DNA of 42,503 bases, taken from positions 1 through 42,503 of the forward strand of contig MHDO01000149.1 in NCBI GenBank assembly GCA_001805005.1, written 5' to 3'. The DNA comes from Nitrospinae bacterium RIFCSPLOWO2_12_39_16. GTDB taxonomy: Bacteria > Nitrospinota > Nitrospinia > UBA9942. Under the pieces are notes generated by a model. The model did not search any database and was not told the DNA's origin. It saw only the letters and a list, made by a program, of their open reading frames with translations. This document shows, piece by piece, positions 1-42,503 of this stretch. The position numbers and the translations under genes are program-made. Within the stretch, counting starts at the first letter, position 1. Every line of letters starts with the position of its first letter.

Positions 1-1560
1 CCTACATCCGATGGTAAAAACATACTTTATATTTCTACGGCAGGTGGTGATCACAGCGTCTGGATTATGGATATGAATGGCGAAAATGAGAGAAGATTGA
101 CATCAGGAGGGACAGGAGATTGGTTCCCTGCGATGAATCCTGACGGCAAGGAGATTGTATTTGTAAGCACAAGACTTGGCAATGGTGATATATGGACGAT
201 AGATTCAGCAGAAAAGAGATACCACAGATTGACCTATACTGATCTGCCAGAGTTTTCCCCTGCATGGAGTCCTGATGGCTCAAGGGTTGCCTATGTAACC
301 AATCAGGGTGGAGAATTTGATGTCTGGATTATGGATAGGGATGGGAAAAATAAGAGGCGTTTGACAAAAGGGTTATCAGATAAAAATTGGGGGAACAGAT
401 TCTCGGCAATTAAGATAATGGAAACTGCAGGCTATTATCATCTCTCATGGCATCCTGATGGGACAAAGCTCCTTTTTACTGAATGGGAGACTGACACTAA
501 CACTAATCAGGAAAAGACATATATCTCTGTTCTTGAGTTTGATAAAGGAATATTGGATAAAATAGAGGTGGACAGAACACCTATTCCTGAATGGACATTA
601 ATAGGAGAAAAGGAATTAACTGTAGGTGAATGGGAGGATTTTGGGCCAGCCTTTAGTCCAGATGGCGGTTCCATTGCCTTTTCATCCAACAGGAGCGGTA
701 GCTGGGATATATGGAGTATGGAATTCAATGGAGAAAACTTAAGGCAACTTACAAAAGGGGATGATGATGAGTTGGCTCCAGTATATAGTCCCGATGGTAA
801 GGAAATAGCATTTTTGAGAAGCCAGAAGCCAGAAGCCAGAAGCCAGAAGGATGAAACAAATTTTGAAAATCTTCAATCGTCAATCGTCAATCGTCAATAT
901 TCATTGTGGATAATGAAAAGTGGCGGGAGTGGTGCTAGGCAGATTACAAAAGGTATTCCTATTATATCCTATCCTGCGTGGCATCCAAATGGTAGAAAGA
1001 TTGCCTTTGTTGTTAGAGAGGAAGATGGGACTAATATATGGAGTTATGATCTTGAAAATTCTAAAATGCAAAGGCTTATTGTTGCCATGCAGAGCGTAGT
1101 AACAAGTAAAGGCGAGCAACTTCCTTATTCCCCCTTAACAAAGAAGGGAGACGGAGGGTTATCTCTCTATCGCATTGGGTATAATCCTGCTGGTGATAAA
1201 ATCACCTTTGAATCTAATAGCTCTGGAAATATAGAGATATGGACAATGAGAGCTGATGGAACCAATCTTGCCCGTATTACAGAGGGGGATAGTCCTCATT
1301 GGAATCCTATCTGGAGTCCTGATGGGAAGTTCATAGCCTATTCAACCGAAAAGCTGGGAGAGGAGGCAGGACATCATAATTGGCGGAATTATAATATCTG
1401 GGTAGCAAATACAGAGACCCATGAAGAGAGAATAATTACTGGTGAGGAACAGACAGACTGGAATCCTGTGTGGAGTCCTGATGGTAAAAAAATTGCCTAT
1501 GTTACTAACAGGGCGGATGGCTTTAAACATTTCGGTATCTGGATGCTGTATTTGAAATGA
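1..1560 (+). CDS. PD40/TolB-like beta-propeller repeat protein, 5'-truncated by window edge (subfamily A)
   Basis: Frame 1 is open from nt 1 (PTSDGKNILYISTAGG..), so ATG 67 of the ORF track is internal. Repeated blade motifs D[IV]W[IVLM]MDxDGxNxxRLT and [FW]SPDGxxI[AV][FY]. C-terminus EEQTDWNPVWSPDGKKIAYVTNR..IWMLYLK* is shared with the next five genes. Confidence 0.85.
   Translation, partial: PTSDGKNILYISTAGGDHSVWIMDMNGENERRLTSGGTGDWFPAMNPDGKEIVFVSTRLGNGDIWTIDSAEKRYHRLTYTDLPEFSPAWSPDGSRVAYVTNQGGEFDVWIMDRDGKNKRRLTKGLSDKNWGNRFSAIKIMETAGYYHLSWHPDGTKLLFTEWETDTNTNQEKTYISVLEFDKGILDKIEVDRTPIPEWTLIGEKELTVGEWEDFGPAFSPDGGSIAFSSNRSGSWDIWSMEFNGENLRQLTKGDDDELAPVYSPDGKEIAFLRSQKPEARSQKDETNFENLQSSIVNRQYSLWIMKSGGSGARQITKGIPIISYPAWHPNGRKIAFVVREEDGTNIWSYDLENSKMQRLIVAMQSVVTSKGEQLPYSPLTKKGDGGLSLYRIGYNPAGDKITFESNSSGNIEIWTMRADGTNLARITEGDSPHWNPIWSPDGKFIAYSTEKLGEEAGHHNWRNYNIWVANTETHEERIITGEEQTDWNPVWSPDGKKIAYVTNRADGFKHFGIWMLYLK
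821..898 (+). repeat. in-frame heptamer STR pair in PD40 gene 1: (GCCAGAA)x4 821-848, (TCAATCG)x3.7 873-898
   Basis: Read directly. Translates SQKPEARSQKDETNFENLQSSIVNRQ. Confidence 0.9.
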
Positions 1561-1575
1561 AGGAGGATGATTAAA

Positions 1576-3702
1576 ATGAATAAAAAGCTAATATTAACCG
1601 CAGAGACACAGAGGCGCAGAGGAATATTTTTTGTTTTTAAGCCCATTAATGTTTTTCTCCGTGTCTCCGTGCCTCTGTGTTTTTTTCTTACATCTTGCTT
1701 CTTGTTGCCAACACTGTCATATGCACAGGAGCTTCCATATTCTGTCAGGAATATTACTGATGGAGGGCAGGTAGATTTTCATCCTGATTTTAGACCCGAT
1801 GGTAAGGAGCTCGTATTTGCATCCAGGAGTGAAATATCTAAAGACAATAAAGAGTTCTGGAATATCAGCCCCTATCATGTAAATTTATGGCTAATAGATT
1901 CTAATGGTAATAACAGGCGACCACTAACCTCTGGTAAAGTAATAGATTGTTATCCTTCCTTTACCCCTGATGGCGAGAAGATATTGTTTGTCTCAAACAG
2001 GGGAGGGCAGTGGGATATATGGTCTATAAAAACGGATGGCTCAAGCCTTACCCGTCTTACAGATAATCAGGATAAAGATTATTCTCCAAGGGCAACACAG
2101 GATGGAAAACATATTTTATTTTTCAGCACACCAACACATAGTGAAGCAGGTTATATTACAGAGAGTGTCTGGATTATGGATATGGATGGAAAAAATGCAA
2201 GGAGATTGACCTCCGGAGGCAAGGGTGATTGGTATCCATCTATGCATCCTGATGGAACAGAGATTATATTTGCGAGTATGAGACTTATCGGCGGGAGTCT
2301 CTGGACAATAGATATGGAGGGCAGAGATTACAAAAGGTTGACCTATGGGAAGGTATTGGAATTTTTCCCCAACTGGAGTCCTGACGGAACAAAAATCGCT
2401 TATATTTCAAGGAGGGAGCATGCATCCTTTGATACTGTAGGTGATACAAAAAATGACCCTCTTGAGATATGGGTTATGGATAGAGATGGGAGCAATAAAA
2501 GACAGTTAACAAAAAATATATCAGGAGGAATCTGGGATTCAAGATTTAACTTGAGAAAGCCATTAGACTTCATCAGTTATTATCATCTCTCATGGCACCC
2601 TGATGGCACAAAGCTCGCACTGACCACTTGGGAGAAGGAACAAAAGGGGAGTTACATAAGTATAATTGAATTTGATAAAGATACCCTAAATAGACTGCCT
2701 GTCTTGAATGAAGGGCCAGTTCTTCAATACACCCTGCTCGGAGAGAGGGAGCTTACTAAGGGGGAATGGGAGGATTTTGGTCCATCCTTCGGCCCTGATG
2801 GCAATGCGATAGTCTTTTCATCAAACAGAACAGGTAATTGGGATATCTGGAGTATAGGAGCGGATGGTGAAGGATTAAAACAAATAACAAATGAAACTGA
2901 TGATGATATTGCCCCTGTCTTCAGTCCTGATGGAAAGGAGATAGCATTTTTGAGGAGCCAGAAGCCAGAAGCCAGAAGCCAGAAGGATGAAACTGATTTT
3001 AAAAATCTTCAATCTTCAATCTTAAATCTTCAATATGATTTGTGGGTAATGAAGAGTGATGGGAGTGGTATGAGGAAGATTACAAAAAATATTCCTATTT
3101 TATCCTATCCTATATGGCACTCTGACGGTAAAGAGATTGCATTTGTATCAAAAGGAGATGAGGGGATTGGAATATGGAGATATGATGTTAATCGTCATAG
3201 TAGTAAGAAGGTCGCTATTATCTGGAATAGTGAACAAGAAACAGGAAGCAAGAAGCAAGAAGCAGGAAAAGGAAAATATTATCCATTTAATGAACTATTT
3301 CTTTACCGGATTGATTATAACAGGAAGGGTGATAAGCTCACATTTGAATCAAATCTATCAGGTAATGTGGAAATATGGGTAATGCATAGCGATGGAAGCA
3401 ATATGAGTAAGATTACAAGAGGCAATGAACCGCACTGGAATCCCGTTTTTAGTCCGGATGGAAAAATGATAGCTTATGCAACGGAGAAATTTGCCTCAAA
3501 TTTAGGACCTCCTTTCTGGCCTGCCTCTAATTATAATATCTGGCTGACAGATATAAATACAGGAAAAGAAGAAGCACTTACGGCTGAAGAGCAGACAGAT
3601 TGGAATCCTGCATGGAGTCCGGATGGAAAAAAAATCGCCTATGTCACTAACAGGTCAGGCGATTTTAAGCATAATAGTATATGGCTGTTGTATTTGAAAT
3701 AA
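1576..3702 (+). CDS. exported PD40/TolB-like double beta-propeller protein (subfamily A)
   Basis: AGGAGG 1561-1566 lies 9 nt before ATG 1576; ORF-track ATG 1567 abuts the SD and is less likely. Leader MNKKLILTAETQRRRG..VPLCFFLTSCFLLPTLSYA/QE has a charged then hydrophobic segment and an AxA-like site. PD40 blade motifs run throughout. Confidence 0.85.
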   Translation: MNKKLILTAETQRRRGIFFVFKPINVFLRVSVPLCFFLTSCFLLPTLSYAQELPYSVRNITDGGQVDFHPDFRPDGKELVFASRSEISKDNKEFWNISPYHVNLWLIDSNGNNRRPLTSGKVIDCYPSFTPDGEKILFVSNRGGQWDIWSIKTDGSSLTRLTDNQDKDYSPRATQDGKHILFFSTPTHSEAGYITESVWIMDMDGKNARRLTSGGKGDWYPSMHPDGTEIIFASMRLIGGSLWTIDMEGRDYKRLTYGKVLEFFPNWSPDGTKIAYISRREHASFDTVGDTKNDPLEIWVMDRDGSNKRQLTKNISGGIWDSRFNLRKPLDFISYYHLSWHPDGTKLALTTWEKEQKGSYISIIEFDKDTLNRLPVLNEGPVLQYTLLGERELTKGEWEDFGPSFGPDGNAIVFSSNRTGNWDIWSIGADGEGLKQITNETDDDIAPVFSPDGKEIAFLRSQKPEARSQKDETDFKNLQSSILNLQYDLWVMKSDGSGMRKITKNIPILSYPIWHSDGKEIAFVSKGDEGIGIWRYDVNRHSSKKVAIIWNSEQETGSKKQEAGKGKYYPFNELFLYRIDYNRKGDKLTFESNLSGNVEIWVMHSDGSNMSKITRGNEPHWNPVFSPDGKMIAYATEKFASNLGPPFWPASNYNIWLTDINTGKEEALTAEEQTDWNPAWSPDGKKIAYVTNRSGDFKHNSIWLLYLK
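1598..1707. repeat. family-2 leader palindrome (octamer arms) in PD40 gene 2
   Basis: Left arm CCGCAGAGACACAGAGGCGCAGAGG 1598-1622. Right arm TCTCCGTG TCTCCGTG CCTCTGTG 1656-1679 (the complementary octamer family). Then CTTGCTT CTTGTTG 1694-1707. Confidence 0.85.
2957..3034 (+). repeat. in-frame heptamer STR pair in PD40 gene 2: (GCCAGAA)x4 2957-2984, (AATCTTM)x4 3004-3034
   Basis: Read directly. Translates SQKPEARSQKDETDFKNLQSSILNLQ. Homologous position to 821-898. Confidence 0.9.
3234..3275 (+). repeat. in-frame heptamer STR (RCARGAA)x6 in PD40 gene 2
   Basis: ACAAGAA ACAGGAA GCAAGAA GCAAGAA GCAGGAA AAGGAAA. Translates EQETGSKKQEAGKGK. Confidence 0.85.
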
Positions 3703-3715
3703 GGGGGGATTTACC

Positions 3716-5965
3716 ATGAATAGAAAAATCAGAAGACAGAAGATAGAAGTCAGAAGTCAGACCTCTTGCCTCCGCAGGCTAAAGCCTACGGCTACTCATT
3801 GCTCATTGCTCATTGCTCATTGCTTCTTGTTACTCACACTGACACTGACACTTGCACTTAGCGATGTCTTTGCAGCATCAGAGGGAAGGCCTAATCACAT
3901 GTCGGAAGAGATATTGAAAACAAAGAAGGTTGTCGCAGTTCCCGAAGATGTTCAAGTTCCTTACACTGTCAGGAGGGTTACTGATGGCAGTTCTATTGAT
4001 TACCATCCTGAATTCAGCCCTGATGGAAAACAGATTGTGTTTATATCAAAAATAGATAATGTTGAGGCTAAGAAAAAAGGAGAGTTCTGGCACAAGACAC
4101 CTTATTATTTGAATCTATGGCTCATGGATTCGGATGGCAGGAATAAACGGCAATTAACATCCGGAGAATTTCAGGATTTTGCCCCAAAATGGACAGCAGA
4201 CGGGGAAAAGATATTTTTTGTCTCAAATCGCAGAAACGGCAGGTGGGATATATGGTCTGTAGATATAAATGGCTCAAACCTTGCCAGGATTACAGAGACT
4301 GAAGGAAATACAGGTTTATGGGAAAGGTCTCACTATCCTTTCCCTACACCTGATGGCAAAGGGATGGTTTTTATAATCTATAAAAAATCACATGGAAGTG
4401 TATGGTATAAGGATATGGAAAGCGGAAATATAAGGAGAATAACATCAGGAGGTTTTGGAGATGACTTTCCTATGGTTTCCCCTGATGGTAAAGAGATTGT
4501 CTTTAAAAGCACGAGACAGGGCAATGGAGATATATGGTCAATAGACAGCTCGGGGAAAAATTATAGGAGATTGACTTATGAGGATTATCCTGAGTTTTAT
4601 CCTGCATGGAGTCCGGATGGAACAAAGGTTTCTTATATTACAAACAAGGGAGGCGTCTTTGATGTGTGGCTCATGGATAGGGACGGCAGGCATAAAAAGA
4701 AATTGACAAAATATCTGTCAAAGGGGGCATGGGGATTAAGGTTTGATTATAATGACCTCACTGAGGCGGGATATTACCATGTTTCATGGCATCCTGATGG
4801 AACAAAGCTTGCTTTAACTACATGGGAGCCTGATAAAAAAGAGAGTTATTTGACAATGCTTGACTTTGGAAAGGATATTAATAAGGCGGCTGAGGAATTG
4901 CCCGAAGAAAAAGAAACCCTTCCTGAATATACTCTCATTGGAGAGAAAGAACTTACAGGCGGCGGAAATTATGATGATTTTGGTCCATCCTTCAGCCCTG
5001 ATGGTAAAACAATAATCTTTGCTTCCAATAGGAAGGGGAACTGGGATATCTTGAGCATAGGTGTTGATGGTGAAGGATTGCGGCAGATAACAAAAGATGC
5101 AGGTGATGAAGTTGCTCCAGTATATAGCCCTGATGGGAAGGAGATAGCATATCTTAAAGAAGCAAATCCTAAATCCGAAATCCTAAATCCTAAATATGAT
5201 ATCTGGGTAATGAATAGTAACGGGAGCGAGGCAAGGAAGGTTACGAATGGTATTGAGGTGATTTCCTATCCAGCATGGCATTCTGATGGTAAAGAGATTG
5301 CCTTTGTGGTAAAGGGAGATAGCGGACCAGAGATACGATTGCTTTCCCTTGACAAAAGGGGACAATCTCCTCAGGCGGTTGTTTCTATATGGGATACTGA
5401 AAAACCCAATCCTGTGATGTTTCCATTTACAAAGGAGGGAGAGAAAGAGGAATTTACCCCTCAGGAGATAGCAAAGATGAAGGAATTATTCCCGAATATA
5501 AAATTAGGGATGGGTGGATTAACTCCATTTACAAAGGGTGAAACGATTGATGTCCCTTATCCACTGAATGAATTTCTTTATAGAGTTGATTATAGTGCTA
5601 CAGGCGACAGAATTATATTTGAGTCTAATAAGACCGGTAATATTGATATATGGTCGGTAAGGAGGGATGGGACAGAATTGAACCGTATTACTAAAAAGGA
5701 TGGTCCTCATTTGAATCCTGTTTTCAGCCCTGATAATAAAAAGATTGCATATGCCCGCAGAAAATTAGATTTAAGCTCCTATAATGAAGTGAATTATAAT
5801 ATATGGATTGCTGATGCTGAAACAGGTGAAGAGATGCCGATTAATGGAGAGGAGCAGACAGACTGGAATCCTGCTTTCAGTCCTGATGGCAAAAAAATTG
5901 CCTATGTCACCAATCGCTCAGGGGAGTTTAAGCATTATAATATATGGATGCTGTATTTGAAATGA
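3716..5965 (+). CDS. exported PD40/TolB-like double beta-propeller protein (subfamily B)
   Basis: G-run 3703-3708 lies 7 nt before ATG 3716. Leader MNRKIRRQKIEVRSQ..HCSLLIAHCFLLLTLTLTLALSDVFA/AS. Subfamily-B signatures GEFWHKTPYYLNLWLMDSDG and LWERSHYPFPTPDGKGM. Same C-terminal ..NIWMLYLK*. Confidence 0.85.
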   Translation: MNRKIRRQKIEVRSQTSCLRRLKPTATHCSLLIAHCFLLLTLTLTLALSDVFAASEGRPNHMSEEILKTKKVVAVPEDVQVPYTVRRVTDGSSIDYHPEFSPDGKQIVFISKIDNVEAKKKGEFWHKTPYYLNLWLMDSDGRNKRQLTSGEFQDFAPKWTADGEKIFFVSNRRNGRWDIWSVDINGSNLARITETEGNTGLWERSHYPFPTPDGKGMVFIIYKKSHGSVWYKDMESGNIRRITSGGFGDDFPMVSPDGKEIVFKSTRQGNGDIWSIDSSGKNYRRLTYEDYPEFYPAWSPDGTKVSYITNKGGVFDVWLMDRDGRHKKKLTKYLSKGAWGLRFDYNDLTEAGYYHVSWHPDGTKLALTTWEPDKKESYLTMLDFGKDINKAAEELPEEKETLPEYTLIGEKELTGGGNYDDFGPSFSPDGKTIIFASNRKGNWDILSIGVDGEGLRQITKDAGDEVAPVYSPDGKEIAYLKEANPKSEILNPKYDIWVMNSNGSEARKVTNGIEVISYPAWHSDGKEIAFVVKGDSGPEIRLLSLDKRGQSPQAVVSIWDTEKPNPVMFPFTKEGEKEEFTPQEIAKMKELFPNIKLGMGGLTPFTKGETIDVPYPLNEFLYRVDYSATGDRIIFESNKTGNIDIWSVRRDGTELNRITKKDGPHLNPVFSPDNKKIAYARRKLDLSSYNEVNYNIWIADAETGEEMPINGEEQTDWNPAFSPDGKKIAYVTNRSGEFKHYNIWMLYLK
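3730..3860. repeat. family-1 leader cassette, copy in PD40 gene 3
   Basis: Purine arm CAGAAGA CAGAAGA TAGAAGT CAGAAGT 3730-3757. Core hairpin CCGCAGGC-TAAA-GCCTACGG 3772-3791. (CTCATTG)x4 3795-3822. CACTGA-type hexamers to 3860. Confidence 0.9.
5164..5195 (+). repeat. in-frame heptamer STR (AAATCCK)x4.5 in PD40 gene 3
   Basis: AAATCCT AAATCCG AAATCCT AAATCCT AAATA. Translates NPKSEILNPK. Same loop as 821-898. Confidence 0.9.
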
Positions 5966-5980
5966 GGGAGGTTGATTAAA

Positions 5981-8143
5981 ATGAACAAAAACCTAATATT
6001 AACCACAGAGACACAGAGGCGCAGAGGAAAAAACAACTTAAAGAAATCTCTGTGTCTCAGTGCCTCTGTGGCTTTTTCTTGCATCTTGCTTCTTGCATCT
6101 TGCTTCCTGTCACCGACACTGGCACTTGCACTGGAAGAGGAACTTCCATACTCCATCACAGATATTACATCTGGAGAGGCAGTAGATTTTTACCCTGAGT
6201 TCAGCCGTGATGGAAAACAGATTGTTTTCTCCTCTAAGCCATTGGACGGTAGTTATTTCACTGATATGCATCTGTGGATTATGGATGCCGATGGAAATAA
6301 CAGACGGCAGATAACAGATAAGAGTGCGATGTATCTTCAGCCTACCTTTACACCTGATGGAGAAAAGGTTGTTTTTATCTCCAATTTGGAAGATGGACTA
6401 TGGGATATATGGTCAATGAAAATTAACGGTTCAGGGCTTACCCGACTGACAAAGGACAACCAGAAAGAGTTTTTTCCGATTGTTACCTCTGATGGTAAAA
6501 ATGTGATTTTCATAGGAAGATATTTTGGAACGGATAGTGTATTTATTATGGATACTGATGGCAAAAATCTGAAAAGATTGACTTCCGGTGGAAATGGAGA
6601 TTCCTTTCCTGCGGTTTGTCAGGATGGAAAGGATATTATTTTTTCCACAACGAGGCTTGGTAATAGCAATCTCTGGACAATAGACAGAGAAGGGAAGATA
6701 TATAATCGTCTTACCTTTGAAGATACAATAGAGTTTTCACCATCCTGCAGCCCTGATGGAAAAAGGATTGCCTATGTTGCCATAGAGGGAGGGGCTAAGA
6801 CTTATAGCAAGGCACGGAAGGGATTTGAGTTTAAAGAGATATCCTATAGGGAAAGGTCATTTGATATGTGGTTGATGAACAAGGATGGAAGCGGCAGGAG
6901 GCAGATTGCAAGAAATATATTTGAGACGGGACCGAGTATGAGGTTGTTCAAGTCCGTAGATGTTATAGAAGGGATTAACTACTATCACATCTCATGGCAT
7001 CCTGATGGTAAAAAGATGATATTGAGCAGATGGAATAAGGACAAAGCGGGGAGTCGTATCAGTATCTTGTCATTAGATAATGAAGTTGTTGAAAAATTAC
7101 CAATCACCGAAACACCGCTTTCTGAGTATTCTCTTCTCAGTGAAAAAGACCTTACCGGTGGGGATTGGGATGACATCACCCCAAGTTTTGCCCCGGATGG
7201 CAAGGGTATAATATTTGCCTCTAACAGAAATGGCGGGTGGGATATATGGAGGCTTTGGATTGCGGATTGCGGATTGCGGATTGCGGATTGCAAATCAGAG
7301 TTTGATGATGCAAAGCTGGAACAGCTAACAAAAGGGGATGATGATGAGTTGGCTCCAGTATATAGTCCTGATGGCAAAAAGATAGCTTATTTACGAAATA
7401 CGAAAGACGAAATACTAAATACGAAATATGATATATGGTTAATGAAAACTGACGGGAGTAGTGCGAGGCAGGTTACAAATGGGATTTCTGTTCTTTCCTA
7501 CCCTGCATGGAAACCTGATGGGAAAGAGATTGTCTTTGTGTCTGAAGGTAATGAACAAGCCCCTGAAATATGGGGATATAATATCGCTGAGGGGAGTCTT
7601 AAAAATATTGCATCCATTAAGGACGCTTTACTTCTTGGCTCCAGATTAAATAAGAAAACTAATATTGAACTTATCAGTGACAGGCGAAATATAAATACTT
7701 CTAATCCGCTATCAATAGGTGCAGGTGGTATCTATCCATTTAATAAATTTCTTTATCGTATAAATTATAGTCCTCGCGGCGACAGAATTATATTTGAACT
7801 GGATATGAAAGATAGCATAGGTATATGGACTATTAATAGTGATGGTAATGGTCTTACTCCTGTTATGACAGAGGATTCTCTCTACTGGACGCCGGTCTTC
7901 AGCCCGGATGGCAGAAAAATAGCCTATTCAAAAAAGGCAGGTAAACAGTTTGCCCCGATATATTGGACGGATTACAACATCTGGATAGCGGATGTTGATA
8001 GCGGTGAGAAGATGATGATTAATGGGGAAGAGCAGATAGACTGGTTTCCATCATGGAGCCCTGATGGAAAGAAAATAGCTTATGTTACTAATCGTTCGGG
8101 AGATTTCAGCCGCTTTAATATATGGCTGTTGTATTTGAAATAA
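5981..8143 (+). CDS. exported PD40/TolB-like double beta-propeller protein (subfamily A)
   Basis: GGGAGG 5966-5971 lies 9 nt before ATG 5981; the ORF-track start 5972 is TTG. Leader MNKNLILTTETQRRRG..ASCFLSPTLALA/LEEE. PD40 blade motifs. Ends ..FNIWLLYLK*. Confidence 0.85.
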   Translation: MNKNLILTTETQRRRGKNNLKKSLCLSASVAFSCILLLASCFLSPTLALALEEELPYSITDITSGEAVDFYPEFSRDGKQIVFSSKPLDGSYFTDMHLWIMDADGNNRRQITDKSAMYLQPTFTPDGEKVVFISNLEDGLWDIWSMKINGSGLTRLTKDNQKEFFPIVTSDGKNVIFIGRYFGTDSVFIMDTDGKNLKRLTSGGNGDSFPAVCQDGKDIIFSTTRLGNSNLWTIDREGKIYNRLTFEDTIEFSPSCSPDGKRIAYVAIEGGAKTYSKARKGFEFKEISYRERSFDMWLMNKDGSGRRQIARNIFETGPSMRLFKSVDVIEGINYYHISWHPDGKKMILSRWNKDKAGSRISILSLDNEVVEKLPITETPLSEYSLLSEKDLTGGDWDDITPSFAPDGKGIIFASNRNGGWDIWRLWIADCGLRIADCKSEFDDAKLEQLTKGDDDELAPVYSPDGKKIAYLRNTKDEILNTKYDIWLMKTDGSSARQVTNGISVLSYPAWKPDGKEIVFVSEGNEQAPEIWGYNIAEGSLKNIASIKDALLLGSRLNKKTNIELISDRRNINTSNPLSIGAGGIYPFNKFLYRINYSPRGDRIIFELDMKDSIGIWTINSDGNGLTPVMTEDSLYWTPVFSPDGRKIAYSKKAGKQFAPIYWTDYNIWIADVDSGEKMMINGEEQIDWFPSWSPDGKKIAYVTNRSGDFSRFNIWLLYLK
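6003..6112. repeat. family-2 leader palindrome (octamer arms) + heptamers in PD40 gene 4
   Basis: CACAGAGA CACAGAGG CGCAGAGG 6004-6027. TCTCTGTG TCTCAGTG CCTCTGTG 6047-6070. CTTGCAT CTTGCTT CTTGCAT CTTGCTT CCTGTCA 6078-6112. Confidence 0.9.
7257..7291 (+). repeat. perfect (GGATTGC)x5 inside PD40 gene 4
   Basis: Five identical heptamers. Translates (R)LWIADCGLRIADC(K). Confidence 0.95.
7393..7427 (+). repeat. in-frame heptamer STR (ACKAAAK)x5 in PD40 gene 4
   Basis: ACGAAAT ACGAAAG ACGAAAT ACTAAAT ACGAAAT. Translates NTKDEILNTK. Same loop as 821-898. Confidence 0.9.
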
Positions 8144-8151
8144 TTAATGAT

Positions 8152-8227
8152 AGTTTCATTAGTTTTATTAGTTGGATTGGTTAAAAGCAATAAAACTAAT
8201 AAGACCAATGCAACCAATAAAACAAAT
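8152..8227. repeat. intergenic palindrome of 9-mers
   Basis: AGTTTCATT AGTTTTATT AGTTGGATT 8152-8178, facing AAAAGCAAT AAAACTAAT AAGACCAAT GCAACCAAT AAAACAAAT 8183-8227 (AATAAAACT is the reverse complement of AGTTTTATT). Confidence 0.85.
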
Positions 8228-8245
8228 TGAAGGGGAGAATTTACT

Positions 8246-10438
8246 ATGTATATTAAAAAACTGACACAGTCACTAACACTCACACTGTCATTATCACTAT
8301 TATTAATTCTTGCCGGTGAGGTCTTTGCGGACACGCAAAGTATTTCAGATATCCCTTATAATGTCATTAGAATTACTGATGGGAGTTCCAAAGATTATCA
8401 GCCTGAGTTCAGTCCTGATGGGAAGCAGATTGTATTTATTAAAGAAATAAGTAATAGTGAAGGCATAAAAAGTGGTGAATTCTGGCACAAGACACCATAT
8501 TACATGAACCTATGGCTCATGGATTCGGATGGTAAGAATAGGAGACAATTAACATCAGGAGAGGTGCAGGATTTTGCTCCAATGTTTACAACGGATGGGA
8601 AAAGTATCATTTTTGTATCAAATCGTAAACATGGTAATAGATGGGATATATGGTCAATTAATGTAGATGGCTCAAACCTTACCAGAATAACAGAAATAGA
8701 AAAGAATGAGCTATGGGAGAGAATATTTTATCCTTCACCTACACCTGATGGTAAAGGGATGCTTTTCGTAGTTTATCAAGAAGGTCACCCAAGTGTATGG
8801 TTAATGGACATGGAAAGTAGGGCTGTGAAAAGAATAACATCAGGAGGAACTGGAGACGATACTCCTGTGATGTCCCCTGATGGTAAAGATATCGTCTTTA
8901 AAACTTACAGACTCGGAGCTGGTGGTATATGGTCAATAGATAGGTCAGGAAAAAATTACAAGAGATTGACATACAAGTATTATAGGGAGTTTTACCCTGC
9001 ATGGAGTCCGAATGGAACAAAGATATCTTATGTTACTTATGAAAATGGCATTTTTGACCTATGGATAATGGATAGGGATGGCAGAAATAAAAAGAGGCTG
9101 ATAAAATCTATTCCACTGAAACCAAGTGATTTCTGGAGTGAGCATCCTATCGAATCTGGATATTATCGTGTCTCATGGCACCCTTATGGTACAAAGCTTG
9201 CCTTAACCCTTTGGGACCAAGATAAAAAAGAAAGCTATTTAACATTGTTTGATTTTGAAAAAGATATTACCATGGTATCGGAAAGCTTGTCTGATGAAAC
9301 CGAGTCGCTTAAAGATTATACGCTGATTGGTGAAAAAGATATCTCCGGCGATGGGAATTGGGATGATTTTGGTCCGTCTTTTAGTCCTGATGGAAAAACA
9401 ATACTATTTGCTTCTAATAGAAAAGGAAACTGGGGCATATGGAGTTTGGGAGCCGATGGCGAAGGATTAAAACAAATAACAAAAGGGAGCGGTGATGACA
9501 TTGCCCCTGTTTTTAGTCCTGATGGCAAAGAGATAGCTTTTTTGAAGAAGACAGAAGATAAGAAGTTAAGAAGTTTAGAAGATGAGAAACTGAAAAGCAC
9601 AACCTCTCAACCTCTCAACCTCTCAACTTCTGTTATTTCTACCTATGACCTCTGGATAATGAATAGTGATGGGAGTGTGGCGAGACAGGTTACTAAAGGT
9701 ATTTCAATTATATCCTATCCTGCATGGAATCCGAATGGGAAAGAGATTGCCTTTATTACAAAAGGTGATAAAGGTCATGAAATACAATTTATATCCCTTA
9801 ATAAAGATAGTGTGGGAGGTGTTTCTCAAGCTTACACTGTGAACCGACTTATCTCTATATGGGATATTGAAAATGATAATTCTGCAATCTCTCTATTCGA
9901 AAAAAACGAAGATTTTACTTCTAATAAAAAGTATAAAATAGCAAAGATGCAACATTTTTTACCAGAAGTGAAAAACCCTGCATTTATTTTATCAAGATTT
10001 ATAAAAGGAGAGGCGGTTACTTTATCCTATCCATTAAAAGAATTTCTTTATAAAGCCAGTTATAATACCTCCGGTGATAAGATTATATTTGAGTCCAATC
10101 GGACAGGGAACATAGATATATGGTCGGTAAAAAGGGATGGGACAGAACTGACACGAATTACGAAAGGGAATGGACCTCATTTGAATCCAGTTTTTAGCCC
10201 AGATAATAAAAAAATTGCCTTTGCCCATCGTAAAGAAATAGGGGTAAGCATTAGCAATACAACAAACTATAATATATGGATTGCCGATGTTCAAACAGAT
10301 GAGGAGATGATGATTAACGGTGAGGAGCAGACAGACTGGAATCCTGTATTTAGTCCTGATGGAAAAAAAATTGCCTATGTTACCAATCGTTCAGGAGATT
10401 TTAAGCACTATAACATATGGATGCTGTATTTGAAATAA
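8246..10438 (+). CDS. exported PD40/TolB-like double beta-propeller protein (subfamily B)
   Basis: AGGGGAG 8231-8237 upstream of ATG 8246. Classical signal peptide MYIKKLTQSLTLTLSLSLLLILAGEVFA/DT. GEFWHKTPYYMNLWLMDSDG signature. Ends ..NIWMLYLK*. Confidence 0.9.
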   Translation: MYIKKLTQSLTLTLSLSLLLILAGEVFADTQSISDIPYNVIRITDGSSKDYQPEFSPDGKQIVFIKEISNSEGIKSGEFWHKTPYYMNLWLMDSDGKNRRQLTSGEVQDFAPMFTTDGKSIIFVSNRKHGNRWDIWSINVDGSNLTRITEIEKNELWERIFYPSPTPDGKGMLFVVYQEGHPSVWLMDMESRAVKRITSGGTGDDTPVMSPDGKDIVFKTYRLGAGGIWSIDRSGKNYKRLTYKYYREFYPAWSPNGTKISYVTYENGIFDLWIMDRDGRNKKRLIKSIPLKPSDFWSEHPIESGYYRVSWHPYGTKLALTLWDQDKKESYLTLFDFEKDITMVSESLSDETESLKDYTLIGEKDISGDGNWDDFGPSFSPDGKTILFASNRKGNWGIWSLGADGEGLKQITKGSGDDIAPVFSPDGKEIAFLKKTEDKKLRSLEDEKLKSTTSQPLNLSTSVISTYDLWIMNSDGSVARQVTKGISIISYPAWNPNGKEIAFITKGDKGHEIQFISLNKDSVGGVSQAYTVNRLISIWDIENDNSAISLFEKNEDFTSNKKYKIAKMQHFLPEVKNPAFILSRFIKGEAVTLSYPLKEFLYKASYNTSGDKIIFESNRTGNIDIWSVKRDGTELTRITKGNGPHLNPVFSPDNKKIAFAHRKEIGVSISNTTNYNIWIADVQTDEEMMINGEEQTDWNPVFSPDGKKIAYVTNRSGDFKHYNIWMLYLK
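9546..9626 (+). repeat. in-frame STR pair in PD40 gene 5: AGAAG at period 7-8 x6 (9546-9592), (CCTCTCAA)x3 (9603-9626)
   Basis: Read directly. Translates ..KKTEDKKLRSLEDEKLKSTTSQPLNLST.. Same loop as 821-898. Confidence 0.85.
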
Positions 10439-10453
10439 ATGGGAGGTTTTACC

Positions 10454-12673
10454 ATGAACATAAAAATCAGAAGACAGAAGACAGAAGACAGAAAACAGAC
10501 CTCTTGCCTCCACAGGCTAAAGCCTGCGACTACTCATTGCTCATTGCTTTTTGCTTTTTGCTTTTTGCTCTTGCTTCTTGTCGGTAAGGTCTTTGCGGAC
10601 ACACAAAGTATTTCAGATATCTCTTATAATGTCATTAGAATTACAGACGGGAGTTCCATGGATTATAATCCTGAATTCAGCCCTGATGGAAAACAGATTG
10701 TGTTTATATCAAAAATAGATAATACTGAGGCTAAGAAAAAAGGAGAGTTTTGGCACAAGACACCATTTTATCTGAATCTATGGCTCATGGATTCGGATGG
10801 TAAGAACAGGAGACAATTAACATCAGGAGAGGTGCAGGATTTTGCTCCAAGGTTTACCCCTGACGGGAAAAAGGTTTTTTTTGTATCCAATCGAATGAAT
10901 AATAAAAGGGATGTATGGTCAATAGATATTGATGGCTCAAACCTTAAAAGGATTGCAGAGATAGAGGGGGATACAGAACATTGGAGGACAGTACAATATC
11001 CAGTTCCTACACCTGATGGTAAGGGATTGGTTTTAATACTCTATAAAAAAGAGTCTGTAAGTGGTGTATGGTTTATGGATATAGAAAGTGGAAAGACAAG
11101 GAGAATAACTTCAGGGGGAAATGGAGACTATTTTCCGGTAATGTCTCCTGATGGTAAAGAGATTGTTTTTGAAAGCATGAGACTGGGCAATTTGGGTAGT
11201 AGCGGAGATATTTGGTTAGTGGATACATCAGGAAAAAATTACAAGCGATTAACCTATGAGAATTATCCTGAGCTTTATCCTGCATGGAGTCCAGATGGAA
11301 CTAAGATATCATATGTTGCCAACAAAGAGGGTATCATTGATATATGGATAATGGATAGAGATGGAAAACACAGAAAGAGAGTAACAAAAAACATCTTAAA
11401 AGAGGTATGGGGGCGAAAGTGGCTGTCCATGTTTAATTATAACGACTTGTTTGATGCAGGATATTATCATGTATCATGGCATCCCGATGGAACAAAGCTT
11501 GCTTTAACTACATGGGAGCCTGATAAAAAAGAGAGCTATTTGACAATACTTGATTTTAAGGAAGATATTAGTAAAGTAATAGATAATTTACCTGAAGAAA
11601 AAAAGAACCTGTCTGATTATACTCTGATTGGGGAGAAAGACCTTACAGGTGGTGGAGACTGGGATGATTTTGGCCCATCTTTTAGCCCTGATGGAAAGAC
11701 AATAATCTTTGCTTCCAATAGAAAGGGGAACTGGAATATCTGGAGTATAGGAATTGATGGTGTAGGATTAAAACAGCTTACAAACGGGGATGATGATGAG
11801 TTAGCTCCAGTATATAGTCCTGATGGAAAAGAAATAGCCTTCCTTAAAAGCTCAAAGGAATTACTTTCAGCTTATGATATATGGGTAATGAAAAGTGATG
11901 GAAGTGGTGCGAGGCAGGTTACAGAGGGTTTTAAAGTTATATCCTACCCTGCTTGGAACCCGCAAAGTAACGAGATTGCCTTTGTATCAAAAGAGGATAA
12001 AGGTCCTGAGATACAATTAATCTCTCTTAGTAAGGTTGGTCAAGAGGTTGTTAATACTGTTAGTCGGGTTATTTCTATGTGGGATACTCAAAAGCCCAAT
12101 CCAGTTATGTTCCCATTTGCAAAAGAAGAGGAACAGAGAGAGTTCAATCCTCATAAAATAATGAAGATGAAAAAAATGGTTCAAGAGGAAAATAAAAATG
12201 AGAGAAAAGTTTGGAGCGAGGAATTGTTACTCTTAAAAAAAATCTTTGAGATTCCTTATCCATTGGAAGAGTTTCTTTATAAGATTGATTATAATACCAC
12301 AGGGGATAGACTTATATTTGAATCTAATCAAACAGGAAATATAAATATATGGTCGGTAAAAAGGGACGGAACAGGGCTGACCCATCTTACGAAAGGAGAT
12401 GGCACCTATCTAAATCCAGTTTTTAGCCCTAATAATTCAAAAGTTGCATATACCCGTAAGCTTAATAGAAGGTCAGAGTTTGATTACAACACCAGTGAAA
12501 GTTATGACATCTGGATTGCCGATGTTGATACTGGCGAGGAGATGAGGATTAACGATGAGGAGCAGACAGACTGGAATCCTGTCTTTAGTCCTGATGGAAA
12601 AAAAATTGCCTATGTTACTAATCGTTCAGGAGATTTTGAGCATTATAATATATGGCTGCTGTATTTAAAATGA
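10454..12673 (+). CDS. exported PD40/TolB-like double beta-propeller protein (subfamily B)
   Basis: GGGAGG 10441-10446 lies 7 nt before ATG 10454; ORF-track ATG 10439 directly abuts the upstream stop. Leader MNIKIRRQKTEDRKQ..LLLLLVGKVFA/DT. PD40 motifs. Ends ..NIWLLYLK*. Confidence 0.85.
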   Translation: MNIKIRRQKTEDRKQTSCLHRLKPATTHCSLLFAFCFLLLLLVGKVFADTQSISDISYNVIRITDGSSMDYNPEFSPDGKQIVFISKIDNTEAKKKGEFWHKTPFYLNLWLMDSDGKNRRQLTSGEVQDFAPRFTPDGKKVFFVSNRMNNKRDVWSIDIDGSNLKRIAEIEGDTEHWRTVQYPVPTPDGKGLVLILYKKESVSGVWFMDIESGKTRRITSGGNGDYFPVMSPDGKEIVFESMRLGNLGSSGDIWLVDTSGKNYKRLTYENYPELYPAWSPDGTKISYVANKEGIIDIWIMDRDGKHRKRVTKNILKEVWGRKWLSMFNYNDLFDAGYYHVSWHPDGTKLALTTWEPDKKESYLTILDFKEDISKVIDNLPEEKKNLSDYTLIGEKDLTGGGDWDDFGPSFSPDGKTIIFASNRKGNWNIWSIGIDGVGLKQLTNGDDDELAPVYSPDGKEIAFLKSSKELLSAYDIWVMKSDGSGARQVTEGFKVISYPAWNPQSNEIAFVSKEDKGPEIQLISLSKVGQEVVNTVSRVISMWDTQKPNPVMFPFAKEEEQREFNPHKIMKMKKMVQEENKNERKVWSEELLLLKKIFEIPYPLEEFLYKIDYNTTGDRLIFESNQTGNINIWSVKRDGTGLTHLTKGDGTYLNPVFSPNNSKVAYTRKLNRRSEFDYNTSESYDIWIADVDTGEEMRINDEEQTDWNPVFSPDGKKIAYVTNRSGDFEHYNIWLLYLK
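10468..10580. repeat. family-1 leader cassette, copy in PD40 gene 6
   Basis: (CAGAAGA)x3 CAGAAAA 10468-10495. Hairpin CAGGC-TAAA-GCCTG 10513-10526. (CTCATTG)x2 (CTTTTTG)x3 then CTCTTG CTTCTTG 10533-10580. Confidence 0.9.
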
Positions 12674-12738
12674 AGATTGAAGATTGAAGATTAACAGGTG
12701 GAAAATTTAGTATTCAATATTCAGTATTCAATAGTCAA
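12672..12738 (+). repeat. intergenic heptamer STRs (GAAGATT)x3 12672-12692 and (TATTCAR/TAGTCAA)x4 12711-12738
   Basis: Read directly. The first unit overlaps stop codon TGA 12671-12673. Confidence 0.9.
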
Positions 12739-12758
12739 TTTTTATGGAGGGATTTACC

Positions 12759-13715
12759 ATGAACATAAAAATCAGAAGACAGAAGACAGAAGACAGAAAA
12801 CAGACCTCTTGCCTCCACAGTCTAAAGCCTGCGGCTACTCATTGCTCATTGCTCATTGCTCATTGCTTCTTGTCACTCACACTTACACTGACACTATTAT
12901 TAGTTTTTGCTTCACTAGGGTGGACAGGAGGAGGAGGCTCTTATAATAAGAGGAGTGAGATGGTTCTTATACCCGAAGGTAAGTTTTTAATGGGGAGTAA
13001 AGAAGGTGATGGCAGAGTTGGCATTGATATGGGTGTAGATGAGCTTCCCCAGAGGGAGGTCTATCTTAAGTCATTTTACATAGATAAATATGAGGTTACT
13101 GTGGGGGCGTATAGAAAATTTGCAAAGGGACCAGGTGAAGAAGAGAGAAAATTTGCGAAGGGGACGGTGAATTCACCTTCAATTCTTCTTATCGGAGGGT
13201 TGACAGGTGAAAGGGCGAGAATGAAGAAGATGAGGGTTCCAATAGCAGATGATGATTTTCCTATGGCTGATGTGAGCTATATGGAGGCAGAGGCTTATTG
13301 TAAATCAATAGGGAAAAGACTTCCTACTGAAGAGGAGTGGGAGAAGGCAGCCAGGGGTAGTGATGGAAGAATCTGGCCATGGGGTAATAAGTTTGAGACA
13401 GGTATGGCAAACACCATAGAATCTAAAGAAAATGGGGCTGTGCAAGGGGGGAGTTTTACGGCCGATATAAGCCCTTATGATGTTTATGATATGGCAGGTA
13501 ATCTGATGGAGTGGACATCTTCATGGTATGAATCATATCCTGGGAGCAAGCTTGAAAGGCCTCAATTTGGTAAGGGGTATAGGGTCATGAAGGGCGGCAC
13601 CTGGAGTGCACCGTCAATACCTTTTTCCCGTGTAGCTCACAGGTACCCTGTCAAACCTACTGAAAATAATCATAGCCACCGTTATGGATTCAGATGTGCA
13701 AAAGATGCAGGGTAA
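12759..13715 (+). CDS. exported FGE-sulfatase-fold (SUMF1/PorK-like) domain protein, no FGE catalytic Cys pair
   Basis: GGAGGG 12746-12751 lies 7 nt before ATG 12759. Family hallmarks FYIDKYEVT, RLPTEEEWEKAARG, YDMAGNLMEWT, KGGTW, GFRCAKD. The segment equivalent to FGE GGSYMCHRSYCYRYR reads GGTWSAPSIPFSRVAHR, with no Cys. Confidence 0.85.
   Translation: MNIKIRRQKTEDRKQTSCLHSLKPAATHCSLLIAHCFLSLTLTLTLLLVFASLGWTGGGGSYNKRSEMVLIPEGKFLMGSKEGDGRVGIDMGVDELPQREVYLKSFYIDKYEVTVGAYRKFAKGPGEEERKFAKGTVNSPSILLIGGLTGERARMKKMRVPIADDDFPMADVSYMEAEAYCKSIGKRLPTEEEWEKAARGSDGRIWPWGNKFETGMANTIESKENGAVQGGSFTADISPYDVYDMAGNLMEWTSSWYESYPGSKLERPQFGKGYRVMKGGTWSAPSIPFSRVAHRYPVKPTENNHSHRYGFRCAKDAG
12773..12899. repeat. family-1 leader cassette, copy in FGE-fold gene 12759
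   Basis: (CAGAAGA)x3 CAGAAAA 12773-12800. Hairpin CCACAGTC-TAAA-GCCTGCGG 12815-12834. (CTCATTG)x4 12838-12865. CACTYA hexamers to 12899. Confidence 0.9.
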
Positions 13716-13719
13716 TAAT

Positions 13720-14763
13720 ATGTTGTCATTTGGTTATTCAAGTAAAGGAAATTATAAAAATTTGCCACAGAGGCACGGAGACACAGAGGAAATAAGGAGA
13801 AATGGTGAAAGGAAAAGAAATGGAGGAGCAAAAAAGTTATTTTTTATTGCTTTTTCTCCATCTCTCCATCTTCTCCCTTTCTCCTTAGTCTTTTTTGTCT
13901 TTCTCTGTGCCTCTGTGTCTCTGTGGCTTATTATGTCATTTCCCTTAGTGGTTACCGGTGATGAAGGAAAGGATGCAGAAGCACCTATAGAATTGGTCTT
14001 TGTTAAAGGGGGTTGTTTTAAAATGGGAGATATTGCTGGAGACGGAGAGAATGATGAAAGGCCTGTTCATGAGGTCTGTGTGGATGATTTTTATATCGGC
14101 AAGTATGAGGTTACAAGGGGTGAGTTTGAAAAATTTTTTAGTGAGACAGGTTATACTACTGATGCACAAAAAATGGGCTGTTTCGGGAAAGTGGGTTACA
14201 AATGGAGAAAGAGGATGGATTTTAGCTGGGAAAAGGTAGATTTTCCTCAGACAGATAGGCACCCGGCAGTCTGTATAAGCTATAATGATACACAAGAATT
14301 TATAAAATGGTTGAATAAAAAGCTTGTGGTGAGCGAAGCGAATCCATCTGATGGTAAATATCGTTTGCCCACAGAGGCTGAATGGGAATATGCAGCGAGG
14401 AGCGGCGGTAAGGCAGAAAAATGGGCAGGAACAAGTATAGAGTCGGAGCTTTCAGATTATGCATGGTATGATAAAAACTCTGGAGGTAAAACACATCCTG
14501 TAGGTCAGAAGAAACCTAATGTATTGGGTTTATACGATATGAGCGGCAATGTGTGGGAGTGGGTGGAGGATTGGTATGAGGTTGATTATTATGATAGAAG
14601 CCCTAAAAATAATCCTTTAAATACGAGCCCCAGCCATGCAAAGTCAATGCGCAGTGGTCCATGGAGTGTTCCTGTCCATGCTGTAAGGGTATTCTATCGC
14701 GGTAGTGATATACCGTATAGTATATGTGATGGACTTGGGTTTAGGATTGCAAAGACACCGTAG
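13720..14763 (+). CDS. FGE-sulfatase-fold domain protein, no FGE catalytic Cys pair
   Basis: FYIGKYEVT, YRLPTEAEWEYAARSGG, YDMSGNVWEWVEDWY, GFRIA. The start is uncertain: ATG 13720 follows the upstream stop, while ATG 13684 overlaps it. The first ~70 codons run through a nested palindrome (13764-13927). Confidence 0.8.
   Translation: MLSFGYSSKGNYKNLPQRHGDTEEIRRNGERKRNGGAKKLFFIAFSPSLHLLPFSLVFFVFLCASVSLWLIMSFPLVVTGDEGKDAEAPIELVFVKGGCFKMGDIAGDGENDERPVHEVCVDDFYIGKYEVTRGEFEKFFSETGYTTDAQKMGCFGKVGYKWRKRMDFSWEKVDFPQTDRHPAVCISYNDTQEFIKWLNKKLVVSEANPSDGKYRLPTEAEWEYAARSGGKAEKWAGTSIESELSDYAWYDKNSGGKTHPVGQKKPNVLGLYDMSGNVWEWVEDWYEVDYYDRSPKNNPLNTSPSHAKSMRSGPWSVPVHAVRVFYRGSDIPYSICDGLGFRIAKTP
13764..13927. 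repeat. nested (double) STR palindrome in the 5' region of FGE-fold gene 13720
   Basis: Outer arms GCCACAGAGGCACGGAGACACAGAGG 13764-13789 and CTCTGTGCCTCTGTGTCTCTGTGGC 13903-13927. Inner arms GGAGAAATGGTGAAAGGAAAAGAAATGGAGGAG 13796-13828 and CTCCATCTCTCCATCTTCTCCCTTTCTCC 13856-13884. Confidence 0.85.
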
Positions 14764-14768
14764 TTTAG

Positions 14769-15677
14769 ATGAACATGAAAATGAGAAGTCAGAAGTCAGA
14801 AGTCAGAAGTCAGGAGCAAGAAGCTCAAAGGGTTTGCTTTCAGTCTTCAGCTTTCAGCTTTCAGTTTCCATTTGTCTTTTGCCTCTATGTTTTTGCCTCT
14901 ATGCTCTTGCTTGTAGGCAGTGCAAATGCTAATGAATGTAAACTTATGGAGCCGAAAGTTCTGAAAAAATATATAGAAAATGGAACAATATACAATATGG
15001 TCGTAATTGATGTTCGTCAGGAGCATGATATAAAAATGAAGCGTATCGTGAGGGCTATTCCTGCCACTTTTGATAATATTAAAAAAGAATTGGTTAGCAG
15101 GGTGGGTGAGCTTATTGGTAAGAATGTAATTCTAATTGGGGAAGATACGAAGTCTGCAGAAAGTGTATGCAGCTATATGATAAAAAAAGATTACGGAATT
15201 CGTAATATCTTTGTCTTAAAAGGCGGGATGGAAAAGTGGGATGGACCTATTTTAGATGATATTTCAAATGTAGGATGTGAAGTGATTACCTCCCAGCAAC
15301 TTAAAAAGATAATGAAGTCAAATAGAAAGGTTGAGATAATTGATAAGCGTCCGTCAGAAGAGTATTATGAAGGACATATACCAGAGGCAAAATTAGAAGG
15401 TGGTTGGGGGAATCAGTTTCCAATAAATAAGTTCTCAATAAAAAACTTCTTACAGGAACTGGAGAGGCGTAAAAAATGGGAAAAAGAAAATGTTACTGTT
15501 GTATATGTCTATGATAACGAATGGCATGCCATGAGGGAGTGTAGGTATGAAAAATATTGGACATGGGGGTATAAAAATATTTATGTTCTTAGAGGCGGTA
15601 TGAAGGTATGGGAAGGAGAAGTAAAAAAAGATTATCTTGAAATATTGAAAAAGAGAGTTAAGGAGAAACTTAAATAG
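14769..15677 (+). CDS. exported tandem rhodanese-like domain protein, catalytic Cys absent in both domains
   Basis: Two rhodanese-homology units (..VVIDVRQEHD..VLKGGMEKWDG; ..VEIIDKRPSEEYYEGHIPEA..VLRGGMKVWEG). The active-site-loop position reads LIGEDTKSA and VYDNEWHA instead of CxxGxR[ST]. Leader MNMKMRSQKSEVRSQ..VFASMLLLVGSANA/NE. Confidence 0.75.
   Translation: MNMKMRSQKSEVRSQEQEAQRVCFQSSAFSFQFPFVFCLYVFASMLLLVGSANANECKLMEPKVLKKYIENGTIYNMVVIDVRQEHDIKMKRIVRAIPATFDNIKKELVSRVGELIGKNVILIGEDTKSAESVCSYMIKKDYGIRNIFVLKGGMEKWDGPILDDISNVGCEVITSQQLKKIMKSNRKVEIIDKRPSEEYYEGHIPEAKLEGGWGNQFPINKFSIKNFLQELERRKKWEKENVTVVYVYDNEWHAMRECRYEKYWTWGYKNIYVLRGGMKVWEGEVKKDYLEILKKRVKEKLK
14784..14903. repeat. STR leader of rhodanese gene 14769
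   Basis: (AGAAGTC)x4 AGGAGCA AGAAGCT 14784-14825. TCAG at period 7 x4 14838-14868. TTTTGCCTCTATG x2 14877-14903. Confidence 0.9.
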
Positions 15678-15707
15678 AGTCAAAGAGTCAAAGTGTCAGA
15701 GAGTTAA
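15676..15707. repeat. octamer STR AGAGTCAA AGAGTCAA AGTGTCAG AGAGTTAA (left flank of DUF4160/DUF2442 pair)
   Basis: Read directly. Overlaps stop TAG 15675-15677. Confidence 0.9.
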
Positions 15708-15736
15708 ATAAGAATATTGATGGATAAGAAAGATTT

Positions 15737-15986
15737 ATGCCCAGAATATCTATGTTTTTTGGTATATGTGTATTATGACGATCACAATCCTCCACATTTT
15801 CATGCCTCATATGAAGGTTTAGAAGCTACATTTGACTTTGGAGGAAATTTAATAAATGGCATTATGTCAACAAGGGCTAATAAATTGGTTAAGGAATGGA
15901 GCGGTATTCATAAAGGAGAACTGGAAGAAAACTGGGAAAGGGCAAGAAAAGATAAATCATTAAATTGGATAGAGCCTTTGAGATAG
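15737..15986 (+). pseudogene. DUF4160-family gene with a +1 frameshift near the 5' end
   Basis: ATG 15737 opens the canonical family N-terminus MPRISMFFGI, then hits TGA 15776-15778. The rest (..VYYDDHNPPHFHASYEGLEATFDF..ELEENWERARKDKSLNWIEPL*) is in the +1 frame, which the ORF track starts at 15717. Total length is 3n+1. Deleting one nt, e.g. T15767, restores MPRISMFFGIVYYDDHNPPHFHA. Confidence 0.7.
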
Positions 15987-15996
15987 GAGAAGAGAT

Positions 15997-16267
15997 ATGG
16001 ATTTTATACCTCATGTAGTAGAAGCGGAGTATATAAAAAATTATACTATAAGACTCAGATTCAGTGATGGAAGTATAAAAATAGTAAGCTTGGAATCTTA
16101 TGTTGAAAGAGGTGGAGTATTTTCCAGCTTGAAGGATAAAGAATTTTTTTATTGACCTGAATACATTGTGCTGGCCAAATGGAGCTGATATTGCTCCTGA
16201 AAGGTTATATGAGATAGGGAAAAAAGTCTCTAATGAGATGTTAGAGGTAGCTTATGAAAAAAGCTGA
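15997..16267 (+). pseudogene. DUF2442-family gene with a +1 frameshift in a T7 run
   Basis: ATG 15997: MDFIPHVVEAEYIKNYTIRLRFSDGSIKIVSLESYVERGGVFSSLKDKEFFY, then TGA 16153-16155. The +1 frame continues IDLNTLCWPNGADIAPERLYEIGKK..* (stop 16265-16267), the family hallmark WPNGaDixPExLY. The break is at T7 16144-16150. Length is 3n+1. Confidence 0.7.
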
Positions 16268-16274
16268 TATTGAT

Positions 16275-16306
16275 TTGACTCTCTGATATTCTCCTCTTTG
16301 ACACTA
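16275..16306. repeat. inverted octamer arm TTGACTCT CTGATATT CTCCTCTT TGACACTA (right flank of DUF4160/DUF2442 pair)
   Basis: TTGACTCT is the exact reverse complement of AGAGTCAA. TTTGACACT is close to the reverse complement of AGTGTCAGA. Arm-to-arm match is imperfect (~60% by eye). Confidence 0.7.
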
Positions 16307-16323
16307 TTTATGGAGGTGGTAAT

Positions 16324-17121
16324 ATGAAAAAAATATTATTTAAACTTTCAATTTTTTTCTTTGTGTCCTTCCTGTTCTTCGTGGTTAATCAGGTTTTTGT
16401 CCCTTCATTATCAGAGGCATCGGAATGTATCCTTATTGAACCGGAAGAGATGAAAAGGAGGTATGAAGACAGGGCAATTCTTTTAAACGATATGTTTATA
16501 TTTGATATTCGTTCCTATACGATAGCCAATAAGGGGAAAAGGATTCCGATGTCTATGGGGATCACCTATGAATCTATTGAAAATGAGTTTGTCTATGAGA
16601 TAGAGGTGTGGAAAGGGAAAGATGTTTATTTAGTAGGTGAAGATACAGAATCAACAGAGAACTTCTGCAAAGCCATGCTGGAAAAAAATTATCCAATTGA
16701 TGATATTTATGTTCTAAAGGGGGGTATGAATGCATGGAATGGACATGTTATCACTGGGAAGTTTGAGGATGTGAACTGTGAGGAGATAAATTTGGAAGAG
16801 TTATTGGGACTGAAAGATTCAGAAAGGAAAGTTGAATTTGTTGATATTCGTTCTCTAATAGATTATGAGAAGGGACATATTCCGGGTGCAGTAGGGGAAG
16901 GTGCGTTCAGGCGTGAAAATCTGTGTCTAACAGGTGTATTCTCAAGGGCGGTAAAGGAAGATGGTGCTGTGGTCTTTGTGGGATATACAGAGGCAGAAAC
17001 AGTGCATAGATGCAGGGCGCTGAAATGGGCAGTTGGATATAACAATATGTATGCACTTAAAGGAAGCATGAAGGCATGGAAAGGGAAGCTTGAAAAGGGA
17101 AAATTTGAGGGGCGGTATTAA
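16324..17121 (+). CDS. exported tandem rhodanese-like domain protein, catalytic Cys absent in both domains
   Basis: GGAGGTGG precedes ATG 16324. Signal peptide MKKILFKLSIFFFVSFLFFVVNQVFVPSLSEA/SE. Paralogue of 14769-15677. Loop positions read LVGEDTEST and FVGYTEAET. Also HIPGA and LKGGMNAWNG. Confidence 0.8.
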   Translation: MKKILFKLSIFFFVSFLFFVVNQVFVPSLSEASECILIEPEEMKRRYEDRAILLNDMFIFDIRSYTIANKGKRIPMSMGITYESIENEFVYEIEVWKGKDVYLVGEDTESTENFCKAMLEKNYPIDDIYVLKGGMNAWNGHVITGKFEDVNCEEINLEELLGLKDSERKVEFVDIRSLIDYEKGHIPGAVGEGAFRRENLCLTGVFSRAVKEDGAVVFVGYTEAETVHRCRALKWAVGYNNMYALKGSMKAWKGKLEKGKFEGRY

Positions 17122-17140
17122 AAATATCTTGAGAGTGTTA

Positions 17141-18058
17141 GTGAAAAGTGTCAGTGTCAGCAAAAAAATACTGATACTAACGCTAACGCTAACACTGACA
17201 CTATCAACTATAGTTAATGGAGAGAAAACAGAGATGCCAATAGAGATGGTTTTTGTAAGAGGCGGCTGTTTTCAGATGGGAGATATTTTTGGGGATGCAG
17301 AGAACAATGAAGAACCAGTGCATAAGGCATGGAAAGGCGGGCATCATCAGCATCATCAAGGGGCTAACGAAAAACCTGTGCATGAGATATGTGTGGACGA
17401 TTTTTATATAGGGAAATATGAGGTAACAGTAGGCGAGTTTAAGGAGTTTGTAAATGCTACAGGATATAAAACAGACGCTGAAGTTGGAGATGGTTGTTAT
17501 GGCTGGTCAGGGAGTAAATGGGAAAAGGACAGAAGCAGGAATTGGCGTAATCCTGGTTTTCTACAAGATGACAATCATCCGGTATCCTGTGTAACATGGG
17601 ATGATGCAGTAGTCTATATAGAGTGGCTGTCAGATAAGACAGGTAAAATGTATCGTTTGCCCACAGAGGCTGAATGGGAATATGCAGCGAGGAGCGGAGG
17701 TAAGGCAGAAAAATGGGCAGGGACAAATATTGAGTCGGAGCTTTCGGATTATGGATGGTACAATAAAAACTCTAAAGGTAAAACACATCCAGCAGGCAAT
17801 AAAAAATCAAATGGATTGGGATTATATGACATGACAGGGAATGTGTGGGAGTGGGTACAGGACTGGTATGACGAGAATTATTACAACAGCAGCCCTAAGA
17901 ATAATCCACAGGGACCAACTTCTGGCTCCTACCATATCCATCGCGGCGGCAGTTGGTATTTCAGTTCCCATCATGCAAGGATTACAAGTCGTCACCCTTA
18001 TACCCCCGACTACAGGTGCTATAGCCTCGGTTTTCGCTTTGCAGCCTCCACAAAATAA
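17141..18058 (+). CDS. FGE-sulfatase-fold domain protein with His-rich insertion, no FGE catalytic Cys pair
   Basis: Close paralogue of 13720-14763 (FYIGKYEVT, YRLPTEAEWEYAARSGG, YDMTGNVWEWVQDWY, GFRFA). The start is uncertain: GTG 17141 or TTG 17129 lie after the upstream stop 17119-17121, while ORF-track 17090 overlaps the upstream gene. Leader ..KKILILTLTLTLTLSTIVNG. Confidence 0.8.
   Translation: MKSVSVSKKILILTLTLTLTLSTIVNGEKTEMPIEMVFVRGGCFQMGDIFGDAENNEEPVHKAWKGGHHQHHQGANEKPVHEICVDDFYIGKYEVTVGEFKEFVNATGYKTDAEVGDGCYGWSGSKWEKDRSRNWRNPGFLQDDNHPVSCVTWDDAVVYIEWLSDKTGKMYRLPTEAEWEYAARSGGKAEKWAGTNIESELSDYGWYNKNSKGKTHPAGNKKSNGLGLYDMTGNVWEWVQDWYDENYYNSSPKNNPQGPTSGSYHIHRGGSWYFSSHHARITSRHPYTPDYRCYSLGFRFAASTK
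17147..17206. repeat. hexamer STR palindrome in leader of FGE-fold gene 17141
   Basis: AGTGTCAGTGTCAG 17147-17160 against CTAACACTGACACT 17189-17202 (13/14 complementary). (CTRAYR)x6 17171-17206 encodes LILTLTLTLTLS. Confidence 0.85.
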
Positions 18059-18075
18059 AATTTATTGTTTCAACT

Positions 18076-21015
18076 ATGCAAGTTTTTCGGAAGTTTTATA
18101 AAATACTGCTACTGTTATTCGTTCCCACACTCTGCGTGGGAATGTTTATTATCTTAAACCCTGTCTACGCCTCTGAAATGCCTGCCCATGAACGATTTAA
18201 TCAGGGAGTTGATGCTGAATTAACCCATGAAACAAGTTCAGGGCAAGGTTCAGCACAAGTATTTGTTCAGATGGGGCATTCAGAATCGGTTCTTTCTGTA
18301 GCTTTCTCCAATAATGGAAAATATATATTATCAGGAGGCAAGGATAAAATCCTCATACTCTGGGATGCACCCACAGGGAGGGAGATACGAAAATTTGAAG
18401 GGCATACGAGTGATGTTAATTCAGTTGCCTTTAGTTATGACGGGAGGATTCTGGCATCAGGTGGTAGGGATAAAACCATAATTCTGTGGGATATTAATAC
18501 AGGAAATATCATAAAAACATTTATAGGTCATACATCCACTGTCAAATCAGTTGCCATTAGCCCTGATGGAAGGATTCTGGCATCAGGGAGTTGGGATAAA
18601 ACTATAATCCTGTGGGATATTGAAACGGGGAGTGCTATAAAAACACTTAAGGGACATAATGACTATATTGATTCAGTTGCCTTTAGTCCTGATGGAAGGA
18701 CTCTTGCATCGGGGAGTCAGGATAAAACCATAAAACTATGGGAAATATCTACAGGAAGGGAGATGCGGAAATTTGAAGGGCATACCGGTCATGTCAAATC
18801 AGTTTCCTTTAGTCCTGATGGAAAAATTATCGCATCAGGTATTGATAAAGATATAACCCTGTGGAATATAGAAACAGGGAGTGCTATAAGGACACTTAAA
18901 GGACATGATGATATGGTATTGTCAGTTGCCTTTAGTCCTGTTGGAAAGGTTCTCTCATCAGGTGGGATTGATAAAAACATAATTCTCTGGGATATTGATA
19001 CAGGCAATGTCATAAAAACATTCAAAGGACAAACTGACTATATCAGTTCAGTTGCTTTAAGTCCTGATGGAAGAACTCTATGCTCAGGGAGTTTTGATAA
19101 CACCGTACTCCTCTGGGATATAGAAACAGGGAGTGATATAAGGACACTTAAAGGGCATAATTTTTATGCCAAATCAGTTGCCTTCAGTCCAGATGGAAGG
19201 ATTCTGGCGTCAGAGAGTTATGACACCGTACTCCTCTGGGATATAGAAACAGGGAGTGCTATAAAGACACTTAAAGGACATAATGAGTGGGTATCTGCAG
19301 TTGCCTTCAGCCCTGATGGAAAAGTTTTTGCATCGGGTGGCTGGGATAAAACTATAATTCTCTGGGATGTTGCAGCAGGTAGTGCTATAAGAACATTCAG
19401 AGGGCATACTTCATGGGTCAAATCAGTTGCCTTTAGTCCTGATGGAAAGATGCTGGTATCTGTGGGACAGGATGACGCTATAATCCTCTGGGATGTGGCA
19501 GCAGGCAGTGCTATAAAAACGCTGAAAGGACATTGGGTCAAATCAGTTGCCTTTAGTCCTGATGGAAAGAGTATAGCATCAGGTGGTGATTACAATATAA
19601 CCCTTTTGGATGTTGCAACAGGAAATGTAATAAAGACTTTCACCGGCCATACCGATTGGGTTGTACCAGTCACCTTCAGCCATGATGGAAGGCTTTTAGC
19701 ATCAGGGAGTGTTGATAAAGCTGTAATACTCTGGGATGTTGAGAAAGGTAATGCCATAAAAACACTAAGAGGACACAGTAATAATGTCGTCTCAGTTGCC
19801 TTCAGCCATGATGGAAGGCTTTTAGCATCAGGGAGTGTTGATAAAACTGTAATACTCTGGGATGTTGAGAAAGGTAATGCCATAAAAACACTAAGAGGAC
19901 ATAATGATATACTTTTATCAGTTGCCTTTAGTCCTGCTAAAAGGATTCTCGTATCAGGGAGTGGCGATGGAACGAGCAGATGCTGGGATATAAATACAGG
20001 GAGGGAGATTGCCCAGTTTATAGGTTTTAGTAATGGAGAGTGGATTGTGATTACCCCTGAAGGCTATTACAATTCCTCTGCAAATGGTGATAAACTTTTG
20101 AATGTAAGGGTCGGCAATAATGTTTATGGAATGGATCGGTATCGCTCATCATTTTATAACCCCAGGATTGTGGAGAATGCATTAAAACTTGAGGATTCAC
20201 AGAAAGCCATCTTAGAGGTTATTGGAGGGCAAAAGGGGATATTGCCTACCATTTCTACAATCCCTGTAACAGAGAGGGGAAGAAAGGAATGTATACCTAT
20301 TGATGCAGAGGAAATGCAGAGACGATACGAGAATAAGCCACTTCTCTTTGATAATATGTTTATATTTGATATTCGTCCTCTTAAAATGGCTGTGAAAGGA
20401 AAATCCATCCCATTTGTAAAGCAAACCAATTGGGATATGTTCAGGGTAAAATATATTTATAATGTAGAAATGTGGAAGGGTAAAGATGTTTATCTGATTG
20501 GTGAAGACTCAGAATCAACGAAGAGTTTTTGCGAAGAGATGCTCAAAAAAGATTATAGTGTGAATGATATTTATTATTTAAAAGGTGGAATAGATGCCTG
20601 GAATGGACCTGTCAGGATGCCTTTTAAAGATGTCCAGTGTGAAGGTCTTGATGGGGATGAAATAAAAAAAATGATGGAGGGAGGACAGAAGGTTTATATA
20701 ATAGACTGGCGTCATCCAAACGATTTTTATAATGGCGGGCATATCCCTGACTCAATAAATGGATATGGGAAAGAAGGTATTTTTGGAGGGATTGAAGACA
20801 TGCTTAGGGGATACTTTAGATTCAGACCAATTTATATAGATGTAATCAGAGATAATGCCATAGCAGTGTTTATAGATGATACAGAGTGGAAAGGATTGCA
20901 TCGCTGTAAGATTGAGAAGAGGGCAAGTGGTGTAATGGATAAGATGTATTATTTAAAAGGTGGTATTGAAAACTGGAAAGGGTCTCTGGAGAAAGAATCA
21001 TGGCAGCAAAAATAA
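18076..21015 (+). CDS. exported 14-repeat WD40 protein fused to a beta-rich linker and C-terminal tandem Cys-less rhodanese-like domains
   Basis: 14 units of [KR]GHxxxVxSVAFSPDG[RK]xLASGSxDKT[IV]xLWD (two 7-blade propellers). Then GEWIVITPEGYYNSSANGDKLLNVRVG..FYNPRIV. From ~20281, RKECIPIDAEEMQRRY.. is paralogous to 14769-15677 and 16324-17121. N-terminus MQVFRKFYKILLLLFVPTLCVGMFIILNPVYA/SE. Confidence 0.85.
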   Translation: MQVFRKFYKILLLLFVPTLCVGMFIILNPVYASEMPAHERFNQGVDAELTHETSSGQGSAQVFVQMGHSESVLSVAFSNNGKYILSGGKDKILILWDAPTGREIRKFEGHTSDVNSVAFSYDGRILASGGRDKTIILWDINTGNIIKTFIGHTSTVKSVAISPDGRILASGSWDKTIILWDIETGSAIKTLKGHNDYIDSVAFSPDGRTLASGSQDKTIKLWEISTGREMRKFEGHTGHVKSVSFSPDGKIIASGIDKDITLWNIETGSAIRTLKGHDDMVLSVAFSPVGKVLSSGGIDKNIILWDIDTGNVIKTFKGQTDYISSVALSPDGRTLCSGSFDNTVLLWDIETGSDIRTLKGHNFYAKSVAFSPDGRILASESYDTVLLWDIETGSAIKTLKGHNEWVSAVAFSPDGKVFASGGWDKTIILWDVAAGSAIRTFRGHTSWVKSVAFSPDGKMLVSVGQDDAIILWDVAAGSAIKTLKGHWVKSVAFSPDGKSIASGGDYNITLLDVATGNVIKTFTGHTDWVVPVTFSHDGRLLASGSVDKAVILWDVEKGNAIKTLRGHSNNVVSVAFSHDGRLLASGSVDKTVILWDVEKGNAIKTLRGHNDILLSVAFSPAKRILVSGSGDGTSRCWDINTGREIAQFIGFSNGEWIVITPEGYYNSSANGDKLLNVRVGNNVYGMDRYRSSFYNPRIVENALKLEDSQKAILEVIGGQKGILPTISTIPVTERGRKECIPIDAEEMQRRYENKPLLFDNMFIFDIRPLKMAVKGKSIPFVKQTNWDMFRVKYIYNVEMWKGKDVYLIGEDSESTKSFCEEMLKKDYSVNDIYYLKGGIDAWNGPVRMPFKDVQCEGLDGDEIKKMMEGGQKVYIIDWRHPNDFYNGGHIPDSINGYGKEGIFGGIEDMLRGYFRFRPIYIDVIRDNAIAVFIDDTEWKGLHRCKIEKRASGVMDKMYYLKGGIENWKGSLEKESWQQK
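18122..18142. repeat. 7-bp-stem hairpin TTCCCAC-ACTCTGC-GTGGGAA inside signal-peptide coding region
   Basis: Perfect inverted repeat. Encodes (F)VPTLCVGM. Confidence 0.6.
19675..19926 (+). repeat. 126-bp tandem duplication = two near-identical WD40 blades (repeats 12 and 13)
   Basis: 19675-19775 against 19801-19901: 101 nt with a single mismatch (ATAAAGCTG/ATAAAACTG). Both encode FSHDGRLLASGSVDK[AT]VILWDVEKGNAIKTLRGH. Confidence 0.95.
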
Positions 21016-21800
21016 CAGAAGTCAGAAGCCAGAAGCCAGAAGCAAGAAGTCAGAATATCTTTACTCTGTTTTCTGTTCTCTGTCTTTTGTCCTCTGTCCT
21101 CTGGTGTCTGATATTGGCACCCATGTTAGTCAGTGCTGACAGTGAAATGAAAGGGGGGTATCGCAATGATTATCTGCCGAGAGGGATTGTTCCTAAACAT
21201 GAAATGGATAAAGCTGAAAACTGGATTGCTATATTTGAACATTCAAAGCGTGATGAATGGCAAGAGCCAGATAAGGTAATTGAAAAAATGAACTTAAAAG
21301 ATGGTGATGTAATTGCTGATATTGGGGCAGGGTCAGGCTATTTTACAAGGCGGTTTGCCATGGCTGTTGGGCTTACAGGGAAGGCTTATGGAGTGGATAT
21401 TGAGCCTGAGTTGGTTAAATACATGGGTGATGATGCGCAAAAATTAAATCTTAAAAATTATATACCACGATTAGCAACAATGGCTGACTCAGGCCTTGAT
21501 CCCGGTAGTGTTGATGTGGTCTTTATATGTCTTACCTATCATCATATTGAGGATAGAATTAATTATATGAATAAACTTAAAAAGATTTTGAAAAAAGGCG
21601 GAAGGGTTGTAATTGTCGCATTTTATAAAAAGAAGATGGACTTCGGTCCCCCTCCTGATAATAAGATTTCGGAGGAAGTAACGATAGAAGAGATGAAAGA
21701 GGCTGGTTATCATCTTACCAAGCGGCTTGATTTTTTGAGATATCAGTATTTTCTTGAATTTGAGCCAGTTGAAAATCAGCCACAGACTTACACAGATTAA
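21000..21800 (+). CDS. class I SAM-dependent methyltransferase with N-terminal signal/anchor-like leader
   Basis: Motif I VIADIGAGSGYFTRRFA, VDVVFICLTYHHI, LKKGGRVVIV. The leader ..EVRSQKPEARSQNIFTLFSVLCLLSSVLWCLILAPMLVSA/DS is built from STRs. ATG 21000 overlaps the upstream gene by 16 nt. Confidence 0.8.
   Translation: MAAKITEVRSQKPEARSQNIFTLFSVLCLLSSVLWCLILAPMLVSADSEMKGGYRNDYLPRGIVPKHEMDKAENWIAIFEHSKRDEWQEPDKVIEKMNLKDGDVIADIGAGSGYFTRRFAMAVGLTGKAYGVDIEPELVKYMGDDAQKLNLKNYIPRLATMADSGLDPGSVDVVFICLTYHHIEDRINYMNKLKKILKKGGRVVIVAFYKKKMDFGPPPDNKISEEVTIEEMKEAGYHLTKRLDFLRYQYFLEFEPVENQPQTYTD
21016..21110. repeat. STR leader of methyltransferase gene
   Basis: CAGAAGT (CAGAAGC)x3 AAGAAGT CAGAATA 21016-21057. 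CTCTGTT TTCTGTT CTCTGTC TTTTGTC CTCTGTC CTCTGGT 21064-21105. Confidence 0.9.
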
Positions 21801-21837
21801 ACAAGAAAGATACTGAAACCACAGATTACACAGATTA
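21781..21837 (+). repeat. CACAGAYTA 9/10-mers at methyltransferase 3' end and spacer
   Basis: CACAGACTTA CACAGATTA 21781-21799 (encodes the C-terminal ..PQTYTD*). CACAGATTA x2 21820-21837. Confidence 0.8.
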
Positions 21838-21845
21838 TTAAAACT

Positions 21846-23372
21846 ATGAAACAATATAAGAATAGAACAATTTTATGCTTACTGCTTACTGTCTACTGCC
21901 TATTGCTTACTGTTAATGTTTATGCCTCTGTTTGGCAGAAGCCTGTCTTGATAGATGCAGGGACAGGTGATGCCTTCAGAACGAATATTGCCTTTGACCC
22001 TTATGGAAATGCCATGGCAGTGTTTGAGCAGTATACAGATGGCTTCTCAAGGATATATGCAAATCAATTTTTATTTAATAAAAATGGGTGGCAGAGACCT
22101 GTTATTATTGATGCAGGACCAAGTAATGCATATGTATCACGGGTTGCCTTTAACCAGAGCGGTGATGCCATTGCCATCTTCAAGCAGAGTGATGGAAGCA
22201 TATATCGTATCTATGCAAATCATTTTATCAGAACTGAAGGATGGAAAGGACCTGTTGCAATTGATGTAGGAACTGGAGACGCAGATGGACATCAGATAAC
22301 TTATAATGCTGATGGTAATGCTGTTGTGGTTTTTGAGCAGAAGCATAAAGGTATATACAGGATTTTTGCCAATCAATACAGGAGGGAAGAGGGTTGGCGT
22401 GGTGCAGTGGTAATTGATAGTGGTAATTGCAATGGATATTTTCCCTATCCTGCCTTTGATTATCAGGGAAATATCTATGTGATTTATTACAAGGAGGAGG
22501 GGAGTGGTCTTGAGGTATATGTAAATAAATACGAGGAGGGAAATAAGATATGGGGTAAACCTCTTCGCCTAACCGATGGACAGACTGTTGTTAAACATGA
22601 AGATTGGAATAAAAAGAGGGGTTATGTAAATAGAGGTATTACAGGAATATATAATCCGCTTTTTCTTCCTGAGATTAAAAAAAAGATTTATGCAGGGAAT
22701 TATACTTACAATATTAAGCGATTTGAGACCCCGTCTAAGATAGATTCAAGATTCAGAGATGCCTATACCCCTTCTGTGGTATGTGATAAAAATGGGCAGG
22801 TATTTGCATTTTTTGTAAAATGGGATGGGGAGTATCAAAGGGGATATACAGCAGTATACAGGGATAAAGATGGCTGGAGTAAGCCTGAGATTATTGATGC
22901 AAGAGGTGGAGATGTTGAGCATATAAGGGCTGCAATAAATTCAAAAGGTGAAATAGCCTTGGTATTTACTCAATGGCAATTAGAGAGTCAAAGAGCAAAA
23001 GGGTCAGAAAATCAGAGAGAGAATTTAAGAATACATGGAAGAATATACACACCTTCATCTGATTGGGGAAAGGCGGAGATTATTGATGCGGGCAGAAAGG
23101 ATGCCTATGGTCCAGCAGTGATATTCAATGGCGATGATGAAATTATAGCGATATGGTGTCAGTGGGAAGAAGAAACTGTAAAAACTTATAGGAATGATTA
23201 TATAAAAGAAAGAGGATGGGGGAAGGCAGTAAGAGCAGAAATGGAAGATGAATCCTGCGGCGGTTGTGGATTAAGGATTGCGGCATCTCAAGATGGAATG
23301 CTCATCGCTATATTTGAACAGAAGGTCTCCGTTAAAGAAAGGACAAAAATATACGGTATAGAGAGGAAATAA
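21846..23372 (+). CDS. exported repeat protein: ~8-9 copies of an unnamed ~48-aa unit (probable beta-propeller, Asp-box-like)
   Basis: Signal peptide MKQYKNRTILCLLLTVYCLLLTVNVYA/SV. Repeated unit GWxxPVxIDxGxxxxxxxxxAFxxxGNAxxVFEQxxxGxxRIYANxY (e.g. GWQRPVIIDAGPSNAYVSRVAFNQSGDAIAIFKQSDGSIYRIYANHF). Confidence 0.7.
   Translation: MKQYKNRTILCLLLTVYCLLLTVNVYASVWQKPVLIDAGTGDAFRTNIAFDPYGNAMAVFEQYTDGFSRIYANQFLFNKNGWQRPVIIDAGPSNAYVSRVAFNQSGDAIAIFKQSDGSIYRIYANHFIRTEGWKGPVAIDVGTGDADGHQITYNADGNAVVVFEQKHKGIYRIFANQYRREEGWRGAVVIDSGNCNGYFPYPAFDYQGNIYVIYYKEEGSGLEVYVNKYEEGNKIWGKPLRLTDGQTVVKHEDWNKKRGYVNRGITGIYNPLFLPEIKKKIYAGNYTYNIKRFETPSKIDSRFRDAYTPSVVCDKNGQVFAFFVKWDGEYQRGYTAVYRDKDGWSKPEIIDARGGDVEHIRAAINSKGEIALVFTQWQLESQRAKGSENQRENLRIHGRIYTPSSDWGKAEIIDAGRKDAYGPAVIFNGDDEIIAIWCQWEEETVKTYRNDYIKERGWGKAVRAEMEDESCGGCGLRIAASQDGMLIAIFEQKVSVKERTKIYGIERK
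21878..21912 (+). repeat. heptamer STR CTTACTG CTTACTG TCTACTG CCTATTG CTTACTG in signal peptide of propeller gene
   Basis: Encodes LLLTVYCLLLTV. Confidence 0.9.
22984..23023 (+). repeat. in-frame octamer STR AGAGTCAA AGAGCAAA AGGGTCAG AAAATCAG AGAGAGAA in propeller gene
   Basis: Translates ESQRAKGSENQRE. Interrupts one ~48-aa repeat unit. Confidence 0.8.
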
Positions 23373-23398
23373 GAAGGGTTGTAATAGATTTGTAAAAG

Positions 23399-23427
23399 TT
23401 GCATAGGTGGGCATTTTAAGTTATAAT
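23399..23427 (+). promoter_or_regulatory. candidate sigma70-type promoter upstream of 23469 gene
   Basis: TTGCAT (23399-23404), 17-nt spacer, perfect TATAAT (23422-23427). Lies in one of the few ~100-nt gaps. The -35 box matches only 3/6. Confidence 0.35.
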
Positions 23428-23468
23428 GACGGCTAATAAATCCCTGCGGTTATTGTGAAGGAGACAAT

Positions 23469-24311
23469 ATGAGACTAAAAAATATTATAAGTAGAAAGTT
23501 TTTAATCTATTGCGGAGGGGGAGGCTTATTTTTAATCCTCTTGATATTTATATATTATTTCTTTTTTGCTGTCGGCATGTCAAAAGACATGGTATTCATA
23601 CCAGGCGGGGAATTTATAATGGGGGTTAATATCCCAAAAGATGAGCAGGGGAAGAGAGAGGTGGAATTATCAATAGATATTGATGAGACACCAGCACATA
23701 AGATTTATGTAGATGGTTTTTATATAGATAAATACGAGGTTACAAATGCACAGTTTAAAAAATTTCTGAAGGCAACAAGCAGAAAATCTCTCCTTATTGA
23801 CCCGGTTGATAAAGGGGCTCCATACAACTGGAAGGAGGACAACTACCCTGAAGGGGAGGGGGATAACCCGGTTGTTCTTGTGGATTTTGAAGATGCAAAG
23901 GCATATTGTGAATGGAAAGGGAAGAGGTTGCCCACAGAAGAGGAATGGGAAAAGACATGTCGGGGAGATGATGGAAGAAAATGGAGTTATGGGAATGAAG
24001 ATGTTTCAGGATATGCTAACACAAGGGAGATAAATTTGAAGTGGTCAGGTCCAGTTGGCTCTTTTCCAAAAGATATTTCGCCCTATATGGTTTTTGATAT
24101 GACAGGTAATGTAATGGAATGGACAGAGTCTCACTATTTGCCATATCCTGAAACTGAAATGAGGGTAGGTTTTGGAGGACTTGAGAAGGTGATTCGTGGA
24201 GGAGGGTGGCTGATAGACCTTCAATCTTCAAGGTGTTCAAATCGCAATATTACTGCCACTGAAAAAAGACATAGAATGTTAGGTTTCAGATGTGCAAAGG
24301 ATATAAGATGA
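23469..24311 (+). CDS. membrane-anchored/exported FGE-sulfatase-fold domain protein, no FGE catalytic Cys pair
   Basis: AAGGAG lies 5 nt before ATG 23469. TM/signal GGGGLFLILLIFIYYFFFAVG. FYIDKYEVTNAQFKKF, RLPTEEEWEKTCRG, FDMTGNVMEWT, IRGGGW..SRCSNR..GFRCAKD. Confidence 0.85.
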   Translation: MRLKNIISRKFLIYCGGGGLFLILLIFIYYFFFAVGMSKDMVFIPGGEFIMGVNIPKDEQGKREVELSIDIDETPAHKIYVDGFYIDKYEVTNAQFKKFLKATSRKSLLIDPVDKGAPYNWKEDNYPEGEGDNPVVLVDFEDAKAYCEWKGKRLPTEEEWEKTCRGDDGRKWSYGNEDVSGYANTREINLKWSGPVGSFPKDISPYMVFDMTGNVMEWTESHYLPYPETEMRVGFGGLEKVIRGGGWLIDLQSSRCSNRNITATEKRHRMLGFRCAKDIR

Positions 24312-24433
24312 TGAACAAAAACCTAATGAAACCACAGAAGATGGGCACAGATAAACACAGATTTAAAAAGAAAAAAATTACCTGTATTCCTCCGTGTTTA
24401 TCTGTGGTTACTTCTATAAATTTCTATGCATGA
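24311..24433 (+). other. orphan copy of the MNKNL leader cassette (40-codon ORF with no mature domain attached)
   Basis: ATG 24311 overlaps the upstream stop TGA 24309-24311. It reads MNKNLMKPQKMGTDKHRFKKKKITCIPPCLSVVTSINFYA*. Its stop TGA 24431-24433 overlaps the next cassette's ATG 24430. The first 17 nt are identical to the leader of gene 5981. Confidence 0.5.
24330..24406. repeat. palindrome of the orphan family-2 cassette
   Basis: Perfect 13-bp inverted repeat CACAGATAAACAC 24346-24358 / GTGTTTATCTGTG 24394-24406, extended by AACCACAG../..CTGTGGTT. Confidence 0.9.
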
Positions 24434-25311
24434 ACAAAAATCTGATTTTAACCACGAAGAAGACGAGGTGGAAGATAATTTTAGGATTTTTAATCTCCGG
24501 GATTTTCGTGTCCTTCGTGGCTTATATTTTTTTTAACAGGGGCATAGCTTCAGAAATAGATGGGATGGTATATATACCGGAGGGTGAATTTAAGATGGGA
24601 AGCAAGGGTAAGCTGGAGCATGGAGATGATGGCGGCGATGGAAGGATAGGTTTGGAGGTTGGTGTTGACGAGATACCCTTGCATATTGTCATGGTAAAAG
24701 GATTCTACATTGATAGATATGAGGTTACAAATGCCCAATACAAGAAATTTTTTGATGCAACAGGACGGGAGCCGCCTGTAGATAGTGTGGCGCCAGATGC
24801 ACCCTATAACTGGAGAAATGGTAATTATCCAGCAGGTGAGGATAATCATCCTGTAGTTAATGTTACATGGTATGATGCTGAAGCCTACTGCAAATGGGCA
24901 GACAAGAGGCTTCCCACAGAGGCAGAATGGGAGAAATCATGTCGTGGTGGTGATGGAAGGAGATGGAGTTTTGGGAATTCTTTTATCACTTCCTTTGTTA
25001 ATACACATGAGCTTGAACTCAAATGGTCGCAGGCTGTAGGCTCATTTCCCGAAGACCGCTCTCCTTATGGTGTTTATGATATGTCAGGTAATGTAATGGA
25101 ATGGACAGCTTCCTGGTATAATCCTTACCCAACCTCAACTCTCAAAAGAGAGACATTTGGAGAGCAAAACAGGGTGATAAGGGGCGGAGCATGGTTGACA
25201 AGTTATCTTACCGCAAGATGTGCAAGCAGAAATTTCGCTGTGCCTGAGAAAAAGCACAGGACAATGGGATTTAGATGTGCAAAGGATGCCAATTGGAAAA
25301 AGAAGATTTAA
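24430..25311 (+). CDS. membrane-anchored/exported FGE-sulfatase-fold domain protein, no FGE catalytic Cys pair
   Basis: Start is placed at the conserved cassette ATG 24430 (MNKNLILTTKKTRWKIILGFLISGIFVSFVAYIFF); ORF-track ATG 24394 is inside the preceding orphan element. FYIDRYEVTNAQYKKF, RLPTEAEWEKSCRG, YDMSGNVMEWT, GFRCAKD. Confidence 0.85.
   Translation: MNKNLILTTKKTRWKIILGFLISGIFVSFVAYIFFNRGIASEIDGMVYIPEGEFKMGSKGKLEHGDDGGDGRIGLEVGVDEIPLHIVMVKGFYIDRYEVTNAQYKKFFDATGREPPVDSVAPDAPYNWRNGNYPAGEDNHPVVNVTWYDAEAYCKWADKRLPTEAEWEKSCRGGDGRRWSFGNSFITSFVNTHELELKWSQAVGSFPEDRSPYGVYDMSGNVMEWTASWYNPYPTSTLKRETFGEQNRVIRGGAWLTSYLTARCASRNFAVPEKKHRTMGFRCAKDANWKKKI
24450..24520. repeat. family-2 cassette palindrome (ACGAAG flavour) in leader of FGE-fold gene 24430
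   Basis: AACCACGAAGAAGACGAGGTGGAAG 24450-24474 against TTCGTGTCCTTCGTGG 24505-24520 (13/16 complementary). Confidence 0.8.
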
Positions 25312-27041
25312 ACACAGAGAAAGCAGAAAAAAGATACATAAATGGGACACAGATTTACACAGATAAAATAAAGATAAAAATTAATTTTTTAAATTTTTTA
25401 TTCTCTGTGTCCTCTGTGGTTTATGTTTTGTTTTTTGTTGTCCTTCTTGCAGGTTGTCAATCTGAAGACAAGAGAGTAGACAGTAGCGAGAAGATAAAGG
25501 CAGAACATGAGAAGGAAATAGTGCGGTTGAAGGATTTACTTAAAGAAGACCCGACAAGATGGAAGGAACGCCATAAATTAGGTGTCGCATATATGACCAT
25601 GGGAAAGAATGAGGAGGCAACTCAGGAATTTTTAGAGGTGATGTCAATAAAGCCTGATGATATTGATAATCTGCAATCACTGGGTATGGCATATTATAAG
25701 ATGGGTAAAAAACATAAAGCACACTTTTATTGGCGTAGTGCCCTTGAGATAGAGCCTGAAAACAAATTTATATGGGATATGCTTAAGATGATTGAAAAGG
25801 AAAAAGGCACGGGTGATGTATCCATGGATATAGAAAAATGGGCAAAGCATTATAAGGAAGGGCAGAAATTTTATAAGGAGAAGGAGTATGAAAAGGCAGC
25901 TAAAGAATTTGAGCTCGCCGTAAAATATAATTCAACCGATTCCAGGACATATTTTTCCATTGGTGCAGTATATAGAGCAATTGACAAGATAGATGAGGCA
26001 ATATCAGCATGGCAGAATGCTCTCAAGTTTAAACCTGATGACCTTATGGTCATGAAATTAATATCTCTTGCAAAGGAGAAGAAGGAGAGGGATGCTGCAA
26101 TGCTTAAAGCAAAGGAGGCAGTTGAAAAAAATCCAAATGATTGGAAGGCACATTCCAGTCTTGCCTCACTATATATTAGCGATAAGCATGGCAGGTTTAT
26201 AGACGAGGCAGAGACAGAATATAAGGAGACGATTCGTCTAAATTCACAGGATACGAATGCATATAGACAACTCGCAGAGATAAGCTTTTACAAGGGGCAA
26301 TATAAAGATGGCATTGGCTATCTTGAGAGGGCGGCAAAATATCTATCAAAGGAAGATGTAATATACAAAAAGATTAATAACATGAAGTTATATTTGAAAT
26401 TGTATCAAAAAGGGAGAGAAGCATGGAGTAAGGAGGGAATCAAAAAATATGATGAAATGGTCTTTGTTGATAGGTTCTATATAGATAAATATGAGGTAAC
26501 CAACGCCCAATATAAGAAATTTCTTGATGGGAACCTTAACCTTCCTCTGCCCCCCCACTGGAAAAAAGGGGCATATGAAGCAGGGAAAGATAACTATCCT
26601 GTTGTAAATGTGGATTGGTATATGGCGGCTATGTATTGCAAATCTATCAGTAAGCGTCTTCCTACCAAAGAAGAATGGGACAAGGCTGCCCGAGGGAATG
26701 AGGGATTTGAATATCCATGGGGAAAGATATTCAAGAGTGAGCTTTTAAACAGCGATGAGGCAGGTTTTGAGAGGTTGACCCCTGCAGGAAGTTTTGAGGC
26801 TGGCAAAAGTCCTTACGGGATTTATGACATGGCTGGGAATGTAAAGGAGTGGACAGATAGCGAATATGAAAAAAAAGTAGGAGAGGCTGAACTCCCTTTT
26901 CACGGCGGTAGCTATAAAATATTACGAGGCGGGTCTTTTAGATCAAATGCAGAAGAGGTCAAGGTGGCAAATATGAAATATTCGCCACCTGCATATAGAG
27001 ATATAGATGTTGGCTTTAGGTGTGCAAAGAGCAAGCAATGA
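25275..27041 (+). CDS. TPR-repeat + C-terminal FGE-sulfatase-fold lipoprotein (lipobox LLAGC)
   Basis: ..FFVVLLAGC/QSEDK lipobox, Cys codon 25455-25457. TPR units include LGVAYMTMGKNEEATQEFLEVMSIKPDD, SLGMAYYKMGKKHKAHFYWRSALEIEPEN and others. C-terminal FYIDKYEVTNAQYKKF, RLPTKEEWDKAARG, YDMAGNVKEWT, GFRCAKS. The start is uncertain: ATG 25275 overlaps the upstream gene by 37 nt and there is no other in-frame ATG. Confidence 0.8.
   Translation: MCKGCQLEKEDLNTEKAEKRYINGTQIYTDKIKIKINFLNFLFSVSSVVYVLFFVVLLAGCQSEDKRVDSSEKIKAEHEKEIVRLKDLLKEDPTRWKERHKLGVAYMTMGKNEEATQEFLEVMSIKPDDIDNLQSLGMAYYKMGKKHKAHFYWRSALEIEPENKFIWDMLKMIEKEKGTGDVSMDIEKWAKHYKEGQKFYKEKEYEKAAKEFELAVKYNSTDSRTYFSIGAVYRAIDKIDEAISAWQNALKFKPDDLMVMKLISLAKEKKERDAAMLKAKEAVEKNPNDWKAHSSLASLYISDKHGRFIDEAETEYKETIRLNSQDTNAYRQLAEISFYKGQYKDGIGYLERAAKYLSKEDVIYKKINNMKLYLKLYQKGREAWSKEGIKKYDEMVFVDRFYIDKYEVTNAQYKKFLDGNLNLPLPPHWKKGAYEAGKDNYPVVNVDWYMAAMYCKSISKRLPTKEEWDKAARGNEGFEYPWGKIFKSELLNSDEAGFERLTPAGSFEAGKSPYGIYDMAGNVKEWTDSEYEKKVGEAELPFHGGSYKILRGGSFRSNAEEVKVANMKYSPPAYRDIDVGFRCAKSKQ
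25311..25422. repeat. STR palindrome in leader of TPR-FGE lipoprotein gene
   Basis: AACACAGAGAAAGCAGAAAA..GGGACACAGATTTACACAGATAAA 25311-25368 against TTCTCTGTGTCCTCTGTGGTT 25401-25422. Confidence 0.75.
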
Positions 27042-27095
27042 ACAATGAGTAAAACTCGTTACTCGTTGTTTATTGATAAAAGAGGAGGTCTTCTT

Positions 27096-27551
27096 ATGAG
27101 AACAGTAGCTATTCTGATATTATTCTTATCTTTTCTCTGGATTATGAATGGAGAATCTGTGGCAGTAGGTAAGGAGATTAAGTGTGAAGAAATAGATCAA
27201 AAGAAACTACGTCAGATGATGGAGAAAGAAAAAAATGAGGTCGTCATTGTTGATTATAGAATACATAAAGATTATAATAATGGTCATATTCCTGGTGCTA
27301 TTCATATTTCACCAAAAGATAAGAATTTTTTGCAGCAGAGATTGGATTATTATACTTTACAGTGGAAGAAAAATAACAAGACTGCTGTTGTTGTGGATAA
27401 TAATGGAAGAGAGGCTAATATATTTTGCGGGAATATGAAGCTGACAACAAGGTATAAACATATATATAGCCTGAAAGAAGGCATGAATCTATGGACACTG
27501 CCGCTGGAAAAAGGGAAGTTGCCATCTTCTGGCATGAAAGGAAAGAAATAA
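27096..27551 (+). CDS. exported single rhodanese-like domain protein, catalytic Cys replaced by Asp
   Basis: GAGGAGG 27082-27088 lies 7 nt before ATG 27096. Signal peptide MRTVAILILFLSFLWIMNGESVA/VG. VVIVDYRIHKDYNNGHIPGAIHI. Loop position AVVVDNNGREA. LKEGMNLW. Confidence 0.8.
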   Translation: MRTVAILILFLSFLWIMNGESVAVGKEIKCEEIDQKKLRQMMEKEKNEVVIVDYRIHKDYNNGHIPGAIHISPKDKNFLQQRLDYYTLQWKKNNKTAVVVDNNGREANIFCGNMKLTTRYKHIYSLKEGMNLWTLPLEKGKLPSSGMKGKK

Positions 27552-27552
27552 T

Positions 27553-28068
27553 ATGATACACATTTCTCAAATTTTAACACTCTATAAAAAAGAAGGATGC
27601 AAGAAGCAAAAAGCAAAATGTCTGGTTTCTGGTTTTTTGCTTTTTGCATTTTGCCTCTTCATTACCCAGGTATTAGCAGAAGAAGACACTTCGCAGAATC
27701 CTAACTATGTTTTTGCAGTCTGTCATGATGTAGTAGATGGAGATACTATAGAAGTTGATATCCTTGGCATGAAAAAGAAACTCAGATTGATTGGTGTGAA
27801 TGTTGGCGGTAAAGGGTTGCTTGAGGGGATAAAAAGAAGATTTGGCATGGGCTCTGTGGGATATTTGGAAAAAACAGTAAAGGGTAAGAAACTCTATCTT
27901 GAATTTGAAGATAAGTGGACTGATTCATCAGGCATTTTGCGTGGGTATGTGCATCTTAAAGAGACGGGTACTTTTATAAATCTTGAGATGATAAAGTTGA
28001 GATATGCATCAGCTGACAGGAAGGGTAATTATAAACACAAAAAGGAATTTGAAAAAATGGATAAATGA
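27553..28068 (+). CDS. exported SNase (staphylococcal nuclease/OB-fold)-like protein with degenerate catalytic motif
   Basis: VVDGDTIEVD..KKKLRLIGVNVGG aligns with SNase IDGDTVKL..TFRLLLVDTPE (D40 to N, T41 to V, E43 to G). DSSGILRGYVHL aligns with DKYGRGLAYIY. Signal peptide ..KKQKAKCLVSGFLLFAFCLFITQVLA/EE. 1-nt gap to the upstream gene. Confidence 0.65.
   Translation: MIHISQILTLYKKEGCKKQKAKCLVSGFLLFAFCLFITQVLAEEDTSQNPNYVFAVCHDVVDGDTIEVDILGMKKKLRLIGVNVGGKGLLEGIKRRFGMGSVGYLEKTVKGKKLYLEFEDKWTDSSGILRGYVHLKETGTFINLEMIKLRYASADRKGNYKHKKEFEKMDK
27599..27654. repeat. heptamer STR palindrome in signal peptide of SNase-like gene
   Basis: GCAAGAA GCAAAAA GCAAAAT 27599-27619 facing TTTTTGC TTTTTGC ATTTTGC 27634-27654. 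Encodes CKKQKAK..LLFAFCL. Confidence 0.9.
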
Positions 28069-30248
28069 TTATCAAAAAAAATCTTCGTTTTAATTTTGTT
28101 CTGAACCACGAAGTATACGAAGGCCACAAAGGAATAAGTTATAGAAATTTTTATATATTTTTTTATTTTCTTCGCGTTCTTCGTAGTTTTAATATCTATT
28201 TTGTTTTATCCTGCCTAATTTTTTTCTTTTTGCTTCTTGATACGAGTATCTACGCTTCTGAACTGATTATACAGGATGGGCATAAAAAGGTTATTCGTTC
28301 CTTATCCTTTTCATCTGATGGTAATATCATCGCTTCAGGGGGACTTGATAGAACCATTAGGTTATGGGATACCCATGACATGTCCCTTTTAAAGACCCTT
28401 TCTGGTCATACAGGTTCTGTTAATTCAATTGCTATTTCTCCTGATAATAAGTTACTTGCATCAGGGAGCGATGATAAAACTATAAGACTCTGGGGTTTTA
28501 AAACAAAAACATCTCTGTTCACCCTTGCTGGTCATACAGGTTCCATTAATTCAATTGCCATATCTCCTGATGGTAGATTGCTTGCATCAGGTGGTGATGA
28601 TAAGGCTATAAGACTGTGGGACATTGAGAAGAGAGAGTGTATAGCTATACTGTCAGGCCACAATGGAACTGTTTTTTCTGTTGCATTTTCTCCAGATGGT
28701 AAATCCATAGCCTCTGCAAGTGGTGACACTACTATTGGAATATGGGATGCAAAAAAGATGACTCCACAATTTCTTAAAGGGCATAGTGGTGCGGTTTATG
28801 CGGTTGCATTTTCTCCAGATGGAAGATTCCTTGCATCGGGAGGGGCTGATGAAAATATAAACTTATGGGATATAAAAAAAATGACAATTGTTGAAACCCT
28901 TTTTGAAGAACATGAGAAGGGCTTTCACCCTGTATACAGCCTCAGATTCTCTTCAAATGGAGAGATTCTGGCAACAGCCGGTGCCTATCCTGAAGTCCAT
29001 TTATGGGATATAAAGAAAAAGATAATCATGCAGAAACTCTATGATAATTCTCATGCAGTTTACTCTGTGGACTTTTCACCAAAAGGAAAGGTTGCAGTTT
29101 CTGGAGGGTGGGATACAGCTATCAAACTCTGGGATATCACCACAGGTATAAAGATTCATACCTTTGAAAACCACATTAGACAATTATATTTGCAATCCCT
29201 TACCAGTGATGGAAGAGTCTTAACTATAGGGAGTTGGGACAAAGTAATTAAAATATGGGATATTCCAAGAAGCAGGGGCATAGAGGTAATTAGAGAGTCA
29301 AAGAGTCAGAGAGTCAAAGAGTCAGAGAGTGGAGGCAAGATAATAGAAGACGGCTCTTTGAATAATTTCTTTGAAAAACAGGATGGGTTTGTTGAGGCTG
29401 TAGCACTCTCTGATGATAATATGATGCTTGCAGCAGGATACAGGGATAACACAGTGAAGATATGGGATTTTGAAAATTTGTTTTTGCAAGGTTTAAGCAG
29501 GGAGAGAAAGGCTATTGCTGTATTTAAGGGGCATGAGAATTGGCCTATATGTATGGATTTTTCTCCAGAAGGGAGGATTCTGGCATCGGGTGGACTGGAT
29601 AGGACAGTAAGACTCTGGGATGTTTATAAAAAGGATTCCATCTCAATTCTTAGAGGGCACAATGAACCGGTAAAGTCACTTGACTTTTCTCCTGATGGAA
29701 ACATTCTTATTTCAACAGGTTGGGGTGGAGAGATGATTGTATGGGATATAAATCTGTTATCCCCTGTTGATACTTTTAAAGGATATAATGGCATGGTACA
29801 TCTCACTAAATTTTCCCCAGATGGCAAGAATATAGCAATCGTAACAAAGGACAATACAGTTCTGCTTATAAGTATAGATGGAAAATCATTTTATACGCTC
29901 TCCAGTGAAAAAGCAGCTATAAATTCTATTGCTTTCTCTCCTGACGGGCATCTCCTTGCAATCGGTGATGGCGTGAATACTGTGGAACTCTGGGATCTTT
30001 CAAGTAAAAAAAAGATACGTACCCTTTCAGAACATACAGATTCCATTTACATGTTAGTCTTTTCTGCCGATGGAAAGAGATTGGTATCAGGCAGTGAAGA
30101 CTATGGAATAAAGGTGTGGGATATAGAAAAAGGAATATCGCTTATGACCCTTTTGTCTATAAAGAGGGATGATTTTTTAATTTATCTGTGGGATAATACC
30201 TATGTAGCATCTGAAGGTGCAAAGAAACATATTAAGTTTATAAAGTAA
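28065..30248 (+). CDS. exported WD40-repeat protein (two-propeller size) with STR-built loop insertion
   Basis: ATGA start/stop overlap at 28065-28068. Leader ..FVLSCLIFFFLLLDTSIYA/SE. Many units of GHxxxVxS[IV]A[IF]SPDGxxLASG[GS]xDxxIRLWD. Insertion RESKSQRVKESESGG at 29294-29333. Confidence 0.85.
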   Translation: MIIKKNLRFNFVLNHEVYEGHKGISYRNFYIFFYFLRVLRSFNIYFVLSCLIFFFLLLDTSIYASELIIQDGHKKVIRSLSFSSDGNIIASGGLDRTIRLWDTHDMSLLKTLSGHTGSVNSIAISPDNKLLASGSDDKTIRLWGFKTKTSLFTLAGHTGSINSIAISPDGRLLASGGDDKAIRLWDIEKRECIAILSGHNGTVFSVAFSPDGKSIASASGDTTIGIWDAKKMTPQFLKGHSGAVYAVAFSPDGRFLASGGADENINLWDIKKMTIVETLFEEHEKGFHPVYSLRFSSNGEILATAGAYPEVHLWDIKKKIIMQKLYDNSHAVYSVDFSPKGKVAVSGGWDTAIKLWDITTGIKIHTFENHIRQLYLQSLTSDGRVLTIGSWDKVIKIWDIPRSRGIEVIRESKSQRVKESESGGKIIEDGSLNNFFEKQDGFVEAVALSDDNMMLAAGYRDNTVKIWDFENLFLQGLSRERKAIAVFKGHENWPICMDFSPEGRILASGGLDRTVRLWDVYKKDSISILRGHNEPVKSLDFSPDGNILISTGWGGEMIVWDINLLSPVDTFKGYNGMVHLTKFSPDGKNIAIVTKDNTVLLISIDGKSFYTLSSEKAAINSIAFSPDGHLLAIGDGVNTVELWDLSSKKKIRTLSEHTDSIYMLVFSADGKRLVSGSEDYGIKVWDIEKGISLMTLLSIKRDDFLIYLWDNTYVASEGAKKHIKFIK
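28104..28188. repeat. ACGAAG-flavour palindrome in leader of WD40 gene 28065
   Basis: AACCACGAAGTATACGAAGGCCACAAAGG 28104-28132 against CTTCGCGTTCTTCGTAGTT 28170-28188. Encodes NHEVYEGHKG..LRVLRSF. Confidence 0.8.
29294..29333 (+). repeat. in-frame octamer STR (AGAGTCAR)x4 + AGAGTGGA in WD40 gene
   Basis: AGAGTCAA AGAGTCAG AGAGTCAA AGAGTCAG AGAGTGGA. Translates ESKSQRVKESESG. Confidence 0.9.
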
Positions 30249-30268
30249 AAAATTCATAATGCTCAACG

Positions 30269-30310
30269 ACTTTATAAACTTTATAACCTTATAACTTTAT
30301 AGCTTATATT
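30269..30310 (+). repeat. intergenic 8/9-mer STR (ACTTTATAA)x2 CCTTATAA CTTTATAG CTTATATT before gspF
   Basis: Read directly in the 64-nt spacer 30249-30312. Confidence 0.85.
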
Positions 30311-30312
30311 CT

Positions 30313-31530
30313 ATGGCATTTTTTAAATATAAAGCCACAGATATTACCGGAACGGTTATTGAAGGGGTTATGGAAGCAAAGGAGGAAAGGTCTGTCATAA
30401 CCATACTTCAGAATCGCGGATATATTCCTATAAATGTTGCATCACCTACTGCTGAAAAAATGAGTAGAGAAAATCCTTTGCTATTTCTCTTCCAACGTGT
30501 CCCGCAGCAGCAGGTCATCAATTTTACCAGAGAACTGTCAGGACTCTTAAAGGCAGGTATCCCGATTGATAGAAGTCTTAAGACACTTATTAGTATTGAA
30601 GGAAAAAAAAGATTTAAAAAACTGCTTGAAAATATCTTAGGTTCTATTGAAAAAGGGAGTTCTGTTGCTAATGCACTGGAAGTTTTTCCAGTAGTATTTC
30701 CACCATTTTATATCAACTTAATACGGGCTGGAGAGGCAAGTGCTACTCTTGATGCAACCCTCAGGAGGTTGAGTGATTTTCTTTCAAGGTCTAGAGAACT
30801 CAGAAACTATATCATATCTGCTATGATATATCCTGCTATTCTTACAATCTTCAGTGGATTTTCTATAATCATCCTGTTAACCTTTGTTATACCGAAATTT
30901 GCGGCAACATTTTCAGAGATGGGACAGGCAATCCCCTTATCAACGATGGTTTTGATGAGGATAAGTGAGACTGTTAGAAATTATTGGTGGGTATTTATAC
31001 TATCCTTACTTGGTCCATATCTGCTCTTTTACACCTATAAGAGAACAAGTGCGGGGAGATTAGCCTGGGATCAGCTTAAGCTTAAGATGCCTGTTATTGG
31101 GACAATTATCAGAAATACAGAGGTTGTAAGATTTGCCAGGTCAATGGGGACTCTTCTTAAAGGTGGGGTTCCGGTTTTAAAATCCATTGATATTGTCAGT
31201 AATACAATTACCAACCGTTTTATTGCAAAGGCTATAATAAGACTATATGAGAGTGTGAGACATGGTGAGGGGCTTGGTTTACCATTAAAGAGGGAAGGTA
31301 TCTTTCCACCTATGGCAGTTGAGATGATTATTGTGGGTGAAGAGACAGGGCGTTTGGAAGAGATGCTTCTTGAGGTAGCAGATACTTTTGAAACTCATTT
31401 AAAGGAAAATGCAAAGAGGTTTCTATCTATAATGGAACCGTTATTGATAATTTTTATGGGAATGGTTGTAGGTTTTATAGTTGTATCAATGCTGCTTGCT
31501 ATTTTTAGTGTAAACGAGATACCATTTTAA
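30313..31530 (+). CDS. gspF: type II secretion system inner-membrane platform protein GspF
   Basis: 405 aa. Two T2SS-F repeats (..FTRELSGLLKAGIPIDRSL.. and ..FARSMGTLLKGGVPVLKSI..) and three TM segments. Sits at the head of the pseudopilin genes. Confidence 0.9.
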   Translation: MAFFKYKATDITGTVIEGVMEAKEERSVITILQNRGYIPINVASPTAEKMSRENPLLFLFQRVPQQQVINFTRELSGLLKAGIPIDRSLKTLISIEGKKRFKKLLENILGSIEKGSSVANALEVFPVVFPPFYINLIRAGEASATLDATLRRLSDFLSRSRELRNYIISAMIYPAILTIFSGFSIIILLTFVIPKFAATFSEMGQAIPLSTMVLMRISETVRNYWWVFILSLLGPYLLFYTYKRTSAGRLAWDQLKLKMPVIGTIIRNTEVVRFARSMGTLLKGGVPVLKSIDIVSNTITNRFIAKAIIRLYESVRHGEGLGLPLKREGIFPPMAVEMIIVGEETGRLEEMLLEVADTFETHLKENAKRFLSIMEPLLIIFMGMVVGFIVVSMLLAIFSVNEIPF

Positions 31531-31544
31531 GAAAGGAGATGTTT

Positions 31545-32012
31545 ATGAAAGGGTGGCTTTTAAAAATCCAAAATCCAAAATCCAAAATCAAAAATAATGA
31601 GAGGGGTTTTACTCTGATAGAGCTATTAATAGTACTCATAATCCTTGGTCTGCTCGCTGCGCTGGTAGTGCCGAGATTTTTTGGTCATGTTGGAAAATCT
31701 AAACTCAAGGTAGCAAAAATGCAGATAGAACTCTTTGGCACTGCTCTGGATGCGATGCGTTTGGATATAGGGAGATATCCTGCAACCGATGAGGGTTTGG
31801 CATTGTTACGGACGAATACAGGAAATGTGGATAGGTGGAGGGGTCCATATATACCCAAAGATATACCACTTGATCCATGGAGAAGACCCTATGCATACAT
31901 TTCTCCAAGTGAATATGGAGAATATGAGATCATATCCTATGGTGCCGATGGTGCGGCTGGTGGCATAGGGGAAGACCAAGATATTGTCAACTGGAAAGAC
32001 ATTGAGGAATAA
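31545..32012 (+). CDS. gspG: type II secretion major pseudopilin GspG
   Basis: AAGGAG 31533-31538 lies 6 nt before ATG 31545. Prepilin site ..NNERG/FTLIELLIVLIILGLLAALVVPRF. GspG signatures AKMQIELFGTALDAMRLDIGRYP, WRGPYI, DPWRRPY, SYGADG. Confidence 0.9.
   Translation: MKGWLLKIQNPKSKIKNNERGFTLIELLIVLIILGLLAALVVPRFFGHVGKSKLKVAKMQIELFGTALDAMRLDIGRYPATDEGLALLRTNTGNVDRWRGPYIPKDIPLDPWRRPYAYISPSEYGEYEIISYGADGAAGGIGEDQDIVNWKDIEE
31562..31593 (+). repeat. octamer STR (AAAATCCA)x3 AAAATCAA inside the GspG prepilin leader
   Basis: Encodes KIQNPKSKIK upstream of the G/F cleavage site. Confidence 0.9.
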
Positions 32013-32556
32013 TAAGATTTACGAATTAAGAATTGCAAATCTAAAATTTAAAATTGCAAAACATGAATCGATTAGGGGTTTTACTATGGTGGAACTCCTT
32101 GTAGTTCTGTTCCTCATAGGGCTGATGCTTTTGATTGCTGTGCCCTCTCTCCTGCATACCGTAGAATCTCTTAAATTCAAGGCAACTGCCCGTCAGATAG
32201 TCTCAACACTTAAGTTTGCCAGAAATACCGCAGTATTTAAACAGAGGTATCAGGTTGTTGGTTTTGATATAGATAATAATCTCTACTTCTTAGGGGGACA
32301 GGGAATTGCTGGGTATGAAGATACTCTTTCAAAGAGTATAAAAACTTTTAAGCTCCCTTCAGATGTTTCTATTAAATCCATGGAGATGGCGGAAGATAGG
32401 ATTGAGTCAGGAAAAGGTAATATCCTGTTTTATCCTGATGGGAGTTCCAGCAGCGGGGCAATCATAGTAAAAAATAAGAAGACTGATGAAGGTTTTAGAA
32501 TTGAAGTAGATGTCTTTACCGGTCTTACACATGTAACCTTTGATAGTGTTAGTTAA
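31984..32556 (+). CDS. gspH: type II secretion minor pseudopilin GspH-like
   Basis: Prepilin site ..SIRG/FTMVELLVVLFLIGLMLLIAVPS. ARQIVSTLKFARNTAV. The start is uncertain: 31984 is TTG and overlaps gspG, and there is no in-frame ATG before the cleavage site. Confidence 0.7.
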   Translation: MSTGKTLRNNKIYELRIANLKFKIAKHESIRGFTMVELLVVLFLIGLMLLIAVPSLLHTVESLKFKATARQIVSTLKFARNTAVFKQRYQVVGFDIDNNLYFLGGQGIAGYEDTLSKSIKTFKLPSDVSIKSMEMAEDRIESGKGNILFYPDGSSSSGAIIVKNKKTDEGFRIEVDVFTGLTHVTFDSVS

Positions 32557-32615
32557 TAGTGGCAGTTTAAGTTGAAAAATGCTCCCCCTAACACTGTCAC
32601 TGAAACTGACATTGT

Positions 32616-33017
32616 ATGAACAACGATAAGGGTTTTAGTCTTATAGAGGTATTGGTTGCTATTACTATACTGGGGATTACCCTCGGAATCATCATGCCCC
32701 TCTTCTCTGGGGCAATGAGGTCGGTACGTGCATCAGAAGAATATTCTCAAGCAATTCTCTTGGCGAAAAAGGGTATGGAAGATACAGTTCTCATGGAGGA
32801 TATCCACTTGGGAACAGAGGAGGGGAGTTTTGGTAATGGTTATACATGGAAGAGAACTATAAGCCCTTTTGAGATATCTGAAGAAGAAGAATATTTAAAT
32901 GAGAACCTTCCCTTTAATCTATATGATGTTGAAGTAAAAGTGGAATGGATGAGTGCGAGTGTGGAGAAGGCTATGAGTCTTAGGAGTGTAATCCTCAGAG
33001 AGGCTGCTGAGGAATAG
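32616..33017 (+). CDS. gspI: type II secretion minor pseudopilin GspI-like
   Basis: MNNDKG/FSLIEVLVAITILGITLGIIMPLF. Size (133 aa) and position between the H-like and J-like genes. Confidence 0.7.
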   Translation: MNNDKGFSLIEVLVAITILGITLGIIMPLFSGAMRSVRASEEYSQAILLAKKGMEDTVLMEDIHLGTEEGSFGNGYTWKRTISPFEISEEEEYLNENLPFNLYDVEVKVEWMSASVEKAMSLRSVILREAAEE

Positions 33018-33020
33018 GTT

Positions 33021-33091
33021 ACAAGAAGAAAGATGTAAGAAGCAAGATACAAGATTTTTTCTTGTTTCTTGCCTCTGACCTCTTGCTTCTT
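33021..33091. repeat. intergenic heptamer STR palindrome between gspI and gspJ
   Basis: ACAAGAA GAAAGAT GTAAGAA GCAAGAT ACAAGAT 33021-33055, TTTTT, CTTGTTT CTTGCCT CTGACCT CTTGCTT 33061-33088. Core stem GCAAGATACAAG / CTTGTTTCTTGC is 11/12 complementary. Confidence 0.9.
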
Positions 33092-33778
33092 ATGGAGTAT
33101 ATGCCTAAAAGGTTTCACAGAATATTTGCCGAAGATAAAGGATTCACATTATTGGAGATACTCGTCTCAATATTCATATTGAGTATGGTTGGCGTTCTGA
33201 TATTACAGGGATTAAGGCTTGGTTATAAGGTGTGGGAGAAGGGAGAATCAAAGGTTGCCCACCAACAAAGGGTGAGAATTGCATTAGATACAATTTCTAA
33301 ACAACTAAGCTCTGTTTATCCCTTTTTTGTAAAGAATGAAGATGGAAGCCTCTCTCCTGTGTTCAAGGTAGAGCCAAAAATGATACAGTTTATAACGAGC
33401 AGACCTATAGGGCAAAGCAATCGCGAAGGGCTATTTTTTGTAAGCTATAGTTTGAGAAATGTTCCTTATTCAGAAAAGAAGACACTATTTGCCTATCAGA
33501 AACCTATTTACATGATTGAGGATTTTAAAAATTTTGATATAAATGATGGCGAGTCGATTAATTTAATCTTTGATATATTTGACATAGAATGGAGCTATTC
33601 ATCATGGGAAGATGGGGGATTAGAAGGGTCTTTAGAGATACAGAAAGAGAGAGAAAAATCCCTGCCCAAAGAAGTTATGCTGACACTGAAGCACAGTGAA
33701 GGTGAGCATAGCTATCTTACAAATGTTATAATTCCCCTTATGATGGCAAGCAAGAAGCCACTAAAAGAGAGGACATAA
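33092..33778 (+). CDS. gspJ: type II secretion minor pseudopilin GspJ-like
   Basis: ATG 33092: MEYMPKRFHRIFAEDKG/FTLLEILVSIFILSMVGVLIL. ORF-track TTG 33062 lies inside the intergenic palindrome 33021-33091. Confidence 0.7.
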   Translation: MEYMPKRFHRIFAEDKGFTLLEILVSIFILSMVGVLILQGLRLGYKVWEKGESKVAHQQRVRIALDTISKQLSSVYPFFVKNEDGSLSPVFKVEPKMIQFITSRPIGQSNREGLFFVSYSLRNVPYSEKKTLFAYQKPIYMIEDFKNFDINDGESINLIFDIFDIEWSYSSWEDGGLEGSLEIQKEREKSLPKEVMLTLKHSEGEHSYLTNVIIPLMMASKKPLKERT

Positions 33779-33782
33779 AAAG

Positions 33783-33878
33783 GTGTCAGTGCAAGTGACA
33801 GTGTTTAAAAAAAATAAAAGCAGTATCATCGCGGGTGTCAGTAAAAAAGTACTTACACTGAAAACTGACACTGACACT
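33783..33878. repeat. hexamer STR palindrome at the 5' end of gspK
   Basis: GTGTCA GTGCAA GTGACA GTGTTT 33783-33806 against ACACTG AAAACT GACACT GACACT 33855-33878. Confidence 0.8.
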
Positions 33879-34886
33879 TTAAATGAGAAAGGTGTTGCGC
33901 TCATCCTGATTTTGTGGGTTGTCATCTTTCTGGGTGTTATTGTGAATACCTTTGCATGGATGGTTCGCACTGAGGTTCAGGCAGTTGGTAATTTTAAGGA
34001 AGAGATAAATGCTTATTACCTTGCCAGAGGTGGTTTTCAGCGGACTATCATGGAGTTGTTAAAGAGTCAAGGAAGCACTGACAGGGAGCCTCTAAAAGAA
34101 GGGTTAAAGTTGGATGGCAGGGTTAACATGGTCCATTTTCAAGATGGACATGCAGAGGTTAGAATAATTGATGAAAGTGGGAAGATAGATATAAATGTGG
34201 CAAGTAGAGATGATATTATCAGGGTTCTTACTGCTCTGGATATTGAGGTTGAAGATAAGGATGTAATAGCAGATTCTATACTTGACTGGATTGATGAGAA
34301 TAACTTTCATAGACTCAACGGGGCTGAGGACGATTATTACAGGTTGCTTCCTAAACCATATCGTGCGAAAAATGAACCACTTGTCACAGTGGATGAACTC
34401 TTGTGGGTCAGGGGTATTACCCCGAAAATATTCTATAATACTGTGATAGACCGAAGTTCTGACCCTGAACTTGTTTCATGGGAAGCAGAAGCTCAGAGTG
34501 TAGTGGAGGAAAATCTATCAGGAGAAGAAGAAATATTCAGGGCAGGGATGGAGAGTGTCTTTACAGTGTTTACCGGTTCTAATAAAATAAATATTAATAC
34601 TGCACCTTTACCCCTCCTTTTATCTATCCCTACTATTGACGAGGTCAAGGCTGAAAAAATAATCACTATAAGGGAAGAAAGCCCCTTTCGTGATATGAGT
34701 GACTTAATAAGGGCAGTTACATTACCCCCTGAATTTGGAAAATTTATTAGTTTTTCTTCCTCAGGGATATATACTATAGAGGTTGTAGGAAAATTAAATG
34801 GAAGCCATGTAAGGCGGTCCTTTAAATCGGTAATCAAAATCAAGGGGAAGACTGATTATGAGATACTTTATTGGAAGGAAGGATAA
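33783..34886 (+). CDS. gspK: type II secretion minor pseudopilin GspK-like
   Basis: ..NEKGVALILILWVVIFLGVIV, DESGKIDINVAS, PLVTVDELLWVRGIT, NINTAPLPLLLSIPTIDEVKAEKIITIREESPFRDMSDL (HhH-like), all typical of GspK. GTG start at 33783; the first ~30 codons cross an STR palindrome. Confidence 0.8.
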   Translation: MSVQVTVFKKNKSSIIAGVSKKVLTLKTDTDTLNEKGVALILILWVVIFLGVIVNTFAWMVRTEVQAVGNFKEEINAYYLARGGFQRTIMELLKSQGSTDREPLKEGLKLDGRVNMVHFQDGHAEVRIIDESGKIDINVASRDDIIRVLTALDIEVEDKDVIADSILDWIDENNFHRLNGAEDDYYRLLPKPYRAKNEPLVTVDELLWVRGITPKIFYNTVIDRSSDPELVSWEAEAQSVVEENLSGEEEIFRAGMESVFTVFTGSNKININTAPLPLLLSIPTIDEVKAEKIITIREESPFRDMSDLIRAVTLPPEFGKFISFSSSGIYTIEVVGKLNGSHVRRSFKSVIKIKGKTDYEILYWKEG

Positions 34887-34931
34887 ATATATAGCAAAAT
34901 TAAAGTGTTTAGATTATAATATGCCAATTTT

Positions 34932-36389
34932 ATGATACTAACAAAGTCAGCATTAGGGATAAGCTTTTGGGATGATAGGGTTGACCTCCTCTACTTAAAG
35001 CGTTCTTTTGGCAAGACCACTGTGGTAAATAGTCTCTCTGTACCTTTTGTATACGGGATGAAGATGGAGGAGTTTGAAATGGGTGTATCAGACTTTGTGA
35101 AGGCAAATCGACTTCAAAGGATAATGCCCTATGTTGCCCTTCCACGAAGGGATGTTATACTTCTTAATATTGAATTACCTGTTAAAGTTGAAGAGAATTT
35201 GAGTGAAGTAATAGGTTATGAGTTGGATAATTATACACCTTTTTCCGTGGATACCGCCTATTTTGATTTTCAAAATTTGGGACATACTTTGGATGGGAGT
35301 AAAGTCAGAATACTTCTTGTTGCTATAGAAAAAAGTCGTCTCAAATATTATCATGATATCCTTAAAGGGGTTGGGCTTGAGCCTATTTCTATGGAGGTAA
35401 GCTCCACTGCCATTGCCAGAATAATTCCATCTGATAGCCTCACTGGTGGTAAGAATATCGTCCTTTACGTTGGGGCTAATATCTGCGAGCTCTCCTTTCA
35501 TAATGAAAAGAATATGGAATATTCAAGGGATTTTGATAGACCTCATCCGAAAGTTAGTTTAGGAAAGGAGCAAATTGCAGATACAATTTTAAAGGAATAC
35601 AGAAGGATATCCCCTTTAAGTGTTGGTGAACATGAAATAGGGGAAATAAAGAAGATAATTGTATTAGGAGATGGAACTTCTGATGAGGAGTTTCTAAAGA
35701 AAATTTCTGATGCTACAGGTAAGGAAGCAGTAAGGGTTGAAACTTTTAAAGATATAGATATAAAAGACAGCTCTGGTATTCAATTTCAGATGGCCGCTCT
35801 TGGCTGCGGTCTAAGAGGACTTAATGAAAATATTGCTGCAATGAATCTCCTTCCTGTGAAGGTAAATGTAGATAAGTCATCCAGAGTTCTACGACTTACA
35901 GCGATAATATTATTCATTTTTTTAGTATCTCTATGGGGGGGAGGGATTGTCTTACGAATAAAGAAGGAGACTAACACTCTAAGCCAGATTAAAGAAAAGA
36001 TAATGCTTATGGAAAGACAAGCTATAGCTCTTGAAAAACTTAAAAAAGAGGCCATTGTTATGGAAGAGCGTCTTCCTCAGCTTAATAATTTCAGTAAAAG
36101 GAGAGTGCTCTTTCTTTCTGTTCTTAAGGAGCTTACTGATGTTATTCCATCGGATACTTACCTGACCATGCTTAAATATCATGATAATGAGATAGAAATT
36201 GTTGGGCGTTCAGTATCGGCAGTTACCCTTCTCTCTCTCCTTGAGGCATCACCTGTTTTTAAAGATGTGGAATTCTCTGCTACAGTGAAAAGAAAAGAGG
36301 TGGTTGGTGGAAGGGGGTCCATCCCTTTTATTGGTGAGGGCGTATATTTAGAAAACTTTAGTATTAAAGCAAAATTAGAGAGTTTGTAA
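34932..36389 (+). CDS. gspL: T2SS assembly protein GspL-like (PilM-like cytoplasmic domain + TM + PilN-like periplasmic domain)
   Basis: N-terminal actin-like PilM pattern. TM VLRLTAIILFIFLVSLWGGGIVL. Coiled coil. C-terminal DTYLTMLKYHDNEIEIVGRSVSAVTLLSLLEASPVFKDVEF. Positioned after gspK. Confidence 0.7.
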   Translation: MILTKSALGISFWDDRVDLLYLKRSFGKTTVVNSLSVPFVYGMKMEEFEMGVSDFVKANRLQRIMPYVALPRRDVILLNIELPVKVEENLSEVIGYELDNYTPFSVDTAYFDFQNLGHTLDGSKVRILLVAIEKSRLKYYHDILKGVGLEPISMEVSSTAIARIIPSDSLTGGKNIVLYVGANICELSFHNEKNMEYSRDFDRPHPKVSLGKEQIADTILKEYRRISPLSVGEHEIGEIKKIIVLGDGTSDEEFLKKISDATGKEAVRVETFKDIDIKDSSGIQFQMAALGCGLRGLNENIAAMNLLPVKVNVDKSSRVLRLTAIILFIFLVSLWGGGIVLRIKKETNTLSQIKEKIMLMERQAIALEKLKKEAIVMEERLPQLNNFSKRRVLFLSVLKELTDVIPSDTYLTMLKYHDNEIEIVGRSVSAVTLLSLLEASPVFKDVEFSATVKRKEVVGGRGSIPFIGEGVYLENFSIKAKLESL

Positions 36390-36971
36390 GTGAAGATTAC
36401 AAAGGGAACCAAAAGAGTTATAATATACGGCGGGGTATTGACAGGCATCGTTGCCTGCTACACTTTACTCTTTGAGCCTATCATGAAATATGAGTCAAAA
36501 ATGATGAAAGATATCTCACTTAAGACAGAACTCTTAAATCGTTATAAAACTACCCTTGAGGGCAGAACTGATATTGAGGCGAGATCAAGAAGGGCAAAGA
36601 CCATAATAGAGAGGACAAAGAACCGTATCTTTTTTGCAAAAACTCATGCTCTGGCTGCAGCTCAGCTTCAGTCCATCATACAGAACAGCGCAGGAAGATA
36701 TAATGTGATGATTAAGAGTATTAACATAAAAAAAACGGAGAAGCCTGTCCAGTCAAATCTTAAAACAAGAGTTGGTGGTTATAACACGATATCCCTTCAG
36801 CTTGTCACCTATAGTAATATCAAAGGACTCATTGATTTCCTTTATGATCTTGAAACAGCTGCAAAGTTTATTAATATAAACTCAGTTACTATAAAAGGCG
36901 AAATTGTAAAAGAGGCATCAAGGCTTGATGCAATTCTTATTGTTGAGGGACTTGCTGAGGTGGAAAGCTAA
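36390..36971 (+). CDS. gspM: T2SS assembly protein GspM/PilO-like
   Basis: GTG start abuts the gspL stop. Single N-terminal TM VIIYGGVLTGIVACYTLLF, coiled coil, and C-terminal alpha/beta domain. Position after gspL. Confidence 0.6.
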   Translation: MKITKGTKRVIIYGGVLTGIVACYTLLFEPIMKYESKMMKDISLKTELLNRYKTTLEGRTDIEARSRRAKTIIERTKNRIFFAKTHALAAAQLQSIIQNSAGRYNVMIKSINIKKTEKPVQSNLKTRVGGYNTISLQLVTYSNIKGLIDFLYDLETAAKFININSVTIKGEIVKEASRLDAILIVEGLAEVES

Positions 36972-36985
36972 ACTAAACACTTTTT

Positions 36986-37666
36986 ATGAAAAAAGTCTTT
37001 ATTATAGTAAACATTTTTTTATTGTTTCTGATCTTTTTTGAGGGATGGCAGTTTTTAAAAGTATGGTCAGCTGAATCAGCCCTCTCCTTCATAAAGCAAG
37101 GGGCTGTTAGTCTTCCCGTTTTACCCACAACTGAAGGGAGGGGGAGAGGTAAATCCGATAAAAAAAATGATTCCCTGCGAGAGGGTATGGTATTATCGGA
37201 GACGAGCTTTGAAAAAGAGGGAGAGAAATTATTGCCCTTAAATGAATTTTTTGCAGGGGTTATTGAAAAAAACCTTTTTCACACACAAAGGAGAGAGGGG
37301 GCTGAGGAGATTAAGGTGGAATCGCAAACATCACCATTATCAAAGCCGAAAGCAAAACCAATTATCATGGAAGGGATTGTTATCATCGGGAATTATAAGG
37401 CTGTAATTATTAAAGATACTGTACCCCATGTCAAGGGGGGACGTCTAACAAGGAGGGTACGGATAGGTGATACCATTGAAGACCAAAAAGTCATTGCTAT
37501 AATGGAGGATAGGATTGTTGTCAAAGATGAGGAGGGTGAAAGGGTCATAAAGATGCATGACTCTGATAGACCTCTGCGACCACAAATAACCGAGAATACT
37601 GGGGGGGCTCCAGCACAGACGGTGCCATTAGAAATACCTCTACTGTCTCCACCTCCGGCATCTTAA
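36986..37666 (+). CDS. GspC/PilP-like secretin-interacting protein
   Basis: N-terminal TM VFIIVNIFLLFLIFFEGWQFL. C-terminal beta domain IIMEGIVIIGNYKAVIIKD..RVRIGDTIEDQKVIAIMEDRIVVKDEEG, typical of the GspC HR/PilP domain. Lies directly upstream of the secretin. Confidence 0.55.
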   Translation: MKKVFIIVNIFLLFLIFFEGWQFLKVWSAESALSFIKQGAVSLPVLPTTEGRGRGKSDKKNDSLREGMVLSETSFEKEGEKLLPLNEFFAGVIEKNLFHTQRREGAEEIKVESQTSPLSKPKAKPIIMEGIVIIGNYKAVIIKDTVPHVKGGRLTRRVRIGDTIEDQKVIAIMEDRIVVKDEEGERVIKMHDSDRPLRPQITENTGGAPAQTVPLEIPLLSPPPAS

Positions 37667-37695
37667 ACATAAAGAAAGGGGGAAAAATTTAATGA

Positions 37696-37782
37696 GCCAC
37701 TGAGGCACAGAGAGACAAAGTGACAGAGAGTGATTGAGTCAAAACAGAAGATTTTTCTCTGACACTATGATTCTCGGACTCC
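37696..37782. repeat. degenerate octamer palindrome in spacer before gspD
   Basis: GCCACTGAGGCACAGAGAGACAAAGTGACAGAGAGTGATTGAGTC 37696-37740 against TTCTCTGACACTATGATTCTCGGACTCC 37755-37782. Arms share the CAGAGAG/CTCTCTG-type octamer family but pair poorly. Confidence 0.5.
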
Positions 37783-37824
37783 TTAATACTAAAAGATTCT
37801 GTGGCAAATTATGATTTCTTTAAT

Positions 37825-39837
37825 ATGAACAAAAAAAAGACTACCCAATTGAATTGTACATTTTTATTTTGTATCTTGTTTCTTGTATCTTGCCTCTTGC
37901 TTTTTACTCCTGTGGAGTTTTATGCACAGGAAAAACCCTTACAATTACAGGTCAATCCTCCTCAAAAAAATATAGAAGATAAACTTGGTAAAACTTCTGC
38001 CAAAAACATAGTCCTTAATTTTGATAATGCTGATATTTATGAAATTATAACTCTCGTATGTGATTTTTTAAAAATGGATTATATTATAGACCCAAGGGTT
38101 AGGGGAATGGTAAATATTCACACCACAGGAGAGATAACGCCGGACAACCTCTTTGACATCTTTACCACGATACTCAAGGTATCAGGGGCTGCAATAATCA
38201 AGGAAGGGGATATATATCATATAGTTCCAGCTACAGAGGCAAAGGGGATGCTTCTTATACCCAGGACAGACCAGGAGATACCTCCACCTGGTGATGAGAT
38301 AATATTTCAGGTAATCCAGCTTATGTATGTTCAGGCAAAGGAATTTATTAACATTATAAGACCCTTTACAACACAAGGTGCAGTACTAACTTCCTATGAC
38401 AGGGGGAACACTATTTTACTCATTGACTTTGCGAGTAATGTGAATAAGGTGTTAGAGATAATAAAGGTTATGGATGTAAGTATTTTTAGTGGTGTAGAGA
38501 TGAAGCTCTTTCCTATGAAGGAGGCTGATGTTGAGGATATAACAAAGGAGATGGAGAAACTCTTTGCATCGCTGAATGTATCTACCAAATCCGCTATATC
38601 GGTAGGGATAAATTTTATCTCCATTCCGAGACTGAATTCTCTTTTAGTTATGACATCCATACCTCAGATTATGGGGGAGGTGGAGAGGTGGATTGAGGTG
38701 TTGGATAAAGTGGAGAGCGGGGAAGAGATAAAGACATATATCTATCAGGTGAGGAATGGCATTGCCACCGATCTTACTGATATCTTGAATGAGATATTTG
38801 GAAGGAAAGGAATGGTATCAAAAAGGGCAGATGAGCTTAAAAAAAGAGCTGAGGCAGAAAAGAAACCAGCAGGTGAGCAAAAGGAGAGGACTGTCGCAAC
38901 AGAAAGACAACCTGCAGCTTCAGGAATTGGTGACAGTGCAGTGGAATTCATACCATATTCTATTACCAATACAATAATAATCAAGGCGGCTCTAAAGGAT
39001 TATAAGATGATAAAAGAAATGCTTGATGACCTTGATATTGCTCCCCGTCAGGTAATGATAGGGGTGTTTATTGCAGAGGTATCCCTGAATGACGATACAA
39101 GATTTGGGATAGATTATGCCCTGCGGAATGGAAAATTAGGCGAAGGGATATATAGTACTGCTGTTGGGACATCACTCGGTCTCTCTAAGGCTGGCACCAT
39201 AGCAGCGGGTGGACTTACCGCATCTGTAATAAGGGACGATTTCAGTGCTACCTTTAATGCACTGGCAAGCGAAGGCAGACTTAACATTCTTGCCTCTCCA
39301 CATATTCTTGCCAGAGATGGCAAAGAAGCAAGCATCAATATAGGCGATGAAGTCCCCATCATAACAAGTAGAACTATTACTGATGTTAGAGAATCTATAG
39401 CTATTGAGAGGAGAAATACTGGTGTTTTACTTAAGGTAACGCCTCATATTAATACTACAGGGTTGGTAACATTTGACCTTACCCTTGAGCTCAGCAATGC
39501 TGCATCGGCTGTACTGGCTGGTTCAACTGATATCAGGATATTTCAGCGCAAGGCAAATAACAGTATGGTGGTGCAGGATGGACAATCTGTACTTATAGGC
39601 GGGCTTATAAACGAACAGGAAGAGGATAGTATAACTAAGGTCCCTTTCCTTGGAGATATATTTCTTATAAAACACCTCTTCAGATATAAGTCAAAGACTA
39701 AAAAGAAAAATGAGCTGATTCTTCTTATTACACCGAGGGTGATTAGAAACTCTCAAGAGGCACGGGACATTACTACTGAATTCAGTGAAATGGTCAAGGG
39801 ACTTCAGGATAAGATTAAAGGGCGTATAAAAGAGTAA
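37825..39837 (+). CDS. gspD: type II secretion outer-membrane secretin GspD
   Basis: Signal peptide MNKKKTTQLNCTFLFCILFLVSCLLLFTPVEFYA/QE (ATG 37825; ORF-track GTG 37801 is an alternative). N0-N3 modules. Secretin core ..ILASPHILARDGKEASINIGDEVPI.., VPFLGDIFLIKHLFRYKSKTKKKNELILLITPRVI. Confidence 0.9.
   Translation: MNKKKTTQLNCTFLFCILFLVSCLLLFTPVEFYAQEKPLQLQVNPPQKNIEDKLGKTSAKNIVLNFDNADIYEIITLVCDFLKMDYIIDPRVRGMVNIHTTGEITPDNLFDIFTTILKVSGAAIIKEGDIYHIVPATEAKGMLLIPRTDQEIPPPGDEIIFQVIQLMYVQAKEFINIIRPFTTQGAVLTSYDRGNTILLIDFASNVNKVLEIIKVMDVSIFSGVEMKLFPMKEADVEDITKEMEKLFASLNVSTKSAISVGINFISIPRLNSLLVMTSIPQIMGEVERWIEVLDKVESGEEIKTYIYQVRNGIATDLTDILNEIFGRKGMVSKRADELKKRAEAEKKPAGEQKERTVATERQPAASGIGDSAVEFIPYSITNTIIIKAALKDYKMIKEMLDDLDIAPRQVMIGVFIAEVSLNDDTRFGIDYALRNGKLGEGIYSTAVGTSLGLSKAGTIAAGGLTASVIRDDFSATFNALASEGRLNILASPHILARDGKEASINIGDEVPIITSRTITDVRESIAIERRNTGVLLKVTPHINTTGLVTFDLTLELSNAASAVLAGSTDIRIFQRKANNSMVVQDGQSVLIGGLINEQEEDSITKVPFLGDIFLIKHLFRYKSKTKKKNELILLITPRVIRNSQEARDITTEFSEMVKGLQDKIKGRIKE
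37867..37901 (+). repeat. heptamer STR TTTTGTA TCTTGTT TCTTGTA TCTTGCC TCTTGCT in GspD signal peptide
   Basis: Encodes FCILFLVSCLLL. Confidence 0.9.
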
Positions 39838-39845
39838 ATTTAAAA

Positions 39846-39889
39846 AGTGTCATTGTCAGTGAATAGTGTCAGTAAAAGACACTCACACT
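39846..39889. repeat. hexamer STR palindrome in spacer before gspE
   Basis: AGTGTCATTGTCAGTGAATAGTGTCAGT 39846-39873, AAAA, GACACTCACACT 39878-39889. Core stem AGTGTC 39865-39870 / GACACT 39878-39883. Confidence 0.75.
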
Positions 39890-39893
39890 TATT

Positions 39894-41480
39894 ATGCAAA
39901 TACTATATGGACGACGTGCAGAGGATGGGAAAGAGATAGCATTATCTCAGGTAAAAAAAGATTTCTGTGAGATTGAATATACAGATTTTCCTGAAACCCC
40001 ATTCATAACTGACAAAATCTCCATGAGGTTTTTGAAGAATAAACTAATCTACCTCCTCTATGTGCGTGACAATGTATTATATGTGGCCGCTTCCAATCCA
40101 GAGGACTATGATGTCCTTGATGCGATAAAAATTGCAACCGGATTTGAGGTAAAAGCTCTCAAGGCAAGGGATGATGATATCTCAAGGGCAATAGAACAAC
40201 ACTATAAGGTAGGGCAGTCCAGTGTGGATGAGATTATTGGAGATATAGCACCCCATGACCTTGATGGAGGGATAAATGATGAGGATATTGATCACTTAAG
40301 AGATATGGCATCTGAGGCACCTGTAGTGAGGCTGGTTAACCATATTATGAGTACTGCTATAGGGTGCAGGGCAAGCGATATACACATTGAGCCCTTTGAA
40401 AAGATACTAAAGGTAAGGTATAGAATAGATGACATTCTCCATGAGAGAGAGGTTCTTCCCAGATCGCTTCAGGCAGCTGTTGTATCTAGGGTTAAGATAC
40501 TTGCCAATCTTAACATCGCTGAGAGGCGGCTTCCCCAGGATGGAAAGATCAATGCCAGATTAGGAGGTAAGGATATAGATTTAAGGGTTGCCACCGTCCC
40601 TACTGTTCATGGAGAGGGGATTGTGATAAGAATACTTGATAGGGGTGGCCTTGTATTAGACTTGAGGGAACTTGGACTGATAGGAGAGAACAAAAGAAAA
40701 TTTGAGTATATGATTACAAAGCCCCATGGGATGATTCTTGTTACCGGACCTACAGGAAGCGGGAAAACTACGACACTCTATGCTGCCCTTGAAAAATTGA
40801 ATACCTCTGATAGAAAGATTATTACTATAGAAGACCCTGTAGAATACCAGCTTGAGGGCATCAATCAGATACAGGTAAAACCACAAATAGGACTAACCTT
40901 TGCTAATGGGCTGAGGAATATTGTAAGACAGGATCCTGATATTATTCTCGTTGGAGAGATAAGGGACAGGGAGACTGCTGAAATAGCTATACATGCTGCA
41001 TTAACTGGACATCTTGTTTTCAGCACACTGCACACAAATGATGCCGCAGGCGCTATAACCCGTCTTGTTGAAATGGGGCTTACCGATTATCTCCTCGCCT
41101 CTACCCTTATTGGAGTGGTAGCACAGAGATTGTTCAGGAGAATTTGTGCGAATTGCAAGAAGGCTGTTGCACCAAATGAATTGGAGATGAATGAACTTAA
41201 AGGGATTATGAGGGGAGATATTAAAGATGTAAAAATATATAAGGGTGAGGGTTGTAAAGAATGTGTATCAACAGGTTACTGGGGACGTATTGCGGCATTT
41301 GAAATATTAGTAGTAGATGACAATATAAGGGCTCTTATACTCAAAAGTCCTGGGGCAAATACAATAAAGTCTGCTGCTGTAAACAGTGGTATGACCACTC
41401 TAAAAGAGGATAGCCTTAGAATGGTTATAGATGGTACTACAACCATGGAGGAAGTGATAAGGGTAATACAAGAGGGTTGA
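39894..41480 (+). CDS. gspE: type II secretion ATPase GspE
   Basis: N-terminal T2SS-E N domain. Walker A GPTGSGKTT (40746-40772). ILVGEIRD, GHLVFSTLHTNDA. Tetracysteine CANCKK..CKEC. Confidence 0.92.
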   Translation: MQILYGRRAEDGKEIALSQVKKDFCEIEYTDFPETPFITDKISMRFLKNKLIYLLYVRDNVLYVAASNPEDYDVLDAIKIATGFEVKALKARDDDISRAIEQHYKVGQSSVDEIIGDIAPHDLDGGINDEDIDHLRDMASEAPVVRLVNHIMSTAIGCRASDIHIEPFEKILKVRYRIDDILHEREVLPRSLQAAVVSRVKILANLNIAERRLPQDGKINARLGGKDIDLRVATVPTVHGEGIVIRILDRGGLVLDLRELGLIGENKRKFEYMITKPHGMILVTGPTGSGKTTTLYAALEKLNTSDRKIITIEDPVEYQLEGINQIQVKPQIGLTFANGLRNIVRQDPDIILVGEIRDRETAEIAIHAALTGHLVFSTLHTNDAAGAITRLVEMGLTDYLLASTLIGVVAQRLFRRICANCKKAVAPNELEMNELKGIMRGDIKDVKIYKGEGCKECVSTGYWGRIAAFEILVVDDNIRALILKSPGANTIKSAAVNSGMTTLKEDSLRMVIDGTTTMEEVIRVIQEG

Positions 41481-41653
41481 TATGTGCAATATTTCACAGC
41501 CCCTATGTAATAATACACACGCCATACTTTATCAGCCAACTTTTTGCTTTGCCAAGTTAGTGGTAGATAGGTAAGGGTTAATATTTCAAATGGTTATAAG
41601 TATTAGATTCTATAAGTTTTTATACAGGCGTTAGAATAGAAATTTAATATTTA

Positions 41654-41669
41654 TGGCATAAAAAATGCT
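41654..41669 (+). promoter_or_regulatory. candidate sigma54 (-24/-12) promoter upstream of cytochrome gene
   Basis: TGGCAT-AAAAA-ATGCT against consensus TGGCAC-N5-TTGCW. GG 41655-41656 and GC 41667-41668 have the canonical 12-nt offset. Sits ~117 nt upstream of ATG 41786 in a 305-nt AT-rich gap. Confidence 0.35.
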
Positions 41670-41785
41670 TAATTATATTAGGGGTAGGTTATATAATAGA
41701 CTAAAAGTGTCAAGGTGTTGGAAAATCAGAGTTTCTTCTAATTTGACACTTTGAATCTGTGACTTTTATTTTGTATGGGGTTGGC

Positions 41786-42503
41786 ATGATTAGAAGATAC
41801 CTGCATATCTTTGGCTCAAATTTATATCCTATAAGGATTATATTACTCATTTCTTTAGTAGTAGTTGATTTTTTCCTTTTAATACTCATGTATACACCAA
41901 TTGTAGACGCAACAGGTGGGGCATTTCCATTTACAAAGCATGGAGGTGTCACAGGTAATGGAGTAGACCGCTCTACAACAGGGAGTTGGCCTCCTGCCAC
42001 AGGTGCAGGCACATATCAAAAAGGTGAATGCTTGCACTGTCATGAAATACATGGAAGCTTTGGCGGTAGTGAGCCTTATCCTAATGTTAATATCTATCCA
42101 TCATTTATGAATTCTCAGGAGGCTGAGGGTCCAGACCCATATCTTCTCTTTGCTGATAACAACGAAAAACTATGCTTGACATGCCATGAAACATTTCAAT
42201 TTACAGGTAAGCCGGCAGGATGGGGGGAATATGGATTTTTTCAGGGGAAGACTGTTTATGAAAACTCAACCCATGGTGCCTTCTCATTAAATTCAAATAT
42301 GCTCTGGCCGGGTATAAGTGGTGCCACTGACCATCCAAGAAAAGCCCGACCTTCTACGCTCAATGGTGTAGCTCAAAAAGGTATATGTTTGAACTGTCAT
42401 ACTCCTCATGGTATCCTTGGCAGTGCAGGTAATGCCTATGATACAGATGCAGTTCCTGAAATAAAACAACTGACATCAAGCAACCCTTCTGTTACAAAGG
42501 ATT
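41786..42503 (+). CDS. multihaem c-type cytochrome, 3'-truncated by window edge
   Basis: ATG 41786. TM/signal IRIILLISLVVVDFFLLILMYTPIVDA. Three CxxCH motifs in frame: CLHCH 42029-42043, CLTCH 42173-42187, CLNCH 42386-42400. The ORF is open to the window end. Confidence 0.8.
   Translation, partial: MIRRYLHIFGSNLYPIRIILLISLVVVDFFLLILMYTPIVDATGGAFPFTKHGGVTGNGVDRSTTGSWPPATGAGTYQKGECLHCHEIHGSFGGSEPYPNVNIYPSFMNSQEAEGPDPYLLFADNNEKLCLTCHETFQFTGKPAGWGEYGFFQGKTVYENSTHGAFSLNSNMLWPGISGATDHPRKARPSTLNGVAQKGICLNCHTPHGILGSAGNAYDTDAVPEIKQLTSSNPSVTKD

Follow-up and report, generated by a model that had tools for sequence, protein, structure and literature searches.

Palindromic repeats at gene junctions in groundwater Nitrospinota and their apparent capture as N-terminal leaders

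The FGE1–FGE2 junction and related copies in the window

The window (the whole 42,503-nucleotide stretch of DNA analyzed) contains two neighboring plus-strand genes, FGE1 (23469..24311) and FGE2 (24430..25311), both assigned to the FGE-sulfatase family by Pfam search. Between them lies an orphan element that is spanned in its entirety by a plus-strand open reading frame (ORF) of 40 codons (24311..24433), reaching from the upstream stop to the next ATG (ATGA). As an earlier reading made from the sequence only had described, this frame overlaps its neighbors at both ends: its ATG and the TGA that closes FGE1 share an A, and its own TGA overlaps the ATG at 24430. The translation is MNKNLMKPQKMGTDKHRFKKKKITCIPPCLSVVTSINFYA followed by a stop, and the JGI annotation lists the frame as a gene of 41 amino acids.

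The orphan element, on the plus strand throughout, begins with a head, ATGAACAAAAACCTAAT (24311..24327), which is unpaired in the predicted fold; 28 nt here match the head of the L003 copy identically. The head is followed by a 5′ hairpin arm (24330..24361) made of AACCACAGA and then CACAGATAAACACAGA, in tandem CACAGAT-type units, an A-rich loop (24362..24390) in which the L097 orthologue differs at one base, a 3′ hairpin arm, TCCGTGTTTATCTGTGGTT (24391..24409), and a tail (24410..24429) that is a degenerate version of the family consensus TTTTATAATTTCCTATAY. Within the tail, TATAAA at 24415-24420 is followed by 9 nt and then by the ATG at 24430. The perfect 13-bp inverted repeat noticed earlier (24346-24358 / 24394-24406) was confirmed as the core of a 16-nt repeat with 94% complementarity, and an outer 9-bp pair, AACCACAGA/TCTGTGGTT, accompanies it. 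Folded as RNA, the element reaches a predicted −27 kcal/mol (z = −4.5 relative to shuffled sequence). In Logan contigs, positions 24308-24409 are found at 3-6 times the depth of the flanks, and unitigs break there. A search for RNA runs containing the region found none, and four metatranscriptome runs yielded only a single 228-nt contig, which lies on the 3′ end of FGE2.

The head ATGAAYAAAAAYCTRAT, allowing at most one mismatch, occurs four times in the window (at 1576, 5981, 24311, and 24430), always on the plus strand, compared to 0.02 matches expected by chance, and none of 100 shuffles gave four. These results bore out the earlier observation that a 17-nt head opens four ORFs, and Pfam confirmed the proposed gene identities, with PD40 proteins opened at 1576 and 5981 and FGE-sulfatase proteins at 23469 and 24430. 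In PD40 gene 2, the gene-start copy (1576..1679, plus strand) consists of a head (1576-1592) and arms of the CACAGAGG type (1596-1622 / 1657-1679), and a Shine-Dalgarno sequence, AGGAGG, is located 8 nt before the head ATG, which argues that this ATG is the true start. The copy in PD40 gene 4 (5981..6073, plus strand) has its head at 5981-5997 and its arms at 6001-6027 and 6047-6073. The two copies, estimated by eye in the earlier reading at about 90% identity from Shine-Dalgarno site to palindrome, are approximately 93% identical over 1540-1625, from the last part of the upstream gene across the Shine-Dalgarno site and the head to the 5′ arm inclusive; the loops show no relationship to each other, and identity in the gene bodies is 45-72%. 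The leader of FGE2 (24430..24545, plus strand) comprises a second head (24430-24446), decayed arms (24450-24468 / 24504-24523), and a signal-anchor coding region. A palindrome had been read after all four heads; it is present at 1576, 5981, and 24311 and has decayed at FGE2, where complementarity between the arms is 77% and shuffled sequence folds equally well (z = −0.22). Head and AACC are separated by 2 nt in the orphan and by 3 nt in all three copies at gene starts, so that the repeats of the orphan are read in another frame. Inspected by eye, the gene 4 leader can be divided as MNKNLILTTETQRRRGKNNLKK / SLCLSASVAFSCILLLASCFLSPTLALA / LEE, that of gene 2 ends in ..TLSYA/QE, and that of a TPR-FGE lipoprotein ends in LLAGC.

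Two further elements are found in the window. One (25293..25425, plus strand) is related to the family, with AAGAAGATTTAAACACAGAG as a variant of the head and a hairpin of CACAGAT/CACAGAG units; it includes the stop codon of FGE2 and codes for the long N-terminal region of the next gene, which encodes the TPR-FGE lipoprotein. A family copy in reverse orientation (13727..13935, minus strand) lies between two FGE genes, with the tail TTTATAATTTCCTTTAC on the minus strand and a second palindrome nested within its loop.

Distribution and structure of the repeats

Outside the window, the pattern of head plus AACC was found at 3 loci in 185,579 species genomes, all of them Nitrospinota MAGs, and at 86 metagenome loci, approximately 35 of which (GC 0.37-0.41) carry head and hairpin while the remainder are ordinary MNKKL gene starts lacking a palindrome. 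Complete head-hairpin-tail copies are present at about 19 further unrelated sites in related Nitrospinota contigs. Because the loci were collected through the head motif, the numbers of copies, and the fraction of them that have an ATG, are biased. The proteins of the window cluster with MAG proteins labeled 'Nitrospinae/Nitrospinota bacterium' at NCBI. One contig, L010, was excluded because it is identical to the window over 228 nt and then unrelated (GC 0.44), and it was treated as a possible assembly chimera. The head is thus not unique to this locus, and orphan copies exist elsewhere.

Family copies adjoin unrelated genes, often fitting exactly from the upstream stop to the downstream start codon, and they occur in both orientations relative to genes. 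At 7 loci the head ATG is overlapped by the upstream stop codon, and the tail lies directly 5′ of the ATG of pdxA-like, agmatine-deiminase-like, response regulator, heptosyltransferase-like, nuoA, and gspJ-like genes. For example, an orphan copy at the junction of a nuoG-like gene and nuoA shows matching stop/start overlaps and a bridging ORF of 43 codons, and locus L062 has a bridging ORF layout like that of the orphan in the window.

The repeat is approximately 110-135 bp long; nested inserts lengthen copies to as much as about 230 bp. The head ATGAACAAAAAYCTRAT constitutes the conserved 5′ flank of a dispersed repeat; in full it reads (AT)GAACAAAAAYCTRAT, followed by 2-3 nt and AACC, and is predicted to be single-stranded. 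Each hairpin arm contains 2-3 tandem units of 7-10 nt that conform to C[AG]C-N-[GA]A[GT] (CRCNRAK). The units vary by copy (CACAGAT, CACAGAGG, CACTGAG, CGCAAAG, CGCAGAT, and CACGAAT), and paired arms remain complementary. The loop is A/T-rich and is where nested insertions occur. The conserved tail TTTTATAATTTCCTATAY, likewise predicted to be single-stranded, is followed at once by an ATG, often within ATGAACAAA; TATAAT is its best conserved part, and the tail stands at a fixed distance of 9-10 nt before the ATG of many unrelated genes. In alignment A2, head and tail are invariant while the arms vary, in agreement with the earlier remark that the repeat flavor changes and the head is conserved. 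Copies recovered by means other than ATGAA carry NNGAACAAA, indicating that the head ATG is not universal. Every orphan copy is predicted to fold into a long hairpin (z from −2.8 to −8.0) with head and tail unpaired, and head and/or tail flanks were found at 27 of 32 CRCNRAK hairpins versus 6% of random positions. Pairing of the arms was judged by per-copy folding z-scores, and column-wise covariation was limited to the outermost pairs because the repeat units are out of register between aligned copies.

Among 36 non-redundant pattern matches, the only hairpin-bearing copies that read on are the three gene-start copies of the window and their orthologues. The other hairpin-bearing copies reach a stop after 6-77 codons, mostly 11-23, and in L004 and L005 codon 7 is TAA. 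The tail is conserved as DNA and its frame is not, as the window reads ..SINFYA where L003 reads ..FFIISYI. By these patterns of reading frame, the family is mainly a non-coding intergenic repeat, to which the gene-start copies are exceptions. The earlier description of a coding 'leader cassette' with one orphan copy therefore holds for the capture of copies as leaders but not for the coding nature of the family.

Turnover at orthologous junctions

The FGE1-FGE2 junction takes five different states among six related genomes. The orphan is common to the window and L097. In L092 the junction holds an unrelated element (59% identity) whose head lacks an ATG, though FGE2 is 97.6% identical. In L093 a head and 5′ arm of the L092 type are fused to FGE2 as coding sequence, in L096 the element is missing and FGE2 has another leader, and in L021 the head is present with a different hairpin. 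The FGE2 orthologues are 71-97% identical over their aligned length, and their leaders are non-homologous. Similarly, the L074 orthologue of PD40 gene 3 has a family copy as its leader where the window has a different one, while the gene body is 96% identical. Comparison of L093, L074, and the FGE2 orthologues directly shows capture of copies as coding N-termini. Together with the copies at about 19 unrelated sites and the orphans elsewhere, these comparisons favored one of two proposals of the sequence-only reading, that the element is duplicated whole and that a copy can be taken up as the start of a gene.

Between strains, copies are either nearly identical (about 98%) or replaced wholesale. 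In three orthologous pairs, 7 of 370 positions differ in the elements compared to 226 of 2387 in the flanks, so that the elements, loops included, are approximately 5-fold less diverged than flanking coding DNA. Such a low divergence is unlike that of neutral selfish DNA and indicates function or recent exchange. An empty orthologous site that would define the insertion ends was found neither at the FGE1-FGE2 junctions nor in three further nuoG-nuoA orthologues, since some repeat is present at every junction examined; the three nuoG-nuoA orthologues all contain other tandem repeats or hairpins.

Comparison with known repeat classes

The family is, by its architecture, a MITE/REP/RPE-like small palindromic repeat, yet it is neither a classical MITE nor a REP. 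Its size (112-135 bp, or about 230 bp with inserts), its presence at about 19 sites, and the lack of a long ORF inside the copies are those of a MITE. However, compared to the terminal inverted repeats of MITEs, the inverted repeat is internal, and the ends ATGAACAAAAAYCTRAT and TTTTATAATTTCCTATAY are non-complementary and unpaired. In most copies ATGA (often ATGAAC or ATGAACAAA) both opens the head and recurs behind the tail, but the length of this direct repeat varies from 4 to 11 nt, heads recovered by means other than ATGAA have NNGA, and at the nuoG-nuoA junction both ATGA are native sequence; a clean target-site duplication was found in none of the copies examined.

RU-1/ERIC and RU-2 are small intergenic palindromic MITE-like repeats that are sometimes in frame with genes (Delihas 2007, PMC2759123). 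Their fusions supply predicted signal-peptide or transmembrane segments, for example in YPO1552, whose orthologues use unrelated signal sequences (PMC2759123). The RU/ERIC repeat is conserved in sequence and its fusions are rare anecdotes, whereas the Nitrospinota family has variable arms and conserves only its flanks, its head brings an ATG with it, and many exported genes of one 42-kb window show leader use or replacement. Rickettsia palindromic elements (RPEs) of approximately 100-150 bp insert in frame into protein-coding genes and join the protein (PMC10969869). RPEs lie inside genes, occupy protein surface loops, and form families of conserved sequence, whereas the Nitrospinota elements sit at junctions and 5′ ends and are mostly non-coding; a sequence relationship is not expected. 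Neisseria Correia elements are found just upstream of genes, carry sigma-70-like boxes, and are co-transcribed, with hairpins that affect expression (PMC10969869). They end in true terminal inverted repeats, duplicate a TA target, and have a body of conserved sequence, in contrast to the asymmetric, non-complementary ends and variable arms described here, and the Nitrospinota tail is a putative promoter.

REP/BIME sequences and REPINs are multi-copy extragenic hairpins between convergent or co-directional genes, with proposed roles in mRNA stability or termination (PMC3733652, PMC8049555). A REP has a conserved tag beside its stem, and the Nitrospinota family likewise has conserved flanks, a 17-nt head and an 18-nt tail. 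However, REPs are 20-40 bp long and G+C-rich, with a conserved stem and a GTAG/CGTC tag, and are mobilized by RAYT transposases, whereas the Nitrospinota stems are approximately 25-30 bp with mismatches and consist of tandem units of variable sequence. The GTAG or CGTC tag of REP/REPIN was absent from the family copies examined. Cyanobacterial STRRs are simple intergenic tandem arrays of heptamers and are not known to have a conserved head or tail. STRR and opa repeats, like cyanobacterial small dispersed repeats, resemble the Nitrospinota units in being short tandem units (5-8 nt) that are intergenic or code for signal peptides, with nested small palindromes, but neither STRR nor opa repeats are known to form a head-hairpin-tail unit. 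Reused ('mobile') promoters place near-identical upstream sequence with a −10-like box before non-homologous genes (PMC3575422); the Nitrospinota module differs in being tied to a hairpin repeat and a start codon, and any promoter role would be putative.

Several other candidates were examined. An integron attC site was rejected, as the base of the hairpin, AACCAC...GTGGTT(A/C), does not fit RYYYAAC / GTTRRRY, and the ORFs scanned in the window included no integrase. A diversity-generating retroelement acting on the FGE-fold genes was also rejected, with neither a reverse transcriptase domain in the scanned ORFs nor a template repeat: ordinary paralogy, at no more than 86% identity, accounts for the direct repeats between FGE genes, and FGE2 orthologues vary in their N-terminal leaders, not in the C-terminal part. 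A search of the whole window against Rfam 15 gave no match at gathering thresholds; for the orphan there were only sub-threshold matches to animal miRNA hairpins, which are noise.

Interpretation and alternative explanations

The orphan at 24311-24429 is, judged from its architecture and distribution, one copy of a lineage-specific, non-autonomous palindromic repeat family of groundwater Nitrospinota. Overall, the observations are best explained by a palindromic repeat family that occupies gene junctions, is turned over quickly, and has been captured several times as a leader, an interpretation given a probability of roughly 0.7. Gain, loss, and replacement would proceed by recombination at the conserved flanks and arms. 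In an in-frame copy, the head would supply an ATG with Asn and Lys codons, the purine-rich arm would code for K/R/E/T/Q, and the pyrimidine-rich arm for L/F/C/S/V; by this codon content, such a copy would resemble the charged n-region and the hydrophobic h-region of a signal peptide. Copies may have been recruited in this manner as the N-terminal leaders of PD40 proteins, FGE2, and the TPR-FGE lipoprotein.

At the FGE1-FGE2 junction itself, the 40-codon ORF most likely does not represent a protein gene. The orphan hairpin is probably an intercistronic RNA structure, and the frame may be kept open so that ribosomes coming off FGE1 pass through the hairpin and reinitiate at the start of FGE2, whose ATG lacks a Shine-Dalgarno site. 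The TATAAT-like tail may serve either as a promoter or as a start module that works without a Shine-Dalgarno site. Since the head in L092 lacks an ATG, no head-initiated bridging frame is apparent there, which suggests that translational coupling is not strictly required for FGE2.

An alternative explanation holds that the element is a cis-regulatory cassette under selection, in which the RNA hairpin would serve as a stabilizer, processing site, or attenuator and the TATAAT-N9-ATG tail would bring about expression of the downstream gene, either by leaderless promotion or by providing a start region that lacks a Shine-Dalgarno site. This explanation overlaps with that of a repeat family and differs in taking function, not spread, as the reason for the element's existence. 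It would account for the roughly five times lower divergence of the elements relative to flanking coding DNA in the three orthologous pairs, for the recurrence of the tail with its well-conserved TATAAT at 9-10 nt before the ATG of many unrelated genes, for the invariably single-stranded head and tail in predicted folds, and for the start of FGE2 without a Shine-Dalgarno site. However, a sigma-70 scan of 23300-25500 with 16-18 nt spacing found no −35/−10 promoter pair, the orphan tail included, and in other copies inspected by eye the arm 16-18 nt upstream of TATAAT is unlike TTGACA and there is no TG extension; a promoter lacking a −35 box, or one of leaderless type, would be compatible with these results. 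A scan of the same region for canonical terminators with loops of 3-8 nt found none; in the family, 3-10 nt separate a U-rich tail from a long stem that contains mismatches and carries a loop of 20-35 nt. Furthermore, copies occur in both orientations relative to genes, and at the same junction L096 has no element and L092 a different one. A regulatory cassette is thus regarded as possible and tentative, at odds clearly short of even.

More speculative is the proposal that the hairpin units are substrates of an active, possibly enzyme-driven cassette exchange that swaps or regenerates the 5′ ends of exported-protein genes, which could be likened in spirit to integron attC recombination or to shufflons. 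The proposal is doubtful. The all-or-nothing pattern, with copies about 98% identical or replaced and leaders swapped between orthologues of 96-97% identity, would fit such an exchange. If it were true, purine/pyrimidine palindromes would be the de novo source of new and replacement signal peptides and 5′ mRNA structures, at a pace well beyond that of point mutation.

Slippage of the tandem 7-10 nt units could also act as a contingency (phase-variation) switch that alters the frame or the hairpin and thereby toggles the downstream secreted protein. The Neisseria opa leader offers a comparison, in which CTCTT repeats are confined to one strand and work by frame-shifting. The lengths of the units described here are not divisible by three, throughout the window the units are found within or immediately ahead of the 5′ coding ends for exported proteins, their number and type vary between orthologues, and L100 contains a heptamer expansion, AATGAGC x4, at the nuoG stop. 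Against slippage, 2-3 units per arm form a short tract for efficient slippage, and no within-population change in unit number was seen at the locus in contigs; variants with 3-4 nt indels in the contigs may derive from other copies. A phase-variation switch is unlikely, a shade more so than the exchange just described.

It is improbable that the 40-codon ORF is a genuine small-protein gene that encodes a membrane or secreted peptide and is coupled in translation to the FGE genes on either side. The frame is open across the whole element, with stop/start overlaps on both sides and a weak AAGGA 9 nt upstream of its start; it is kept in L097 despite a 3-nt indel, resembles the bridging frames at nuoG-nuoA and L062, and was called as a gene by JGI. 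However, all three substitutions between the orphans of the window and L097 change an amino acid, a Pfam search of the 40-aa ORF gave no family match, and the ORF is absent from the L092 and L096 junctions. The early and variably placed stops of most other copies, together with a tail that is kept as DNA and not in reading frame, also speak against a small protein. Finally, the second proposal of the sequence-only reading, a remnant of a lost gene, here taken as the 5′ end (signal-peptide region) that survived a deletion between the FGE genes, was rejected as very improbable: a tandem array of paralogous FGE genes makes gene loss plausible and the orphan start resembles that of neighboring FGE2, but the element is complete, has its own tail, and ends exactly at the next ATG with no FGE or other domain fragment after it, an identical architecture recurs between unrelated genes elsewhere, and none of the six orthologous junctions holds an extra gene.

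Significance

The preferred explanation, a quickly turned-over repeat family that is sometimes captured as a leader, would have several consequences if true. First, an uncultured clade would build and rebuild its N-terminal export signals and 5′ mRNA hairpins from one palindromic repeat family, with an element that fits the gap from stop to start exactly and leaves both genes unbroken. Second, capture would provide a repeated route for the de novo birth or replacement of signal peptides, in which the purine-rich arm becomes the n-region and its reverse complement the h-region. Third, dozens of 'hypothetical small proteins' and mis-called starts in the annotation of these MAGs would be translated repeats. 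The family would also offer a test case for the spread of repeats that belong neither to the classical MITEs nor to the REPs, and for the reasons behind their stronger conservation relative to the surrounding genes.

Head copies in the window and the orphan ORF

The 17-nt head pattern ATGAAYAAAAAYCTRAT occurs four times on the + strand of the window (1576, 5981, 24311 and 24430; scan allowing at most one mismatch), compared to 0.02 matches expected by chance, and four matches were reached in 0 of 100 shuffles. The sequence-only reading had placed it at four ORF starts, and both this and the gene identities were confirmed, the latter by Pfam: the heads at 1576 and 5981 open PD40 beta-propeller proteins (genes 2 and 4, + strand), and FGE-sulfatase proteins are encoded at 23469-24311 (FGE1) and 24430-25311 (FGE2), also on the + strand. 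No Pfam match was found for the 40-aa product of 24311-24433, the ORF of the orphan copy (24311-24429) lying between FGE1 and FGE2. The overlaps described on both of its sides are real: the A of its ATG at 24311 is common to the TGA stop of FGE1, and the TGA that ends the ORF overlaps the ATG at 24430. Its 13-bp inverted repeat is indeed perfect; with 94% complementarity it reaches 16 nt, and an outer 9-bp pair accompanies it.

The start regions of PD40 genes 2 and 4, read as ~90% identical, share ~93% identity from the upstream gene end through the Shine-Dalgarno site and head to the 5′ arm; the loops of the two are unrelated, and the gene bodies 45-72% identical. The Shine-Dalgarno site, 8 nt 5′ of the head ATG in both genes, supports this ATG as their probable start codon. 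The claim that a palindrome follows all four heads held for the orphan, whose RNA folds at -27 kcal/mol (z = -4.5), but not for FGE2, where the palindrome has decayed (z = -0.22). Because the spacer between head and AACC is 2 nt in the orphan versus 3 nt in the gene copies, the orphan repeats are read in another frame.

The window also holds a reverse-oriented family copy (13727-13935, reverse strand), a variant-head copy (25293-25425) and a degenerate tail before the secretin gene. At 25293-25450, the FGE2 stop codon lies inside the variant head AAGAAGATTTAAACACAGAG, and the hairpin that follows adds ~38 aa to the N-terminus of the protein encoded next, a TPR and FGE-sulfatase protein with a lipobox (LLAGC), for which the JGI start is a TTG overlapping FGE2.

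Distribution and anatomy of the repeat family

The window sequence is also present in two JGI metagenome contigs, where the orphan is called as a 41-aa gene, and its proteins cluster at ≥90% identity with NCBI "Nitrospinae/Nitrospinota bacterium" MAG proteins. The region was present in twenty DNA runs from groundwater, soil and sediment. No RNA run holding it was found, and four metatranscriptome runs yielded a single contig, on the 3′ end of FGE2. One 1756-bp contig (L010, Ga0208373_1058064; GC 0.44) matches window 24426-24653 at 100% identity and is unrelated beyond it, with a Shine-Dalgarno site AAAGGAGG 5′ of the FGE2 head. This contig is an assembly chimera or else shows a true alternative upstream context.

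Copies of the head, orphan ones included, exist outside the window. A scan of 185,579 species (one genome per species) for the head followed by 2-3 nt and AACCRCRRA returned three loci, all in Nitrospinota MAGs. The first, L003, carries an orphan between a nuoG-like gene and nuoA; its first 28 nt are identical to those of the window orphan, followed by a CACAGAGG-type hairpin and the tail GGTAAATTTTTTATAATTTCCTATAT. Here the nuoG stop is the TGA within the head ATGAAC, and a 43-codon frame ends on the nuoA ATG. The other two (L004 and L005) have TAA at head codon 7 and are thus non-coding. A looser scan of a metagenome collection gave 86 loci, ~35 of which show head, AACC, tandem units, loop and inverse arm, all with GC of 0.37-0.41; the remainder are ordinary MNKKL-type gene starts of other organisms with no palindrome.

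Among 13 aligned copies, the head is invariant and the tail, TTTTATAATTTCCTATAY, conserved; the arms differ in sequence, and the A/T-rich loop varies. In every orphan copy, the fold is a single long hairpin (z from -2.8 to -8.0) with head and tail single-stranded, and the arm units (CACAGAT, CACAGAGG, CACTGAG, CGCAAAG, CGCAGAT, CACGAAT and CACGAAG) all fit C[AG]C-N-[GA]A[GT]. Head and/or tail accompany 27 of 32 non-redundant hairpins with readable flanks versus 6% of random positions, a count biased upward by retrieval of the loci via the head. The related loci contain 35 instances of the tail motif, almost all of them immediately after a 3′ arm, and ATG follows directly, often as ATGAACAAA. 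In many cases this ATG starts an unrelated real gene (pdxA-like, agmatine-deiminase-like, response regulator, heptosyltransferase-like, nuoA or gspJ-like; all names except nuoA were read from N-terminal sequences). The head ATG at seven loci overlaps the stop of a long ORF lying upstream, as TAATG/TGATG or as TGA within ATGAAC. The family is a dispersed head-hairpin-tail repeat at tight junctions.

Other palindromes are nested in the loops of L008, L063 and L073, and one such insertion, of ~40 nt, is the sole difference between L073 and L085; the loops are insertion hot spots. A second palindromic repeat, GTCATTCTGAGC..GAAGAATCTC / GAGATTCCTCACTTCGTTCGGAATGAC, is nested at L008 1410-1490, L063 4280-4480 and L073 ~5075-5150 (minus strand).

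Coding status of the copies

The orphan had been described as a copy, with no gene attached, of a leader cassette. Copies do stand at gene starts, but the family is mainly a non-coding repeat and capture is occasional. Among the hairpin-bearing copies in 36 non-redundant pattern matches, several of which are palindrome-free gene starts of other organisms, only the three gene-start copies of the window and their orthologues read on past the hairpin; the others meet a stop codon after 6-77 codons (11-23 in most), its position differing from copy to copy. Copies beyond the reach of the ATGAA-anchored pattern have NNGAACAAA (AGGA, AAGA, GGGA, GTGA, TTGA and others), so the head ATG is common and not universal. 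The head is a conserved 5′ flank, and the repeat that it borders is mostly non-coding. In the window, L097, L003 and L062, the frame opened by the head spans the whole element and ends overlapping the ATG of the next gene, and it nearly does so in L021. Of ~17 copies that no upstream gene abuts, only 2 have a long frame, which weakly suggests that operon-internal copies retain an open bridging frame. Collectively, the evidence supports the orphan being a copy of a non-coding repeat that is sometimes captured, rather than a leader family having one orphan.

A real small protein is unlikely, given the early stops in most copies and the amino acid changes caused by all substitutions between the window and L097. 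The proposal that the orphan is the remnant of a lost gene was rejected, as it holds no gene fragment and no orthologous junction holds an extra gene.

Turnover and conservation at junctions

The FGE1-FGE2 junction shows five states in six related genomes. The window and L097 share the orphan. L092 carries an unrelated element (59% identity) with CACGAAT arms and a head variant without ATG, while its FGE2 and FGE1 are 97.6% and 92.7% identical to those of the window. In L093, an L092-type head and 5′ arm are joined directly to the FGE2 membrane anchor, the former spacer now being coding (..KNKYLNTNGTNGRIKGK..). L096 has no element, its genes lying 6 nt apart, and L021 has a head and CGCAGAT hairpin followed by an ordinary TTG-start FGE2. 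Nine FGE2 relatives were read, with aligned-length identities of 62-97% (71-97% in the closest seven). Eight of them include an N-terminus, and these have no fewer than five unrelated leaders between them. On the sister contig L074, the PD40 gene 3 orthologue is 96% identical in its body with a wholly different leader: a family head, CACAGAGG hairpin and full tail (243-430) versus an AGAAGAC-type leader in the window (3716-3861). The L074 tail is followed by ATT, not ATG, and then by a second 3′ arm encoding a normal-looking signal peptide, IKKSLCLSSSVAFSCILLLAGDVFA. Because leader and junction states differ between orthologues, both the capture of copies as gene starts and their replacement as whole units are directly visible. 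This supports the first alternative of the sequence-only reading, an element that duplicates as a unit and can be captured: copies are gained, lost and replaced as a unit and are sometimes read as the N-terminus of an exported protein.

The nuoG-nuoA junction holds a different repeat in each relative: four tandem copies of the nuoG stop context AATGAGC (L100 600-700), a GTGTCAGTG-type hairpin (L101 1485-1555), and GCTGAAA repeats with an inserted Uma2-family gene (L099 890-940).

The orphans of the window and L097 are 95% identical compared to 81-88% for the flanking genes, and differ by three substitutions and one in-frame 3-nt indel. Three orthologous pairs taken together gave 7 differences in 370 element positions and 226 in 2387 flank positions. 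A copy either stays nearly the same or is replaced altogether, which disfavors slow neutral decay; the pattern fits either a nucleotide-level function or recent exchange between strains. Contigs of four DNA runs showed 3-4 nt deletions and 3-nt insertions at window 24336-24343 and 24376-24377, at 20-40% of local depth (alleles of the orphan locus and of other copies being inseparable here); the 3-nt deletion matches the L097 allele.

Known systems and proposed mechanism

The element is not a classical MITE (inverted repeat internal, ends not complementary), a REP (stems vary, GTAG/CGTC tag absent), an integron attC site (no core sites, no integrase among the ORFs scanned) or a diversity-generating retroelement (no reverse transcriptase among those ORFs, no template repeat). 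Rfam gave no family match for it, and simple scans of 23300-25500 found no -35/-10 pair or canonical terminator (loops of 3-8 nt). Of the nearest precedents, enterobacterial ERIC/RU repeats are occasionally fused to ORFs, forming predicted signal peptides (PMC2759123), Rickettsia palindromic elements insert in frame into genes, and Correia elements carry promoters (PMC10969869). REP/REPIN hairpins (PMC3733652, PMC8049555) and reused promoters (PMC3575422) also belong among these precedents. Unlike all five, the Nitrospinota family has asymmetric conserved flanks that include a start codon and a -10-like box, arms made of tandem repeats of variable sequence, and repeated use at the 5′ ends of exported genes. 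Literature searches turned up no account of elements of this kind in Nitrospinota, an absence that is not proof of novelty.

In a captured reading frame, the head would supply ATG-Asn-Lys, the purine-rich arm would encode charged or polar residues (TTETQRRRG, TTKKTR), and the pyrimidine-rich arm small or hydrophobic ones (SLCLSASVA, FVSFV), so that we infer that an in-frame copy would mimic a signal peptide. More tentatively, the conserved flanks and arms may be where recombination exchanges copies; the L093 state resembles a deletion that joined two neighboring 5′ arms. The ATGA found at either end of the element may reflect target preference or a duplication. Both ATGA belong to the native sequence at nuoG-nuoA, the length of the end repeat varies, and no empty site was found among the orthologous junctions examined. 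Since FGE2 lacks a Shine-Dalgarno site, the orphan frame may maintain translational coupling between FGE1 and FGE2, and the TATAAT-N9-ATG tail may be a start module or a promoter.

Repeat-built starts of exported proteins

The window encodes six PD40 propeller, seven FGE-sulfatase-domain, four rhodanese and two large WD40 proteins and one methyltransferase, and it holds a complete type II secretion operon; a single strand carries all of these genes. FGE-like and rhodanese genes are again paired in the related contigs L093-L098. Within the gene for a 979-aa WD40 protein, 18295-20091 holds tandem repeats of 126 nt (42 aa), a dozen or more, with 60-77% identity; they are ordinary WD40 blades in an unusually regular array. 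In the rhodanese gene at 16324-17121, the signal-peptide hydrophobic core FFFVSFLFFVVNQVFV is encoded at 16350-16404, the reverse complement of a head-like sequence and 5′ arm (AGGGACAAAAACCTGATTAACCACGAAGAACAGGAAGGACACAAAG); by its sequence, this core is apparently a reverse-oriented half element turned into coding sequence.

When every gene start of the window was listed, purine-rich tandem units of 7-8 nt followed by their reverse complement were found to open almost all exported-protein genes, including those for PD40, FGE, rhodanese and WD40 proteins, type II secretion pseudopilins and secretin (repeat-built starts at 3716, 10439, 12744, 14769, 21000, 27553, 28065, 31539, 33062, 33783 and 37801). 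The units seen are AGAAGAC, CAGAAGT, CACAGAGG, ACGAAG, AAATCCA, ACACTGAC, GCAAAAA and CAAGAAG, and the resulting N-termini are rich in K/R/E/T and then in L/F/C/S. The four head copies are thus part of a genome-wide habit, and repeat-built starts of exported proteins are the broader phenomenon underlying both "leader cassette" families.
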